Source: Oscillospiraceae bacterium
GTDB lineage: Bacteria; Bacillota; Clostridia; WRLR01
NCBI GenBank assembly: GCA_009777515.1
Contig: WRLR01000006.1
Location: 1,719-65,718 of the forward strand
Direction of reading: 5' to 3'
DNA length: 64,000 nt
Within the stretch, counting starts at the first letter, position 1. Each line of letters begins with the position of its first letter. Below, one piece after another: positions 1 to 64,000 of the stretch. The notes beneath the pieces are model-generated. The model did not search any database, was not told the origin of the DNA, and saw nothing but the letters and a program-made list of their open reading frames with translations. A program made the position numbers and the translations under genes.

Positions 1-2
1 AG

Positions 3-104
3 AACGCTGCGTATTTGGCAGTGAAAAATATGTACAGAAACGAAGAGATTGTTTTAGCCGATTCGGATTACATTGATACAGAAATTGAGATATTTAAGGA
101 GTAG
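3..104 (+). CDS. 3' end of an upstream gene entering the window (partial, unknown product)
   Basis: Frame 3 is open from the window edge (..NAAYLAVKNMYRNEEIVLADSDYIDTEIEIFKE) and stops at TAG 102-104, next to the AAGGAG Shine-Dalgarno of the following gene. No family recognised. Confidence 0.25.
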   Translation, partial: NAAYLAVKNMYRNEEIVLADSDYIDTEIEIFKE

Positions 105-108
105 CAAT

Positions 109-534
109 ATGGGGAAAATGACACTAAGCGATATCTTTAGGATGATTGGCAAGGATTGCTACTTCTACTACCGTCCCAAAACACACGAGGTCAACACTAT
201 CCATTATTATTATGAGCAGGAATATCGTAATAACGAAAATTTCTTCAACGAAGAAATCGGTAGCGGCATTTCGGGCGAGCTAATACCGCTGCCAATATAC
301 AAAGATATTGACCACAAGAATATTATGTCCTTTTACGTAAGAGAATGCGTAGAGGACAAAGAAACGCGTCGAAGATTATTTAATATCTTACGAAATCATG
401 ATTTCATGGACAAGTTTCTTGCTGCCGTCAAAGAACTAGAGCTGTACGAAGAGTATATAATGGTGACAGATGATATCTACATTCAACTCGCTGATGAGTG
501 GGCTGAAAAAAACGGTGTTTTACCGGTTAAGTAG
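109..534 (+). CDS. UPF0158-like small cytoplasmic protein
   Basis: ATG at 109 lies 7 nt after AAGGAG; the listed ORF start at 73 has no SD. The C-terminal half (RRRLFNILRNHDFMDKFLAAVKELELYEEY...ADEWAEKNGV) resembles the UPF0158 pattern. Confidence 0.45.
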   Translation: MGKMTLSDIFRMIGKDCYFYYRPKTHEVNTIHYYYEQEYRNNENFFNEEIGSGISGELIPLPIYKDIDHKNIMSFYVRECVEDKETRRRLFNILRNHDFMDKFLAAVKELELYEEYIMVTDDIYIQLADEWAEKNGVLPVK

Positions 535-665
535 GGATGTCATTAGAACATACTAAACACGAACTCTTCCGGCAACAATTTGGCAAAAAAATCAGATAGC
601 CCATCGGATATGGATAATACAGGCGCTATGTAATAGCTTCTTTTCAGACTTCTGGATGGATTGGA

Positions 666-2432
666 ATGCAAAATTTGAATGGGGGCAGCGGGATGGATTG
701 GCAGCGTTTATTTAGTGAACATATACTAAGTCGGGGATACGACTATTTTTGCGACGGCGCAGTCGGCGAGCTGAAAAAAACTAACGGTGTGTTGACTGCT
801 ACCGTCGAAGGATCGTTTGATTATTCTGTTGCGATCTCTTTCGAAGGAGAGCATATTACCGACATGGATTGCTCCTGCCCATATGCCGAAGATGGCAGTT
901 ATTGCAAACATATGGCTGCTGTGCTATTCAAATATAATAAGAATGGCATTGAAATTAATGCGAATGAAGGTGATGATACCGATAACGCCAATGTGTCAGC
1001 CGATGAATTTGCAATTTTGAAGGAAGTTGTCAACATCCTCGATATGGAAACTCTTCAAAAAGAGCTTCTATCGATGCTGGAAAATGACCAAAATCTCAGT
1101 ACCGCGTTTATGCTAAGGCATAATAAAAATGATGAGAGCATAAGCCAATACATTAATAACAAACGCAAAAACGCAGATAGTATCTAGCGGCAATGCGAAG
1201 ATCGACATGGTTTTGTGGATTGGAGAAATGCAGATACATTCGCGTCTCGTCTGATTAACGAAGTATTATATGAACTCAGGGATTTTACATCAGATTACGA
1301 AGAGGCAAAAGCAGCATTTGATGTGAGCCTGTATGTATTTCGTTTATTCGCTGAAACAGACATTGATGACAGTGGTGGGGAGACGCAGTATTTTACCGAG
1401 GAATGTATTGAGTTATGGGATATAATTGCCGCAAATACTGAAAGACGCGAATTGCTTGAGCACATCTTCCATGAATTGACACAGACATGCGAAAAGATTG
1501 GTTTTGGCGAATATATGTCAGATGAAATTGATGATTTCATTTCAACGCATTTTAACGAAGATGGTTTTGCATTAAGTAAACTTGAATCCGCTGACAAAAG
1601 AATTAGGCGTTTCGCAAATGACACAAGCAGGCATGGCGAATCCGAGCTATCGAAAAGTATAAATGAGCGGATAAAACTGATGGAAGAGTTAGGGCATAGC
1701 GCAGACGATGTGGATAAATTCCGCAGGCAGTACTGGCATCTGCCTACTATTCGTGAAATAGCTATGTCAGAGCTTGAAGACAAAGGGAATCTTGGCGACC
1801 TAATATCACTGTTGGAGAAAAGCAAGGAAATAGATAGCAAACATCCCGGCCTAGTAAAAAAATACTCCAGGAAGCTTATTGATTGCTATTTTAGTTACGG
1901 ATATCCCGGTAAGGCAAGAGAGGAACTATTTACATATATTACGCAGTACAGCGTGGGCAACATCGATGCCTTTTGTGAACTGAAGCAGAACACCGCATAT
2001 GATTTATGGCCTCAAAAACGCAAGGAGTTATTCGAGGCTTTATCTGCTAAGAATGTTGACATAAAGCATCTGCTGGCTGCGGAAGGCTTAAAAGAGGAAC
2101 TGTTCGATTTATTGTCGGCAAAAATTCGCGATGGGCACGGTATAGCAAAAAACGACCTATACGAGATCATAAAGTATGAAAATGCTTTAAAGCCGGAGTA
2201 TGAAAAGGAACTTTTGGACTTATACGAAAGTCTTTTATGGAAAATGTCTGAGTATACGGGCGGACGCTCGTATTACCAAGAGATTGCAAGTTTTGTTAGG
2301 AAGATGCTTTCATTTGCTGACGGTAGAATCAGGGCTGAAAAGCTTCTTGAGAGCTGGCGTTTAACATATTCGAATCGTCCGGCTATGCAAGATGAGTTGC
2401 GGTCATTGTATCGTGACTTAATAATTGAGTAA
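666..2432 (+). pseudogene. SWIM zinc-finger domain protein, one reading frame interrupted by a single in-frame TAG (1185-1187)
   Basis: ORFs 666-1187 and 1215-2432 are in the same frame. The only interruption is TAG at 1185-1187, and read-through gives ..NADSI*RQCEDRHGFVDWRNADTF... A SWIM CxC..CxH signature is present (CSCPYAEDGSYCKHMAAVLF). The likely true start is ATG 693 (MDWQRLFSEHIL), preceded by a GGGGG tract. Confidence 0.6.
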
Positions 2433-2543
2433 TATGTTTACAGAAGGATGGTCGTATGGGGGCAGGGTGATTGTTAGATTAACCATTTATGCGGCACTAT
2501 AATTATTATGTGCGATCTACAAAATTAAAGGAAGGTATTTAAA

Positions 2544-3623
2544 ATGGGGCGATTAAAGTTCATCCATGTCGGCACTGGTAATTTCGGTATGTACTGGGGC
2601 AAGACCGTCATCCCACTAATTTCTTCGTTCGCCGAATGCGTCGCGGCAGTGGACATAGATCCGGAGGCCCTGGACAATTTCAAGGCATTAAAGCGCCTCC
2701 CGGAAAACAAGCATTACGCTGATCTAAGAGTTGCGCTGACCGAAAACAAATGCGATTTTATTAGCGTGGTCGTCATGCCGGGCGCACGCCTGCCGATAAT
2801 CGACCTGGCTATCGAGTTCGGCGTCGACGTCCTGTGCGAAAAACCGGCGGCCGGCACTATGGACGATTATGTAACGATTTACAAGAAGATGAAAGCGGCT
2901 GGGCGTAAAATCGCAGTCACGATGTCGCATCGCTATGAAAGGGAAAAGCAGACTGTCGAACAGATGATCAAGTCTGGAGCGTACGGCAAGCTGAACTATA
3001 TTTATGGCCGCTTTGCCTCGCAGCGCCCCAAGGCACGGAACAAGCGCTACGAGGGCGCCGATCCCGCCATGCTGACGCCGTACAATTTGGCCAGGCGCGG
3101 CCTTTCCGAAGGCGTGATCCATGAATTCGACACGTTCCGGGGCATGACCGGCCAAAACGCCGCAAAAGTGTATTGCCAATACTGGCAGTTTGACCCCGAG
3201 GACGGTTCCGACACCCAGCCTGCGGCTTCGCTCACAAGCATAACAATGGAGAACGGCGTACGCTGTTTAATCGAGCATTCCGGCGCGAACGCCGTTACCA
3301 TCAACGGTTGGTCGAACGAACACTTCCGCGCCGAGTGTGCAAACGCCACAATCATAGCCGACAACAAAAAGGTCACCATCATGAGCGGCATGGGCCAGCC
3401 CTATCCAGAAACGGCGGAGATGCCGTTGCAAAACGGCGAGTACTTCGACCATGGCCAACTGGCCAGGGATTTTTGCGACTGGCTAAACGGCGGGCCGGAG
3501 CCGCAAACATCCCTGGAGGACAACATGCAGTGCGCGGCCCTGACGTTCGCGGCGCTGGAGAGCGCTTTTACCGGGAAGGAAATCGATGTGCAGGCGTTTT
3601 TAAAAGAGCACATGGAAAAATAA
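2544..3623 (+). CDS. Gfo/Idh/MocA family oxidoreductase
   Basis: N-terminal Rossmann motif (KFIHVGTGNFG), EKP motif (VLCEKPAAG), about 360 aa, SD AAGGAAGG upstream. Confidence 0.8.
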   Translation: MGRLKFIHVGTGNFGMYWGKTVIPLISSFAECVAAVDIDPEALDNFKALKRLPENKHYADLRVALTENKCDFISVVVMPGARLPIIDLAIEFGVDVLCEKPAAGTMDDYVTIYKKMKAAGRKIAVTMSHRYEREKQTVEQMIKSGAYGKLNYIYGRFASQRPKARNKRYEGADPAMLTPYNLARRGLSEGVIHEFDTFRGMTGQNAAKVYCQYWQFDPEDGSDTQPAASLTSITMENGVRCLIEHSGANAVTINGWSNEHFRAECANATIIADNKKVTIMSGMGQPYPETAEMPLQNGEYFDHGQLARDFCDWLNGGPEPQTSLEDNMQCAALTFAALESAFTGKEIDVQAFLKEHMEK

Positions 3624-3715
3624 AAAAATAGTAAAATAAAAATAAATGTTGTATTGAAATCCAGCAATGCCTTTAAGAGATAATTTTAAATATTATAGTC
3701 AATTGAAAAGGTCAC

Positions 3716-3738
3716 GGGCGAACACTGTTCGCCCCTAC
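3716..3738. repeat. REP-like palindrome with CTAC tail (GGGCGAACA/CTGTTCGCCC-CTAC)
   Basis: A perfect 9+9 bp inverted repeat followed directly by CTAC. The same architecture recurs at 6254-6279, 9783-9805 and 57094-57116. Confidence 0.6.
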
Positions 3739-3842
3739 ATATTGTCGTATACATTTACATAATAGTGTTCACGACGGTGCCATCACCAGCATGGCACGAA
3801 AGTATGGAGTCGTGGACACTATCGCGGCGCAACGCGCCGTGC

Positions 3843-3884
3843 GGGCGTATCACGCCCGTAAGGTGAGGGGAACCGCGCTTCCCC
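3843..3884. repeat. Two further short GC-rich hairpins (GGGCGT-ATC-ACGCCC; GGGGAA-CCGCGC-TTCCCC)
   Basis: Inverted repeats read directly from the sequence in the 467-bp non-coding gap between the oxidoreductase and the DeoR gene. Confidence 0.45.
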
Positions 3885-4090
3885 GAACCGACGACTTTCA
3901 TAATAGTTTTATAACGTATGCAACGGTCGCCGGACGTCTAGAAGACGACATTCACACTTGCATTGAGGCGGTGTTTTCGCTGGCGATTAATCTTGCCTTT
4001 ACAAAAGAAAACACTGGCATATAATAATATTATTGTTATTTTACAGCATATATCGCAGCAAACATCATTAATCGACAATGAAAGGGCCTC

Positions 4091-4882
4091 ATGAGCGATA
4101 ATGACAACTCCCAACTGTTCGCCGAAGAGCGGCGGGAACGGATTTTACTGCTTCTGAAAGAAAATTCCAAACTGCTGGTGCCCGAGTTGTGCGCGTATTT
4201 CAAGGTATCACCAGCGACAATTCGGAACGACCTGCGCGATTTGGAAACCGCAGGGAAATTAAAGCGCACCCACGGCGGCGCCATACCCGTGGGAAAATCG
4301 AGCTTTGAGTTGAATTCCAGCCAAAAGGAAGTTTCCAGCCAAAATGAAAAAAGGCGGATCGCTTCGAAAGCGGCTACATTCATAGAAGACGGGGACACGA
4401 TCGCACTCGACACAGGCACGACGACACTGGAGCTGGCCAAGCAGATCACGAACAGGCAGGACCTGTCGGTGGTGACCAATGATCTTGTGATAGCGTCGTA
4501 TTTGGAAAATAACTCAAACACCAATGTGATACTGTTGGGGGGCATGCTCCGCAAGGGTTTCCACTGCACTGTCGGCCCGGCGGTTCAGTCCCAGCTATCG
4601 GAGTACAGCGTAGACAAAGTGTTCATGGCAGCAAACGCCATTTCCCTTGAAAAGGGCTTCACGACGCCCGGGATCGACATGGCGGAAGTGAAAAAATCTA
4701 TGATGTCCATAGCCTCCCAAGTGTTTTTTCTGATAGATTCAAGCAAATTCGGCCGGATAACGTTCATCCGCTTCGCGGGCCTGGGGGACACGGACAAGAT
4801 AATAACGGACGAGGGCATAGGAAAAGCCACATTGGCGCAAATGTACGCGGACTACGACGATCTTGAGATACTGGTCGTATGA
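4091..4882 (+). CDS. DeoR/GlpR family transcriptional regulator
   Basis: N-terminal HTH (RRERILLLLKENSKLLVPELCAYFKVSPATIRNDLRDLETAGKLKRTHGGA) plus a C-terminal DeoR sugar-binding-type domain, 263 aa. Confidence 0.85.
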   Translation: MSDNDNSQLFAEERRERILLLLKENSKLLVPELCAYFKVSPATIRNDLRDLETAGKLKRTHGGAIPVGKSSFELNSSQKEVSSQNEKRRIASKAATFIEDGDTIALDTGTTTLELAKQITNRQDLSVVTNDLVIASYLENNSNTNVILLGGMLRKGFHCTVGPAVQSQLSEYSVDKVFMAANAISLEKGFTTPGIDMAEVKKSMMSIASQVFFLIDSSKFGRITFIRFAGLGDTDKIITDEGIGKATLAQMYADYDDLEILVV

Positions 4883-5107
4883 GCTGCGGTGCAAAGGGCG
4901 CATAGTGCAAAATGTGCGTGGTGTAAAGGGCGCGTTGTGCAAAGGGCGCGAGGCGCGAGGCGCGAATGGTACGTGGCGCGTAGGACGCGTGCGTGAAGGG
5001 CGAGTGACGCCTTATGGGCGCTTGGCGCGAAGGGTGAGTAACGCTCTATGTGCGCATGGCGCCCGGTGGACGCGCAATATAAATTATGATTGGATAGGAG
5101 GGCTTTA

Positions 5108-6103
5108 ATGATGTATACGGCACAGGATGACAGGTATGGCAAGATGGTTTACAACCGCTGCGGGGCGAGCGGCTTGAAGTTGCCGGCGGTGTCATTGGGT
5201 ATGTGGCACAACTTTGGCACAAACGATGATTTCGATAATATGAAACAGATCTGTTTTACGGCGTTCGACAATGGCATCAGCAATTTTGACCTGGCAAATA
5301 ACTACGGCCCCAAGCCGGGCAGCGCCGAAGAGAATTTCGGGCGCATCATCAACGGCGATCTGAAGCCGTACCGCGACGAGCTTGTCATCAGCACAAAAGC
5401 AGGGTACCTGATGTGGCCTGGTCCCTATGGCGATTTCGGCAGCAGAAAGTATTTACTGGCCAGCCTCGATCAGAGCCTGAAACGCCTCGGGCTTGAATAT
5501 GTCGATATTTTTTACCATCACCGGATGGACCCGGGGACCCCGCTGGAGGAAAGCATGTCGGCGCTGGACGCGGCGGTCAAAAGCGGCAAGGCGCTGTACG
5601 CGGGCATATCCAACTATGACGGCTCGCATACGGCGGAGGCTATGGCGATACTTAAACGCCTTAACTGCCCTTTTATCATTAACCAGAGCATCTACTCGAT
5701 TTTCAACCGCCGCATTGAAGAAAACGGGTTGAAGGGCTACGCGTCCCAAAACGGCTGCGGTATAATAGCGTACAGCCCGCTGGCGCAGGGCATGCTTACA
5801 AGCAGGTACCTGGAAGGCGTGCCCGAGGACAGCCGTATCAAAAAGTCCGGCATGTTCTTGAAAGCCACGGATTTGACTGAAAAGCGGCTGTCGCAAATCC
5901 GTTCGCTCAACGCGCTTGCGGTCCGACGCGGGCAAACGCTGGCGCAGATGGCCCTCGCCTGGGTGCTCCGCGACGGGGACGTCACGAGCGTATTGATAGG
6001 CGCGTCAAAGCCCAGCCAGGTCATCGAAAACATAGCCGCGCTGGACAACCCGGCGTTTACCGCCGAAGAGTTGGGCGAAATAGATAATATTTCGAAAATG
6101 TAG
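5108..6103 (+). CDS. Aldo/keto reductase (YghZ / L-glyceraldehyde-3-phosphate reductase-like)
   Basis: The N-terminus after ATG 5108 (MMYTAQDDRYGKMVYNRCGASGLKLPAVSLGMWHNFG) matches the YghZ-type N-terminus. AGGAGGG lies 5 nt upstream of 5108. The listed TTG at 5090 is less likely. Confidence 0.85.
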   Translation: MMYTAQDDRYGKMVYNRCGASGLKLPAVSLGMWHNFGTNDDFDNMKQICFTAFDNGISNFDLANNYGPKPGSAEENFGRIINGDLKPYRDELVISTKAGYLMWPGPYGDFGSRKYLLASLDQSLKRLGLEYVDIFYHHRMDPGTPLEESMSALDAAVKSGKALYAGISNYDGSHTAEAMAILKRLNCPFIINQSIYSIFNRRIEENGLKGYASQNGCGIIAYSPLAQGMLTSRYLEGVPEDSRIKKSGMFLKATDLTEKRLSQIRSLNALAVRRGQTLAQMALAWVLRDGDVTSVLIGASKPSQVIENIAALDNPAFTAEELGEIDNISKM

Positions 6104-6132
6104 TTGGATATATGGCATCGAGAAGCGGCTAT

Positions 6133-6215
6133 CTGTGCGCCTACAAGCTGAACGGCTCTCTGTGCGCCTACAGGCCGTACGGCCCTCTTCGCGCCTACAG
6201 GTCGAACGGCTCTCT
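6133..6215. repeat. 27-bp tandem repeat x3 (GTGCGCCTACARGNCGNACGGCYCTCT)
   Basis: GCGCCTACA recurs at 6137, 6164 and 6191, giving a 27-bp period. It lies between two convergent aldo/keto reductase genes. Confidence 0.6.
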
Positions 6216-6253
6216 GCGCGCTCTGTCGGCGCGCAGGTGGCCGCTTGACTTTC

Positions 6254-6279
6254 GGCGCGCAGAGGACTGCGCGCCCTAC
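6254..6279. repeat. REP-like palindrome with CTAC tail (GGCGCGCAG-AGGA-CTGCGCGCC-CTAC)
   Basis: A 9-bp perfect stem, 4-nt loop and CTAC flank, with the same layout as 3716-3738. Confidence 0.55.
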
Positions 6280-6376
6280 AACATGCATGATAAACAGAAG
6301 GCTGCGTATCATTAATAAGCTAAGAGATACAAACGTGGAGGACTGCCCGTCCAATTTTGGAGCGGAGGCCAACGTC

Positions 6377-7522
6377 CTATTTTGGTGCAGAGGCCAGCGT
6401 TGCGATTTTTTCCAGCAGTTCCGGTATATTTAAATCCTGGGTGCAGGCTTTTACGCATTCGCCGCACGCCACGCAGCCCTCGGCGCCGCTGTTGCCGTCG
6501 GACATCATGCGTTTGTGCCTCGCCTTTAGTGAGTTAAGATCGTTGAAACGTATATAATCGTTGTACATCCTGAAATTGTCCGGTATCTTGACGCCCGATG
6601 GGCACGGCATGCAGTAGCCGCAAGCCGTGCATCCGACCAGCGGGATGTCGTTTAATATACGGGCTGCTTCGTTAATGGCCGCGCGTTCCGCATCGGTAAA
6701 AGGTTTTACAGGCGAAAATGTTACCAAGTTTTCCTCCACTTGGCGCATGGCGCTCATGCCGGACAGCACAATAGTGGCATCGGTCTCGTTGGCAGCCCAC
6801 CGAAGCGCCCAGGATGCGTTTGTTTCGTCCGGATTGCATTTGCGCAGCACGGCCTCCGCCGCAGGCGCCAGCGAAACCAGTTGCCCTCCCCTCAAAGGCT
6901 CCATGAATACCATGGGGACGCCGCGCTCCTTGAACGTATCGTGCGCGAGCTTCGCGTTCTGGTGCTCCCAGTCGAAATAATTTATTTGATACTGCGCCAA
7001 ATCCCAGTCGTATAAATCGAGGGTCTTGTACACGTCCTCGGCCTTTTCATGCGACGAAAACCCGATATGGCGCAAGCGGCCCTGCCGCTGCCTCTCGGCG
7101 ACCATCCCCAAAAGGTCGAACTTGTCCACCATCTCGCGCTGGTTGTCGCCGCTCAGGTTGTGGATGAAGTAAAAATCAAAATAGTCGACGCCCAGGCGCT
7201 CCATCTGTTCTTCGAACATTTGTTCGGCATATTCCCTGGTGGGGTTCCTGTTCAGGGCCAGCAGTGATAGTTTTGTCGTAAGCACATAGCTGTCGCGGGG
7301 ATATTTTTTCAGCGCCTTGCCGATGAACACTTCAGACATGCCGCCGTGATAGTTATAGCCCGTGTCAAAATAATTGAGCCCCGCTTCCATGGCGGCGTCG
7401 ACCATTTTATAGCCGAGCTCGTAATCAATCCCGCCCCCGCCGTCCAACTGCGGCAGCCGCATGGCGCCAAAGCCCAGCCGCGACGCCGTTATCCCGGTCC
7501 TGCCAATTTTCACTTTGTCCAT
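6377..7522 (-). CDS. Aldo/keto reductase with C-terminal 4Fe-4S cluster domain
   Basis: N-terminal AKR fold (KIGRTGITASRLGFGAMRL...NYFDTGYNYHGG) and a C-terminal Cys cluster region (CTACGYCMPCP...CVACGECVKAC). Confidence 0.8.
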   Translation of the reverse strand: MDKVKIGRTGITASRLGFGAMRLPQLDGGGGIDYELGYKMVDAAMEAGLNYFDTGYNYHGGMSEVFIGKALKKYPRDSYVLTTKLSLLALNRNPTREYAEQMFEEQMERLGVDYFDFYFIHNLSGDNQREMVDKFDLLGMVAERQRQGRLRHIGFSSHEKAEDVYKTLDLYDWDLAQYQINYFDWEHQNAKLAHDTFKERGVPMVFMEPLRGGQLVSLAPAAEAVLRKCNPDETNASWALRWAANETDATIVLSGMSAMRQVEENLVTFSPVKPFTDAERAAINEAARILNDIPLVGCTACGYCMPCPSGVKIPDNFRMYNDYIRFNDLNSLKARHKRMMSDGNSGAEGCVACGECVKACTQDLNIPELLEKIATLASAPK

Positions 7523-7702
7523 ATTATTCGCCTTTCACAGACTGTATGCAAAATTCCATATATATGCCAATGGTTAATGCGACATGTTACTTACATTCGG
7601 ACACATTATTAATATCGCCTTGCATCACAGTTCTGCCCTTTCTATAGTTTTATTATATACTCCATAAAATATCATAAAAATTAAAAATATACGAGGACGC
7701 GG

Positions 7703-7915
7703 TCAGCGCTCGCATTCGCCGGGAGCTTCCGGATCGCCCGGGTTCGACAGAATCTGCACTGCGGTCGTGGGCCCAAAATACTTCCAGTCCCTGATCGACC
7801 ATACGACTTCCTTGTCCGGGGTAACTTCCACCAACTGCGGCCCGGCGCCGAGCCCGTGCCGTGGCTTGAAAGGGACGAGGCCGTGCGGGCGAATTGCGCT
7901 ACTAACAACGCGCGT
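7703..7915 (-). pseudogene. Orphan coding remnant (C-terminal ~70 codons of an unidentified gene, no start codon)
   Basis: This minus frame, absent from the ORF track, reads ..IRPHGLVPFKPRHGLGAGPQLVEVTPDKEVVWSIRDWKYFGPTTAVQILSNPGDPEAPGECER and stops at TGA (7705-7703). It has no ATG/GTG/TTG after the upstream TAA. The composition looks protein-like, unlike the listed 7681-7908 ORF. Confidence 0.3.
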
Positions 7916-7969
7916 AATTTTTAACGCACCACAGCATTAAAAAATAAAACGTTTAGCGCATAAAATTAT

Positions 7970-8028
7970 CCCCGCATCCACCACATGCTTTAGTTGTATA
8001 ATGTAGTGGATGCGGGGTATTTATTTTT
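7970..8028 (+). terminator. Strong hairpin plus T-rich tail (CCCCGCATCCAC..GTGGATGCGGGG TATTTATTTTT)
   Basis: A 12-bp perfect stem (7970-7981 / 8006-8017) followed by a T-rich run. No intact plus-strand gene lies upstream. Confidence 0.45.
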
Positions 8029-8166
8029 AGAGTGATATAAGGAAATAACTGTAATATACACAATGTTATATTCCCATATATTGGAAATGCAAACATACTA
8101 AACTTGTGATATAACATATCAGGCGTACATTTTTAAATGATACTGATATGGGGGATGGTAAATAGA

Positions 8167-9651
8167 ATGAAAATCGGGTTTGACAACACGACTTATATGG
8201 AAATGCAAGCCGAGCATATCTTAAAAAGGGTCGAGCGTTTCAACAACAAGCTGTACCTGGAGTTCGGCGGGAAGATTTTTGACGACTACCACGCGGCGAG
8301 GGTGCTGCCCGGTTTTGACATCAACGGCAAAATCCTGCTTTTGGAGCGCCTCAAGGAAAAGACGGAAATCATAATGTGTATCAGCGCGGCCGACATTGAG
8401 AACAACCGCATAAGGGACGATCATGGCATATCGTACGATATGGACGCGCTGCGGCTCATAGACAACATCCGGCATATCGGGCTCGACGTAAGCAGCATCG
8501 TGATCACCCAGTACAAAGACCAACCGTCCGCCGACATGTTCAGGGATAGGCTTGTGCAAAGGGGCGAAAAAGTTTACCTGCACAGGCTGACGAAGGGCTA
8601 CCCGACGAACATCGACCTGATTGTCAGCGACGAGGGCTACGGAGCGAACCAGTACATTGAGACGACGAAGCCCCTCGTGGTGGTCGCCGCGCCGGGGCCG
8701 GGCAGCGGCAAGCTGGCGACCTGCCTCTCTCAGCTTTACCACGAGTACAAGCGGAACGTCGACGCGGGCTACGCGAAATTTGAAACATTCCCTGTTTGGA
8801 ACCTGCCGCTCAACCACCCCGTCAACCTTGCCTACGAGGCGGCCACAGCCGACCTGAACGACGTCAACGCGTACGACCACTACCACTTGGACGCGTACGG
8901 CACGTCGGCGGTCAACTATAACCGGGACATTGAGGTGTTCCCTATTGTCAGGAACATTTTGGCCAGAATCACGGACCCCAGCGAGGTCTACAAGTCCCCG
9001 ACCGACATGGGGGTCAACATGAACGGGTATTGTATCACCGACGACGAGCTGGTGAGGGAGGCCGCCAAGCAGGAGATCGTAAGACGCTATTTCAGGACAT
9101 GGTGTTACCACAAGGAGGGGCGCCTAGGTATTGGCGCGGTAGAAAAGCTGGACATCTTAATGAAGCAACTGGACCTGACCCCGGAGTACGGGGTCGCAGT
9201 GCGCCCAGCACTTGAAAAGTCCAAGGCGCACAACTGCCCCGCCATGGCAATGATACTGGCAGACGGCAGCGTCGTGACCGGGAGGACGACAGACATACTG
9301 GCCGCAGCGGCAAGCCTTGTGTTGAACTGCGTAAAAAAACTGGCCGACATACCGGACAGCGTGCATCTCATCACTCCCGCCGTCCTTGGGCCGCTGTTGA
9401 CGCTCAAAGAGACGATATTGAGCGACGCGAACCCGTTGCTAAGCTTGGAGGAAGTCTTGAACGCCTTGAGCATCTGCGCTGCGACAAATCCGTCGGCGGA
9501 AAAGTGCTTGTACAAGCTACAAGAGTTGAAGGGCTGCGTGGCCCATTCGTCGCATATGATATCGAAGACGGACGATATAATGCTGAAAAAACTGGGCGTG
9601 AACATCACCTGCACCCCGGAGTTCCCGTCCCGCAACCTATATTACATATGA
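8167..9651 (+). CDS. DUF1846 (UPF0371) family protein
   Basis: MKIGFDNTTYMEMQAEHILKRVERFNNKLYLEFGGKIFDDYHAARVLPGFD is the characteristic UPF0371 N-terminus. ATG 8167 follows GGGGGA, and the protein is about 494 aa. Confidence 0.8.
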   Translation: MKIGFDNTTYMEMQAEHILKRVERFNNKLYLEFGGKIFDDYHAARVLPGFDINGKILLLERLKEKTEIIMCISAADIENNRIRDDHGISYDMDALRLIDNIRHIGLDVSSIVITQYKDQPSADMFRDRLVQRGEKVYLHRLTKGYPTNIDLIVSDEGYGANQYIETTKPLVVVAAPGPGSGKLATCLSQLYHEYKRNVDAGYAKFETFPVWNLPLNHPVNLAYEAATADLNDVNAYDHYHLDAYGTSAVNYNRDIEVFPIVRNILARITDPSEVYKSPTDMGVNMNGYCITDDELVREAAKQEIVRRYFRTWCYHKEGRLGIGAVEKLDILMKQLDLTPEYGVAVRPALEKSKAHNCPAMAMILADGSVVTGRTTDILAAAASLVLNCVKKLADIPDSVHLITPAVLGPLLTLKETILSDANPLLSLEEVLNALSICAATNPSAEKCLYKLQELKGCVAHSSHMISKTDDIMLKKLGVNITCTPEFPSRNLYYI

Positions 9652-9657
9652 CACATG

Positions 9658-9807
9658 ACGAACAGTGTTCGTCCGCACCATAAGCAGCCACCTGGCAATA
9701 ATTAATATTTAACAATGATTGTTGCACCAATGATTTTTACGCTAACATTAATGATTGTTACGCTAATGATTGCTATATAGTCGTAGGGACGAACAGTGTT
9801 CGTCCGC
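9658..9807. repeat. Identical 20-bp repeats (GACGAACAGTGTTCGTCCGC, each a palindrome) flanking an AT-rich core with 4 copies of AATGATTGT-like 15-mers
   Basis: The 20-mers sit at 9658-9677 and 9788-9807, the second preceded by GTAGG. AATGATT(G/T)(T/C)T motifs start at 9714, 9729, 9750 and 9765. Confidence 0.6.
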
Positions 9808-9848
9808 GTCTTACGTAATTACAAACAGTCAATATTGGAGGAAACCTA

Positions 9849-12047
9849 ATGAAAGACATCCCAAAATACTTTGGCAGTATGGTTTTTAACGACGCTGTGA
9901 TGGAGGATATGCTGCCGAACGATATATACAACGCGTTGCGCAAGACAATGTCGCAGGGCACCCACCTTGAACTGGACGTGGCCCACACGGTCGCCAACGC
10001 GATGAAGGACTGGGCGGTCGAAAAGGGCGCCACACATTTCACCCACTGGTTCCAGCCCATGACGGGCACCACGGCCGAAAAGCACAACAGCTTCCTGACT
10101 CCGTCCCCGTCCGGTGGCGGCGGTAGGAGCGGCGACGGTGGCGCGGACGGCAGCACGGGCAGCATCGGCGGCGCGGACGCACATGCAGCCGTTGGTGCAG
10201 GCGCCGGCGCAAGCGCGGGCGGCGGGGCTATCATGGCATTTTCCGGCAAGGAGCTAGTGCGCGGCGAGTCCGACGCGTCCGCCTTCCCCTCCGGCGGCCT
10301 GCGCGCCACATTCGAGGCGAGGGGCTATACGGTCTGGGACATCACCTCATACGCTTTCATAAAGAACGACACTTTGTATATACCGACGGCCTTTTGCACA
10401 TACGGCGGGGAGTCGCTGGACAAAAAGACCCCGCTGCTCCGCTCAATGCAGGCGCTGAACAAACAGGCCCTCCGGATACTCAGGCTATTCGGCAATACGT
10501 CCGCCCGGCGCGTGAACGTCATGCTCGGCGCCGAACAGGAGTTTTTCCTGATTGACAAAAAAGAATACCTGCGCCGCCCCGACTTGATCAACACGGGCAG
10601 GACTTTACTCGGGGCCAAGCCGCCGAAAGGCCAGGAGCTGAACGACCATTATTTCGGGAGCCTAAAACCCAGGGTGGCCGCGTTCATGAAAGAGCTCGAA
10701 GAGCATCTTTGGCTGCTGGGCGTCTTTGTGGAGACAAAGCACAACGAGGTGGCGCCGGGGCAGCACGAGCTGGTGCCCAAGTACACGATAGCCAACATAG
10801 CCGCCGATCAGAACCAACTGATCATGGATCTGATGAAAAGCACGGCGGACCGGCACGGGCTGGCTTGCCTGCTGCACGAAAAGCCGTTCGCCGGCATCAA
10901 CGGCAGCGGCAAACACAACAACTGGTCGCTCTGCGCCGATACGGGCGCCAACCTGCTCGACCCGGGCGTGACGCCATACGAAAACGCCCAGTTTCTCCTC
11001 TTCCTGACGGCCCTAATGAAAGCGGTGGACGAGTATCAGGACCTGCTGCGCGCTTCGGTCGCAAGCGCCGGCAATGACCACAGGCTCGGTGCGCACGAGG
11101 CGCCGCCCGCCATCGTGTCGATGTTCCTGGGCGACGAACTGACCGAGATACTCGACGCCATCGAAGCGGACGCCGGGTACACGAACAAGGAAGCGCAACA
11201 GATGCAGATCGGCGTGACCGTGCTGCCCCACATCCCAAAGGACGCGACGGACCGCAACCGCACGTCCCCGTTCGCCTATACGGGAAGCAAATTCGAGTTC
11301 CGCATGCTCGGGGCGCCGCTGTCCATCGCGGAGCCTATTATAGCACTGAACACGGCAGTGGCCGAGGCGCTGCGCCAGTTTGCAGACCAATTGGAGACGT
11401 CGGAAAGATTTGAGGCCGAGCTTGCGACGCTAATCAAACAGACATATTCCCGGCACAAAAGGATTGCATTCAACGGGAACAACTATGCCGACGAATGGGC
11501 GGATGTAGCGCAAAAGCGGGGACTGTCCAATCTGGCCGCGTCCGTTGACTCGATACCGGAATATATATCCGATAAGAGCATAGAACTGTTTGAGCGGCAG
11601 GGCGTGTTCAGTAGGACCGAGTTGATGTCGCGCTATGAAATTTTTATCGAATCGTATTGCAAAACATTGCATATAGAGGCCCTTACGATGGTAGACATGC
11701 TATGGGGGATGGTTGTCCCGGCCAGCGTGGACTATCAAGGCGATCTGTCCGGGCTTTTGAGGCAGAAAATGGAATGCGGCACCTACGACACGTCCATGGA
11801 GGATTCCTTGCTGGCAAAGATCGCCGGGCTCTCGACATGCGTGATGGACAAGCTGGCCGCCCTCGAAAACGCGCTTGTCGGCATACCGGACGGCGGGGAT
11901 ACCCTGTCCCGCGCGAAGCAATACCGGGACACGGTCTGCACAGCGATGGCCGATCTGCGCCTCGCCGTAGACGGCTTGGAACCGTATGTCCCCAAAAAGT
12001 ACTGGCGCATGCCGTCGTACGCCGACTTGCTGAACAGCGTCATATAA
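9849..12047 (+). CDS. glnN: Glutamine synthetase type III
   Basis: The N-terminus is typical of GSIII (FGSMVFNDAVM...THFTHWFQPMTGTTAEKHNSF ... DASAFPSGGLRATFEARGYT), with the catalytic core (KHNEVAPGQHE, NGSGKHNNWS). It is about 730 aa and carries a G/A/S-rich insertion of roughly 45 aa. Confidence 0.9.
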   Translation: MKDIPKYFGSMVFNDAVMEDMLPNDIYNALRKTMSQGTHLELDVAHTVANAMKDWAVEKGATHFTHWFQPMTGTTAEKHNSFLTPSPSGGGGRSGDGGADGSTGSIGGADAHAAVGAGAGASAGGGAIMAFSGKELVRGESDASAFPSGGLRATFEARGYTVWDITSYAFIKNDTLYIPTAFCTYGGESLDKKTPLLRSMQALNKQALRILRLFGNTSARRVNVMLGAEQEFFLIDKKEYLRRPDLINTGRTLLGAKPPKGQELNDHYFGSLKPRVAAFMKELEEHLWLLGVFVETKHNEVAPGQHELVPKYTIANIAADQNQLIMDLMKSTADRHGLACLLHEKPFAGINGSGKHNNWSLCADTGANLLDPGVTPYENAQFLLFLTALMKAVDEYQDLLRASVASAGNDHRLGAHEAPPAIVSMFLGDELTEILDAIEADAGYTNKEAQQMQIGVTVLPHIPKDATDRNRTSPFAYTGSKFEFRMLGAPLSIAEPIIALNTAVAEALRQFADQLETSERFEAELATLIKQTYSRHKRIAFNGNNYADEWADVAQKRGLSNLAASVDSIPEYISDKSIELFERQGVFSRTELMSRYEIFIESYCKTLHIEALTMVDMLWGMVVPASVDYQGDLSGLLRQKMECGTYDTSMEDSLLAKIAGLSTCVMDKLAALENALVGIPDGGDTLSRAKQYRDTVCTAMADLRLAVDGLEPYVPKKYWRMPSYADLLNSVI

Positions 12048-12098
12048 TGTTTGCAGAACAGCGTCATTTAATGTTTGCTGAACAGCGTCATATAGCGA
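12027..12098 (+). repeat. 24-bp tandem repeat x3 spanning the glnN stop codon
   Basis: TTGCTGAACAGCGTCATATAATGT / TTGCAGAACAGCGTCATTTAATGT / TTGCTGAACAGCGTCATATAGCGA. Copy 1 encodes the last 6 codons and the TAA. Confidence 0.75.
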
Positions 12099-12307
12099 CC
12101 TGCGCATTATTGCTATATTGCGCATCTGTATAATGCAATAATAATCATCCCCACTTATTATTGCTATAAGAATGATTAATTTTACTTATCATAGTATGAT
12201 GGTATATTATGTCTTGTGTCAAAACGTATAAATAAATGGAAAGGCTGGACATCGGCGCAAACCAAGCATCCATAGGAGGCATTTGGCTGCTTGTGCCATG
12301 TCAAGGC

Positions 12308-13492
12308 ATGGTGTTTATTATGAGGGCAGTAGGTACCGTGGCGCGCGGAATACGCGCCCCATTGATCAAATCCGGCGACGACATAGCGCAAATAGTCGTC
12401 GACAGCGTGCTCGCCGCCGCCAAAGCGGAGGGCTTCGAGCTGAGGGACCGGGACGTGATAGGCGTCACCGAGGCCGTGGTCGCGCGCTCCCAGGGCAACT
12501 ACGCGAGTTGCGCGCAAATCGCCTCAGACATACGCGCAAAATACCCGGGTGGCGTGCTGGCGATCACCTTCCCCATCCTATCCAGAAACCGATTCGCGAA
12601 CCTCTTGAAGGGCATCGCCGAGGGGTGCGACAAACTGTACATCATGCTGTCCTACCCAGCCGACGAAGTCGGCAACGAGCTCATATCGTGGGACGCGCTC
12701 GACAGCGCCGGCGTCAATCCGTACACCGATCTGCTCACCGAGGCCATGTACCGCGAAAAATTCGGCGAGAACACGACCCATGTGTTCACACACATGGACT
12801 ATGTAAAATATTACAAGTCATTTGGAGATCATATTGAAATAATTTTCGCGAACGACGTTAAAAGGGTGCTGGAGTACACTAAAAATGTGCTGTGCTGCGA
12901 CGTCCATTCGCGCTTCAGATCGAAGCGGTTGTTGGCGGAGGCCGGCGCCGAAACCGTCTACGGGCTGGACGACATATTGTCGGCGCCGGTGGACGGCAGC
13001 GGATACAATGAAAAATTCGGATTGCTGGGGTCGAACAAGGCCACGGAAGACAGCGTGAAGCTGTTCCCGAGGGGCTGCGAAGCTGTGGTGGCAAAGGTCT
13101 CCGCGCAGTTGAAGGCGGCGACCGGGAAAAATATCGAGGTGCTGATATATGGCGACGGCGCGTTTAAAGACCCCGTCGGGCATATATGGGAGCTGGCCGA
13201 TCCGGTCGTCTCTCCCGCTTTTACGCCGGGCCTGGACGGGACGCCAAACGAGCTGAAGCTAAAATACCTGTTGGACAACGACTTCGCCGGGAAGAGCGAA
13301 AGCGAGGTCAGGGAGGCCGTGGACATGTCGATTAAGACAAAGGCCGCAGACCTCGAAAACAAGGCGTTGGGCACGACGCCGCGCAGGTACACGGATCTCA
13401 TCGGCAGCCTGTGCGATTTGATGAGCGGCTCGGGCGACAAGGGGACGCCCATCGTGCTGATACAGGGCTATTTCGACAATTATGCCTCGTAG
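12308..13492 (+). CDS. CofE-family (F420-0:gamma-glutamyl ligase-like, COG1478) protein
   Basis: The N-terminus (RAVGTVARGIRAPLIKSGDDIAQIVVDSV...DRDVIGVTEAVVARSQGNY) resembles CofE-like ligases. The start is ambiguous (ATG 12308 or 12320), and the 3' end overlaps the hisH start by 11 nt. Confidence 0.5.
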   Translation: MVFIMRAVGTVARGIRAPLIKSGDDIAQIVVDSVLAAAKAEGFELRDRDVIGVTEAVVARSQGNYASCAQIASDIRAKYPGGVLAITFPILSRNRFANLLKGIAEGCDKLYIMLSYPADEVGNELISWDALDSAGVNPYTDLLTEAMYREKFGENTTHVFTHMDYVKYYKSFGDHIEIIFANDVKRVLEYTKNVLCCDVHSRFRSKRLLAEAGAETVYGLDDILSAPVDGSGYNEKFGLLGSNKATEDSVKLFPRGCEAVVAKVSAQLKAATGKNIEVLIYGDGAFKDPVGHIWELADPVVSPAFTPGLDGTPNELKLKYLLDNDFAGKSESEVREAVDMSIKTKAADLENKALGTTPRRYTDLIGSLCDLMSGSGDKGTPIVLIQGYFDNYAS

Positions 13493-14228
13493 CGAAAATA
13501 ACGGATCGGCGATTATCAAGATCATTGACTATAAGGCGGGCAACGCGCCGAGCGTGCTGAACGCGGTCAGGCGCCTCGGGTATGGCGCGGGATGCGCCGG
13601 GCTTGCGCAGGCGCCGTGCGACCTGGATGGCGCCACGCATATCATACTGCCGGGCGTGGGCAGCGCCAAGGCCACGATGGAGTCGTTGGGCGAACTGGGC
13701 TTCGTGCAGGCCCTTGGCGAGGCGGTGCTCGGCAAAAAGGCGCTGTTTTTGGGCATCTGCGTCGGCATGCAATTGCTGTTCGAGCACAGCGAGGAGGGCG
13801 ACGTCGACTGCTTCGGTTGGCTTAGCGGACAGGTCGTTAAATATGACGTACGCAAGGTGCGCGTGCCACAGATGGGATGGAACGAGATCAGCTTCGTCGA
13901 TGGCATGAGCGGAGACGGCGGCGGCGGCGGCGGAGACGGCAGCAGTGGAGACGGCGGCAGCGGCGAAGGCGGCGGTGGCGGAAACGGATGCGGCGGTGGC
14001 GGAAGCGGAGACGGTGGTGTTCGGAGCGGTTTTTTTTACTTTGTGAACTCGTACTATGCAGTGCCGGAGCGCGCGGGCGATATTTGGGGCGTGGCTGACT
14101 ACGGCGGGATCTTCGCGGCAGCCGTCCGCAGGGACAACATTTTCGCGACGCAGTTCCATGTCGAAAAGAGTGGCGAAGCCGGGCTTTTGCTGCTGGGCGG
14201 CTTCCTCGGCATGAAGGGGGGCGTGTGA
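13482..14228 (+). CDS. hisH: Imidazole glycerol phosphate synthase, glutamine amidotransferase subunit (HisH-type)
   Basis: IIDYKAGNAPSVLNA, ILPGVGSAKATM, catalytic GICVGMQLLFE, VPQMGWNE and FATQFHVEKSG motifs. It is interrupted by a Gly-rich insertion of about 40 aa. Confidence 0.85.
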   Translation: MPRSENNGSAIIKIIDYKAGNAPSVLNAVRRLGYGAGCAGLAQAPCDLDGATHIILPGVGSAKATMESLGELGFVQALGEAVLGKKALFLGICVGMQLLFEHSEEGDVDCFGWLSGQVVKYDVRKVRVPQMGWNEISFVDGMSGDGGGGGGDGSSGDGGSGEGGGGGNGCGGGGSGDGGVRSGFFYFVNSYYAVPERAGDIWGVADYGGIFAAAVRRDNIFATQFHVEKSGEAGLLLLGGFLGMKGGV

Positions 14229-14231
14229 CCC

Positions 14232-15029
14232 ATGCTGGCGAAACGGTTGATAGCGTGCTTCGACATCATCGGCGGCAGGGTGACAAAGGCCGTGCAGTTT
14301 ATGGACAATATCGACGTCGCGCCCGCAGACGACCTGGCTGAAGCCATGTACGGGGCGCAGATCGACGAGCTGATCTTCTACGACATAACGGCGAGCGCAG
14401 AGCGGCGCGGCATTGACATAGAGACCGTCAGGCGCGTCGCGAGCCGCGTATTCATACCTTTTACCGTCGGCGGCGGGATCAAGGACTTAAATGACATGTA
14501 CGAGGCGCTGAAGGCCGGGGCGGAGAAGATCAGCGTAGACTCGATGGCGGTGCGCAACCCGCAAATCATCGCGGACGGCGCGAACGCATTTGGTTCGCAG
14601 TGCGTTGTCCTGTCCACCCAGGTCAAGCGGTCCGGGCGAACGCCTAGCGGGTATGAGGTTTATATCGATGGGGCCAGGCATGCGACAGGCATGGACGCCA
14701 TCGAGTGGATAAAACGCGGGCAAGGGCTAGGCGCCGGGGAGATATGCTTGAACAGCATCGACAACGACGGGACGCTAGCCGGCTACGACCTTCCGTTGTT
14801 GAGGCTGGCCCAGGGCGCCGTCTCCATTCCCATCATTGCGTCGGGCGGTGCGGGCGCGCCGGAGCACCTTGTAGACCTGTTTACGGCCACGGACGCGCAG
14901 GCGGCCATCATCAGCAGCATGCTGTACTCCCCCCGGATGGATAATAACTATACCGTACGGGAACTGAAAGAGCATCTGGCGTCCAACGGCGTGCATGTGC
15001 GGCCATATATAAGCGGCTGCGCGCAGTGA
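14232..15029 (+). CDS. hisF: Imidazole glycerol phosphate synthase, cyclase subunit (HisF-type)
   Basis: MLAKRLIACFDIIGGRVTK, DELIFYDITAS, TVGGGI, NSIDNDGTLAGYDL and IASGGAG motifs. Confidence 0.9.
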   Translation: MLAKRLIACFDIIGGRVTKAVQFMDNIDVAPADDLAEAMYGAQIDELIFYDITASAERRGIDIETVRRVASRVFIPFTVGGGIKDLNDMYEALKAGAEKISVDSMAVRNPQIIADGANAFGSQCVVLSTQVKRSGRTPSGYEVYIDGARHATGMDAIEWIKRGQGLGAGEICLNSIDNDGTLAGYDLPLLRLAQGAVSIPIIASGGAGAPEHLVDLFTATDAQAAIISSMLYSPRMDNNYTVRELKEHLASNGVHVRPYISGCAQ

Positions 15030-15186
15030 AGAAAACCGTTATATATAATCTATAGCATATAATGACGGGAGCGGCTATATACAAAGCGGCGATATGCAGC
15101 GTCGGGAGCGACCACGTACAGCCATTATAAGCAAAGGCATGTAATAATGGGAACGGCGGATTTACGGGAGGACGGTGGCATACTGC

Positions 15187-15474
15187 ATGTTAATTGACGA
15201 CGAATTGATGAGTTATCTAGAAGATTTGTCATGCCTTTCGCTCACCGCAGAGGAAAAGCGGAGGATAGCAGTCGATCTGCAAAAGATACTCGAATATATG
15301 GAACGCCTTGAAAGGCTGGATACGGACGGCGTCCCAGAACGCAGCCACCCTTTTGACAATGTGAACGTATTTCGGGATGACAAGATCGGGACGCCTCTGG
15401 ATCGGGCGCTGATACTGAAAAACGCGCCGGACAGCGACGGCGTCATGTTTATCGCGCCAAAGACGGTCGAATAA
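15187..15474 (+). CDS. gatC: Asp/Glu-tRNA amidotransferase subunit C
   Basis: MLIDDELMSYLEDLSCLSLTAEEKRRIAVDLQKILEYMERLERLDTDGV is a GatC pattern. GTG 15175 is an alternative start. Confidence 0.8.
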   Translation: MLIDDELMSYLEDLSCLSLTAEEKRRIAVDLQKILEYMERLERLDTDGVPERSHPFDNVNVFRDDKIGTPLDRALILKNAPDSDGVMFIAPKTVE

Positions 15475-15644
15475 TCTGTGGCATTGCAATAAAGATAAAT
15501 TTGCCGGTAATAACGAAATAACCGGGAATAATGTATTAATTGCGGCTGTCGATTGTTACGACACTATATATTTTATCATTTACATTATTTTCATCTAAAG
15601 AATACATTAATTTCATCTAAACGAAACGAACGGAGGGCGGACGG

Positions 15645-16865
15645 GTGAACAATAAAATCGTATTGGCGTATTCAGGTGGCTTGGACACGACCGTCATCAT
15701 ACCCTGGCTGAGGGAGAACTATGCGGGCTGCGAGATCACCGCATGCTGCGTGGACGTGGGCCAGTGCGGCGACTACAAGGAGCTCGAAGACAAGGCGATC
15801 CGGATTGGAGCGGAAAGGGTGCTCGTCATCGATGCCAGGGACGAGTTCGTGTCCGACTTCATCTTCCCCATGCTAAAGGCCAACGCCATATACGAGAGCA
15901 AATATCTACTCGGTACCTCCGTCGCGCGGCCCCTCATCGCAAAAAAACTGCTGGACGTCGCCCTCGACTGGGGCGCGGACTCGATTTGCCACGGCGCGAC
16001 TGGGAAAGGCAACGACCAAATTCGCTTTGAGCTAACGTTCAAGGCGTTTGCACCCTGGCTGAACATAATCGCCCCATGGCGCATCTGGGACATAAAATCG
16101 CGCGATGACGCGATGGACTTTTTGCAACAGCGCGGCATAGACGCGCCTATGAGCAGGGAGCAGAGCTACAGCCGCGACGAGAACCTTTGGCATTTGAGCC
16201 ACGAGGGCCTGGAGCTGGAAGACCCTGCCATGGCGCCCAATTACAAGCGCCTGCTACAGTTAAGCGTGCCGCCGGAGGACGCCCCCGACGCACCGGAGCA
16301 CGTGGAGCTGGAATTTGGCGCCGGCGTCCCGATCAAGCTAAACGGAAACGCGCTGGCGCCGGTCGCCCTGCTGTCCGCGCTCAACAAAATCGGCGGCAGG
16401 AACGGCGTGGGCATCGCGGACATTGTTGAAAACAGGGTCGTAGGCATGAAGTCGCGCGGCGTGTACGAAACGCCCGGCGGGACGATCCTGTACGCGGCGC
16501 ACAAGGAGCTGGAGAGCCTGTGCATCGATCGGCAGACAGAGGTGTTCAAAGCCGTTGTGGGGCATGAGCTGGCGGAGCTGATCTACACGGGCGAATGGTT
16601 TACCCCGCTGAGGGAAGCGCTGTCGGCCTTTGTGGACAAAACGCAGGAAAACGTGACAGGCGCCGTCCGCTTGAAACTATATAAGGGCAATGTCATCCCG
16701 GCAGGGGTGACGTCGCCATATTCGCTCCACAACAAAGAGCTGTCCAGTTTCACGACTGGCGATCTGTTTGATCACAAGGACGCGGAGGGGTTCATCAACC
16801 TGCTTGGCCTCCCGATGACGGCGCGGGCGCTGATGAGGCGACGCAACGTGAAGACAGGGCAGTAG
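15645..16865 (+). CDS. argG: Argininosuccinate synthase
   Basis: [28 protein letters not shown] and [19 protein letters not shown] motifs. GTG start 6 nt after GGAGGG. Confidence 0.95.
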
Positions 16866-16917
16866 ACATAACGATGATTAATAACTCTGTTAACTTTAAA
16901 GATGAGGTAAACGTACC

Positions 16918-18306
16918 ATGAAACTTTGGGGCGGGCGTTTTTCGCAGCAAACCGACGAGATGGCCGACGCTTTCCACTCCTCGATCACCTTTGACTGCAG
17001 GCTTTACAGACATGACATCAACGGCAGCATAGCGCACGCGCAGATGCTTGGGCGGCAAGGGATTATCCCCGCAAGCGACGCCGGGGCGATAGTGGAGGCG
17101 CTTAAAGGTATAATGGCGGACATCGACAGCGGGGCGCTGCCGATCGATCCGCGCGCCGAGGACATACATACGTTTGTGGAGACGGAGCTTGTGGCTCGCA
17201 TTGGGGACGCGGGCAGGCGCCTGCACACCGGCAGAAGCCGCAACGACCAGGTCGCGCTGGACATGCGGATGTATATAAAAGACGAAATTGACGCGATCGA
17301 CGCATTAATAAAAGGGCTGCTGGAAACGCTGCTGGCGGCGTCAAGGGCGCATGTCGACACGATCATGCCCGGCTTTACACATATGCAAAAGGCGCAGCCC
17401 GTCACGCTGGCGCATTATCTGTTGGCCTATTTCCAAATGTTCAAGCGCGATCACAGGAGGCTCGCATATTGCCGGGAGGGGGCCGATGAAATGCCGCTGG
17501 GCGCCGGCGCGCTGGCGGCGACCACATATCCGATCGACAGGGCGTATGTCCGGGACATATTGGGTTTTAGGGACATCACCGCCAACAGCATCGATGCGGT
17601 TTCGGACAGGGACTTCTGCGTCGAGTTCGTATCGTGCCTGTCAATGATCATGATGCATATGAGCCGTTTTTGCGAGGAACTCGTCATATGGTCCACAGAC
17701 GCGTTCGGCTTCGTTGAAATATCCGACGCCTTTTCGACGGGCTCGTCGATCATGCCCCAAAAGAAGAACCCCGACATGGCCGAACTGATCCGGGGGAAAA
17801 CGGGGCGGGTCTACGGCAGCCTCATGGGGCTGTTGGCTATGCTGAAGGGCCTACCGCTCGCATACAACAAGGACATGCAAGAAGACAAGGAAGCCGTTTT
17901 TGACGCAGCCGACACGGTAAAGTCTTGCCTGTCAGTGTTTTGCGGGATGTTGGGCAGCGCGACATTTATAGCCGCAAACATGCGTAAAAGCGCACAGGGG
18001 GGCTACACGAACGCGACCGATGCTGCGGACTGGCTGGTAAAAAAAGGCGCTACGTTCCGCGATGCGCACGAAATAACGGGCAGGCTGGTATTGTACGCCA
18101 TCAAAAGGGGATTGCCTCTGGGCGAGCTTTCCATTGACGAGTTCAAAAACATTTCGGAGATGTTTGACGAGACGGTTTATGCGGCGCTGTCAATAGAAGC
18201 GTGCGTCGAAGCGCGAAACGTTCCGGGCGGGCCTGCCAGGGGCGCCGTTTTGCGCGAAATTGGCGAGGCTGAGGCATTTTTGTGCGAAATCGGCGTACAG
18301 CTATAG
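16918..18306 (+). CDS. argH: Argininosuccinate lyase
   Basis: MKLWGGRFSQQTDEMADAFHSSITFD, TGRSRNDQVALD and the GSSIMPQKKNPD signature. Confidence 0.95.
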   Translation: MKLWGGRFSQQTDEMADAFHSSITFDCRLYRHDINGSIAHAQMLGRQGIIPASDAGAIVEALKGIMADIDSGALPIDPRAEDIHTFVETELVARIGDAGRRLHTGRSRNDQVALDMRMYIKDEIDAIDALIKGLLETLLAASRAHVDTIMPGFTHMQKAQPVTLAHYLLAYFQMFKRDHRRLAYCREGADEMPLGAGALAATTYPIDRAYVRDILGFRDITANSIDAVSDRDFCVEFVSCLSMIMMHMSRFCEELVIWSTDAFGFVEISDAFSTGSSIMPQKKNPDMAELIRGKTGRVYGSLMGLLAMLKGLPLAYNKDMQEDKEAVFDAADTVKSCLSVFCGMLGSATFIAANMRKSAQGGYTNATDAADWLVKKGATFRDAHEITGRLVLYAIKRGLPLGELSIDEFKNISEMFDETVYAALSIEACVEARNVPGGPARGAVLREIGEAEAFLCEIGVQL

Positions 18307-18309
18307 CCG

Positions 18310-21300
18310 ATGGCAGAGTGGACAGGTAGGATGGAAGGATTGGGCGATAAAAATTATACAGACAACACTGTTCTCCGCTGTTTCGTGGAAAAGAAGCCGG
18401 GGTTTAACGTAGCGGCGAACACCGTCAAGGCTGAGATATCGGACATTTTAGGCGTCTGTGTGTCTGACGTGCGGATGTTCAACCGTTATGACGTGCAAAA
18501 CCTGCCGCGCGACCAATGGCGGCTAGTAATGGGCTCCGTGTTGAGCGAGCCGATGTGCGATGATTATTATGAATCCCTTCCCTTTTTTTCCGAAGACGCA
18601 AAACTGTTATGCATAGAGCCCCTGCCCGGCCAGTATGACGCCCGCGCGGATTCGTGCAGCCAGTGCATCCAGATGCTGCTGGGCGGCGAGCGGCCTCTTG
18701 TCGCGACCGCCAGGGTCTTTGCGTTATATGGCCTGGGCGCGGATGATTTCGAGCGTGTCAAAGGATACCTTATCAACCCGCTGGAATACCGCGAAACGCT
18801 GCCGGACGCTCACGGTGTTTTTTTTGGCCGGGGCACAGCATGGCGGCCGTCTGCCGATGTCCCCGTGATTGCGGGCTTCACAGCGGCGGATGGTGAATCA
18901 GCGGCTCATGAGGAGGTGGCTGGCAGGTCGGCGACTCATGAGGAGGCGGCTGGCAGGTCGGCGACTCATGAGGAGGCGGCTGGCGAGTCGGCGGATGAAG
19001 GGTCGGCGGTGGAAGAAATAGTTGATGATAATTTACCGGCTGGCGAATCGGAGGACGGCGGGCTGATCGGTCGGCTTGGGCTGGCCATGTCCCCAGCGGA
19101 TTTAGAAATGATCAGGGCGTATTTCCGAGGTAAAGGCCGCGACCCGTCGCTCGCCGAGCTCCGCGTAATAGATACATACTGGTCTGACCACTGCAGGCAT
19201 TCGACATTCAACACTATTATTACATCCGCCGAAATCCACGACAAACGCGTTAAAGACGCTTACGATTTGTATATGTCACTTGAAGGCGGCAAGCCAGTGA
19301 CGCTGATGCGCATTGCCACCGCAGCCATGCGGCATCTGCGCGGGCGCGGCGGTCTGCCCATGCTCGACGTTTCTGATGAAAACAACGCATGTACCGTACG
19401 CGTGAACGCAGCCTTTGACAATAGGCGTGAAGACTGGCTGTTGTTCTTCAAAAACGAAACGCACAACCACCCTACGGAAATCGAGCCGTACGGCGGCGCG
19501 TCCACATGCCTGGGCGGGGCCATACGCGACCCGCTATCGGGCCGGGCCTATGTATACCAGGCCATGCGGATCACAGGCGCAGGGGATCCGCGAAAGCCAA
19601 TCAACAGCGCCCTGCCCGGTAAAATCCCTCAGCGCAAGCTGACCGTTACCGCAGCGGAGGGCTTTAGCTCATACGGCAACCAAATAGGCCTGGCCACAGG
19701 TTACGTAAAAGAACTGTACCATGAGGGGTATGTGGCCAAGCGCTTGGAAGCGGGCGCCGTGGTTGGCGCCGCGCCGCGTACCACAGTCCGCAGGGAGGCG
19801 CCGGCGCCGGGCGACGCGGTGGTGCTGCTGGGCGGCCGCACGGGACGCGACGGTATAGGCGGGGCTACGGGTTCGTCCAAGATACATGGCATGGGCACCG
19901 TCTCCGAAAGCGCGTCCGAAGTCCAAAAAGGCAACGCCCCGGAGGAGCGCAAGCTGCAGCGGCTTTTCCGGAACCCGCGTGCGACGGCGCTGATAAAGCG
20001 GTGCAACGACTTTGGCGCCGGGGGCGCTTCCGTCGCTATCGGCGAACTGGCGGAGGGCGTCGAGATCGATCTGGACGCCATGCCGGTTAAATATGATGGC
20101 TTGGAAGGGGCCGAGCTTGCGTTATCGGAGTCCCAAGAACGCTTAGCGGCGGTGGTGGCGTGGTCCGACGCGAAGGCGCTGATGGCGCTCGCCGAGGCGG
20201 AAAATATAGAGGCGACTGTCGTCGCACGCGTTACAAACGCTAAGCGCCTTGTTATGAAATGGCGCGGAAAAATAATTGTAAACATTGACAGGGGGTTCTT
20301 GGACACCAATGGCGCCCGTCGGTATGCGGCTGCCTATGTACCGGAAGCTCGTGCAGCCGCGTCGACGGAGTGTGGGCTGAAGCATTGGCAGGAGCAGGAA
20401 CCTGCGCAGAAACAATGGCACGAGCAGGAAAATAAGTATAAACCCGCGCGGGAACAAAGGCAGGAGCAAGAGCAGGGGTGCAAGCAGGAAAGGAGTCAAG
20501 CCGATGGCCATCTTGCAGACAGGTTACTGCGGCTGGTAGGCGATCTGAACTTTTGCTCGCAAAAAGGGCTGGCCACCCGCTTCGACAGCTCAATCGGCGC
20601 CGGCAGCGTGTTCGCGCCCTACGGCGGCGAGCACGCCCTCACTGAAACACAGGCGATGGCAGCGCTGCTGCCAGGGCAGGGAGCCAAAACCGCTTCGGTC
20701 ATGGCATATGGCTTCGATCCACATTATACGGAAGCGGACCCGTTCGGCGGCTCAGCGCATGCGGTGGTGACGTCGGCCGTAAAACTGATCGCTGCGGGCG
20801 CCGACCCAGGCACCATTCATTTTTCGCTCCAGGAGTATTTCCCGAGCCCGGGCACCGACGCTGCGCGTTGGGGGTTGCCCCTCTCCGCGCTGCTGGGCGC
20901 TTTTGACGCGCAGATGGGGCTCGGCATGGCGGCAATAGGCGGCAAGGACTCCATGTCGGGCAGCTTTGGCGGCATGGACGTCCCGCCGACGCTCATTTCG
21001 TTCGCCGTGGGAACTGGCGACGCTCACCAGTTGATAAGCCCGGAGTTCAAGGGGGCAGGGCACCCCGTCTATTTGCTGGAGGCGCCGATGCGCGCCTGCG
21101 GGCTTCCGGACTACGGCGCCATCCGCGCAATGTGGGAGAGCTTCTCGAAGCTATGCCGTTCCGGTTCGGTGCTCTCGGCCTGGGTTTGCGAGGTTGGCGG
21201 CGTATATGGTGGTATCATAAAAATGGCCATGGGGAACATGATCGGGTACTCGGGCCTCGCAGACGACAGCTTCTTTGACCGCCGATGGGGATCCATTATC

Positions 21301-22347
21301 ATAGAATCCGCAACCGCATTGGAAGGCAGCAGTTTGCCGGGACAAACCATGGCACTGTTGGGCTACACCCAGGCAGCGCCCGCCCTCCGCTTCGGCGCAG
21401 ACAGCATGCCGCTAGTGCGGTTGCGCGAGGCATGGGAGGCTCCGCTGGAGGGAGTGTTCCCCATCAAAGCGGAGCAGCGCGGTGACGCGCCTGACATCAT
21501 GGGTAATGCGCCAGCAGCGCCATTCCCATATATAAGAACTGATTCTGCGAAGCCGAAAGCGGTGATCCCCGTTTTCCCTGGTACAAATTGCGAATATGAT
21601 ACCGCCTCGGCCATAGAACGGGCGGGCGGCGCCGCAGAAATGGTTTTGGTGCGCAATTTGACGCCCGCCCTGCTACAGTCGTCTATAATTGATCTGTCGC
21701 GGGCGATAGCGACCGCGCAAATGATCCTTTTCCCCGGCGGCTTCTCCGGTGGCGACGAGCCGGACGGTGCAGGGAAGTTCATTGTGTCCCTGTTCCGGAA
21801 CCCGCGGTTGACCGACGCCGTGCGCACCTTGTTCCAAGACGGGGGCGGTTTGATCCTGGGCATATGCAACGGATTCCAAGCGCTTGTAAAATTAGGGCTG
21901 CTGCCCGGCGGCGACATTGCACCGACTGGGCCCGACAGCCCTACGCTGACGTTCAACGCCATAGGGCGCCACCAGTCGATGTTTGTAAAAACAAAGGTGG
22001 CCGCCGGGACATCGCCATGGCTCTCAAAATGCACTCCCGGCGAGATATATGTCCAGCCTGTCTCGCACGGCGAGGGGCGCTTCGCAGCGGGGGCAGCCGT
22101 TTTGAGCGCGCTCCGCGACAGTGGGCAAATCGTTTCGCAGTATGTCGACGGCAGCGGCGCCCCCTCGATGGACATTGCTTACAACCCAAGCGGTTCGGTT
22201 TGGGCCATCGAAGGCATATGCAGCCCCGACGGGCGGATACTGGGCAAAATGGCCCATCCCGAGCGACACGGCGAGTACATAGCAAAAAACATCCCCGGTA
22301 ATAAATACCTGCCGATCTTTGACGGCGGCGTCAGCTATTTCAAATAG
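18310..22347 (+). CDS. purL: Phosphoribosylformylglycinamidine synthase, single-chain large form
   Basis: FVEKKPGFNV N-terminus, DTYWSDHCRHSTF, ETHNHPTEIEPYGGA, and a C-terminal GATase (GICNGFQAL...HGEGRF). The start (ATG 18310 or 18337) is uncertain. There are two low-complexity insertions. Confidence 0.9.
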   Translation: MAEWTGRMEGLGDKNYTDNTVLRCFVEKKPGFNVAANTVKAEISDILGVCVSDVRMFNRYDVQNLPRDQWRLVMGSVLSEPMCDDYYESLPFFSEDAKLLCIEPLPGQYDARADSCSQCIQMLLGGERPLVATARVFALYGLGADDFERVKGYLINPLEYRETLPDAHGVFFGRGTAWRPSADVPVIAGFTAADGESAAHEEVAGRSATHEEAAGRSATHEEAAGESADEGSAVEEIVDDNLPAGESEDGGLIGRLGLAMSPADLEMIRAYFRGKGRDPSLAELRVIDTYWSDHCRHSTFNTIITSAEIHDKRVKDAYDLYMSLEGGKPVTLMRIATAAMRHLRGRGGLPMLDVSDENNACTVRVNAAFDNRREDWLLFFKNETHNHPTEIEPYGGASTCLGGAIRDPLSGRAYVYQAMRITGAGDPRKPINSALPGKIPQRKLTVTAAEGFSSYGNQIGLATGYVKELYHEGYVAKRLEAGAVVGAAPRTTVRREAPAPGDAVVLLGGRTGRDGIGGATGSSKIHGMGTVSESASEVQKGNAPEERKLQRLFRNPRATALIKRCNDFGAGGASVAIGELAEGVEIDLDAMPVKYDGLEGAELALSESQERLAAVVAWSDAKALMALAEAENIEATVVARVTNAKRLVMKWRGKIIVNIDRGFLDTNGARRYAAAYVPEARAAASTECGLKHWQEQEPAQKQWHEQENKYKPAREQRQEQEQGCKQERSQADGHLADRLLRLVGDLNFCSQKGLATRFDSSIGAGSVFAPYGGEHALTETQAMAALLPGQGAKTASVMAYGFDPHYTEADPFGGSAHAVVTSAVKLIAAGADPGTIHFSLQEYFPSPGTDAARWGLPLSALLGAFDAQMGLGMAAIGGKDSMSGSFGGMDVPPTLISFAVGTGDAHQLISPEFKGAGHPVYLLEAPMRACGLPDYGAIRAMWESFSKLCRSGSVLSAWVCEVGGVYGGIIKMAMGNMIGYSGLADDSFFDRRWGSIIIESATALEGSSLPGQTMALLGYTQAAPALRFGADSMPLVRLREAWEAPLEGVFPIKAEQRGDAPDIMGNAPAAPFPYIRTDSAKPKAVIPVFPGTNCEYDTASAIERAGGAAEMVLVRNLTPALLQSSIIDLSRAIATAQMILFPGGFSGGDEPDGAGKFIVSLFRNPRLTDAVRTLFQDGGGLILGICNGFQALVKLGLLPGGDIAPTGPDSPTLTFNAIGRHQSMFVKTKVAAGTSPWLSKCTPGEIYVQPVSHGEGRFAAGAAVLSALRDSGQIVSQYVDGSGAPSMDIAYNPSGSVWAIEGICSPDGRILGKMAHPERHGEYIAKNIPGNKYLPIFDGGVSYFK

Positions 22348-22369
22348 AATCATATAGTTATTGGGTGGC

Positions 22370-24019
22370 ATGATGTATAACATGAGCGCGTTGGAAATAT
22401 CCGCATTAATAAAAAGCAGGCGCCTTGGCGTCGCCGAAGTGGTTGGCGGCTTCTTGGATGCAATAGAAAAAAACGGAAACTGGCACAACGCCTTCCTTTC
22501 GATCACAAGGGACGCCGCTCTCGCCCGCGCTCGCGAAGTACAGGCGCGGATCGACGCCGACGAGGCCTTGTCGCCGCTCGCGGGAGCGCCTATAGCCCTA
22601 AAAGACAACATCTCCACCAGCGATACATGGACCACATGCGCGTCCAAAATGCTCGAAGGTTACGCGCCGGTGTATAACGCGACTGTGGTGGACAGGCTGG
22701 AGCGTGCGGGCATGGTCGTCATCGGAAAGCTCAACATGGACGAGTTCGCGATGGGCGGCTCCAGCGAGACGGGCGCTGCCGGGCCTGTGCGCAACCCGTG
22801 GGATCCAGGGCGCGTGGCGGGCGGCTCGTCGGGCGGCAGCGCGGCGGCGGTGGCTGGGCGCGAGATACCCATTGCGCTGGGGACGGACACCGGCGGCAGC
22901 ATACGCCAGCCTTGCGCCTTTTGCGGCGTTACGGGCATAAAACCGACATACGGTTCCGTGTCGCGTTACGGGCTCATCGCCTACGCGTCTTCGCTCGACC
23001 AAATCGGCCCCATTGGGCGCGACATCGACGACTGCGCGGCCTTGCTGGCGGTCATTTCGGGGCCGGACGATATGGACGGCACATGCGTCATCGATAAACC
23101 GTTCAGATTCGGCACACATATACCGGGCTGTTTCGACGCGCATGGGGCGGGCTGGTGCATGGCTGGCAGTAGCGCGGCTGGCAGCAACGAGGCAGACGGG
23201 CGCCTCCCAGGCGTGTCAATAGGCCTCCCCCGCAACTATTTCTCCGGCGGCATCGACGAGGACATCAAGCGCTCGGTACTCGCGGCAGCAAAGGAGTTTG
23301 AAGCTTCCGGGGCCCATGTGGAGGAGTTTGACATGCCGCTGGTGGACTATATGATTCCTGCGTACTACATCATTGCGTGCGCCGAGGCCTCCTCTAACCT
23401 TTCCCGCTACGATGGCTTGAAATACGGCCACCGGAGCCAGGCCTCAGAAACGCTTGAACAGGTGTACAGGCTGTCCCGCAGCGAAGGTTTCGGCATGGAA
23501 GTTAAAAGGAGGATCATGCTCGGCTCGTTTGTCCTCTCCTCCGGGTATTACGACGCCTACTATAAAAAGGCGCTGCAGGCGCGCGCCCTGATCAAAGACG
23601 CCTACAGCCGTTTGTTCGGGCGCTTTGACATGATCCTCTCGCCGGTCGCGCCCACCACCGCGTACAGGTTGGGCGAAAACATGGATGACCCCATGAAGAT
23701 GTATCTAGGCGACGTCTACACCGTGTCGGCAAACTTGGCGGGGCTGCCGGCTGTTGCGCTTCCCTGCGGGCTGGACAGCCGGGGGCTGCCGATAGGGCTA
23801 CAGTTGATGGGCGACGCTTTTTCCGAGGGGCAGCTCGTCAGGGCGGCGCAAGTCTATCAACGCCGTACCAACCACCACAAAGCCGCCCCGAAAGGCGCAA
23901 ACGCAACCGAAAGCGCAAACGTAATGGCAGGTACAAATGTAACAGGAAGCACAAACAAAACGGGGGGTGCAAATGCAGCCGGAAGCACAAACACAGTGGA
24001 AAGGGCAAAGACTGTATGA
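22370..24019 (+). CDS. gatA: Asp/Glu-tRNA amidotransferase subunit A
   Basis: Amidase signature ([12 protein letters not shown]...GTDTGGSIRQP) plus LKDNI and YYDAYY motifs. It carries an internal insertion and a ~45-aa N/T/G/A-rich C-terminal tail. The start is ambiguous (TTG 22361 or ATG 22370/22382). Confidence 0.9.
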   Translation: MMYNMSALEISALIKSRRLGVAEVVGGFLDAIEKNGNWHNAFLSITRDAALARAREVQARIDADEALSPLAGAPIALKDNISTSDTWTTCASKMLEGYAPVYNATVVDRLERAGMVVIGKLNMDEFAMGGSSETGAAGPVRNPWDPGRVAGGSSGGSAAAVAGREIPIALGTDTGGSIRQPCAFCGVTGIKPTYGSVSRYGLIAYASSLDQIGPIGRDIDDCAALLAVISGPDDMDGTCVIDKPFRFGTHIPGCFDAHGAGWCMAGSSAAGSNEADGRLPGVSIGLPRNYFSGGIDEDIKRSVLAAAKEFEASGAHVEEFDMPLVDYMIPAYYIIACAEASSNLSRYDGLKYGHRSQASETLEQVYRLSRSEGFGMEVKRRIMLGSFVLSSGYYDAYYKKALQARALIKDAYSRLFGRFDMILSPVAPTTAYRLGENMDDPMKMYLGDVYTVSANLAGLPAVALPCGLDSRGLPIGLQLMGDAFSEGQLVRAAQVYQRRTNHHKAAPKGANATESANVMAGTNVTGSTNKTGGANAAGSTNTVERAKTV

Positions 24020-25446
24020 CGTGGGAGACTGTTATTGGGCTTGAGATCCACGCGGAGCTGTCGACCGCGTCTAAAATATTCTGCGCCTGCCCGACCGCAT
24101 TCGGCGGCGATCCCAACACCCATGTATGCCCGGTATGCGCGGGGCTGCCGGGCGCCCTGCCGAAACTGAACCGGGCCGTGCCGGACCTGGCCGTGCGGCT
24201 GGGCCTTTCGCTTGGCTGCGCCATAGAGAGGCACAGCAGGTTCGACCGAAAAAACTATTTCTACCCAGACCTGCCAAAAGCCTACCAGATATCTCAACTG
24301 TACGCCCCTATTTGCAGCGACGGGCGCCTGGAGATTAATTCGGGAGGGACTGGCAAGTCCATCGGCATACGCGAGATCCATATTGAAGAGGACGCAGGCA
24401 AGCTCGTCCACGACAGCGCGGGCGGCGCCACGCTGATGGATTTCAATCGCTGCGGGGTGCCTTTGGTGGAAATTGTCACGCAGCCGGATTTCCGAAGCGG
24501 CCACGAGGTGATCGCATTTTTAGAGGCCCTGCGCGAAATCCTGCTCTATTTGCGCGTCAGCGATTGCAAAATGCAGGAGGGCTCCCTGCGCGCGGACGTC
24601 AACCTCTCCGTGCGGCAGCCAGGCGGCGCGCTTGGCGTCCGCACCGAGATGAAGAACCTGAACTCGTTCAGGGCCATCGGGCGCGCCATTGACGCGGAGA
24701 CCGCGCGGCAAATCAGCATATTGGACGCCGGGGGCCGTGTCGCGCAGGAGACGCGCCGCTGGGACGACGACAGAGGCGAGTCGTACGGCATGCGTTCAAA
24801 GGAGAACGCGCAGGACTACCGCTACTTCCCCGAGCCCGACTTGCTGCCCGTGGACATTGACGACGCCTGGCTTGCATCCGTTGAAAACAACCTGCCGGAG
24901 CTGGCGAGCAAAAAGCGGGCGCGCTATGTCCGTGAGTACGGGCTTGCCGCACAAGAAGCGGCGGCCCTGACGAGCCACGTTAATCTATCCACGCTGTTCG
25001 AGGACATTGCGGGGCGGAGCGGCGAGCCGTCGGAGTCGGCCCATCTGATCACGGGCGAGATCATGAGGCTGCTGAACCAGACCAACATGCAGCCGGAGGC
25101 GCTGTCTGTGGACGTGGACAAACTGTCGGCGTTGATTGGCCTTGTGTCCGGCGGGCGGATCAACCGCAGCGCATATAAGGAGACCGTGGAAGCGGTGTTT
25201 ATGTCGGACGTCGACCCGCGCGCATATATAGCCGAAAAGGGGCTGATGATGCAGAGCGACGGGGCGATCATCGCCGACGCCGTACGCGACACAATCGGCG
25301 AAAACCCGGGCGCTGCCGCCGAATACCGCGCCGGCAAGGAGAAGGCGTTCGGCTACCTGATGGGCCAGGCCATGAAGCGCCTGGGCGGCTCGGGGGATCC
25401 CGAAAAGGTCAGAGACGCGCTTTTGTCCGCTCTGCGGGACGAATGA
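24016..25446 (+). CDS. gatB: Asp/Glu-tRNA amidotransferase subunit B
   Basis: WETVIGLEIHAEL, CPVCAGLPGALP, RFDRKNYFYPDLPK and EEDAGK motifs. ATGA overlap with the gatA stop. Confidence 0.95.
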   Translation: MTWETVIGLEIHAELSTASKIFCACPTAFGGDPNTHVCPVCAGLPGALPKLNRAVPDLAVRLGLSLGCAIERHSRFDRKNYFYPDLPKAYQISQLYAPICSDGRLEINSGGTGKSIGIREIHIEEDAGKLVHDSAGGATLMDFNRCGVPLVEIVTQPDFRSGHEVIAFLEALREILLYLRVSDCKMQEGSLRADVNLSVRQPGGALGVRTEMKNLNSFRAIGRAIDAETARQISILDAGGRVAQETRRWDDDRGESYGMRSKENAQDYRYFPEPDLLPVDIDDAWLASVENNLPELASKKRARYVREYGLAAQEAAALTSHVNLSTLFEDIAGRSGEPSESAHLITGEIMRLLNQTNMQPEALSVDVDKLSALIGLVSGGRINRSAYKETVEAVFMSDVDPRAYIAEKGLMMQSDGAIIADAVRDTIGENPGAAAEYRAGKEKAFGYLMGQAMKRLGGSGDPEKVRDALLSALRDE

Positions 25447-25453
25447 CATAAAA

Positions 25454-25490
25454 ATGCGGGCGAACGATCATTTCTATCGCCCGCCCGCAT
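25454..25490. terminator. Hairpin between convergent gatB and galE (ATGCGGGCG..CGCCCGCAT)
   Basis: A 9-bp perfect stem (25454-25462 / 25482-25490) lies 8 nt after the gatB stop. A/T-rich flanks on both sides suggest it may act bidirectionally. Confidence 0.5.
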
Positions 25491-25662
25491 AATCAAATTT
25501 CATTTACAACAAGCCTCTATAAGCCTCTATTCAATTTTCATTTTATAATCGGCATAAAATTTGAACTCTGGTCTGGATTCGTAGGTAACGTGACGGCGTA
25601 TCAGGTCGGAAAAACGCCGTCATTTTGTATCGGTTAAGTTTGAACTCTTACGCATAATCGGC

Positions 25663-26664
25663 TCAGTAACCGAGCATGGACTGCCGGACGCCGCTCCACC
25701 TGAGCGCGTCTTTTATGCCGTCCTCAATGCCAAGCCCGGCGCGCCAGCCCAGCAGCTCCGCAGCCCGCGCGCTGCCTGTGTAAGCGCCAGCCACATCGCC
25801 GGCCCTCGGCGGCGCTTCCTCCGTCGCGACTTTGCGCCCATAAACATTCTCAAACGCCGTGACCAGCTCCCGGACAGTCACGCCGCTACCGCAGCCCAGG
25901 TTTATCGGTATAAACCCCGAGCCGAACGCCGATACCGCCGCGTCAAAGCGCTCCACCGCCAGCACATGCGCCCGCGCGATGTCCCAAACGTGGATATAGT
26001 CGCGGATGCCCGTGCCGTCGCGCGTCGGCCAGTCGGCGCCGGTGACCGTGAACTTTTCCAGCTTCCCTTCGGCGACGGAGACGAGCTTGCCCAGGATGTG
26101 CGACGGGGCGGGGTTCTGTAAGCCGGACCTCAGCTTCGGGTCCGCGCCGATGACGTTAAAGTATCGAAGGGCTATGGCGCTAAGGTTGTATGCTGTGCAA
26201 AAATCGCTAAGCGCAAGCTCCGTAATATATTTTGTCTTAGCGTACGGGCTCCTCGGGTTTAGCAGGGATTCCTCGGTGACCATGTAGCCCGGCGCGTCGT
26301 CGTAGACGGAAGCGGACGAGCTGAAGACAATCTTGTTGATGCCATTTTTTATCAGGCTGTCGAAAAAGACCAGCGACTTGTATACGTTCTCATTGTAATA
26401 GCCAAACGGGTCCGAAACGGAATCTGGCACGACGACCAGCGCGGCCATATGTATGGCGCATTCGATTTGCGGATGCTCCGCAGCGATCCGGGCGAGCAGC
26501 TCCGCGTCTGCGAAATCGCCTTTGTAAAACAGCCTGCCCCGGACGAACTCCTCGCGCCCTTTGAGCAGCGAATCGACGATAACGGGCTCGTGCCCCGCGT
26601 CCAGCAGCGCCGAGCATACCGTCGAACCGATATATCCCGCGCCGCCTGTAACAAGCACCTTCAT
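25663..26664 (-). CDS. galE: UDP-glucose 4-epimerase
   Basis: [14 protein letters not shown] at ATG 26664 lies 8 nt after GGAGG. A YAKTK catalytic motif is present. The listed longer ORF (to 26739) has no SD, and its extension is the hppA relic. Confidence 0.9.
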
Positions 26665-26667
26665 ATG

Positions 26668-26772
26668 GTTGTCCTCCGTTAGACCCGCCTTCTTCGCAAT
26701 CCCGCCCGCGTTGTCCGCAACGAGGCAGTACGCGCCCACGCCCGTCGCCGGCGTGATGCCGAGCGACAGCCC
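26668..26772 (-). pseudogene. Relic fragment homologous to an internal segment of membrane pyrophosphatase
   Basis: The translation [35 protein letters not shown] aligns with the hppA segment [42 protein letters not shown] encoded at about 27480-27610. It lies directly downstream of the intact hppA stop, on the same strand. Confidence 0.4.
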
Positions 26773-26793
26773 GCTTTCCCGCCAAACCGTATA

Positions 26794-28824
26794 CTACATA
26801 AAACGCTGGAACAGCGGCAGGAAGACCACGGATACAATTGTCATCAATTTAATCAGAATATTCATGGACGGGCCGGCAGTGTCTTTGAACGGGTCACCCA
26901 CGGTATCTCCGACGACAGCGGCCTTATGGGCGTCGCTTCCTTTCCCGCCGTGTTCGCCGCTTTCGATGAACTTCTTCGCATTATCCCATGCGCCTCCGGC
27001 ATTGGACATCGTAATGGCTAATAGCACGCCTGTAAGCAAAGCGCCGGCCAGCATGCCGCCCAGCATCCCGACATCGATAATGCCCATGATGATCGGGGCA
27101 GCCACTGCCAATAAACCGGGTATAATCATTTCACGCAGCGCAGCGTCGGTGGAGATGGACACGCACTTGGCATAATCAGGCTTTGAAGTGCCTTCCATGA
27201 TGCCCTTGTCTTCGCGGAACTGGCGCCGCACCTCTTCAATCATCTTAAACGCGGCTCTGCCCACCGATCGGATAGTTAATGAGCCGAAGAGGAAGGGCAG
27301 CGTGCCGCCGATAAGCAATCCGACGACCACCATAGGATTTAGGAGGTCAATAGAGCTCAGGTTGGCGATTTCCGAATAGGAAACAAACAAAGCCAGCGCT
27401 GTGAGGGCGGCGGAGCCGATTGCGAAACCCTTGCCGATAGCGGCGGTAGTGTTCCCGACCGAGTCCAGCTTATCTGTAATTTCGCGGACATTTTCAGGCA
27501 GGTTGGCCATTTCGGCTATGCCGCCGGCATTGTCCGCGACAGGGCCATAGGCGTCGACAGCGACTACCAGCCCGGTCGTAGACAGCATCCCGATTGCGGC
27601 GAGGGCAATGCCATATAAACCGGCGCAATTGAAAGCGAGGAATATGCCGACAGCAATAAACAAAAGCGGCGCTACTGTTGAAACCATGCCGACCGCGAAG
27701 CCGTCGATGATTGCAGTAGCAGGGCCTGTTTCAGCCTGTTTCGCAATGCCTTTGACATGCTTATAGTCAGGAGAAGTATAGCGCTCCGTAAAAAACCCGA
27801 TCGCTATGCCGACGATAATTCCGACAGCGACTGCGCCAAAAGCCCCGAAGCCGCCAAAAACCGTACCTAAAGCCATCGACGAGCCAAAAAACACCTGCCC
27901 CAGTATGAACGCCGCGACCAGCACGATGGCGCTGCCGGCATATGTGCTCATGTTGAGGGCTGTGGCAGGGTTTTTCGTGTTTTTTCCCCCGACAGTAAAT
28001 ACGGCTATAACCGACGCAAGCACGCCCATCGCGGCGACCAGCAGCGGGAACGCTATACTTTGAAAAAGAAGCGTCTCACCACCGGCGTTTTTTACTGTAA
28101 TAGCAAGGACAAGAGCGGAAATGATCGAACCCACATAACTTTCGAACAGATCGGAACCCATGCCCGCCACATCGCCGACATTGTCGCCGACATTGTCCGC
28201 TATGACAGCCGGGTTGCGGGGGTCGTCCTCCGGGATGCCAGCCTCGACCTTACCGACCAGGTCCGCTCCTACATCGGCGGCTTTCGTATAAATCCCGCCG
28301 CCCACGCGCCCGAACAGCGCGACTGAGGATGCCCCCAGGCTGAAGCCAGTTATGAGCTCAATCTGTTCTTTGGTGTTGGCGCCAAATATAATTAACAAAA
28401 TGCCCAGTCCCAGCATGCCCAGGCCGACAACGCAAAGCCCCAGCACAGCACCGCCCCGGAACGCGATTTTCAGCGCCAGTGGCAAACCGGTGCGGGCGGC
28501 GGCTGTCGTTCTCACATTGGCCCTGGTTGCGGCACGCATACCGATAAACCCCGCAGCCAATGAAAAAATCGCACCAAGCAGGAACGCGAGAGCCGTTTCA
28601 ATCCTGATCGCAAAAATCAGCAGTACAAACATTACCGCAATGAAAATGCCGATTGGGCGGTACTCGCGCTTCAGAAAAGCCATGGCGCCCTCGCGGATAA
28701 AAGAAGCGATCTCGCGCATACGGTCGTCGCCCTCGCTGTTTTTGTTAATCCAGGAGAGGATGTAGAACGCGGCGCACAGAGCGACGACACCCGACAGCGA
28801 TGCTACAAGAAACATGGGATTCAT
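26794..28824 (-). CDS. hppA: Membrane-bound K+/H+(Na+)-translocating pyrophosphatase
   Basis: 676 aa and polytopic. It has the motifs [31 protein letters not shown] and [11 protein letters not shown]. Confidence 0.95.
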
Positions 28825-29078
28825 AATTCGTTACCTTTCTTTTGTGATTGAGGCTGATTCCTCGGGAGCAAGAACAGAAATTTCCGCTTTCCGTGCGTAC
28901 CGGATACGCGCGCGGAATAAAGGATTTATATAAATCCCAGCGTTCCGGATGCCGAAAAAAATCTATCATAACACCAAATAAATGTCAATGGTCATGAAAA
29001 ACGATTCACGGCAGTGATTTACGACAAAAGCATGAATGATGAATTGGTGATGAATTGGAAAAAAACGAAATGATTAAG

Positions 29079-32057
29079 TTATTGCTGAACCAAGTTTCTA
29101 TATTGGCGGATCAATTCGATATATGCGGCGCGGCGCGCGTCCGCGCCCTCGCCTGGGCTCCCCGCGCCCGCACCGCCGCCCGCGCTTGCGTTTGCTCCGG
29201 CGACAGCCAGCGACTCCGCAAGATCGATGGACGCGCCCATGTCGCCGTCGCCTTTGAGCGAGCCGCAAAAAACCGCGACGGAGCACGCGAGGTGGAAGTC
29301 GGCGCTGTTTTCCGTTTTGACGTCGTCATAAGTGGCGGCTTTGGCGAATTCCCTGTTCGCAAACTCGCCGGCGGCCGTATACCGGATGCGTATCTCAAAC
29401 AGTTCGTCGGCATATTCAACCGCAGCGGCGCTTTCGCCCGCGTCCGCCCCGGCGCCTTCCGCCCCGGCGCCTTCCGCTCCGCCCCCCCCTGTCTCGCCGC
29501 CGCCTGTGCCCGTCAAAGCGCCAGGATCCAGCAACTCCAGCTCGAAGAGGAGGACGATGCTGTCGCCCGCATAAATATGGTCCATGTCCTGCCAAGTATA
29601 TATCTGCTCCTGGTACGCAGAGCGCCGGTCGTCATAGCCGAACAAGCTGTACGACGTGACATTCGCCGGATTGAACTCTATGAATGCGCGCGCCCCTCCG
29701 GCTATAAGGTATGAATCCGACGTGAGCTCGTTTACCAGCGCCTGCTTGATCTCCGCCAGCGTCGTCGCGTAGATGAACTCCACATACCGCGCATCCACTT
29801 CCGGGCCAGCCAGGGCGCCGACCGCTATCGCCCTAAACTCTATGCCCACGTCGCTGTACTGGGCGACAAGGTCATCCAGGGCGTCCGCCGCGCCGTTCAG
29901 CCCGAAACCGTCGTCGGTGTCCGTTATCGTAATCACTAGATTATTGCCGCCCTCAATAAAATTCTTTTGGGCGATGGTGTAGGCCGTTTGCAGCCCGCTT
30001 CCGTAATATGTGTATATCCCGGCGGACATATCGTCCAGGGCGCTCCTTATTGGGGCGGTGTCCCCGCCCTCGGCATTGTCGAGCAGCACTTCCGAATCGC
30101 CGTCATACACCACTATCGACATCCTGTCCTGCTCGTCCATTTTTTCGGCCATATGCAGTATGGCTTCTTTGACCATGGGCAGTTTGTCAAAAGAATACAT
30201 GGTACTCGATGTATCGATGAGCATCGTTATGTTGGAAGGCGGAGATGCGAGCCAGTCAAAGTCCTGGGCCATGATGTGCACATAGGCGATGGCGCGATCT
30301 TCATGAAGGGGCGATGCGCCCATTTCGTAATATATCTGAAAAGGGTGGTCGCCCTGCGCCCACTCGCCCGAAGACCCGTTATCGATTTCGTCCGGGGCGC
30401 CTGCATCTGTGCCGCCCGCGCCTTGGCCAGCCGCATCTGGCTCGCCAGCGTCCTGGCCGCCTTCTTCCCCGCCGCCGCCCGACGCCGCTGCCATGCTGGC
30501 AAGCATGGAGCTGTAGTCCCGTTCGGGCGGGAAGTAGTTTATTGCCTCTTCCGTCACGACGGACCCGGGGGGCGGCGCCTCACCGCCCGCGATGCGCCGC
30601 CTGATGTCGGAATAGGAAGCCGTCCCCGACTTTAGGGGAATATACATCATATAATCGACGGCGACCGATTTTTGGCCACCCTCGCCCAGGCGCGGGTTAA
30701 GCACGCCGCGCGCGAACGCATGGTTCTCAAAACCGCAAAAATCCATCAATGTATTGACGTCATAACGGCACGTCAGTTCATATACCAGGTTGTCCCGTTC
30801 AAACAACAGGAGGCTGTAGTCCTCGTTATATGCCAGATATACGTCGGCGCCGCCTATCCCGATGCCAGTCAGAGGCGCGGCGATGTCCGCCGGCAGCGAA
30901 CCGCGCCTGACGGTGAGGACAATGTTGTCCTGCTTCTCGTTGGCGATGAAATACACCGTTCGCCCCGCGTCCTGTATGACACTGACTATTGAATAACCCG
31001 ACCTGATGGGAAAGTCAAGCGGTATGATGCCCACTTCGTCCTCGACATCGCCTTCGCTGTCGCCCGGCCCGTCGGGCTGCCCATCTTCCAGTAACGCGTT
31101 CCCCGTGAGCCCACTGGCTGTCGAGGTGGTCTGCAACGCGCCGCCGGTCGTCATAGCTTCGGCGCCGCCGGGCGGGGCCTGTGACAGCTTGCTAGCTATC
31201 TGGGTTTCCCATACATTTTTAACCATCTCCGGCAGCCCGGAGAACAGTACCGAAGCCGCCAGGCACGCGACGGCAGCTATGGCTATGGAAAACCGGATCA
31301 GCGCCCGTTTGCGCCGCTCGGTGGCCAGGGCTTCGATTATCCACTCGTCCGTACTGGCGTCCGCTTTGAGAAATATGCGCCCGTCCGGAGCCTTGCTTCG
31401 GTCCCCTGGCCACATATCGGGGCTGTCATCGCTGTCGGCGCTTTTATCGGCGCCTCTGTCGGCGCCTCTGTCGGTGCTTTTGCCGGCATTTTTACCGGTA
31501 CTCATGCCAGCATTTATGCCGGCATTCATACCTGAGTTCGCCCACCCGGCGCCATTTTGCCCCGGGCGCAAACCCGCTTCAGCCTGACTCAAACGGGCAT
31601 CCGCTTTGGCCTGCCCCGAGCGGGCCCCCGCTTCGGCCCGCTTCGTGCGTTCCCCCGCTTCGGTCTTCCTTGAGCGAGCCCCCGCTTCGACCCATCCACC
31701 GCCGCTGCTTTCGGCGCCGCCGCCATCAGCGGTATCCAGATCGCCGGCCCCATCACCCCTGCCATCCGGTGCGCCGGAACCCTGGTCCCGATCAATGGCC
31801 GACCGCGCGTCCGTGCCGCCTCTGCCGCCTCTGCCGCTTCTGCCGCCCCTTCCGCCTGTTTCGCCCACAGCGCCCGCCGTACCCGCAGCGTCATAGACGC
31901 TCCCGAAAGCGCCGCCCCTCGCGGGCGCCCCGGACTCAAAAAGCTCGCGCTGCAAAACGGCGCCGTAGCGTTCCACGTATCGCGCCGCTATCTCCCCATA
32001 TACGCTATCGCGTATCGTTTCTTGTCTTTTGTCATGATTCAATTGTCTAAAACCCAC
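29079..32057 (-). CDS. Candidate anti-sigma factor: N-terminal cytoplasmic low-complexity region, one TM helix, extracytoplasmic DUF4367-like segment plus YfbK-like VWA domain
   Basis: Its start overlaps the 3' end of the upstream sigma-factor gene by 11 nt. A TM segment is present (ALIRFSIAIAAVACLAASVLFSGL). The VWA-like core is ITMLIDTSSTMYSFDKLPMVKEAILHMAEKMDEQDRMSIVVYDGDS, preceded by VTEEAINYFPPE and followed by a DUF3520-like tail (FIEFNPANVTSYSLFGYDDR). Confidence 0.6.
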   Translation of the reverse strand: MGFRQLNHDKRQETIRDSVYGEIAARYVERYGAVLQRELFESGAPARGGAFGSVYDAAGTAGAVGETGGRGGRSGRGGRGGTDARSAIDRDQGSGAPDGRGDGAGDLDTADGGGAESSGGGWVEAGARSRKTEAGERTKRAEAGARSGQAKADARLSQAEAGLRPGQNGAGWANSGMNAGINAGMSTGKNAGKSTDRGADRGADKSADSDDSPDMWPGDRSKAPDGRIFLKADASTDEWIIEALATERRKRALIRFSIAIAAVACLAASVLFSGLPEMVKNVWETQIASKLSQAPPGGAEAMTTGGALQTTSTASGLTGNALLEDGQPDGPGDSEGDVEDEVGIIPLDFPIRSGYSIVSVIQDAGRTVYFIANEKQDNIVLTVRRGSLPADIAAPLTGIGIGGADVYLAYNEDYSLLLFERDNLVYELTCRYDVNTLMDFCGFENHAFARGVLNPRLGEGGQKSVAVDYMMYIPLKSGTASYSDIRRRIAGGEAPPPGSVVTEEAINYFPPERDYSSMLASMAAASGGGGEEGGQDAGEPDAAGQGAGGTDAGAPDEIDNGSSGEWAQGDHPFQIYYEMGASPLHEDRAIAYVHIMAQDFDWLASPPSNITMLIDTSSTMYSFDKLPMVKEAILHMAEKMDEQDRMSIVVYDGDSEVLLDNAEGGDTAPIRSALDDMSAGIYTYYGSGLQTAYTIAQKNFIEGGNNLVITITDTDDGFGLNGAADALDDLVAQYSDVGIEFRAIAVGALAGPEVDARYVEFIYATTLAEIKQALVNELTSDSYLIAGGARAFIEFNPANVTSYSLFGYDDRRSAYQEQIYTWQDMDHIYAGDSIVLLFELELLDPGALTGTGGGETGGGGAEGAGAEGAGADAGESAAAVEYADELFEIRIRYTAAGEFANREFAKAATYDDVKTENSADFHLACSVAVFCGSLKGDGDMGASIDLAESLAVAGANASAGGGAGAGSPGEGADARRAAYIELIRQYRNLVQQ

Positions 32058-32568
32058 CCCTCAGCAATAGAGCGCGCAGCCTTCTTTGCGTCTTATGCAA
32101 ACGGTCCCGGACAACAGTTTCGCTTTCCTTTAACGTCATTGCGGTTTTTTTATTCGAAAGCCCGTATCCGTAATTTAATAAAAAGATGTTTTTATTTTCG
32201 CCGCCGAGTTTGTTCACAACCTTGATAATATCGGAAGCCGACATGTCAAAAAGCGCCTCCTCTATGCCCCTGGCGTCGAACGGCTTTTTGTCCTGTGCAG
32301 GCGCGACATGCCGCGCCTCGTTTTCCATCAGCGCGTAAGCGCAGTTGCGGACGATCGTGACGGCAAAAACAATGGTTTGGCTGCTTCTCGGATCGTCCAC
32401 TTTGTCAATATTTTTCCATATATGGATAAACGACTCATATAGGGCCTTTTCCGCCTGCATCCGATCCTTTAAAATGCTGAACGCCTTATTTAGCATCAGA
32501 TGCCGGTATTCGCCGAATATATAGTCGATCTTGTCCCTATCGCTTTCCCTCCTGTGTGCCTCACGCAT
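32047..32568 (-). CDS. RNA polymerase sigma-70 family (ECF-type) sigma factor
   Basis: 173 aa. Region 2-like (YRHLMLNKAFSILKDRMQAEKALYESFIHIW) and region 4 HTH-like (LNYGYGLSNKKTAMTLKESETVVRDRLHKTQRRL). Confidence 0.75.
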   Translation of the reverse strand: MREAHRRESDRDKIDYIFGEYRHLMLNKAFSILKDRMQAEKALYESFIHIWKNIDKVDDPRSSQTIVFAVTIVRNCAYALMENEARHVAPAQDKKPFDARGIEEALFDMSASDIIKVVNKLGGENKNIFLLNYGYGLSNKKTAMTLKESETVVRDRLHKTQRRLRALLLRGGF

Positions 32569-32592
32569 CGAAGCCAGCGCCTACACCCCATT

Positions 32593-33210
32593 TCATTGTG
32601 GAATATTGAACAGCGAGCGGTTTTTTATTATATAATCCACGCCGGACATAATTGTAAATACAAGCGCCGCGTATAGCAGCAGCCCGCCTGCGTTGATGGC
32701 CACAAGGGGCGCCGCCCTAAAGTTTTGGAACAGCAGTAGCGCAATGGCCGCGGACTGCAGGGCCGTTTTGGCTTTTCCAAAGCCGCCCGCCGCCAGCACG
32801 ACGCCCTTGCTCGCCGCGAGCAGGCGCAGGCCCGTTATAATAAATTCACGGGACACGACGACGATTGGTATCCATGCGCCTATCATCCCCCTGTATGTCA
32901 GCACGAACAGCGCGGCGGTTACAAGCAGTTTGTCCGCGATGGGGTCCAGAAAGATCCCGAAGTCGGTGACCATTTTATATTTTCTCGCAATATACCCGTC
33001 CAGCGCGTCCGTCGAAAACGCGACGATAAACACTATCCCGGCGGCCGCCAGCCCGCTGCGCGCGACGAACCCGACAAACGCCTCGACCAACGCGCCCATG
33101 CCAATGAACGAGAGCAGCCTGTAGATTATGTCCGGCAGCCCGGCTGACAGCAACACAAACAACGGGATTAGCGCTATTCTGACAATGGTTAGCCTGTTTG
33201 GTAAATTCAT
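32593..33210 (-). CDS. pgsA: CDP-diacylglycerol--glycerol-3-phosphate 3-phosphatidyltransferase
   Basis: NLPNRLTIVRIALIPLF and the CDP-alcohol transferase motif DALDGYIARKYKMVTDFGIFLDPIADK. Confidence 0.9.
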   Translation of the reverse strand: MNLPNRLTIVRIALIPLFVLLSAGLPDIIYRLLSFIGMGALVEAFVGFVARSGLAAAGIVFIVAFSTDALDGYIARKYKMVTDFGIFLDPIADKLLVTAALFVLTYRGMIGAWIPIVVVSREFIITGLRLLAASKGVVLAAGGFGKAKTALQSAAIALLLFQNFRAAPLVAINAGGLLLYAALVFTIMSGVDYIIKNRSLFNIPQ

Positions 33211-34607
33211 GTCATCAATTCTCCGAGTAGCCCCTCAGAATCCCTCCCCGTGACTTTTATCCTGACAAAATCCCCCGCCCCAAGGTCGCCCGCCCTAACG
33301 CGCACAAAGCCGTCGATGTCGGGAGCGTCCGCATATGTCCTGACGCGGTACTCCGCACCGTTTCGGCCATTCCGCGAGGGTTTGCGCTGCAGCACCGAAT
33401 CGACAATCGCCTCATACTCGCGCCCAATGAGCGAGGACTCCCACTGCGACATAATGGCGGCCTGTACGCGGAGCAACTGGGCCCGCCTTTTTTGCGCCAC
33501 CTTTTTCGCCACTTGCCCGCCCATTGCGGCTGCCGGCGTGCCCTCTTCCCTTGAATAGGCAAATACCCCGAGCCTCTCAAACTTGATATCCGCAATAAAA
33601 TCCAGAAGCCCCATGAAGTCTTCTTCGCTTTCGCCCGGGAAACCCGTCATCACCGTTGTGCGCAGCACTATGCCCGGCGCCTGCCGCCTTAATTTATTTA
33701 CCAGCCCATACAGATCGGCGCGCCCGTACCTGCGCCCCATGGCGCGGAGAACGCTGTCGCTCGCATGCTGTATCGGCATGTCCAGGTAGGGCAGCAGCTT
33801 GGGGTTCGCGGCGAATTGCCGTATGAGCAAATCGTCCATGCGATCCGGGTACGCGTACATCAGCCGTATCCATCTGACGCGCTCAACGCGCGACAGCTCT
33901 TCGAGCAGCCCGCACAGCGACTCCGGCCCGGCCGTTCCATACCTTGTTGTGTCCTGTGCGATCAACACCGCCTCTATGTCGCGCCCCGCCGACGCGCGCT
34001 CGGCATCGGCAATGATGTCGGCGCGCGGCCTACTGACATACGGCCCGCGTATGGAGGGTATCACACAGTACGTGCAATGGTTGTCGCACCCCTCCGCTAT
34101 CTTAATATATACAAAACCAGCGCCGCTCGTCAAGACGCGCGGCGCGTTGAGGTGATCGAGCCTCTGCCCGGCAGAGCTTTCGTGGATACTGCGCGGCGCA
34201 TCTTCCTCGACACCCGCGCCGCTTTCAGCGCTTTCGCTCCCATTTTCGCGCCCAGGCAGCCCGCGCTTCCGGACGAACCGATCGACGATGTCGCAAATCC
34301 GCCCATACTCGCCCGTACCCAGCACGGCGTCCACTTCCGGCAATTCTTCCGAAAACGCGCCTCGGTATCTTTCGGACAGGCAGCCCGTCACGATTAATGC
34401 GAAGCATCGCCCCGTGTTTTTCTTTTCAGCCATGTCTAATATGGCGCCAATGGACTCTTTTTTTGCCGGATCAATAAAACCGCAAGTATTTACTATGATC
34501 ACATCGGCGAGATCGGCGTCCGGCGTGATGCCATAGCCGCGCGCGCAAAGAAGGCCCAGCATCGCTTCGCCGTCCACAAGGTTTTTCGGACAGCCAAGCG
34601 ACACCAT
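33207..34607 (-). CDS. rimO: Ribosomal protein S12 methylthiotransferase RimO (radical SAM, TRAM C-terminus)
   Basis: VSLGCPKNLVDGE, NTCGFI and the radical SAM CDNHCTYC motif, in the usual rimO-pgsA pairing. The coding-looking sequence ..SQILIG continues upstream of ATG 34607. The likely real start is CTG 34658, 9 nt after GGAGG. Confidence 0.85.
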   Translation of the reverse strand: MVSLGCPKNLVDGEAMLGLLCARGYGITPDADLADVIIVNTCGFIDPAKKESIGAILDMAEKKNTGRCFALIVTGCLSERYRGAFSEELPEVDAVLGTGEYGRICDIVDRFVRKRGLPGRENGSESAESGAGVEEDAPRSIHESSAGQRLDHLNAPRVLTSGAGFVYIKIAEGCDNHCTYCVIPSIRGPYVSRPRADIIADAERASAGRDIEAVLIAQDTTRYGTAGPESLCGLLEELSRVERVRWIRLMYAYPDRMDDLLIRQFAANPKLLPYLDMPIQHASDSVLRAMGRRYGRADLYGLVNKLRRQAPGIVLRTTVMTGFPGESEEDFMGLLDFIADIKFERLGVFAYSREEGTPAAAMGGQVAKKVAQKRRAQLLRVQAAIMSQWESSLIGREYEAIVDSVLQRKPSRNGRNGAEYRVRTYADAPDIDGFVRVRAGDLGAGDFVRIKVTGRDSEGLLGELMT

Positions 34608-34644
34608 GCCGATGAGGATTTGGGAAAGGCTACTACCGTCCGCG

Positions 34645-36510
34645 TCAGTACGCGCCAGCTTTAAGTACCTCCAAATATGAATAATCGGGATCGAAATAAA
34701 TTTTAACCGGCTCCCCGTCTATATGCGTGTCAAACGCCGCCAGCCCGGCGCTGTCCAGCACAAACGCCGCGCCCCTGTTTGCAGGCGGCGCTGCAGCATA
34801 AGATATGACCTTTTCGACGCCCGGTTCAAGGCTCAGCCCTTTAACATAGGCGAACACTGTTTTGGTCTGCATGTCGAATGCGTCCATGCCTCCCCCGCCA
34901 GCGGCGCTAACGCCCCTTGCGATGTTATCGTTCCTAGCGATGCCATCGGCAACTGCGGCGCTTTCGACGCCATCTATGCGTCCGCCGCTCAATGTCAACT
35001 CAATGAAAGCGTTTTCAATGATGAGATCGGAGTTGTTAGTCAAACTTAGTTTCCCCGATATCAAAACATCGCCCACGCTGTGGTATGAGAGCACGTTGAC
35101 CGGAAACGGCGCCGGCGCCGGTATCGTTATATTCATTGGCGGCGTCACCGAATCGGGCGCCGAGGCAACAGAGCCCGGATTGGATCCTAAATCCGGGGCC
35201 ACATTGTCAGTTCCGTAGATTGCTATATCCGTGCTCTCCTCCAGCGGCGTCGCCATTACGATGTGCGGCGCGTCGGGGTTATCTATTGCTGCCCCTTCGT
35301 ATGCCGGCGCACCGGCTGCGCCTGCTTCGCCGATAAGTTCGCTGGACGTCATGCGTTCAGCCATTCTTTTTATATGGTTATTGTAATTGCTGTAGTGTTC
35401 CTGGCCTTCCAGCTTGTTTTCAGGATAGAGCAGCGCGAGCACCGCCGCCTCATACATTTTCGCCGTCGACGCAGAGCCCCGCCCGGCATCGTCGGCCGCG
35501 CCGCCGTTGACGGCATCGGCTTCGCGTTCCGAAATGCGCCTCGTGATATCCCCCAGGTTGTATAAGGCGGGCACAACCGTATAGACGATCACTTCCTGCG
35601 GCTGCTCGGGCGCCGTTCCCAATGTTCCGCCGGATATATATTTTACACTAAAATAACCGACTGCGCTAAATAACAATAAAATAGATAGGACGACAGCAAT
35701 CCGCTGGGCGCCAAACTGTATCCGCGATCCCCCAAAAAAAGGAACAGCGATTGCAAATGCACGCTTTTCGCCTGTCGGCGCTTTTATTGCCGAAGCGATG
35801 CCCGCCGCCCCCGCGTTACCGGCGCGATCATTGCCGGCGCCCCGATCATAAGCGGCAGCGTTTATATTACCATCCGTATTACTCGAACTGCTTATATTAT
35901 CCGCTTCATTTGCAATGCCAGGGACGCTAGCAGCGCCAGGGACGTCAGCGGCACCAGGGACGTCAACGGCGCCAGCGGCATCAATGGAGCCAGGCACATC
36001 AGCGGCGCCGGTTATATCAGCGACACCAGTGAAATCCGCAGTGCCAGAGATATCAGCGGCGCCGGTAAAATCCGCAACACTGGCAACATCTGTAACATCA
36101 GTGACATCAGTGACATCTGTAACATCCGTTATATCCGTCGCATTGGCGATATTTATATAGTTCGCTATGTCGTTTGGATCTATGATATCTACATCAACAA
36201 TGCCCGCCCTGTCCGCAGTCCCTGCACTGACCGCGCCGCCCGAGGCCTGCGCGGCTTGCGCGGCCTGCGCCGTCCTGGACATAAAGTCCGCCGCAGCGCT
36301 ATTGGGGCCTGCCACAAACGGCTCGGCGCCAAGGACCCTCTCCGGCAGCCCATCCGTTGCGGGCATGTCCGCGAGCAGATCCAGATCGCCGTTCATTATT
36401 TCATCGAGCAAACTCTTGAGATCGCCGGAATAGGCGTCATCGGACTGCGCCTGCGGATCCTCCGAACCATCGTTGCCCATCGTCGCTGTCATACTTAATT
36501 CATCCGCCAT
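34645..36510 (-). CDS. Hypothetical single-pass membrane protein with acidic N-terminus and T/D/V/A/G tandem-repeat region
   Basis: 621-aa ORF whose start overlaps the hemZ 3' end. Repeats include TDITDVTDVTDVTDVTDV and ADFTGAADISGTADFTGVADITGAADVPG. A TM helix is present (RIAVVLSILLLFSAVGYFSV). The C-terminal ~330 aa are non-repetitive, with no family recognised. Confidence 0.5.
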   Translation of the reverse strand: MADELSMTATMGNDGSEDPQAQSDDAYSGDLKSLLDEIMNGDLDLLADMPATDGLPERVLGAEPFVAGPNSAAADFMSRTAQAAQAAQASGGAVSAGTADRAGIVDVDIIDPNDIANYINIANATDITDVTDVTDVTDVTDVASVADFTGAADISGTADFTGVADITGAADVPGSIDAAGAVDVPGAADVPGAASVPGIANEADNISSSSNTDGNINAAAYDRGAGNDRAGNAGAAGIASAIKAPTGEKRAFAIAVPFFGGSRIQFGAQRIAVVLSILLLFSAVGYFSVKYISGGTLGTAPEQPQEVIVYTVVPALYNLGDITRRISEREADAVNGGAADDAGRGSASTAKMYEAAVLALLYPENKLEGQEHYSNYNNHIKRMAERMTSSELIGEAGAAGAPAYEGAAIDNPDAPHIVMATPLEESTDIAIYGTDNVAPDLGSNPGSVASAPDSVTPPMNITIPAPAPFPVNVLSYHSVGDVLISGKLSLTNNSDLIIENAFIELTLSGGRIDGVESAAVADGIARNDNIARGVSAAGGGGMDAFDMQTKTVFAYVKGLSLEPGVEKVISYAAAPPANRGAAFVLDSAGLAAFDTHIDGEPVKIYFDPDYSYLEVLKAGAY

Positions 36511-38242
36511 CGCAAAACCTGACCCTTTCCCGATTAGCTAAAAAATCTGTTTTTCTGTCAATCATTTCATCGTTACGGCTTATATATTCCAACAGATTTT
36601 TTACATTAAACACCCTTTCGATGCTCCCCGTTTCGTGGTTCACGAATTTCGATACCGCGCCCGCGCCCGCCGCGAACACGTCGACGCTGTCGGCCATTTC
36701 GTGTACATTGTAAGCGCATTCATGGCCCCTCGCCGCGAACCCTGTGTTGGCCAGGTTGCCAATGGTGTTTTTTTGCCGGTAAAGATAGTAGGGCTGCATT
36801 CCCAACAGCGTGGCCCGGCTCAGGGCGGCGTCCTGCATGGCGGCGGTCTCCCCCGCGTCCGGGCAAGTGTAGCGCCACCCAAACTCGTGTATGCGCGACG
36901 AGCGCTTCACGCAAAGGGTGTGGGCGGTGAAACTTTCGGGCCGCATCTCCGAAATGGCGTCGAGGGTATGCGCGAAATCGCGCAGCCCCTCGCCCGGCAG
37001 CCCGGCGATAATGTCCATATTTATATCGTCAAAGCCCGCCCTCCGCGCGAGCCAAAAAGCTTCGACCACATCATTTGGGGAATGCCCCCTCCCAATCAAA
37101 GCGAGCGTGCTCCCGTTCATGGACTGCGGGTTGATGCACAGCCGCAGCCTTCCGGCGCCCCGCGCGCCTTCGCGGATCGCGTCTAGCTTGTCGGCGTCGA
37201 TTGTGTCCGCCCTACCGGCCTCAACCGTGATCTCGTCGGGGCGGTTATGCGAAAACAGCTCGGCGATTCCGTTCAACAGCCACGATAGCTCGCGCCGCCC
37301 GAGCGCCGTCGGCGTGCCGCCGCCGACATACACCGCCCGGGGCCGGATCCCGGCGCCGTCCATGTGGCCCGCTATAAAACGCAGCTCCGCAAACAGTGCG
37401 CGTATATACTGTTCGGCATATTTATCCGCCTTATTGTGCGCGTCCGACGCGAACGAACAATAGGCGCATTTTGACACGCAAAACGGTATGCCGATATACA
37501 GGATGCAGTCTTTTTTTGCATCATAGCTCTGGATTATCGCGTCCTGATTCTCAACGATCCGCAGGCACAAATCCGACGTCTCCGACGGCACGTCGTATGC
37601 CCGCGCCATTTCGGCGGCCGCTTCGCCCTTGGAAAAGCCCGTCCGCATGAGATCCGCATAAAGCTTTATTGGCCTGACGCCGACCAGGGCCCCCCAAGGC
37701 AGGCGCCAACCTCCAAGCCCACCGGCGCCAACGCTGAAACCAGTGCTCATATCCTCTCCGACGCCTGCATCTCCGTCGGTATCTCTGCCAGCGCCCGCAC
37801 CATCTCCGGTGTCATCGCTTTGCGCCGATAGCGCCCGCGCTTTTAGCATGCGGTACAGCGCCATTTTTGCTTCATAGGCGATGCCGCCGCGCCCGGGCCC
37901 CAACGCGCCTTCCCGCTCGCAGAAGCCTGCAGACGCGCCCCCGCCCGCGCCGTAACGCAGCTCCAGAACACATCGGCCCTCCGTAAACGAAGCGGTAATA
38001 ACATCCGCCGCCGCGCTGCCGCCCCGCCCGCCCGTATCGCCAGGCTCGTTCAAATCGACAGGCTCGGGCGCGCGGCGGACCGCACTCGCCCTAGCAGCCA
38101 AACCGCCCCCGCCCGCCCCGCAGGCATTGTGCGGCCCGGGCGCGCGGCGGACCGCGCCACTGTAAAAAAGCTTTACGATATCATATATATGGCTATGGTA
38201 TTTTTCCGGCGATACGCGGAGGAGCACATCATTATCAAACAT
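36500..38242 (-). CDS. hemZ: HemZ-like oxygen-independent coproporphyrinogen-III oxidase family radical SAM protein
   Basis: Radical SAM motif (YIGIPFCVSKCAYCSF), HemN-like core, and a long N-terminal extension typical of HemZ, here expanded by G/A-rich insertions. Confidence 0.75.
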   Translation of the reverse strand: MFDNDVLLRVSPEKYHSHIYDIVKLFYSGAVRRAPGPHNACGAGGGGLAARASAVRRAPEPVDLNEPGDTGGRGGSAAADVITASFTEGRCVLELRYGAGGGASAGFCEREGALGPGRGGIAYEAKMALYRMLKARALSAQSDDTGDGAGAGRDTDGDAGVGEDMSTGFSVGAGGLGGWRLPWGALVGVRPIKLYADLMRTGFSKGEAAAEMARAYDVPSETSDLCLRIVENQDAIIQSYDAKKDCILYIGIPFCVSKCAYCSFASDAHNKADKYAEQYIRALFAELRFIAGHMDGAGIRPRAVYVGGGTPTALGRRELSWLLNGIAELFSHNRPDEITVEAGRADTIDADKLDAIREGARGAGRLRLCINPQSMNGSTLALIGRGHSPNDVVEAFWLARRAGFDDINMDIIAGLPGEGLRDFAHTLDAISEMRPESFTAHTLCVKRSSRIHEFGWRYTCPDAGETAAMQDAALSRATLLGMQPYYLYRQKNTIGNLANTGFAARGHECAYNVHEMADSVDVFAAGAGAVSKFVNHETGSIERVFNVKNLLEYISRNDEMIDRKTDFLANRERVRFCDGG

Positions 38243-38306
38243 AATATGTTATATTTCAGGCTGATATTTTATACGCCAACAAAGCGCAGGGCGCGCTATT
38301 CGCGCG

Positions 38307-38756
38307 TCAAAACGCCTTCTTGGAATCGAGGAGCAGCGTCACGGGCCCGTCGTTTTCAATCGTCACAGCCATATCGGCCTGAAACACCCCCGAAACCACC
38401 GGCAGGCCCGCGAGGGCGCAGCGCTCTGTGAACGCATCATACAGCCCGCGCGCCCGATCGGTGGGCATTGCCGCGTCATATGATGGGCGCATGCCCTTCC
38501 TGCAGTCGCCGTACAACGTGAACTGCGAAACAATCAGCAGCGAGCCGCCCACCTGGCTGACGTTCAAGTTCATTTTGCCGTCGCCGTCCGAAAATACCCG
38601 GAGGCCCAAGATTTTGCCCGCAAGCCATTCGACGTCCCAATCGCCGTCGTCTTTGCCCACGCCGACAAATATGCACAGGCCCTGCCCTATTTCGCCCCTG
38701 AGCTCGCCGTCGGCCACAACGGCGGAGCGCGCCACCCGTTGTACAACCGCCCTCAT
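38307..38756 (-). CDS. dtd: D-aminoacyl-tRNA deacylase
   Basis: MRAVVQRVARSAVV...GQGLCIFVGVGKDD...SQFTLYGD...GRRPSY-type motifs, 149 aa. Confidence 0.95.
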   Translation of the reverse strand: MRAVVQRVARSAVVADGELRGEIGQGLCIFVGVGKDDGDWDVEWLAGKILGLRVFSDGDGKMNLNVSQVGGSLLIVSQFTLYGDCRKGMRPSYDAAMPTDRARGLYDAFTERCALAGLPVVSGVFQADMAVTIENDGPVTLLLDSKKAF

Positions 38757-38774
38757 TTGATACCCCGTGTAATT

Positions 38775-41105
38775 TTAATGAATGCTGCGCGTGACCCTGA
38801 TTACGCTGTCGATGCCGTTGATTTTTCTGATAATTGTGTCCAACTGCGTTTTATCGACAATCTCCAAAATCAGGTCGATCATGGCCAAATTATCGCGCGA
38901 GACCTTGGCGTTTATATTTTTGATCGGTATCATAAGCTCACCGATGGAGCTGGTTATATCGGATATAAGCACCGGCCTGTCGTTCGCGACGATCAATATA
39001 GCCGCCTGGTACGTCTCGATGACCTGGTCGTACCAGGACACCTCTACCAGCCTGTTGTCGTCGTCGACGGAGTTTACGACGTTGACGCAGTCGAACCTGT
39101 GCACGGAAACCCCCCGCGACCTTGTTATATAGCCGACTATCGGATCGCCGGGGACCGGGTTGCAGCAGTGCGACGTCCGCACGAGGCAGTTGGCAACCCC
39201 CCGGACGAGTATTTCGCTGTCCGCCTGCCTTTTTTTGCGGCCCGCAACCTTTTTTAGCTCCTGCACGCCCTGCTGCAGGCTGTTCTGTTTTATAAATTCG
39301 GTAACGGTTTCCGGCGGTGTTTTGCTAACCGCGTTGTATTCCTCCACGAGCCGAAACACCAGCTTTGTGCTGGAAATGCCATTGTATCCGACTGCGGAGT
39401 ACGCGTCGTCGAGGGCGGCAAAATTATAGCGCTTTATCAGGCGATCCACCAAATCGGCCCTCAGGAGCTGGGACGGCAAGTAACCCTGCCTCTTAATTTC
39501 CTTGTCCACCAGCTCCTTGCCCCGGACGATGTTCTCCTCCCGGTTTTCGCGCTTGAACCATTGGCGGATCTTGCTCCTGGCTTGCCCGCTCTTCACGATA
39601 TCGAGCCAGTCGCGGCTGGGCCCGTGCTCGTTGACAGAGGTAATGATTTCCACAATGTCCCCGTTTTGCAGCGTGTAGGAGATGGGCACAATCCGGCCAT
39701 TGACGCGCGCTCCGTTCATGCGGTTGCCTATGGCGCTGTGGACGCGGTATGCAAAATCTATCGGCGTCGAGCCGTTCGCAAGGGCAAAGACGTCCCCTTT
39801 CGGCGAAAATGCAAAAACAGTATCGGAAAACAGGTCGATCTTTAAATCCTCGACAAAATCATCCGAGTCCTGAACGTCGCGCTGCCATTCAATAAGCTGC
39901 CTGAGCCAGGCCAATTTTTGGTCGTCCTCATTGAGGTCAAAGCCGAGATCGAGCGCCCCGTCCCCAGCCCCTTGCCCCGTGGGCGCGGCGCCCTGCGCGG
40001 CCCCCGGCGAGTAACCGGATACAGGCCCCGACCTGTCCCTGGGCGAGCCTGTGGAAGCGCTTTCCTTGTACTTCCAATGCGCGGCTATCCCGAACTCAGC
40101 GACGCGGTGCATGTCCCATGTCCTAATCTGCACCTCGAACGGAGCGCCCGACTCCCCGATCAGCGTCGTATGCAGCGACTGGTACTGGTTCGGCTTGGAA
40201 ATCGCGATATAATCCTTGAAACGACCCGGGACGGGTGTATACTCGTTGTGCGCAGTCCCGAGCGCCGTATAACATTCGCTCACAGTATTGACAATGATAC
40301 GCAGGGCATAGATGTCGTATATTTTATCGAGCGGCTTGTCCTGGTTGCGCATTTTGCGGTAAATGCTGTAGAGGTGCTTCATGCGGTATTCGATATGGGC
40401 GTTTATGTGCAGTTCTTCGAGCCTGCTGCCCAAAAGGTGCGCGACGTCCGATATCGGCGCCTCGCGCTCTACCTGGTTCACGGACAGCAGTTCGGTCAGC
40501 TCGTCATATGCCTCCGGCTCCAGATAGCGCAGGCACAGATCCTCAAGTTCGCTCTGGACGCGGAAAATACCCAGCCTGTTCGCCAGGGGCGCGTATATTT
40601 CGAGGGTCTCCTTGGATTTTATGATCCTGTGCTCGGGCGGCATATCGTAAAGCGTGCGCATGTTGTGGAGGCGGTCGGCCAGCTTTATGAGGATCACCCG
40701 GATGTCCTTCGACATCGCGAGGATCATTTTCCTGATGTTTTCCGACTGTTGCTCCTCTATCGACGTATAGGGGATGTTTTCCAGCTTAGTCACTCCGTCG
40801 ACAATTTGGGCGATCGTGTCCCCAAACATTGCGGACAGATCGTCCAGCGTGACGAACGTGTCTTCGACGACGTCGTGCAGCAGACCGGAAACAATGGAGC
40901 CTATATCGAGCTCGAGCCCTGCCAGAATTAGCGCGACATTAAGGGGGTGCATTATGTACGGTTCGCCGGAGACGCGGTTTTGGCCGCTGTGCGCCTCACA
41001 GGCGCACTCATAGGCGCGATCCAAAAGCTCATAGTCGAAACTTTGGGCGTATTTACCGATTTCCACTTTCAGTTGTTCATATTCGGTATGCAATTCTCGC
41101 ACCAA
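38775..41105 (-). CDS. relA: Bifunctional (p)ppGpp synthetase/hydrolase RelA/SpoT homolog
   Basis: HD domain (HSGQNRVSGEPYIMHPLNVA...HDVVEDT), synthetase domain (YKDYIAISKPNQYQSLHTT), TGS and ACT regions. TTG/GTG start. A low-complexity insertion sits between the synthetase and TGS domains. Confidence 0.95.
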   Translation of the reverse strand: MVRELHTEYEQLKVEIGKYAQSFDYELLDRAYECACEAHSGQNRVSGEPYIMHPLNVALILAGLELDIGSIVSGLLHDVVEDTFVTLDDLSAMFGDTIAQIVDGVTKLENIPYTSIEEQQSENIRKMILAMSKDIRVILIKLADRLHNMRTLYDMPPEHRIIKSKETLEIYAPLANRLGIFRVQSELEDLCLRYLEPEAYDELTELLSVNQVEREAPISDVAHLLGSRLEELHINAHIEYRMKHLYSIYRKMRNQDKPLDKIYDIYALRIIVNTVSECYTALGTAHNEYTPVPGRFKDYIAISKPNQYQSLHTTLIGESGAPFEVQIRTWDMHRVAEFGIAAHWKYKESASTGSPRDRSGPVSGYSPGAAQGAAPTGQGAGDGALDLGFDLNEDDQKLAWLRQLIEWQRDVQDSDDFVEDLKIDLFSDTVFAFSPKGDVFALANGSTPIDFAYRVHSAIGNRMNGARVNGRIVPISYTLQNGDIVEIITSVNEHGPSRDWLDIVKSGQARSKIRQWFKRENREENIVRGKELVDKEIKRQGYLPSQLLRADLVDRLIKRYNFAALDDAYSAVGYNGISSTKLVFRLVEEYNAVSKTPPETVTEFIKQNSLQQGVQELKKVAGRKKRQADSEILVRGVANCLVRTSHCCNPVPGDPIVGYITRSRGVSVHRFDCVNVVNSVDDDNRLVEVSWYDQVIETYQAAILIVANDRPVLISDITSSIGELMIPIKNINAKVSRDNLAMIDLILEIVDKTQLDTIIRKINGIDSVIRVTRSIH

Positions 41106-41460
41106 TGATTATGCAAAACCCCCTCTGATACACGGAAGTATACCATAACCGCTTCAAACTGACAATATTTGAATTTCATTTAGTGGATTATGCGCATATG
41201 TGCCGCTTATATTGGAACGCGCCAGTATGCAGGCATGTCGCTACGCGTTCCGGCATGAAATTTGACACACATAATGTTTGATATTAAAATGGCATCGGCT
41301 ACAGCCAGGAAACACAGTGAACGTCGCACATGTATTTTAAATACCATCAGCGTGAAAAGGCGGGATTAAAATCGAACAAAACAAAAAAAAGCCAGGCGCC
41401 TTTGATGAAAATGAGCCCCAACCTGTTACCGGAGGGCATAATGCACACGAAGGACATTAC

Positions 41461-42420
41461 ATGCATAAAGAGCATGAGGGGCAGGACGGGCAGAATTGGC
41501 AGGACGGGCAGGGCGCGAATGATGGGCATGAGGGGCATGAGGGGCAGGACGGTCAGGGTGTGAATGACGAGCATGTGAGATATGAAGAACATGGCGGGCA
41601 GGGCGCGAATGACGGTCATGTGAGATCTGAAGAGAATTTCGGGCATGCAGAAACGGCGTGCAGCGAAACGCTGCCGCCCACTTTCCCGCCTACCCCGCAT
41701 GGGCGCGTATGGCAGATCGACGCCCTGCGCGGGACCGCCATGATCCTGATGACTGTGTTCCACGCCCTTGTGGACGTGCGCGACTTCTTCGGGTTCGCCG
41801 ACGTCCGGTATTACGAGCCCCCGCTTATGTACATAGGGAGGAGCTCAGCCATCCTTTTTATGTTCGTGTCCGGCATCAGTTGCCGTTTTTCAAAAAGCAA
41901 CATCAAGAGGGGCGCCAGGGTCATACTGTGCGGCATGATAATCACTGCGGCGACGCTTGTTGCCGTCCGCGATCTGTATATTAGATTCGGCATCCTGCAT
42001 TTTTTAGGCGCCGCGATGATCATAATCGGCCTGTTCGAGCGACTGGTGACAAAAGAGCGGTTGCGCCAGTTGGCCATGTGGATCGCTTCCCCCGCTTCGC
42101 TGATTATTGGAAGGATTTTTAGCCAAATGCGCACGACACTGCCGTTTTTATTTGCTTTTGGGTTAATTACCGCAGATTTCGTTTCATACGACTATTACCC
42201 GATCTTTCCATGGATCGGCATTGTGTTCGCAGGCTACGCGGCTGGCCGGTTCGTCGTCGCCAACCGCGCCAAGCTGTCTACCATGCGCGGCAACCGCGCC
42301 ACATCGGCGCTGTGCGCCCTGGGGAGGGTATCGCTCATATACTACATCTTGCACCAACCCGCCCTATTCGCCCTCTTTTTCGCCATTGACTTTTTTCGTC
42401 GCATAGCGCTCAACCTGTAG
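41461..42420 (+). CDS. DUF1624 (heparan-alpha-glucosaminide N-acetyltransferase-like) membrane protein with His/Gly/Gln-rich repeat N-terminus
   Basis: RVWQIDALRGTAMILMTVFHALVDVRDFF is the DUF1624 signature, followed by multiple TM helices. ATG 41461 lies 6 nt after AAGGA. In-frame GTGs at 41561/41576/41618 are alternative starts that would remove the repeat region. Confidence 0.65.
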   Translation: MHKEHEGQDGQNWQDGQGANDGHEGHEGQDGQGVNDEHVRYEEHGGQGANDGHVRSEENFGHAETACSETLPPTFPPTPHGRVWQIDALRGTAMILMTVFHALVDVRDFFGFADVRYYEPPLMYIGRSSAILFMFVSGISCRFSKSNIKRGARVILCGMIITAATLVAVRDLYIRFGILHFLGAAMIIIGLFERLVTKERLRQLAMWIASPASLIIGRIFSQMRTTLPFLFAFGLITADFVSYDYYPIFPWIGIVFAGYAAGRFVVANRAKLSTMRGNRATSALCALGRVSLIYYILHQPALFALFFAIDFFRRIALNL

Positions 42421-43563
42421 GATCACCCCCTGCGCAAGCGCGTCCCTGATGCACCGATCGATCTCGCTACTGATCTCTGCGGATATCTCATTTCGAGGCA
42501 TAACAATCACCAGCCGCCTTACCAATATTTCTTCTGGCAAAATGACGATGCCCGCGCTCCCGTACGGGGCCGGCTGCCCCTGATAGTCCCTTAACTGGCC
42601 AACATATCCATCAATCACCCTGCCAATGCCTACGGGGGTCTGGTATGACGCGGCGGTCGTATCAATGCTGTGGATGGCCGTCGCCACGCCATCGTTGAAC
42701 GAAGCCAGTACATTGAACCCCTTTGGGAGGTTGGCATGGAATATTTCCTGGATGCGGTCGCCCCGCTCGAAGTTGTGTAGCGACCATATATCATCCTCTG
42801 CCCATATGGGCCCCCTGCCAGCCGCATTTTGGCTGGCGCCGAACAGCCATGCCCGTGAGCAGGCCTCCTGCTCTATTGTTATCCGGGAGAAAGGCTTGAT
42901 AGGTATGGGCACATTGAAAGCGTACCTGACATTTATTTTGACGTCCTCTCCACCGTCCGACAGATATGATGATCGTGCATAATCCAGGCCCTGCGCCCCG
43001 CCCTCGATATTTAGCCCCGCCAAGGCCCCAGGCGCGGGCCCGGCTTCGACGCCCAATGCGGGCAATGTGCCATAGTTAAAATACTTACTTGTCACCAGAT
43101 CCGCGTATTGGCAAAATAGCGCCCCACTTATCCGGTCAGTCAATGCAGACGACGCAATCGACAGTTGCTGGAACGCTTCATCACCGGCGCCCAAAGGCAG
43201 CCATTCGACAAACTGCGCCGATTTTATCGCAATGCCCCCGGCACTCTCCGCCCCGAGGCCTGATAGCCCCTGTGCGCCGGGCGGCGCATCCGGCGCGCCA
43301 GAAAGCCCATATAAATAGCTGGCGCCTGCGATCTCGAGCGACGCCTGGCTGATTGCGTGCTGCACGCGTTCGTGAACCTGTACCGCCCTCAGCAAAAAAG
43401 CGATGGCAACCAATATGCAAAAGTATAGCGGGAGGGAAATGGCAGCCTCCAAAGTCAAAGCGCCCTGTTGCCCATGCGCACCATGCGCTATGCGCCATAA
43501 TGTTTTACAGGATTTTCCAATTTTAAGCATGTCGCAGGCTCCAACCATAAATCGTGAACCCAT
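42364..43563 (-). CDS. TadE-like N-terminal pseudopilin-type helix fused to a ~330-aa extracytoplasmic region with an unassigned C-terminal globular domain
   Basis: The N-terminus QQGALTLEAAISLPLYFCILVAIAFLLRAVQ matches the TadE-like pattern (G-x-x-x-x-E + hydrophobic helix). Its ATG shares one nucleotide with the upstream TAA (TAATG). The 3' end overlaps the convergent DUF1624 gene by 57 nt. Confidence 0.6.
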   Translation of the reverse strand: MGSRFMVGACDMLKIGKSCKTLWRIAHGAHGQQGALTLEAAISLPLYFCILVAIAFLLRAVQVHERVQHAISQASLEIAGASYLYGLSGAPDAPPGAQGLSGLGAESAGGIAIKSAQFVEWLPLGAGDEAFQQLSIASSALTDRISGALFCQYADLVTSKYFNYGTLPALGVEAGPAPGALAGLNIEGGAQGLDYARSSYLSDGGEDVKINVRYAFNVPIPIKPFSRITIEQEACSRAWLFGASQNAAGRGPIWAEDDIWSLHNFERGDRIQEIFHANLPKGFNVLASFNDGVATAIHSIDTTAASYQTPVGIGRVIDGYVGQLRDYQGQPAPYGSAGIVILPEEILVRRLVIVMPRNEISAEISSEIDRCIRDALAQGVILQVERYATKKVNGEKEGE

Positions 43564-46256
43564 TAAAACAAGTCGCGCACGGTTACCGCCCGAAGCAAAT
43601 GCCTGTTATCAGCGGTCTTTAAATATGTAGGCATAAATGGCGCAGTCATAAACAGATAGTTGACCGTCGCCGTCAGTTCGCCTTGCACTTCACAATATAG
43701 GTCGCCCACTTTAAGGCCCCGCCCAGCGAATTTTGTGTTGATTTCAACCAAGTCGCATATGCGGACCAGCTTCGTCTGCCTCGCTTCCGTCATCATAAAC
43801 AACCTCAAATAATCTATGTATGACCATTTTTGTTGTTCCTCGGTTTTTGGCTGGCCTTCCGCACCTACGCCTATAATGGTTTCCCAGTCCCCCGCCAGTT
43901 TCATGAACGGCGCCCTTTTGCCATCCAATAAATTTTCGACATCCAAAATCGCCTCTTTCATGCTCCAAGCCATCAGTACAAGCTCAGCCACGACAGGCGC
44001 CAGCGCCTCCGACGCCCATTGCGGCAGCATGGCCGCCGCTGTGTCCCTGGCAAACTGTATCTTGCGCGGGTCCGAATAAACATGGATAAAGTTCATGGCG
44101 TACCTGGCCGTCAAAATCTGGGCCTTGGTCCAAAACATATTGCTCGATTGTTTGTCACAGCCGTGCAGTATGTACTCCGCTTCCGCGTCAAAAAATGCAA
44201 CTTTCGACGGTTTCGCGACGCCCGCCCATCTGTAATCGTCATCAACATAATTGTCAAAAATACTTAAAGCGTATTCGCCGACATATTGCGCGTCGCGAAG
44301 GTTTTCAATACCGACGCCCAGCAGCTCGCCGATGTCTTTAATGACGACCAGCGCGTTCGACGAATATTCATTATTGAAATCAAACGGGTCGTAGCCGATC
44401 GCCCCATTTTCCACAAGGCTAATGTATTGATTTGTCTGCATATCGAAACCTTGGGCGTTTGAGACCGGCAGCACTTCATATTGGGGCTCAATGACAGGGG
44501 GCGCGGGGCTCAGGCCGGAGGCAAACAGCACCTGCGTCCGCTCCCACCACGGCCTTTGGTTGCGTGACGGCAGATCGTGAACGTCGACACCTATGTCCGA
44601 CAGTTTTTTGTCATTACCTACATGGGCAGGGCTGCCCATACCGCCGCCGAGGAGTTCGGTTATGCGGTCGTCTACGAACTCCCTCGGATCGGCAAATCCG
44701 CTCCTCGGGCTGATTTTCATATAATCAAAACCGGCAATATAATTATACGATGAAATATCCGGCGCGAGCCTCTTTCGTATCGACGCCCCGTCGATGCGCC
44801 CCCCGAGTGGCGAGTAGCCCAGCAAGTCGCGCCTTAAGCTTTCCATTTCGTCCAGGGCGCGGGATAAAACATCCATGTTCGCCGCCAGCGCCCCTGATAT
44901 GCCAACCGCGCCAATGGCGTCATCCAGCAGCGCCTTCGCGCGTTCGGCCTCGCCCCGCAAGGGGGCTGCAAAAGCCATTTCCATATCATCTACGTTGTCA
45001 TTAACGCTTTTGTCTACGTTATCTGCGCTATCATTAACGCTTTTGCTTACGTTATCTGCGCTGTCATTAATGCTTTTGCTTACGTTATCTGCGCTGTCAT
45101 AAGCGCTGTTATTTACTTTATCATATGCATTATTAAATGAGACATCATTTACATCGTTATATAAGTTAACATCTATGTTTAGCTTAGCTATGCTGTCATC
45201 TAGCATTTCATATATCAGCATGGCATCATCGACAGCGGCGACGATATTTTCCACACAGACGGCCGCTCCCCTGTTGGATTCATAGAAAGCCCTCGTCTCG
45301 CGTTCAATCAGCTTGTCCAAAGCCTCCTCCAGCTCCCACCTGGCTTCGTTCAACTGATCCCTTTCTTCCCTGTCGGCCTCGGGATCGGGTGTATTTGAAC
45401 GGCTTCGGGCCAACTGTGCGTAATAATTGCTCCGCGACACCTCAACATAATAATCGTAGCGCCCTGCGATATCGGTAGCCAGGGCCTGCCTGGCGGCATT
45501 CCTGTTGAAATTAAGTACATACCTGTCATAAACGCCGGTCGTGCCTGTGTCGCCATATAAATAGTCGCGTAGGTCGGCCTGCTCCCAACCGATTTCGGCG
45601 AGCTTGCGGTTAATCTCTATATTAATCTGCGCGGCGCCCGCCATCTTCGCCGCGCTCGCCGCCAAAAGGGCGAAGTCCCCGGCGCCGGTCGCCAGCGCTG
45701 CCGGCGCCCTGTATTTGACGTATTCCAGGATTTGCCGCTCGATCACCTCCAAATCCGCGAGCGGCTTCGCCGTATGCAGGTCTGCCCGCTCTATGCCATA
45801 ATCGTACAGGCGCGCAGGCCGATCCCCCGCGCTGCCAAAAGGCTCATTTCCTGCCAAGCCCCGTTCTAGGCCGGACGGCAGGTTTTTTTCGATATATTCA
45901 TTAAGGACAGAGGCGTCGGGTGTTGGCATATGGATAGCGAACAAACCATATTCGCCATATAAATTGGATTCATACCCGGCAAGCACGGACACGGCGGCGA
46001 TGTCCAGCGCCCTGGCCGCCTGGTTCTGCGCCGCGCCAAGCCGCGCTATGTCCACCAGCAGGCAAGTAAGCGCGACGACAGCAAACATGACAATCGCAAA
46101 GAATATCGACAGCCCGCCCCTGTCACACATGCGGAATCTCGAAATATTGGGAAGCCAGCCCCAGTCCCCTTTTCGGAACCTCGCACTATTGGGCAGCCCG
46201 CCCCTTTCTCCCTTGCGTAATTTTGCGAAATTAACATGAGAGTTGCTATTTATCAA
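43563..46256 (-). CDS. TadG/Tad_N-like large membrane-anchored protein (possibly the DUF5702-type family seen in Clostridial Tad-like loci)
   Basis: DRGGLSIFFAIVMFAVVALTCLLVDIARLGAAQNQAARALDIAAVSVLAGY resembles the Flp pilus-assembly TadE/G-like N-terminal (Tad_N) pattern. The protein is up to 897 aa. TTG 46256 overlaps the upstream stop (TTGA), and ATG 46130 is an alternative start. It contains 42-bp and 33-bp in-frame tandem repeats. Confidence 0.6.
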   Translation of the reverse strand: MINSNSHVNFAKLRKGERGGLPNSARFRKGDWGWLPNISRFRMCDRGGLSIFFAIVMFAVVALTCLLVDIARLGAAQNQAARALDIAAVSVLAGYESNLYGEYGLFAIHMPTPDASVLNEYIEKNLPSGLERGLAGNEPFGSAGDRPARLYDYGIERADLHTAKPLADLEVIERQILEYVKYRAPAALATGAGDFALLAASAAKMAGAAQINIEINRKLAEIGWEQADLRDYLYGDTGTTGVYDRYVLNFNRNAARQALATDIAGRYDYYVEVSRSNYYAQLARSRSNTPDPEADREERDQLNEARWELEEALDKLIERETRAFYESNRGAAVCVENIVAAVDDAMLIYEMLDDSIAKLNIDVNLYNDVNDVSFNNAYDKVNNSAYDSADNVSKSINDSADNVSKSVNDSADNVDKSVNDNVDDMEMAFAAPLRGEAERAKALLDDAIGAVGISGALAANMDVLSRALDEMESLRRDLLGYSPLGGRIDGASIRKRLAPDISSYNYIAGFDYMKISPRSGFADPREFVDDRITELLGGGMGSPAHVGNDKKLSDIGVDVHDLPSRNQRPWWERTQVLFASGLSPAPPVIEPQYEVLPVSNAQGFDMQTNQYISLVENGAIGYDPFDFNNEYSSNALVVIKDIGELLGVGIENLRDAQYVGEYALSIFDNYVDDDYRWAGVAKPSKVAFFDAEAEYILHGCDKQSSNMFWTKAQILTARYAMNFIHVYSDPRKIQFARDTAAAMLPQWASEALAPVVAELVLMAWSMKEAILDVENLLDGKRAPFMKLAGDWETIIGVGAEGQPKTEEQQKWSYIDYLRLFMMTEARQTKLVRICDLVEINTKFAGRGLKVGDLYCEVQGELTATVNYLFMTAPFMPTYLKTADNRHLLRAVTVRDLF

Positions 46257-47086
46257 TGGAGCAGCCCCCCGATATAGCTTCTAATGTGCCCAATTATGTT
46301 GGCAAAATTGTCCCCAGCGCCGGCCTGCCCCTGCGTCGCTTCATGTTCTTTGCTCTCTATCTCTATAACATAGCCGATACAGCGGATGTTTTCAGCAAAG
46401 TCGGGTATGAGCGATTTGGCTGCGTATGATCCGGAAAATACACTGCCATAGCCGAACTCGGCCATGACATTGCGGTTAGGCAATAAAGTCCTGCCATGCA
46501 GCCCGACAGTCAGCGTTTTACCGAATATTCCGCTCTGATACGCTGCCCCGCCCTGCGCCTGAGTGTAGCCAGTCAACGAAATAAAATCGTGGCGCGTATC
46601 CGCCATATCGGCTGCGAACCTGATTTTCTCCCCCGCACCACTGTCATATAAGCGGTGGTAAAGGCCGCCGTTAACAAAAACGCCGCCGCCCATAAAACCG
46701 CCACTACGGCTAGTATTATCATTACTATTAATACCGTCATTACCATTAGTACTGCCACTATTGCTAGCACCACCACTATTGCTAGAGCCGCCACTACCGC
46801 CGACACCGCCCATATCGCCAACGTTGGCACCGTCATAATCGGCGCCGCCTACAGCGCCAACGTAAGCACCGCCAATTTCGGCGCCACCGCCGCGCCACGC
46901 CACCGCCGCACGCTGTGCCGCATATACCGACGCGGATTGCAATTGAGCCTGGCCAAACAGCAGCAGTACAATATATATAGATAATCCGACCACAAAAACG
47001 ACAAGCGGCACTACAATCGCGCCCTCCAGCGTGATAGAGCCCCGTTCCGAGGCAAGCCAAAATTTATGCATACATTTTAAATACAT
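46253..47086 (-). CDS. TadE-like protein with G/S/N-rich low-complexity linker
   Basis: SERGSITLEGAIVVPLVVFVVGLSIYIVLLLFGQAQLQSASVYAAQRAA is a close TadE-like N-terminal pattern. The start is ambiguous (ATG 47137, GTG 47113, ATG 47086 or ATG 47071), and GGAGG lies at 47122-47118. Confidence 0.6.
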   Translation of the reverse strand: MYLKCMHKFWLASERGSITLEGAIVVPLVVFVVGLSIYIVLLLFGQAQLQSASVYAAQRAAVAWRGGGAEIGGAYVGAVGGADYDGANVGDMGGVGGSGGSSNSGGASNSGSTNGNDGINSNDNTSRSGGFMGGGVFVNGGLYHRLYDSGAGEKIRFAADMADTRHDFISLTGYTQAQGGAAYQSGIFGKTLTVGLHGRTLLPNRNVMAEFGYGSVFSGSYAAKSLIPDFAENIRCIGYVIEIESKEHEATQGQAGAGDNFANIIGHIRSYIGGLLH

Positions 47087-47155
47087 CTTCCGCGCCTGTG
47101 CCAAACTAAACACTAAGCCTCCATAAATTAACATCATATTGCTGTTTATATCATT

Positions 47156-47184
47156 ATTGTAAATTATTGGATTTACATTGTCAA
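47156..47184 (-). promoter_or_regulatory. Near-consensus sigma-70 promoter TTGACA-17 nt-TACAAT driving the three TadE/TadG-like genes
   Basis: The minus strand reads TTGACAATGTAAATCCAATAATTTACAAT (-35 at 47184-47179, -10 at 47161-47156). The GGAGG SD follows about 35 nt downstream. Confidence 0.55.
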
Positions 47185-47751
47185 GCATAAATAGAAATAT
47201 TTTACATTTTATTATCATGATTGAATGACTGGAATAATACTTTTATATGATTAAACATATAATGTGGCAAAAATAGACTAAGCATAGCAGAGGATATTAA
47301 ACGGCATGGATATAATAAATATTTTTGTGCATTGTCGGAAACAGAATACGAAATGGCGAAAATGCTGTACCAAACAGGAAAATCGTTAGATTGTATAATA
47401 TTATACAAAACGCGGGCACGCATAAACCAACCAAAGGTTTACTAAAAAATTATTTATAAACGAGAAACCAACAGTGTGCTGCTCTGGATGCAGATAACTG
47501 ACAACGCATTATATTTTAAAGCAAACTTGTTCCATATAAAGTATTACTCAGTTAATATATCGGCTTGTTCTGTTAAAACTAAAAATGCCATAGCATCTAC
47601 AAATGAATGTGGTTTTTTTGGATTATATGTACCGCATATGCCTTATCACATTTACAACAACGAATACAAACCTTGCATTTTTCACGGCTACTATTTTAGA
47701 AAATGGATAATGAAGATTGGTGCATGCTGAGGAATTTGATAGTTTTGGAGC

Positions 47752-47896
47752 ATGATAATCAAAATAGGAGCTAAAACACGCTTTCACTCGTTATCCCTGA
47801 AAAATAAGGATAAAAAGTACCATATCATGGATTTCAAAGACATTGATATTACAAACCGCAGCGGACGCACTAGTATGGCTTTAACTCGTTTTGTTG
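47752..47896 (+). pseudogene. Possible decayed 5' fragment (degenerate P-loop region) of the AAA-type ATPase gene disrupted by the IS
   Basis: MIIKIGAKTRFHSLSLKNKDKKYHIMDFKDIDITNRSGRTSMALTRFV resembles the N-terminus of AAA_21/AAA_15-type ATPases (MI..I.IKNFRS...G.NGSGKSN.L.AL.FL), but the Walker A residues are mutated. It ends exactly at the left inverted repeat. Confidence 0.3.
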
Positions 47897-48171
47897 TAAT
47901 CACCGATTTTCGCATAATAACTGATGTAATGAATTTTTATGAATACTATCATACCAAACGCTGTAAATCCAAGGCTTACAAAGGCATACAGTCTCAGTTA
48001 TTAATCAAAAACATTACATTGAATGACGCTAATACCATTTATTATAACATGTCAAATTTGGTTCGTTAATGCTTTACTGAGAACATTATATCAAAAAACC
48101 ACTGAAAACAGGCTATTATGTGCTTGTAATAATAGATATAAAATTTACGATTAATTTTTAACATTATATTA

Positions 48172-48200
48172 TTGACATTATAAACGTCATATAGTATAAT
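48172..48200 (+). promoter_or_regulatory. Perfect-consensus sigma-70 promoter TTGACA-17 nt-TATAAT immediately upstream of the transposase ATG
   Basis: TTGACATTATAAACGTCATATAGTATAAT. The -10 ends 6 nt before ATG 48207 and there is no SD, which implies a leaderless or near-leaderless mRNA. Confidence 0.5.
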
Positions 48201-48206
48201 TGTTTT

Positions 48207-49925
48207 ATGAGCGATGCTAGTTTTTTTCAAGATCCGAAGGCAGAATGGCAGCGTCGGTACGAGGCCATAAGAGCGGCCGTTGTCGATAGATTGCCTGACA
48301 AAATCATTGCGGAACGTTTCAGGTATAGCCCTGCCTATGTCAGCCAACTGCGGTATAAATTCCGCCACGGCATGATCGAGTTTTCCGAACCGGCTGGTGA
48401 TAAACAGGCCCCAAGGCGCAAGGTGGACAAAGCTACACGTGAAAAAATCATTGCTTGGAGGAAAAAGGAGCTGTCCGCTGGCGAAATAACCGAGTTGATC
48501 CTGCTGGAGGGGGTCGAGCTCTCTGTCCGCACTGTTGAAAGGGTGCTTGCCGAGGAGGGTTTCGCAAAGCTTCCCCGCAGGGCGGCGATGCGCATAGGCC
48601 GCACGGTAAAGGGCGCTGAAATACCGGAGCGCTCAGAAACAATCAGATTGGGGCCATTGGCCGGGGCACGGTATGAGTCGGACAGCGCCGGGGTGTTTCT
48701 GTTTGCCCCCTTTTTGGCGCAGCTGGGCATTGGCGGCATAATAAAAAAAGCCAGGCTGCCCGGGAGCCGCGCAATACCGGCGATGAACTATTTTTTGTCC
48801 GTGCTGGCGCTAAAGCTACTCGGCACGGAGCGGTATGCCCATGTGGGTGATCATTCATTTGATCCGGGGCTTGGGCTGTTTGCGGGGCTTAATGTGCTGC
48901 CCAAATGCACCGCGCTTTCTTCTTATTCATATTCACTTGATCAGGCCCATATAAACCGCCTTCAGGAAGCGTTTGTTGGCAGCGCGCACCGGCTGGGCAT
49001 CTACGACAAAAGCGCGATCAACCTTGACTTTCATACCGTCCCCCATTATGGCGACGAATCGGTCCTGGGCGAGCATTGGAATGGCGCCAGGAACAAGCGG
49101 ATGAAAGGCGCTTTGACCATGTATGCCCAGGACTCAGAAACAAAACTCATCGTTTATACGGCTGCCGACATACAGCATAGTGAAGCGGACGATCAGGTCC
49201 TCAGCTTCGTGCCCTATTGGGCGAAGATAAGCCGTCAGATGAATTCAATGTTGATCTTCGACAGCAAATTCACAACATATCGGAATCTGTCTGAACTCAA
49301 CAGCCAGAACATAAAGTTTGTCACGCTGCGCCGCCGTGGCCAAAAGCTGCTTGAGGAAGCCGGCAGGATCGAATCCTGGGCAAGGATCAGCATACCGCAT
49401 GAAAAGCGCAAATATCCCAACCCATTTATCCATGAATCCTTTGAAGCGTTGAATGGATATGATGGAATGATACGCCAGATAATCCTGAAGGGGAACGGGC
49501 ATGAAAGGCCGGCATTTCTTATTACAAACGACTTCGAGTCGCCCGCCGAGCTTCTTGTTTCGAAATATTCTTGCCGATGGCATGTGGAAACAGGTATCTC
49601 GGAAGCCGTGAAGTTTTTCAATGTCAATGCGCTTTCATCGCCCATGCTTTTGAAAGTGCATTTTGATATGGTTATGACTATGGTCGCCGACACCCTGTAC
49701 TGGCGGCTGGCACAAAACTTGCGCGGATTTGAAAAATGCGACGCCAACACAATTTTTCGCAATTTTGTTCATGGCAAAGGATATGTTAATATAAATAACA
49801 ACGAAATTGTAGTCACATATCCAAAGCGCGCACATAACCCAATATTAAGGGCTGTAAACTGGCAGCAAGCACATCGAACCATACCGTGGTTAGATGATGT
49901 TAACCTAACTTTTGTATTTAAGTGA
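48207..49925 (+). CDS. DDE transposase (IS4-superfamily-like) with N-terminal HTH
   Basis: 572 aa. HTH-like N-terminus (REKIIAWRKKELSAGEITELI), candidate DDE residues (INLDFHTVPHYGDES; MLIFDSKF; YSCRWHVETGISEAVKF, a YREK-like motif). The IS family is not determined. Confidence 0.75.
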   Translation: MSDASFFQDPKAEWQRRYEAIRAAVVDRLPDKIIAERFRYSPAYVSQLRYKFRHGMIEFSEPAGDKQAPRRKVDKATREKIIAWRKKELSAGEITELILLEGVELSVRTVERVLAEEGFAKLPRRAAMRIGRTVKGAEIPERSETIRLGPLAGARYESDSAGVFLFAPFLAQLGIGGIIKKARLPGSRAIPAMNYFLSVLALKLLGTERYAHVGDHSFDPGLGLFAGLNVLPKCTALSSYSYSLDQAHINRLQEAFVGSAHRLGIYDKSAINLDFHTVPHYGDESVLGEHWNGARNKRMKGALTMYAQDSETKLIVYTAADIQHSEADDQVLSFVPYWAKISRQMNSMLIFDSKFTTYRNLSELNSQNIKFVTLRRRGQKLLEEAGRIESWARISIPHEKRKYPNPFIHESFEALNGYDGMIRQIILKGNGHERPAFLITNDFESPAELLVSKYSCRWHVETGISEAVKFFNVNALSSPMLLKVHFDMVMTMVADTLYWRLAQNLRGFEKCDANTIFRNFVHGKGYVNINNNEIVVTYPKRAHNPILRAVNWQQAHRTIPWLDDVNLTFVFK

Positions 49926-49980
49926 ATTATTAATCATTATATCGTATGACGGTTAAAAACATTGCGAAAATCGGTGTTTA

Positions 49981-50639
49981 AATGACATTTTTTTGCTTGA
50001 TCCTATTCCAAGCAAAATGCGCGGCTACTCACAACTGTCCAAAACCCTTCGCCAGGATGCTTCAAACATCGCGGGGGTGATTGCTGCTTTTCCTGATGTT
50101 GAAAAATTGCATATAGAAAAAGCGATAATGGAATATGTAAAAATTCTTCCAGAAAAAGATTTAAAACGCGTATATACGGAAACCGTTGGGGCCTTTGGCA
50201 ATGACGCTATGCTCATGTGCGAAGAGGGATGGGAAAACACGAACACTAACATTGTCGACGCCAGCGGTATGTCTGACGGAACCTTGCGATATTTGGCTAT
50301 AGTCGCGGCTATATATACAAGGCCGGAAAATAGCCTTTTTATAATAGAAGAAGTTGACAACGGTTTGCACCCCTCGAGGGCGAAAGACCTGCTTTTCATG
50401 TTAAAACAGTGGGCGCGGAAAGGAAAGTGGATGTATTGATAACAACGCACAATCCAGCTATATTGGATGCGGCAGGTCATAAAATGGTGCCTTTTATCTT
50501 TTATGTGCATAGGGACGGCGAGACCGGTTCCAGCTTGGTTACGCCTTTAGACGAAATTGGAACGCTTCCGAAGATGATGGCTTCCGGTTCGCTGGGGGAC
50601 ATTTCAACAGACAAAAGCATAGAGAAAGCATTATATTGA
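49981..50639 (+). pseudogene. 3' part of an AAA-type (AAA_21/AbiEii-like) ATPase gene, N-terminally truncated by the IS and frameshifted near 50410-50440
   Basis: The frame opens right at the IS end (..FLLDPIPSKMRGYSQL...DGTLRYLAIVAAIYTRPENSLFIIEEVDNGLHPSRAKDLL, a Walker B-like region). It continues in another frame with VDVLITTHNPAILDAAG, the typical ABC/AAA_21 C-terminal motif. Confidence 0.6.
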
Positions 50640-50728
50640 CCGGGGATGATGGGCTAAAGGCATATGAACCTACATCACAGCCGCTTGTACCAAGGCGCCG
50701 GCAAAACAAGGATAAGCTTAACTAACGA

Positions 50729-51541
50729 CTACAAAGTAAGATTACGTTTATTATTTGTTAACCACTCCATAAAGCCTACTTTAAATGGCAAATGGTCAAA
50801 TGATTTCGTCCCGGTGTGGGCGAAGCCGTTTGCGGCGTACCAGTCTTTTAGGACGGTTTGGTCCTCCACGATGCCGATAATGATTTTGCTGCCGCCAAGC
50901 TCCCTGACTTTGTCCTTGCAAAAATCCACCAGCCGCTTCCCATAGCCATAATGCCGCCACTCGGGCAAAATGGACACATGGTTCATTTCATATACGCCGT
51001 CGCCCACGTCTGTGAGCGACGCGAACCCGAAAATAGTGTCGCCCACGAAGTACCCGAATGGATAGTAACCGTCTTTTATCTTGCTGGCCAACCGTTTATT
51101 GGTTATAAAGCTCGTATGGCCAGGGCAGTTCTCCCGCGTCCAGCCGAAATCCTTTGCGACGGTGGCAAAGCTGCGGCGTATAATGTCGGCGTACTGCGGG
51201 AGATGCCCTGCGTCCAGTGGGCGTATCTCGGCGAGATCGTGAATCTGCATCCGGAACCACACCACGCCGTCCGGGCATGGGAACTCGATGTCATGGTTGT
51301 TGGGGTAGCTCAACAGGCGCAAGTCACCGTTTGTATAGACCACTTCTTTGAGTCGGTACAAATTCATCATGGTCTTTGAACAAAAGCCGCCGCAGCCGTT
51401 CGTCGGCATGGGGCAGCCATACTCGCAAACATAGGCGTCGCCGACTTCATGGCCGTTTCGGCATTGCAACGGCTTGCCGTCCTTAGCGCGGTCGACGACT
51501 GTGATGGTAAAGGATTTGTTCTCTGCAATTAATTTTCTCAT
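50729..51541 (-). CDS. Fusion protein: TIGR04076-like Cys-rich domain plus GNAT N-acetyltransferase
   Basis: N-terminal half: FTITVVDRAKDGKPLQCRNGHEVGDAYVCEYGCPMPTNGCGGFCSKTMMNLY...FPCPDGVVWFRMQI (TIGR04076-like). C-terminal half: GFASLTDVGDGVYEMNHVSILPEWRHYGYGKRLVDF (GNAT motif A). ATG 51541 lies 8 nt after GGGGA. Confidence 0.6.
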   Translation of the reverse strand: MRKLIAENKSFTITVVDRAKDGKPLQCRNGHEVGDAYVCEYGCPMPTNGCGGFCSKTMMNLYRLKEVVYTNGDLRLLSYPNNHDIEFPCPDGVVWFRMQIHDLAEIRPLDAGHLPQYADIIRRSFATVAKDFGWTRENCPGHTSFITNKRLASKIKDGYYPFGYFVGDTIFGFASLTDVGDGVYEMNHVSILPEWRHYGYGKRLVDFCKDKVRELGGSKIIIGIVEDQTVLKDWYAANGFAHTGTKSFDHLPFKVGFMEWLTNNKRNLTL

Positions 51542-51764
51542 CTTAATAATCCCCGCTTTCGCCATATCATTTTAACATATCGCTACAATCTAGCGAATGT
51601 TCCGATTTAACCAAGATTTAGCTAATCAAATTGTAGCATCCGAATAAATTTCCATATCAACAAAATCAGCCGATATAATATATTTTTGTGTTATTTTTTT
51701 TGCGATGTGATAAAATAGATAGGCATGTAATCTACTTTATAACGGAAACGGGGGACAATCGTTA

Positions 51765-52256
51765 ATGATCAACAAAAAGACCAATGTTCCTTTTGCGGGG
51801 ACTGCGGATCAGGAGCAACGGCTCCTGAAAGTGATTGAAGAGAGCCGGGGCGTCAAAGGCTCACTGATAATGGTCCTGCAGAGCGCCCAGGAAATCTACG
51901 GCTATCTGCCGATAGAGGTGCAAAAGATAGTCTCGGAGCAAATGGACATCCCTCTGGAGGAGATATATGGGGTCGTCTCGTTCTACGCCCAATTCTCCCT
52001 CAACCCCATGGGGCAGTACAAAATATCCTGTTGCCTCGGCACAGCTTGCTATGTGCGGGGCGCCGGCAAGTTCTTTGAAAAAATCTCTAATGAGCTGGGC
52101 GTCAAGTCCGGCGAATGTACCCCCGACGGCAAGTTCTCGCTGGAGGCGTGCCGCTGCATCGGCGCCTGCGGCCTAGCGCCCGTCCTCACAGTCAACGAGG
52201 ACGTGTACGGGAGACTGACCGAGGAGCAGGTTGAAAAAATATTAGCGAAGTATTGA
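51765..52256 (+). CDS. hydC: NuoE-like [2Fe-2S] subunit of a HydABC/Hnd-type [FeFe] hydrogenase
   Basis: GYLPIEVQKIVSEQMDIPLEEIYGVVSFYAQF and CLGTACYVRGA...CIGACGLAPV motifs. Confidence 0.85.
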   Translation: MINKKTNVPFAGTADQEQRLLKVIEESRGVKGSLIMVLQSAQEIYGYLPIEVQKIVSEQMDIPLEEIYGVVSFYAQFSLNPMGQYKISCCLGTACYVRGAGKFFEKISNELGVKSGECTPDGKFSLEACRCIGACGLAPVLTVNEDVYGRLTEEQVEKILAKY

Positions 52257-52313
52257 TCCCGCCGGTGAACGTCGTTCCGGCAGTGCCGCATCAATCCAGC
52301 CCGGTATCTAGCT

Positions 52314-52976
52314 ATGTATGAGCTTTCATTGAATATCATGGACATCGCGCAAAACTCGATCAGGGCGAACGCGAAGCTGGTTTCGGTCACAATAGACGTC
52401 GACGAAGCGCGCGACATGATGACAATTGTGATCGAGGACGACGGAGACGGCATGAGCGAGGACGTCCGCAAAGCCGTATCGGACCCGTTTTTTACGACCA
52501 GGACCACGCGCAAGGTGGGTCTGGGCCTCCCGTATTACGAGATGGTCTCTAAAATGTGCGAGGGAGAGTTCGAGCTCCGGTCGGAGCAGGGAAGCGGCAC
52601 ACGCGTTAGCGCGGGCTTTAGGATATCACACATAGACCGCGCGCCATTGGGCAACACGGGCCAGACGCTTGCGTTACTGGCTGGCGCGAACCCCGGGGTG
52701 GAGTTTATATTTGCGTTCAAGCGCGGGGGCAGTGGCGTTGGCGGCGACGGTGACGGTGGCGGTGGCAGTGGCGGCGGTGACAGCGTTGGCGGTGGCAGTG
52801 GCGGCGACGGTGAAAACGATAGCGACGGCAACGGTGACAGCAGTTTCGTTTTCGACACGCGCGAGATAAAGGCGATCCTGGACGGCGTGGGCATAGACAC
52901 GCCCGAGGTGGTCGTATATATGGAAGGCTACATCAACGAGAACATACAAAATATTGCCAGGGGGATAATTCTGTGA
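52314..52976 (+). CDS. Histidine-kinase-like ATPase (HATPase_c) domain protein embedded in the hydrogenase operon
   Basis: NIMDIAQNSIRANA (N box), IEDDGDGM (G1) and TTRKVGLGLP (G2-like) motifs. A Gly/Asp/Ser-rich insertion lies at about 52722-52845. Confidence 0.7.
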   Translation: MYELSLNIMDIAQNSIRANAKLVSVTIDVDEARDMMTIVIEDDGDGMSEDVRKAVSDPFFTTRTTRKVGLGLPYYEMVSKMCEGEFELRSEQGSGTRVSAGFRISHIDRAPLGNTGQTLALLAGANPGVEFIFAFKRGGSGVGGDGDGGGGSGGGDSVGGGSGGDGENDSDGNGDSSFVFDTREIKAILDGVGIDTPEVVVYMEGYINENIQNIARGIIL

Positions 52977-53344
52977 AAAGCATGGAAGATTTAAAGGCTT
53001 TAAGGGACAAGCTGAAAAATACGGTCGACATCCGGCAGAGCGACGAGAACAAAACGCGCGTGGTGGTCGGCATGGCCACCTGCGGCATAGCAGCCGGAGC
53101 GCGCCCTGTTTTGGCCGCCTTTACCGAGGAGGTCGCCAGGCGGCAGGTCAGGAACGTGACGGTGGGGCAGACTGGCTGCATCGGGATATGCCAGTACGAG
53201 CCGGTCGTCGAGGTGCACCAGCCCGGCAAGGAAAAGGTAACGTATGTCAACATGACGGCGGAACGGGCCGTACAGGTCGTCAACAGCCACATCATCAACG
53301 GCAATGTCGTCGGCGAGTACACGATTGGCAGCTATACGTCATGA
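52973..53344 (+). CDS. Thioredoxin-like [2Fe-2S] ferredoxin (HndB-like)
   Basis: VVGMATCGIAAGA...GCIGICQYEPVVEV motifs, 123 aa. GTG start overlapping the upstream stop. Confidence 0.75.
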   Translation: MKSMEDLKALRDKLKNTVDIRQSDENKTRVVVGMATCGIAAGARPVLAAFTEEVARRQVRNVTVGQTGCIGICQYEPVVEVHQPGKEKVTYVNMTAERAVQVVNSHIINGNVVGEYTIGSYTS

Positions 53345-53420
53345 GCGGCGGCCAGCCAACATCGGCCGGCCAACAATATGATGCAACAACCAATTATAGG
53401 CAGAGGAGAAGAGGGATAAG

Positions 53421-55208
53421 ATGTTTCGTTCTCATGTTTTAGTATGCGGGGGCACCGGATGTATTTCGTCCGGCAGCGCCGCCCTCATTGACGCTCTCAA
53501 CAAAGAGATAGAGGCCAACGGCCTGGCCGAAGAAATAAAGGTCGTCACGACTGGCTGCTTTGGGCTTTGCGCCCTTGGGCCCATCATGATTGTATACCCG
53601 GAAGGCAGCTTCTATTCGATGGTAAAGGTTTCGGACATACCCGAAATAGTCAGCGAGCATTTATTGAAAGGCCGCATTGTGACGCGGCTGCTGTACCAGG
53701 AAACGGTGCGGGCGGACGGGGTCGAGTCGCTCAGCCAGACGTCGTTCTATAAAAAACAGCTCCGCGTCGCGCTGCGCAACTGCGGCGTCATCGACCCGGA
53801 AAATATTGACGAGTACATCGCCGAGGACGGCTACCAGGCGCTCGGCGTCTGCCTGACGGAGCGCACCCCGCAGGAGGTTATAGACATCGTCAGCGCGTCC
53901 GGGCTGCGCGGGCGCGGCGGCGCGGGCTTTCCGACCGGGACGAAGTGGCGCTTCACTGCGCAGAGCGTGTCGGATCAAAAATATGTATGCTGCAACGCGG
54001 ACGAGGGCGACCCCGGCGCGTTCATGGACCGCTCCATACTGGAGGGCGACCCACATGTCGTACTGGAGGCCATGGCGATCGCGGGCTACGCGGTCGGCGC
54101 GAACCAGGGGTACATTTACGTGCGGGCGGAGTACCCGATAGCCGTCAAGCGCCTTAAAATCGCCATCGATCAGGCGCGCGCGTACGGCCTCATTGGCAAA
54201 AACATTTTTAACACCGGCTTCGATTTCGACATAGAAATCAGGCTGGGCGCCGGCGCGTTCGTGTGCGGCGAGGAGACGGCGCTGCTGACATCAATTGAAG
54301 GCAGACGCGGCGAGCCCAGGCCCCGCCCCCCGTTCCCGGCGAACAAGGGCGTATTCGGAGAGCCGACCATCTTGCAAAATGTCGAGACGTACGCCAACAT
54401 ACCGCGCATCATACTGCTGGGCGCCGATTGGTTCGCATCCATGGGCACGGAAAAGAGCAAGGGCACCAAGGTGTTCGCCCTCGGCGGCAAAATCAACAAT
54501 ACGGGCCTTGTGGAGATTCCCATGGGCACGACGCTGCGCGAGATTGTCGAGGAGATAGGCGGCGGCTGCCCGGGCGGCAAGCAGTTCAAGGCCGCGCAGA
54601 CCGGCGGGCCCTCCGGCGGCTGCATATCGACGGCGAACCTGGACGTCCCGATAGACTACGACAACCTGACGGCCATCGGCTCCATGATGGGCTCCGGCGG
54701 GCTGATCATCATGGACGAGGACAACTGCATGGTCGACATGGCCAAGTTCTTTTTGGATTTCACCGTCGACGAAAGCTGCGGCAAATGCTCGCCATGCCGG
54801 ATCGGAACCAAGCGCATGTACGAGATCCTCGAGCGGATTGCGGAGGGGAACGCGAAACTGGAGGATCTGGACACCCTGGAGGAGCTGTGCAGCCACGTGA
54901 AGATGAACTCGCTGTGCGGCCTCGGCCAGACGGCGCCGAACCCGGTGCTCTCCATGATGAGGAACTTCCGCGAGGAGTACGTCACCCACATAGTCGACAA
55001 AAAGTGCCCCGCGGGCGTTTGCAAGTCGCTGCTTCAATATTATATATTGGACGGCAAATGCAAGGGCTGTACGATGTGCGTTAAGGTCTGCCCGGTCGGC
55101 GCGATAAGCGGCGAGCGCAGGCAGACGCATGTGATTGACCACAACCTGTGCATCAAGTGCGGCGCGTGCGTGGGCGCATGCAAATTTGATGCGATTGTCA
55201 CTAAATGA
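53421..55208 (+). CDS. hydB: NuoF-like NAD(P)H-binding flavoprotein subunit of [FeFe] hydrogenase
   Basis: GLRGRGGAGFPTGTKW, CNADEGDPGAFMDR, ESCGKCSPCR and two C-terminal 4Fe-4S motifs (CKGCTMCVKVCP / CIKCGACVGAC). Confidence 0.9.
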   Translation: MFRSHVLVCGGTGCISSGSAALIDALNKEIEANGLAEEIKVVTTGCFGLCALGPIMIVYPEGSFYSMVKVSDIPEIVSEHLLKGRIVTRLLYQETVRADGVESLSQTSFYKKQLRVALRNCGVIDPENIDEYIAEDGYQALGVCLTERTPQEVIDIVSASGLRGRGGAGFPTGTKWRFTAQSVSDQKYVCCNADEGDPGAFMDRSILEGDPHVVLEAMAIAGYAVGANQGYIYVRAEYPIAVKRLKIAIDQARAYGLIGKNIFNTGFDFDIEIRLGAGAFVCGEETALLTSIEGRRGEPRPRPPFPANKGVFGEPTILQNVETYANIPRIILLGADWFASMGTEKSKGTKVFALGGKINNTGLVEIPMGTTLREIVEEIGGGCPGGKQFKAAQTGGPSGGCISTANLDVPIDYDNLTAIGSMMGSGGLIIMDEDNCMVDMAKFFLDFTVDESCGKCSPCRIGTKRMYEILERIAEGNAKLEDLDTLEELCSHVKMNSLCGLGQTAPNPVLSMMRNFREEYVTHIVDKKCPAGVCKSLLQYYILDGKCKGCTMCVKVCPVGAISGERRQTHVIDHNLCIKCGACVGACKFDAIVTK

Positions 55209-55252
55209 TGAAATGATGATTATTTAAGAGCTGTAGGAGGATATGAACCAAT

Positions 55253-56998
55253 ATGAGCGAGATGGTCAATCTAAAAATAAATGGTAGGGAAGTAGCCGCT
55301 GAAAAAGGTTCGACTATTTTAGAAGCTGCCAGGAACGCCGGTATACAAATTCCGACGCTCTGCTACTTGAAGGAAATTAACGCGATAGGCGCCTGCCGCA
55401 TATGCGTCGTGGAAGTGAAGGGCTCGCGTACGCTGGTTGCCGCCTGCGTGTTCCCGATCAATGAGGGCATGGAAGTGTTCACTTCATCGCCCGCCGTGCT
55501 GTCGGCTCGCAAGCTGACGCTGGAGCTGATCCTGTCGACCCACAAGCGCGAGTGCCTGTCCTGCGTCCGCAGCGGGAACTGCGAGCTGCAGAAACTGTGC
55601 AAGGACTTTAAGGTCGATGACGAGGGCCGCTTCGACGGCAACAACCCGGAGTACCCGGTGGACGACACAGCGGTGCACATGAAGCGCGACGACAACAAGT
55701 GCATACTGTGTCGCCGCTGCGTCGCCGCGTGCTCGCATTGGCAGAAGGTGTCCGTGATAGGCCCGAATGACCGGGGGTTCAACACGCATATAGGCTGCGC
55801 GTTCGACGAGGACCTTGGCAACGTGGCATGCGTGTCGTGCGGCCAGTGCATCGTCGTGTGCCCGACAGGCGCGATATATGAAAAGGACGAAACGGACAAG
55901 GTCTGGGACGCGCTCGCCGACCCGAGCAAGCATGTTATCATACAAACGGCGCCGTCCACGCGCGTGACGCTGGGCGAATGCTTTGACATGCCGGTCGGTA
56001 CGAATGTCGAGGGCAAGATGGTGGCGGCCCTGCGCCGCGTCGGGTTCGCCGGGGTGTACGACACCGATTTCGCTGCGGACCTGACCATAATGGAGGAGGC
56101 GCACGAGTTTGTCGAGCGCGTGAAGCAAAACGGGACGCTACCATTGATAACGTCCTGCTCGCCCGGCTGGGTCAAGTTCTGCGAGCACAAGTATCCGGAG
56201 TTTATCCCGCACCTCTCAACGTGCAAGTCCCCGCAGCAGATGTTCGGCGCCATCGCCAAGAGCTGGTACGCCGAGAAGAAAGGCCTGAAGCCGGAGGATG
56301 TGTTTGTCGTCAGCGCCATGCCCTGCACGGCGAAAAAGTTTGAGGTCGGGCGCGACGCCGAGATGAAGTACGGCGCCTCCGACGTCGACGTCGCCCTCAC
56401 GACGCGCGAGCTGGGTCGCTTGATCAACCGCGCGGGCATCATGTTTACGGAACTGCCGGACGAGGAGTTCGACGCCCCAATCGCCGAGAGCACTGGCGCG
56501 GGCGTTATCTTCGGCACGACGGGCGGAGTTATGGAAGCGGCGCTCAGGACCGCCGTAGAGGAGCTGACGGGCGAGGCGCTCGAGAGCGTCGACTTTACCG
56601 AGGTCAGGGGAACGCTGGGCATAAAAGAGGCGACATACAATGTCGCTGGGATGGACGTGAACGTATGCGTCGCGTCGGGCCTCAGCAACGCGGCCCGCGT
56701 GCTGGAGTCCGTCAAGAGCGGAAAGAAGAAATACCATTTCATTGAGATAATGGGCTGCCCCGGCGGCTGCATCAACGGCGGCGGCCAGCCCGTGCAGCCG
56801 GCGTCCGTGCGCAACTTCGTCGACTTGAAGACGGCGCGCGCCGCGTCCCTGTATGCGGCGGACAAGGACAAACCGCTGCGCAAGTCCCACGAAAGCGGGC
56901 TGATAAAGCAGGTATATAGCGAGTTCCTGGGCAAGCCCGGCTCGCCTAAGGCCCACGAGCTGCTGCACACGCACTACCGCATGCGCGGAAAATTCTAA
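55253..56998 (+). CDS. hydA: [FeFe] hydrogenase catalytic subunit, group A (HydA/HndD-type)
   Basis: N-terminal 2Fe-2S/4Fe-4S ferredoxin modules and the H-cluster motifs TSCSPGW, MPCTAKKFE and EIMGCPGGCINGGG. Confidence 0.95.
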   Translation: MSEMVNLKINGREVAAEKGSTILEAARNAGIQIPTLCYLKEINAIGACRICVVEVKGSRTLVAACVFPINEGMEVFTSSPAVLSARKLTLELILSTHKRECLSCVRSGNCELQKLCKDFKVDDEGRFDGNNPEYPVDDTAVHMKRDDNKCILCRRCVAACSHWQKVSVIGPNDRGFNTHIGCAFDEDLGNVACVSCGQCIVVCPTGAIYEKDETDKVWDALADPSKHVIIQTAPSTRVTLGECFDMPVGTNVEGKMVAALRRVGFAGVYDTDFAADLTIMEEAHEFVERVKQNGTLPLITSCSPGWVKFCEHKYPEFIPHLSTCKSPQQMFGAIAKSWYAEKKGLKPEDVFVVSAMPCTAKKFEVGRDAEMKYGASDVDVALTTRELGRLINRAGIMFTELPDEEFDAPIAESTGAGVIFGTTGGVMEAALRTAVEELTGEALESVDFTEVRGTLGIKEATYNVAGMDVNVCVASGLSNAARVLESVKSGKKKYHFIEIMGCPGGCINGGGQPVQPASVRNFVDLKTARAASLYAADKDKPLRKSHESGLIKQVYSEFLGKPGSPKAHELLHTHYRMRGKF

Positions 56999-57019
56999 AA
57001 TAGATTAAAGCATGCGAGC

Positions 57020-57116
57020 GGGGGGAGTGGGGGGATCCCACCTCCCCTCCGCCGCTGCAGTTGCAATGCGCGGATAGGGGCGTCAATGACGCAGTGGGGG
57101 CAAGCTCCCACCCTAC
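57020..57116. repeat. Cluster of three GC-rich REP-like hairpins downstream of hydA, the last with a CTAC tail
   Basis: GGGGAGTGGGGGGATCCCACCTCCCC (imperfect); ATAGG-GGCGTCA-A-TGACGC (57074-57092); GTGGGGGCAAGCTCCCACC-CTAC (57094-57116). Confidence 0.55.
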
Positions 57117-57281
57117 GCATTTTAAACATTGTACAAACATTCAACCGACCGTTAGTCTGTTTTTATTATCTACATACATTTTCATTTGCATATAATGACT
57201 ATAAGTGGCCTAAGTATTGATGAACTTTGCGGATCATGTTATGATTCACTATAGACATTAATCACTTATACTAATAAATGC

Positions 57282-58382
57282 ATGCAAATGATGAATGATC
57301 CTTACAATACAACAAACAGGTTACGCACAGGGCGGCAGAAAATTGCCGTCAAAAATGGCAGCGCCCAACGAGGCGGCAGCGTTTCACGGGGTGGCAGCGC
57401 TTCTCGGGGTGGCAGCGCCCAACGAGACGGCAGCGCCTCACGGAACGGCAGCGCCCAACGGAACGGCAACGCCTCACGGAACGGCAGCGCCTCACAGAAT
57501 GGCAGCGTTCCATCCCCCGTTGCCGCATCCGCAACCACTATAACAACCCCATCCCCCGCCGTATCCGCTCCCGCATACGAAACCGCACCTTCGCCCACCC
57601 GCTCGCGCCGTTACTTTGTAAAAGCACTCCTCGTCTTTATATTCATCTTGGCCACCGCCTTGTTGATTTGTGCGACGCCTCTATTTTCCATATCCGATAT
57701 TGAAGTTAATGGAAACTTTTTTTATAGTAACAACGATATTGTTTCCAAGAGCGGGCTGCGTATAGGGCAAAATGGTTTTTCCGCGCTCATTGGCAACAAT
57801 ATCTTAAAAATGCTGACGCTCCGGTGCGCGCCGGCGGAACAAGCCGTCACCTCCGCCTGCCCCTATGTAAAGTCCGTTCAAGTGCGTTATATAATGCCGC
57901 GCACGATTCGAATTGAAATCGAAGAACGCAGCAAATCCGTCGTCGTCCCGTTTTTTGGCTCGGGTTTGTTGATAGACGGCGAAGGCGTTGTTGTAGATAT
58001 AGTACGGGACTACAACCAGGCAGGGCTGCCGGTGGCGCTGGGCTTGCCCATAACTGGATATGAAATAGGCAGACCATTGGCGCCGCAGGATGGCAACGTA
58101 GCAAAAGTAGAGACGGTTCTTTCGGTTATCAACGCCATCAAGCAGGTTGAGCGGGACAGCGAAGAAGCGCTGGCATGGGATGTAGGTACGATAGATGTAA
58201 GCGACGGGCGCAATATCACAATTAGCGTTGGTAATGGCATCGAGATCAATATCGGCGACGGTACGGAAATGTATTACCGCTTTATGGCAGCGAAAGAGAT
58301 CATCGCCTATGGTATAGACGAAGGAGAAGAGGGCGCGATTATTTTTTCAAATGGCGCGAGGCCGGTGTTTATGCCGAAATAA
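57282..58382 (+). CDS. ftsQ: Cell division protein FtsQ/DivIB with repeat-rich cytoplasmic N-terminus
   Basis: A TM helix (ALLVFIFILATALLICATPLF) followed by a POTRA-like segment (ISDIEVNGNFFYSNNDIV), positioned before ftsA-ftsZ. The N-terminus has 18-bp tandem repeats. Confidence 0.8.
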   Translation: MQMMNDPYNTTNRLRTGRQKIAVKNGSAQRGGSVSRGGSASRGGSAQRDGSASRNGSAQRNGNASRNGSASQNGSVPSPVAASATTITTPSPAVSAPAYETAPSPTRSRRYFVKALLVFIFILATALLICATPLFSISDIEVNGNFFYSNNDIVSKSGLRIGQNGFSALIGNNILKMLTLRCAPAEQAVTSACPYVKSVQVRYIMPRTIRIEIEERSKSVVVPFFGSGLLIDGEGVVVDIVRDYNQAGLPVALGLPITGYEIGRPLAPQDGNVAKVETVLSVINAIKQVERDSEEALAWDVGTIDVSDGRNITISVGNGIEINIGDGTEMYYRFMAAKEIIAYGIDEGEEGAIIFSNGARPVFMPK

Positions 58383-58480
58383 AGGCACAACCGCAACCGC
58401 AGTTGTGTCCGCAGTTGTGTCCGCAACCGCAACCGCAACCTCAGTAGTGTCCGCAGTTGTATCAGCATGCATTTGTGTCA
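58383..58480. repeat. Intergenic direct/inverted repeats (CCGCAGTTGTGT x2, CCGCAACCGCAA x2)
   Basis: Read directly from the sequence. CACAAC...GTTGTG pairings can form hairpins between ftsQ and ftsA. Confidence 0.45.
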
Positions 58481-58535
58481 GTAGTTGTGTACATCGCCAT
58501 TATTGGCGCCCAGACAACAGACGGGGGTGTTTAGC

Positions 58536-59771
58536 TTGGGAGAATTGGTAGTTGCCGTGGACATCGGCACATCTAAAATATGCGCGCTGTGCGGGCAAAT
58601 AAATAAAGCCGGCCTTGTTGAGACTCTGGCCAAAGCGACCGTGCCTTGTACCGGTATGAAAAAAGGCATGATAGTCGATATTGACAATGTCGCACGCGCC
58701 ATAATGAACGCCCTGCGCCAGGTGGAGGCCGCGGGCGGCGCCCGGATAGGGTCCGCCTATATCAATGTGATGGGGCTCCATGTCGATGTGTTTACGAACC
58801 GCGCGTCGACTGCTGTGACAGGGGAAAACAGGGAAATATCCAAAAACGACGTGGATAGGCTATTATATTCCGTACGCAATGTCGAAATCCCCGGCGACGC
58901 CCAAATAATCGACGTAATACCCAGGCAGTTCAATATAGATGGCTACAACGGCATAACCGAGCCCATCGGCATGATTGGGACGAACGTCGAGTTGGAGGCG
59001 GACATTGTTACGGGCAAAATTACATCCATCACCAACATCATTAAGTGCATTGAGAGCGCAGGCATCAAGATCGACGGGCTCGTCATATCGGGGCAGGCGC
59101 TGAGCGAGGTCATACTGTCCCCCGAAGAAATGGACATGGGCGTAATTATGCTGGACATAGGCGGCAGCGTCACCGACGTTTCCGTGTTCAAGGGCGGCCG
59201 CCTGTGCTTTTACGAGTCGCTGACGGTCGGGGGGGATCACATAACAAACGATATTTCCATCGGGATGAAAATCCCATATGCGGACGCCGAAAGGACAAAA
59301 AAGGAATACGATCTCGCCTTGACTACGCTGATTCGAAAGGATCAGGAACTGTATCTCAACGATATAAACAACAACACGCGAAAGCTCGTCTATATATCGG
59401 AAGTCGTCGAAATTATCGAGGCCAGGGTCTACGAAATAATGTCCATGTGCCGCGACCTGCTCAATGAAAACCGTATCGAGTTCGACTTCGGCGCCGGGGT
59501 CGTGCTGACGGGCGGGGGTATATCGTATTTCGACGGCAACAGGCAGATTGCAAACGCGGTTTTCGGGCTGCCCGTCAGGGTTTTTCCGGAAAGGAACTAT
59601 AAAAGCCAAAGGATCGAATCCACGCTGGCGGAAGGGGTCGTGAAGCATGTCGCGAGGATGGGAAAGGGCACGCGTTACGGCAGCGACGTCCAATTGGCCA
59701 AGAGCCGCGAGCCTGGCACGGGGACAAATGTGTTCGTTAAAATAATTGAGATGATAAAAAAGCTTTTTTAG
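58536..59771 (+). CDS. ftsA: Cell division protein FtsA
   Basis: LGELVVAVDIGTSKICAL actin-like phosphate-1 motif and the DIGGSVTD motif. TTG 58536 lies about 9 nt after GGGGG. The listed start at 58485 has no SD. Confidence 0.9.
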   Translation: MGELVVAVDIGTSKICALCGQINKAGLVETLAKATVPCTGMKKGMIVDIDNVARAIMNALRQVEAAGGARIGSAYINVMGLHVDVFTNRASTAVTGENREISKNDVDRLLYSVRNVEIPGDAQIIDVIPRQFNIDGYNGITEPIGMIGTNVELEADIVTGKITSITNIIKCIESAGIKIDGLVISGQALSEVILSPEEMDMGVIMLDIGGSVTDVSVFKGGRLCFYESLTVGGDHITNDISIGMKIPYADAERTKKEYDLALTTLIRKDQELYLNDINNNTRKLVYISEVVEIIEARVYEIMSMCRDLLNENRIEFDFGAGVVLTGGGISYFDGNRQIANAVFGLPVRVFPERNYKSQRIESTLAEGVVKHVARMGKGTRYGSDVQLAKSREPGTGTNVFVKIIEMIKKLF

Positions 59772-60024
59772 CGCGAGCTGCGCCATTAAAAGCCGCTCAT
59801 AACCGCCCAGGCTCGCGAAAAATAGCATTATGGCTATAAAAAGCCATAAAAATAGCGCGAAACGCTATAATTTATCAGTTAAATAATCAATCGCTATCGT
59901 CAATAACAGAAAAGTCTTGCTAAAATGGGAATTGTAATATATATTATACTGAATATTACACAAATGCAAAAAATAATATTATCAAAAGATAAACCGAAGC
60001 AATTCTTAATAAGGGGGCATTCCA

Positions 60025-61302
60025 TTGCTTGAGCTAGATTTAGAAAAGAACGATTTTGCCCAGATCAAGGTTGTCGGCGTAGGTGGCGGCGGGAACAACG
60101 CCGTTAACAGGATGGTCGATTCCGGTCTTCGCGGCGTCGAATTCATTTCGCTGAACACCGACAAACAGGCTCTCCTTGCTTCGAAAGCGACGACGAAAAT
60201 ACAGCTTGGCGACAAATTAACCAAGGGCCTTGGCGCCGGGGGGAACCCGGAAATCGGCGAAAAGGCGGCGAACGAGAGCATCGACGACGTCGCGCAGTCC
60301 ATAAAAGGCGCCGATATGGTTTTTATTACGGCTGGTATGGGCGGCGGTACGGGTACCGGCGCGGCCCCGATAGTGGCGACGGTAGCGAAGGAAATGGGCG
60401 TCCTCACTGTTGCTGTCATCACAAAGCCTTTTACATTCGAAGGCGTCAAGCGCATGAAAAACGCGGAAAAAGGGATATTGAACCTCAGGGAGTCCGTCGA
60501 TACGTTGCTTGTCATACCAAATGACAAGCTTATTATGCTCGACGACAAAAAAATATCCTTGATCGAAGCGTTCAATAAGGCCGACGACGTGTTGCGCCAG
60601 GGCATCCAGGGCATATCGGACTTGATTGCGGTGCCGGGGCTCATCAACCTGGACTTCGCCGATGTCAAAACGATCATGGCCAACACCGGGGTGGCCCACA
60701 TGGGCGTAGGCAGGGCCTCCGGCGACAACAAAGCTGAAATGGCCGCCAAGCAGGCCATCAACAGCCCGTTACTGGAGACGTCCATCGAAGGCGCCATGGG
60801 CGTACTGTTCAACATCACAGGTGGCATGGATCTCGGCTTGTTTGACATCTATAAGGCTTCGGAATTCATCCAAAAAGCCGCCGATTCAAACGCCAACATC
60901 ATTTTTGGCGCGTCCATCGACGCATCGCTGCAGGACGACATGGTCATAACGGTCATCGCGACCGGGTTCGACAGGCCGGCCGTGCGCAGGGCGGAGCGGA
61001 TAGAGCGGATGCCGATGCGGGCGTTCACCGACGACGATCCCCCGCAGCAGCAGATGGTGGAGGCCGCAGGCGGTAGGCAGGCGGCGCAGGCCCAGCAGTC
61101 GGCGCGCGCGGGCGATGGCCAGCAGCGGGGCGGGCGCGGGTTTGCGGAGCGGCAGGCCGCCAGCGGGCAGTCCCAGCAGCAGCAGACCGTTCAAATGCCA
61201 CAGCAGCAAAATGTACAGCAAAATGCGCCGATACAGCAGCCACAGGCGGAAATGGACGATATCGACATCCCCACATTTTTGCGGAACAAGTTCCGGCGGT
61301 AG
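60025..61302 (+). CDS. ftsZ: Cell division GTPase FtsZ
   Basis: [16 protein letters not shown] and the [10 protein letters not shown] tubulin signature, a Q/A/G-rich linker, and the C-terminal peptide [13 protein letters not shown] start 7 nt after AAGGGGG. Confidence 0.95.
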
Positions 61303-61376
61303 CGCGGCGGCGCAGTTAATTTATACATAAAAAAATACTGTCAAAAGATAAATAGTCATAGAGAGGCCCCGAGTAG

Positions 61377-62003
61377 ATGAAATGTCCTTATTGTGGCACG
61401 CTTGAGGATAAGGTCGTGGATTCGCGCCCGACTGACGAGGGCGAGACGATTCGCCGTCGGCGTGAGTGCGCCCTGTGCTTGAAGCGTTTTACCACATATG
61501 AAAAAGTCGAAATTCAGCCCCTTGTCGTCATAAAAAAAGACAATTCCCGCGAAAACTTCAGCCGCGACAAATTGATGCGCGGCATTTCGCGCGCCTGCGA
61601 AAAGCGCCCGGTTTCGGCCGACGATATGTATAAAATCGTAGATCAAATTGAAACGCATCTCTCCAACGCGCTCGAACGCGAGGTTTCGTCGCAGAGCATC
61701 GGCGAGCTATTGATGGACAAATTAAAAAAGTTGGATCAGGTCGCGTATGTGCGCTTCGCGTCCGTGTACAGGGATTTCGGCGATATCGACACGTTTATCA
61801 GCGAGATCCATAAAATCAGGACGGAAGACAATAGGGAGGCCGGGCGGGACGAGCGCGAAAGCCATGAAGAGCCGGTCGTACGCGGCCCAGCCTCTCCCGG
61901 CGCCGATATGCAGCAGAACGTCGGCGCGCAGGCGCCCGCGCGTACTATTGCGACTCCCCCTCGTAGAAAGAGGCCGCCCAAAAGGCACAGCTCCCGCCCA
62001 TAA
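61377..62003 (+). CDS. nrdR: Transcriptional repressor NrdR with extended basic/low-complexity C-terminus
   Basis: [42 protein letters not shown] zinc ribbon plus an ATP-cone. About 50 extra C-terminal residues. Confidence 0.9.
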
Positions 62004-62122
62004 TTCGCATCGCCCGTCCATTTACCAATATGCATACACCGGCGCGTCAGCGTCAGCGTCGGCGGTAGTGTAAGCGTCCATTTCTGACCGCTTAATGAAA
62101 ATAAATATATTTTATTTTTTTG

Positions 62123-62151
62123 TTTACAAATGGAAAATAATAGCATATAAT
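62123..62151 (+). promoter_or_regulatory. Near-consensus sigma-70 promoter TTTACA-17 nt-TATAAT upstream of comM
   Basis: TTTACAAATGGAAAATAATAGCATATAAT, about 85 nt upstream of ATG 62234. Confidence 0.45.
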
Positions 62152-62233
62152 ATAAAAAATAGGCTATGTGCCGATATATGTTAAATGAAATTTTAGCTGT
62201 GCGCCTATCACTGTTATTATTTAGAGGTTTATA

Positions 62234-63787
62234 ATGCTGGCAAAAGTCCGCAGTTTGTCCCTGTTTGGAATCACAGGGCACGATATACTAATAGAGGTAG
62301 ACGTCAGCAATGGCTTTCCGGCATTTGATATCGTTGGCCTTGCGGATACGGCGGTCAAGGAGTCAAAAGAGCGTGTCCGGTCGGCCATACGCAACAACGG
62401 CTACCATTTTCCCATCATGCGCGTCACCGTCAACCTGGCGCCCGCGTTTGTGAAAAAAGAAGGCTCTTCTTTCGACCTGCCCATCGCGATAGGCGTGTTG
62501 CTAGCCACGGGGCAGATAAGCATCGGCTGCGCCGGGTATATCGGTTTTATCGGCGAGCTGGCGCTGGACGGTGCGGTGCGCCGTGTCAACGGTGTGCTCC
62601 CCATGTCCATCCGGGCGCGCGATTCGGGCCTGCATGCCCTGTTCGTACCGGCGGACAACGCCTTAGAGGCGGCTGTCGTAGAGGGGATCGATGTTCACCC
62701 GGTGCGCATGCTGACGGATATCGAAAGGCATTTTAACGGCAAGGAAGTCATCGCGCGCATGCAAGTCGACGCAAAGGGGGTCCTCAGCGACGGCGGCGCG
62801 GGCGCAAATGCGGCGGACGCTGCCCCGGCCTACGACTTTTGCGACGTCAAGGGCCAGGAGCAGGCGAAGAGGGCGCTGGAAATTACGGCTTCAGGGGGGC
62901 ATCACTGCATAATGATCGGCCCCCCCGGATCGGGGAAGACGATGCTGGCAAAAAGGCTCCCGTCCATCCTCCCCCTGCTGACATATGACGAATCCGTCGA
63001 AATCACCATGCTGCACAGCGTGGCGGGCATGCTGCCGTCAGGCGTTTCCCTTATATCCACGAGGCCTTTCCGCAACCCGCTGACAAGCGCGTCTGCTGCG
63101 AGCTTGACGGGCGGCGGTAAAATTCCGAAGCCTGGGGAGATCAGCCTTGCCCATAACGGGGTGCTCTTTTTGGACGAACTGCCCGAATTCGGGGCACAGG
63201 TTTTGGACGCGCTGCGGCAGCCGCTGGAAGACGGCACTGTGACCGTTTCGCGCGTAGCGTCAAAAATCACATATCCGGCGCGCACCACTTTTGTCTGTGC
63301 GACCAACCCATGTAAATGCGGCTACCACAACGACAGCCGCAAGGCGTGTACCTGCACGGCGTCCGAAATAAGAAAATACTTCGGGAGGATCAGCGGGCCG
63401 CTGCTGGACAGGATAGACATCCAAATAGAAGTAAGGTTGCAAAATTATGACGAGTTGTATAAAGATAAGCCCCCGGGCGAGCCGTCGGCTGCCATCAGGA
63501 AGCGCGTCGAGGGCGCCCGCGACATCCAAAAAGAGCGCTACAGGGGGCTGAACATATTTACCAACGCCCACTTGGAAGGCGGAATGGTCGACAGGTTCTG
63601 TGCGCTCGATCGCGGGGCGCGTTCGCTGATGCGCGCCGCTTTTGAGCGGATGGCGCTCTCCGCTCGCGCCCATGACAAAATATTGAAAGTGGCGCGCACC
63701 ATTGCCGATTTAGACGGTTCAGAAAATATCATTGAGCAGCACCTGGCGGAAGCTATAAACTACCGCCGCCTGGATAGAGAGGTGTGA
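62234..63787 (+). CDS. comM: YifB/ComM family Mg-chelatase-like AAA+ ATPase
   Basis: N-terminal Lon-protease-like domain (FDIVGLADTAVKESKERVRSAI), Walker A (GPPGSGKT), Walker B (VLFLDELPEF) and the C-terminal ChlI-like region. Confidence 0.9.
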   Translation: MLAKVRSLSLFGITGHDILIEVDVSNGFPAFDIVGLADTAVKESKERVRSAIRNNGYHFPIMRVTVNLAPAFVKKEGSSFDLPIAIGVLLATGQISIGCAGYIGFIGELALDGAVRRVNGVLPMSIRARDSGLHALFVPADNALEAAVVEGIDVHPVRMLTDIERHFNGKEVIARMQVDAKGVLSDGGAGANAADAAPAYDFCDVKGQEQAKRALEITASGGHHCIMIGPPGSGKTMLAKRLPSILPLLTYDESVEITMLHSVAGMLPSGVSLISTRPFRNPLTSASAASLTGGGKIPKPGEISLAHNGVLFLDELPEFGAQVLDALRQPLEDGTVTVSRVASKITYPARTTFVCATNPCKCGYHNDSRKACTCTASEIRKYFGRISGPLLDRIDIQIEVRLQNYDELYKDKPPGEPSAAIRKRVEGARDIQKERYRGLNIFTNAHLEGGMVDRFCALDRGARSLMRAAFERMALSARAHDKILKVARTIADLDGSENIIEQHLAEAINYRRLDREV

Positions 63788-63794
63788 GTCCGAA

Positions 63795-64000
63795 ATAACG
63801 TTAAACGAGACATATGCGCCATACGCGCCATACGCGCCCGCGCAAACCAAGTATTGGTACTGGCTGGGCGCCCTTACGGGTGTCGGCCCGGCCTGCGCGA
63901 ACAAACTGATCGCAGTCTTTGGGAACGCATACGAAGTATTCAGGCAGCCCGCCGAGGAGCTGATGAAGCTCGATTTTATGAGTCCGCGCCTGGCGGGGAA
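63795..64000 (+). CDS. dprA: DNA-processing protein DprA, N-terminal part (runs off the window; start codon unclear)
   Basis: The frame open from 63759 reads ..YAPYAPYAPAQTKYWYWLGALTGVGPACANKLIAVFGNAYEVFRQPAEELMKL, a typical DprA N-terminal helical domain, directly after comM. There is no in-frame ATG/GTG/TTG before this motif. ATA 63795 is a guess. Confidence 0.55.
   Translation, partial: MTLNETYAPYAPYAPAQTKYWYWLGALTGVGPACANKLIAVFGNAYEVFRQPAEELMKLDFMSPRLAG

Follow-up and report, generated by a model that had tools for sequence, protein, structure and literature searches.

A stand-alone TadE/TadG-like gene trio in a Clostridial genome: probable minor-pilin set of a type IVc pilus, with a nuclease-toxin fold on one pseudopilin

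A closely packed gene trio without adjacent pilus machinery

The minus strand of the window, by which we mean the whole 64-kb stretch of DNA analyzed here, carries three co-oriented open reading frames, P1, P2 and P3 (Table 1). The first-pass annotation had placed all three correctly, and the lengths it gave for P2 (897 aa) and P3 (399 aa) are those of the longest ORFs. The stop/start overlaps that it quoted, TTGA at 46253-46256 and TAATG at 43561-43565, are present in the DNA, but the genes overlap there only if the longest-ORF starts are used. Two starts are possible for P1: GTG 47113, preceded at 4 nt by GGAGG, and ATG 47086, the one chosen earlier. The start of P2 is ambiguous: TTG 46256 gives 897 aa with a 47-aa leader, and ATG 46130, the start of the database protein, gives 855 aa with a 4-aa leader. 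P3 probably starts at ATG 43530, 30 nt beyond the P2 stop, because a GGAG lies 7 nt upstream of this codon; the database protein has the same start and is 388 aa long. The close packing of the three genes holds with either choice of starts, as it does in relatives. Downstream of P3 the neighbor in the window is a convergent HGSNAT acyltransferase gene.

The trio had been credited with its own near-consensus promoter, and a σA-type promoter-like site does precede P1. Taken alone this match is weak evidence, because such matches are frequent in the AT-rich stretch upstream (22 found, 11.9 expected), but the CTTGACA…TTACAAT element also aligns with DNA upstream of the orthologous trios in two relatives (loci L001 and L002). 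In the trio leader, no Rfam match, riboswitch or other RNA element was found at E<=1. Further upstream, the DNA is AT-rich (GC 33.7% at 47-48 kb) and carries an insertion sequence (IS) with a DDE transposase, as described earlier, flanked by candidate terminal inverted repeats. A truncated AAA_21 gene fragment lies on the far side of the IS.

Pfam scans of the 43 ORFs of the window recovered no T2SSE, T2SSF, TadZ-like, Flp1_like or Peptidase_A24 domain, and tblastn of the window with TadZ, TadA, TadB, TadC, Flp and A24 queries returned nothing. The earlier statement that the window holds no Flp pilin, prepilin peptidase, ATPase or platform gene is thus borne out, for a search that covers 64 kb of a 67-kb contig of the source organism.

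Table 1. Features of the trio locus and the DNA upstream of it, in window coordinates
Feature	Position	Strand	Remarks
P1	46253..47113 (longest ORF 46253-47218)	-	TadE-like minor pilin, about 277-286 aa
Class III (prepilin) signal of P1, G↓SITLE (Gly at -1, Glu at +5)	47024..47041	-	present in 75/77 P1 ORFs
P2	43563..46256	-	ORF; large TadG-like/DUF5702 protein
P2 tandem repeat, 42 nt x 2.3	46111..46205	-	TRF; over P2 leader/start, …FRKGDRGGL… units
P2 hydrophobic N-terminal TadG-like segment GGLSIFFAIVMFAVVALTCLLVDIARLGAAQNQAARALDIAA	45987..46118	-	
P2 tandem repeat, 33 nt x 4.1	44988..45122	-	TRF; encodes (N/D)SADNVSKSV insert
P2 DUF5702 domain (PF18960)	43728..44306	-	residues 651-843, E 8.6e-39
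P3	42364..43530 (longest ORF 42364-43563)	-	ORF; TadE/F-like minor pilin, C-terminal nuclease-fold domain
Class III (prepilin) signal of P3, G↓ALTLE (Gly at -1, Glu at +5)	43447..43464	-	present in 72/73 P3 ORFs
P3 CdiA-CT EC869-like PD-(D/E)xK-fold domain (PF21111)	42412..42735	-	31.8 bits, cut-off 27
σA-type promoter-like site TTGACA-17-TACAAT	47156..47184	-	11/12 positions match
DDE transposase	48207-49925		Pfam scan
Candidate terminal inverted repeats of IS	47897-47914 and 49963-49980		

Two pseudopilins and a large TadG-like protein

A pseudopilin-type signature had been claimed for each of the three proteins; P1 and P3 do carry G(-1) and E(+5), and P2 lacks E(+5). The P1 N-terminus reads ERG↓SITLE and continues into a hydrophobic stretch, with the G and the E invariant in both P1 family alignments. 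P3 likewise reads QQG↓ALTLE ahead of a hydrophobic stretch; G23 and E28 are invariant in the first P3 alignment, and in a 68-sequence alignment of the family the E is kept in 68/68 and the G in 63/68. The first-pass annotation had proposed the Pfam TadE profile (PF07811, gathering score 22.9 bits) as a check. Both window proteins fall below threshold (P1 14.5 bits, E 0.039; P3 21.4 bits), but many of their relatives match at E<=0.01: 13 of 21 P1 orthologues (best 3.4e-10) and 53 of 68 P3 family members (best 2e-9). A Gly/Ser/Asn-rich insert in P1 is lineage-specific. The P3 family comprises 1480 representatives at E<=1e-10, or about 1500 clusters at 50% identity.

P2 is large and has one hydrophobic helix, at its N-terminus, which spans residues 5-60 in the AF2 model; the family alignment shows this N-terminus to be kept, with an invariant Gly. 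The Tad_N assignment (PF13400) made earlier did not hold for the window protein, which has no match at E<=1, and the profile matches relatives weakly in 6 of 11 cases (best E 3e-4). DUF5702 and DUF4320 had also been named as candidate families. The first matches P2 strongly, at 133.6 bits against a cut-off of 26, and is found in 11/11 family members; DUF4320 was not found. The AF2 model of P2 is mostly helical (mean pLDDT 63) and has no significant fold match in the PDB (best E 0.075). A match to the anti-phage protein ZorA, 14.8 bits against a cut-off of 190, is noise. The repeat-encoded (N/D)SADNVSKSV insert is specific to the window, as no homologue in the alignment has it.

The C-terminal part of P3 carries a CdiA-CT EC869-like domain, which the first-pass annotation had not recognized. 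PF21111 is matched by 66 of the 68 family members, and the domain aligns structurally with 4g6u_A (Foldseek E 2.2e-7, prob 1.0). A profile search also reached 4zqu_A (E 6.3e-13), though only with a profile of the C-domain alone; whole P3 gave only a weak N-terminal match in the PDB, to an archaeal flagellin (E 0.33). Like the Zn-dependent DNase domains of CdiA-CT EC869 (TA271) and YpIII (4G6U, 4ZQU), P3 has the fold and the motifs G.NLP..F, KSLD and VIPxN. Unlike them, it is mostly non-catalytic across the family at the positions of the toxin's catalytic residues, which are E177, D198, S209 and K211 (PMC9086364). The counterpart of D198, P3 position 276, is A25, S22 and D8 of 68, that is Ala or Ser in 47/68 (Ala276 in the window); that of S209, position 285, is hydrophobic, mostly Met or Leu (Ala285 in the window); and that of K211, position 287, is K34, R15 and H6 of 68 (His287 in the window). 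The aligned region does not include E177, whose approximate counterpart, E255, is Glu in 31/68. Among P3 members that have Asp in place of D198, few in the aligned block also have Lys in place of K211. The surroundings also differ from those of the toxin: Pfam scans of the window show no CdiA/CdiB context, in the detached loci described below P3 is not followed by any conserved gene of at least 120 aa that might encode an immunity protein, and the domain sits behind a prepilin-type N-terminus rather than on a CdiA filament. Judged by its residues, the P3 C-domain is apparently an inactive copy of a bacterial nuclease-toxin fold. With catalytic residues and immunity gene missing, we rejected an active CDI-like toxin as the default reading of P3.

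Attached operons and stand-alone trios in Clostridia

We classified 86 loci by tblastn, calling detached those with a tad-free upstream flank of at least 6 kb, and obtained 30 attached operons and 39 detached loci. Among the relatives recovered are cellulolytic Acetivibrio species and uncultured Clostridiales, Oscillospiraceae and Hungateiclostridiaceae. The attached operons, from about 30 Clostridia more distant from the window, run tadZ-tadA-tadB-tadC-flp, followed by the trio in the order P1-P2-P3 and a prepilin-peptidase gene. DUF5702 genes sit between Flp1_like and Peptidase_A24 in three examined loci (L004-L006), and the full trio follows Flp1_like in another (L007). A Flp ORF adjoins P1 in 24/28 attached loci versus 1/39 detached loci, where the single adjoining ORF is unlike Flp. 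No tad gene was found within up to 10 kb of any of the 39 detached loci, and the position beside flp and tadA/B/C, present in the 30 attached relatives, is absent from these and from the window. In alignments, P1 is orthologous to the gene directly 3' of flp in L004 and L007, which are full operons, and the trio as a whole is orthologous to the three genes found next after flp where a Clostridial tad operon is complete. The locus thus represents a variant of an established system, not a new one. The G-x4-E motif and its hydrophobic helix are kept in detached copies too, in 75/77 P1 and 72/73 P3 ORFs.

The detached trio occurs in at least 39 species-level genomes, the closest relatives of the window among them. 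It stands alone without an IS in those closest relatives (L001, L002 and L008) and in about 35 further species. In a neighbor-joining tree, the detached loci fall into two clades, a small one that includes the window and a large one, at a resolution that does not separate one fission event from two. In the large clade the chromosomal position is fixed: a DUF4080 radical-SAM gene precedes the trio in 35 loci, and prkA-DUF444-spoVR follow it in 12-17. IS-free relatives share the stand-alone trio and the large clade keeps it in a fixed position, which shows the arrangement to be old and inherited; we read the separation as an ancient operon fission. The first-pass annotation had envisaged that relatives might carry the trio as the distal end of a contiguous tad operon, cut in the window by the IS. 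Such relatives do exist, but the separation is not the work of the IS. A sporulation link from the prkA-spoVR neighbors was considered and set aside, as it is adjacency only and those genes are not beside the trio in the window.

Partial arrangements were found as well. The A. thermocellus-type locus and that of A. mesophilus read tadZ-A-B-C-flp-P1-A24, without P2 and P3, and C. thermosuccinogenes has tadZ-A-B-C-flp without any trio gene. In A. mesophilus N2K1, the DUF5702 gene and the core operon lie on different contigs of one genome. This same-genome case comes only from Acetivibrio, where P2 alone is detached and P1 is kept with the core; no second DUF5702 locus in a detached-trio genome was among the 80 loci kept. 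Together these loci suggest a graded operon fission, from the full operon, through a core with P1 and a solo P2, to the stand-alone P1-P2-P3 trio.

A putative tip module and its alternatives

The trio probably encodes the minor pilins of an Flp1-type Tad (type IVc) pilus of Clostridia, as a tip or priming module served in trans. A satellite module served in trans was one of three readings offered by the first-pass annotation, and it is the best supported by the orthology, the kept prepilin signature and the existence of cores that lack DUF5702 and P3, in A. mesophilus beside a DUF5702 gene at another site of the genome; a distinct system built on the TadE fold is conceivable but has no positive support. 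In the ancestor, flp would have been followed at once by the trio, in an operon of the order tadZ-tadA-tadB-tadC-flp-P1-P2-P3-(prepilin peptidase), and an old fission in the window's lineage would have set the trio apart, with a σA-type promoter of its own. P1 and P3 would be cleaved after G(-1) by a prepilin peptidase whose gene lies elsewhere, and the N-terminal helices of P1, P2 and P3 may then bundle into a complex on a TadB/TadC/TadA platform that is also encoded elsewhere. This complex would prime Flp polymerization and afterwards sit at the pilus tip. There, the helical/DUF5702 region of P2 and the nuclease-fold domain of P3, presumably descended from the PD-(D/E)xK fold of CdiA-CT EC869-type nuclease toxins, may serve as binding modules and not as an enzyme.

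Precedents exist for several parts of this scheme. Like TadE/TadF/TadG of Aggregatibacter, Pseudomonas and Caulobacter, the trio combines two G(-1)/E(+5) pseudopilins with a large single-pass TadG-like protein, and in relatives its genes come directly after flp in a tadZ-A-B-C operon ending in an A24 peptidase. It differs in being monoderm Clostridial, in having a DUF5702 large subunit where TadG is of the VWA type, in the PD-(D/E)xK toxin-fold domain on one pseudopilin, in lying apart from the machinery, and in window proteins that score below the Pfam TadE and Tad_N thresholds. The closest precedent, by a likeness of description, is the KilL/KilM/KilN Tip trio of the Tad-like Kil pilus of M. 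xanthus, a three-gene TadE/F/G-like set of which several copies are encoded away from the kil machinery (PMC12075869). KilLMN need a prepilin peptidase and prime pilus polymerization, their TadG-like member exposes a variable domain, and the tip genes were reported as restricted to Myxococcota (PMC12075869). The separate Myxococcus trios are paralogues beside an in-cluster set, whereas the trio described here is, by a weak inference, seemingly the sole copy, detached from a split operon. Monoderm Tad parts spread over separate loci and acting in trans are known from M. luteus, where TadE/F of tad-1 are needed for the tad-2 Flp pilus (PMC4322843), and from B. breve, where the prepilin peptidase is at a separate locus (PMC6916266). 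Those systems, unlike ours, are from Actinobacteria and have minor pilins of about 150 aa without DUF5702 or nuclease-fold domains, and in M. luteus the second locus has ATPase and platform genes of its own as well.

It is possible, if unlikely, that the Tad core has been lost and the trio exapted to a type IVa or Com machine, using a PilD/ComC peptidase, or to a membrane-anchored surface complex that forms no filament. The lack of tad genes in the 64-kb window and near the 39 detached loci would fit such a history, as would the trio's own promoter and stable chromosomal position, the lack of a second DUF5702 locus in the detached-trio genomes among the 80 loci kept, and the proximity of the large-clade trio to the sporulation-associated prkA and spoVR. 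However, all attached trios lie in Tad operons and none in type IVa or Com operons, and the cores without DUF5702 and P3-type genes in related orders look like the complementary half of the split. The E(+5) of type IV pilins is needed for packing into the filament, and its strict conservation therefore favors filament incorporation.

We give still less credence to P3 as a functional effector on a Tad pilus, whether an extracellular nuclease that is still active, a receptor for DNA or a contact-dependent toxin, with a role in DNA uptake, eDNA binding or interbacterial killing instead of plain adhesion. The homology of its C-domain to the CdiA-CT EC869/YpIII DNase domain invites this reading, M. 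luteus Tad pili mediate natural transformation (PMC4322843), Myxococcus Tad tips mediate contact-dependent killing (PMC12075869), and the P3 family keeps a set of polar residues (R256, N267, S288, D290, Y296 and K/R338). The replacements at D198, S209 and K211, the approximate and inconstant E177 counterpart, the rarity of Asp and Lys together, and the lack of a conserved immunity-type gene after P3 in detached loci all speak against it. There is next to no chance that the trio is a decaying tail of a tad operon stranded by the neighboring IS: the IS and AT-rich DNA upstream and the truncated AAA_21 fragment beyond would suit that account, but orthologous IS-free trios exist in L001, L002, L008 and dozens of other species, the large clade holds a fixed position, the three ORFs are intact with conserved motifs, and the promoter element, about 700 bp from the end of the IS, is common to L001 and L002.

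To our knowledge, there is no experimental study of Clostridial Tad (type IVc) pili. A review that we consulted treats monoderm type IVc pili in Actinobacteria only (PMC6916266), and the literature that we searched makes no mention of DUF5702, PF18960, PF21111, Flp1_like or DUF4320. Our analysis would assign DUF5702 a definite function, that of the large, TadG-like minor pilin in Flp1-type Tad operons, and places a CdiA-CT-derived fold on a widespread TadE-type minor pilin. It would also extend the idea of an interchangeable Tad tip to Gram-positive anaerobes. Annotators and secretion-system finders that require co-localization would miss such components or call them orphans. It is tempting to speculate, although we think it improbable, that this unstudied Clostridial minor-pilin family of about 1500 clusters shows at the tip a toxin-derived domain that perhaps still acts on nucleic acids or cells. 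If the P3 domain did bind or cut nucleic acid, or act on neighbors, these Gram-positive Tad pili would serve to capture DNA or as effectors that depend on contact, and cells would be able to use a detached trio with its own promoter to refit a constitutive pilus machine as needed.

Within the large detached clade, a shared regulatory motif, ATGGTGTATWAT, is specific to the P1 upstream region. It was not found in the window's own clade and matches no assignable sigma-factor consensus; outside the detached loci, it was also found upstream of tadZ in three attached operons.

Attached and detached trios across genomes

The three-gene observation of the first-pass annotation was confirmed, and on our comparisons the "orphan" trio (P1, TadE-like; P2, a DUF5702 protein; P3, TadE-like with a nuclease-fold C-terminal domain) recurs as a conserved arrangement in dozens of species. 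The window holds no tad machinery, as that annotation had stated: tblastn with Tad core queries gave no match, and Pfam scans of 43 window ORFs returned housekeeping functions only (relA, dtd, radical-SAM enzymes, an H+-PPase, a hydrogenase, ftsQAZ, and arginine and purine synthesis genes). The same genes form a stand-alone cassette flanked by unrelated housekeeping genes in two of the window's closest relatives (L001 and L002, 44-58% identity) and in a 26%-identical locus (L003). More distant DUF5702 proteins are encoded within complete tad operons, ordered TadZ-like, T2SSE, TadB, T2SSF, Flp1_like, P1, DUF5702, two more genes and Peptidase_A24 (L004-L006), or T2SSF, Flp1_like, P1, DUF5702 and TadE+PF21111 (L007).

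Our survey took one genome per GTDB species; 130 relatives were returned and 80 loci kept, and the tblastn classification covered 86 loci with a P2 match. Thirty loci were attached operons (TadZ-TadA-TadB-TadC-Flp-P1-P2-P3-…-A24), with Maledivibacter, Wukongibacter, Lachnospiraceae and Roseburia among them, and 39 were detached, free of tad genes for at least 6 kb upstream, including Oscillospiraceae, Hungateiclostridiaceae, Acetivibrionales and unclassified Bacillota; at 19 loci no core was seen and the upstream flank was too short to judge. As a positive control, a Flp ORF (…EEDG|xGTVEIVIIIAVLVG…) adjoins P1 in 24/28 attached loci; such an ORF was called beside P1 in only 1/39 detached loci, and that match is not Flp-like. 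In a neighbor-joining tree of P2, one detached clade contains the window together with L001, L002, L008 and L010, and a second, large one holds about 45 other loci; the attached operons branch basally or fall into other clades. Within the large clade the position of the trio is fixed: a DUF4080 radical-SAM gene lies ~236 nt upstream (35 loci), and a TrpB-like gene and prkA-DUF444-spoVR lie downstream (12-18 loci). These comparisons of sequence and gene order show that the trio is orthologous to the minor-pilin set of full Tad operons, and that its detachment is ancient and inherited.

A TadA query taken from an attached Oscillospiraceae operon recovered CpaF proteins of cultured Acetivibrionales and Hungateiclostridiaceae. 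The core loci of A. thermocellus type (L088) and A. mesophilus (L090, L091) read recJ-apt-relA-dtd-MBL-radical SAM-tadZ-tadA-tadB-tadC-flp-P1-A24, and neither P2 nor P3 was found in them; in C. thermosuccinogenes (L089), tadZ-A-B-C-flp is followed by an unrelated, unannotated 637-aa gene (13625-15538), and no P1-P3 or A24 gene was found in the operon. A. mesophilus N2K1 carries its core operon on contig RLII01000014 and a DUF5702 gene, behind its own AT-rich leader, on RLII01000091 (L073); in an Acetivibrio MAG (L058) the same DUF5702 gene stands by itself, with transporter and WG-repeat genes on either side. Gene content thus shows that there are cores without DUF5702 and P3-type genes, and that one genome has both a core and a detached DUF5702 gene. 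The group spans a series of forms, from the full operon through a core with P1 and a solo P2 to the P1-P2-P3 trio standing alone, whose matching core without the trio is presumed.

FHA/DUF6382 and WG_beta_rep proteins recur beside Clostridial tad operons (L004 14849-17715, L088 14861-16423, L090 14764-16341), and a WG-repeat gene adjoins the solo DUF5702 gene of the Acetivibrio MAG (L058 2641-4299). Such proteins may serve these pili in an accessory or regulatory capacity. In Vallitalea (L080, 9322-15782) the detached set has a different order (176-aa gene, P2, P3, 198-aa gene, P1-like).

A conserved element, ACCAAAATATGGTGTATWAT followed by (A/G)TGTAAAATATGG(T)AT, lies ahead of the detached trios of the large clade, at a distance of 55-270 nt from P1 (L003, L012, L014, L016, L017, L019, L022-L024, L027, L029-L031, L034, L035, L042, L043, L045, L046, L050, L061, L067, L068), and is usually the sole occurrence in ~20 kb; it is absent from the window's own clade. 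The same 12-mer is also found in three complete operons (L055:3450, L074:4663, L076:4619), there 90-130 nt ahead of tadZ. Standing upstream of both P1 and tadZ, ATGGTGTATWAT may be a promoter or regulator site common to tad cores and detached trios.

A probable Tad tip module and its toxin-fold domain

P1 and P3 both carry a class III signal, ERG|SITLE and QQG|ALTLE, respectively, and the G-x4-E-hydrophobic signature is present in 75/77 P1 and 72/73 P3 ORFs, attached and detached alike. The Pfam TadE match is sub-threshold for the window P1 (E 0.039; 13/21 P1 orthologues match) and just below the 22.9-bit cut-off for P3 (21.4 bits). P2 has a strong DUF5702 domain (133.6 bits) and a conserved hydrophobic N-terminus without E(+5), GGLSIFLAIV…LLVDIARV…ALD.AA.S.LAGY, which looks like that of TadG; PF13400 matches weakly in 6/11 P2 relatives and not in the window P2. 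Its AF2 model (mean pLDDT 63) combines a long helix at the N-terminus with extended helical hairpins and a C-terminal domain that is also helical; no PDB fold neighbour of the model was found.

We conclude that the locus is probably a Clostridial Tad tip module split from its operon, combining a DUF5702 TadG analogue with a toxin-fold-bearing TadE-type pilin. A satellite module served in trans was one of three explanations offered by the first-pass annotation, and it is the best of them. Drawing on established type IV pilus biology and work on Myxococcus tips (PMC12075869), we infer that P1 and P3 would be cut by an A24 peptidase encoded elsewhere, and that the N-terminal helices of P1, P2 and P3 would assemble on the TadB/C-TadA platform as a priming complex. 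With Flp polymerising beneath it, this complex would come to lie at the pilus tip, where binding specificity could come from the helical/DUF5702 part of P2 and the toxin-fold domain of P3. Precedents for action in trans come from Myxococcus, with tips encoded outside the kil clusters (PMC12075869), from tad-1 and tad-2 of M. luteus (PMC4322843), and from B. breve, whose peptidase has a separate locus (PMC6916266). Alternatively, the Tad core may have been lost and the trio exapted to another filament machine or membrane complex, which we consider unlikely but deserving of some weight.

The C-terminal domain of P3 matches PF21111 (CDI_toxin_EC869_like; 31.8 bits, cut-off 27) and is modeled confidently by AF2 (pLDDT 84-92). 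Among PDB structures, only the CdiA-CT EC869 toxin (4g6u_A; prob 1.0, E 2.2e-7) is a significant neighbour of the P3 model, and a profile of the domain alone matches the YpIII CdiA-CT nuclease (4zqu_A; E 6.3e-13). By these sequence and fold matches the domain is a homologue of the toxin fold. We mapped the published active site, E177/D198/S209/K211 (PMC9086364), onto 68 P3 family sequences through the 4zqu_A profile alignment. D198 corresponds to position 276, which is Ala/Ser in 47/68, acidic in 9/68 and Ala in the window; S209 to position 285, mostly Met/Leu in the family and Ala in the window; and K211 to position 287, Lys/Arg in 49/68 and His in the window. E177 falls at about 255, outside the aligned region, with Glu in 31/68 and in the window. 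The family conserves instead W249, R256, G257, N267, P269, S288, D290, Y296, K/R338 and P345. No conserved candidate immunity gene of 120 aa or more was found after P3 in the detached loci. Since catalytic residues are replaced and no such gene was found, the domain is most likely not a canonical nuclease. A role of P3 as an active nuclease, DNA receptor or toxin would be the most interesting outcome if true, but with the active-site residues lost it is quite improbable.

The P3 family comprises 1480 representatives (50% clustering) at E<=1e-10, most of the same length; PF21111 was present in 66/68 and TadE in 53/68 sampled members. The nuclease-fold domain occurs in 34/37 detached and 8/21 attached P3s. 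Its presence in both forms indicates that the domain is older than the operon fission.

The trio locus in the window

Coordinates of the trio and of nearby features in the window
Feature	Position	Strand	Remarks
Trio, three co-oriented ORFs	42364-47218	minus	ORF calling
P1	46253-47113 or 47086	minus	start GTG 47113 (GGAGG 4 nt upstream) or ATG 47086
P2	43563-46256	minus	longest ORF; database version 855 aa, start ATG 46130
P3	42364-43563	minus	longest ORF; database version 388 aa, start ATG 43530 (GGAG 7 nt upstream)
Promoter-like site	47184-47156		TTGACA-17-TACAAT, 11/12 positions
Tandem repeat, 42-nt x 2.3	46111-46205		P2 leader region, window-specific
Tandem repeat, 33-nt x 4.1	44988-45122		encodes Asn/Asp/Ser-rich insert of P2, window-specific
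Tandem repeat, 18-nt x 2.3	46755-46796		within Gly/Ser/Asn-rich insert of P1, window-specific
P3/HGSNAT overlap	42364-42420		exactly 57 nt
IS	47897-49980
IS, candidate 18-nt terminal inverted repeats	47897-47914 and 49963-49980		94% complementary
IS, DDE transposase	48207-49925		Pfam
σ70-like promoter	48172-48200		perfect, 12/12
AAA_21 fragment	49993-50439		148 aa
relA-dtd-radical SAM block	34645-41105, with the 621-aa protein
621-aa protein	34645-36510		no Pfam match
σ70-region-2/VWA pair	29079-32568	minus	173 aa and 992 aa

The stop/start overlaps described earlier (TTGA, TAATG) are present in the sequence and join the genes only if the longest ORFs are taken; the start of P2 is ambiguous because the 42-nt repeat duplicates its leader. 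The P2 insert encoded by the 33-nt repeat is absent from homologues. The promoter-like site also proved to be present. Taken alone, such a match is weak evidence in AT-rich DNA, where 22 sites were found vs 11.9 expected; however, this same CTTGACA…TTACAAT element has an aligned counterpart ahead of the orthologous trios of L001 and L002. No Rfam element was found in the trio leader.

Upstream lie, as first described, AT-rich DNA (33.7% GC) and then a DDE-transposase IS, whose repeat end is ~700 bp from the trio promoter. The proposal that this IS truncated a tad operon and left the trio is effectively refuted, since close relatives have the stand-alone trio and no IS was found near it in L001-L003.

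The σ70-like promoter is directly upstream of the transposase. An AAA_21 (AbiEii-like) ATPase gene fragment abuts the IS, pointing to disruption or displacement of the gene by this element. P3 and a convergent HGSNAT-type acyltransferase gene share their 3' ends, with a conserved overlap of exactly 57 nt in the window, L001 (13548-13604) and L002 (9737-9793).

The relA-dtd-radical SAM block also precedes the tad core in Acetivibrio (L088, L090, L091 3400-10000). Where Acetivibrio has tadZ after the radical-SAM gene, the window has the 621-aa protein; ahead of relA it has no recJ or apt, and the trio and IS occupy that place. Finally, a small σ70-region-2 protein overlaps the start of a VWA/YfbK-like protein, and the two resemble a sigma factor and a partner anchored in the membrane.
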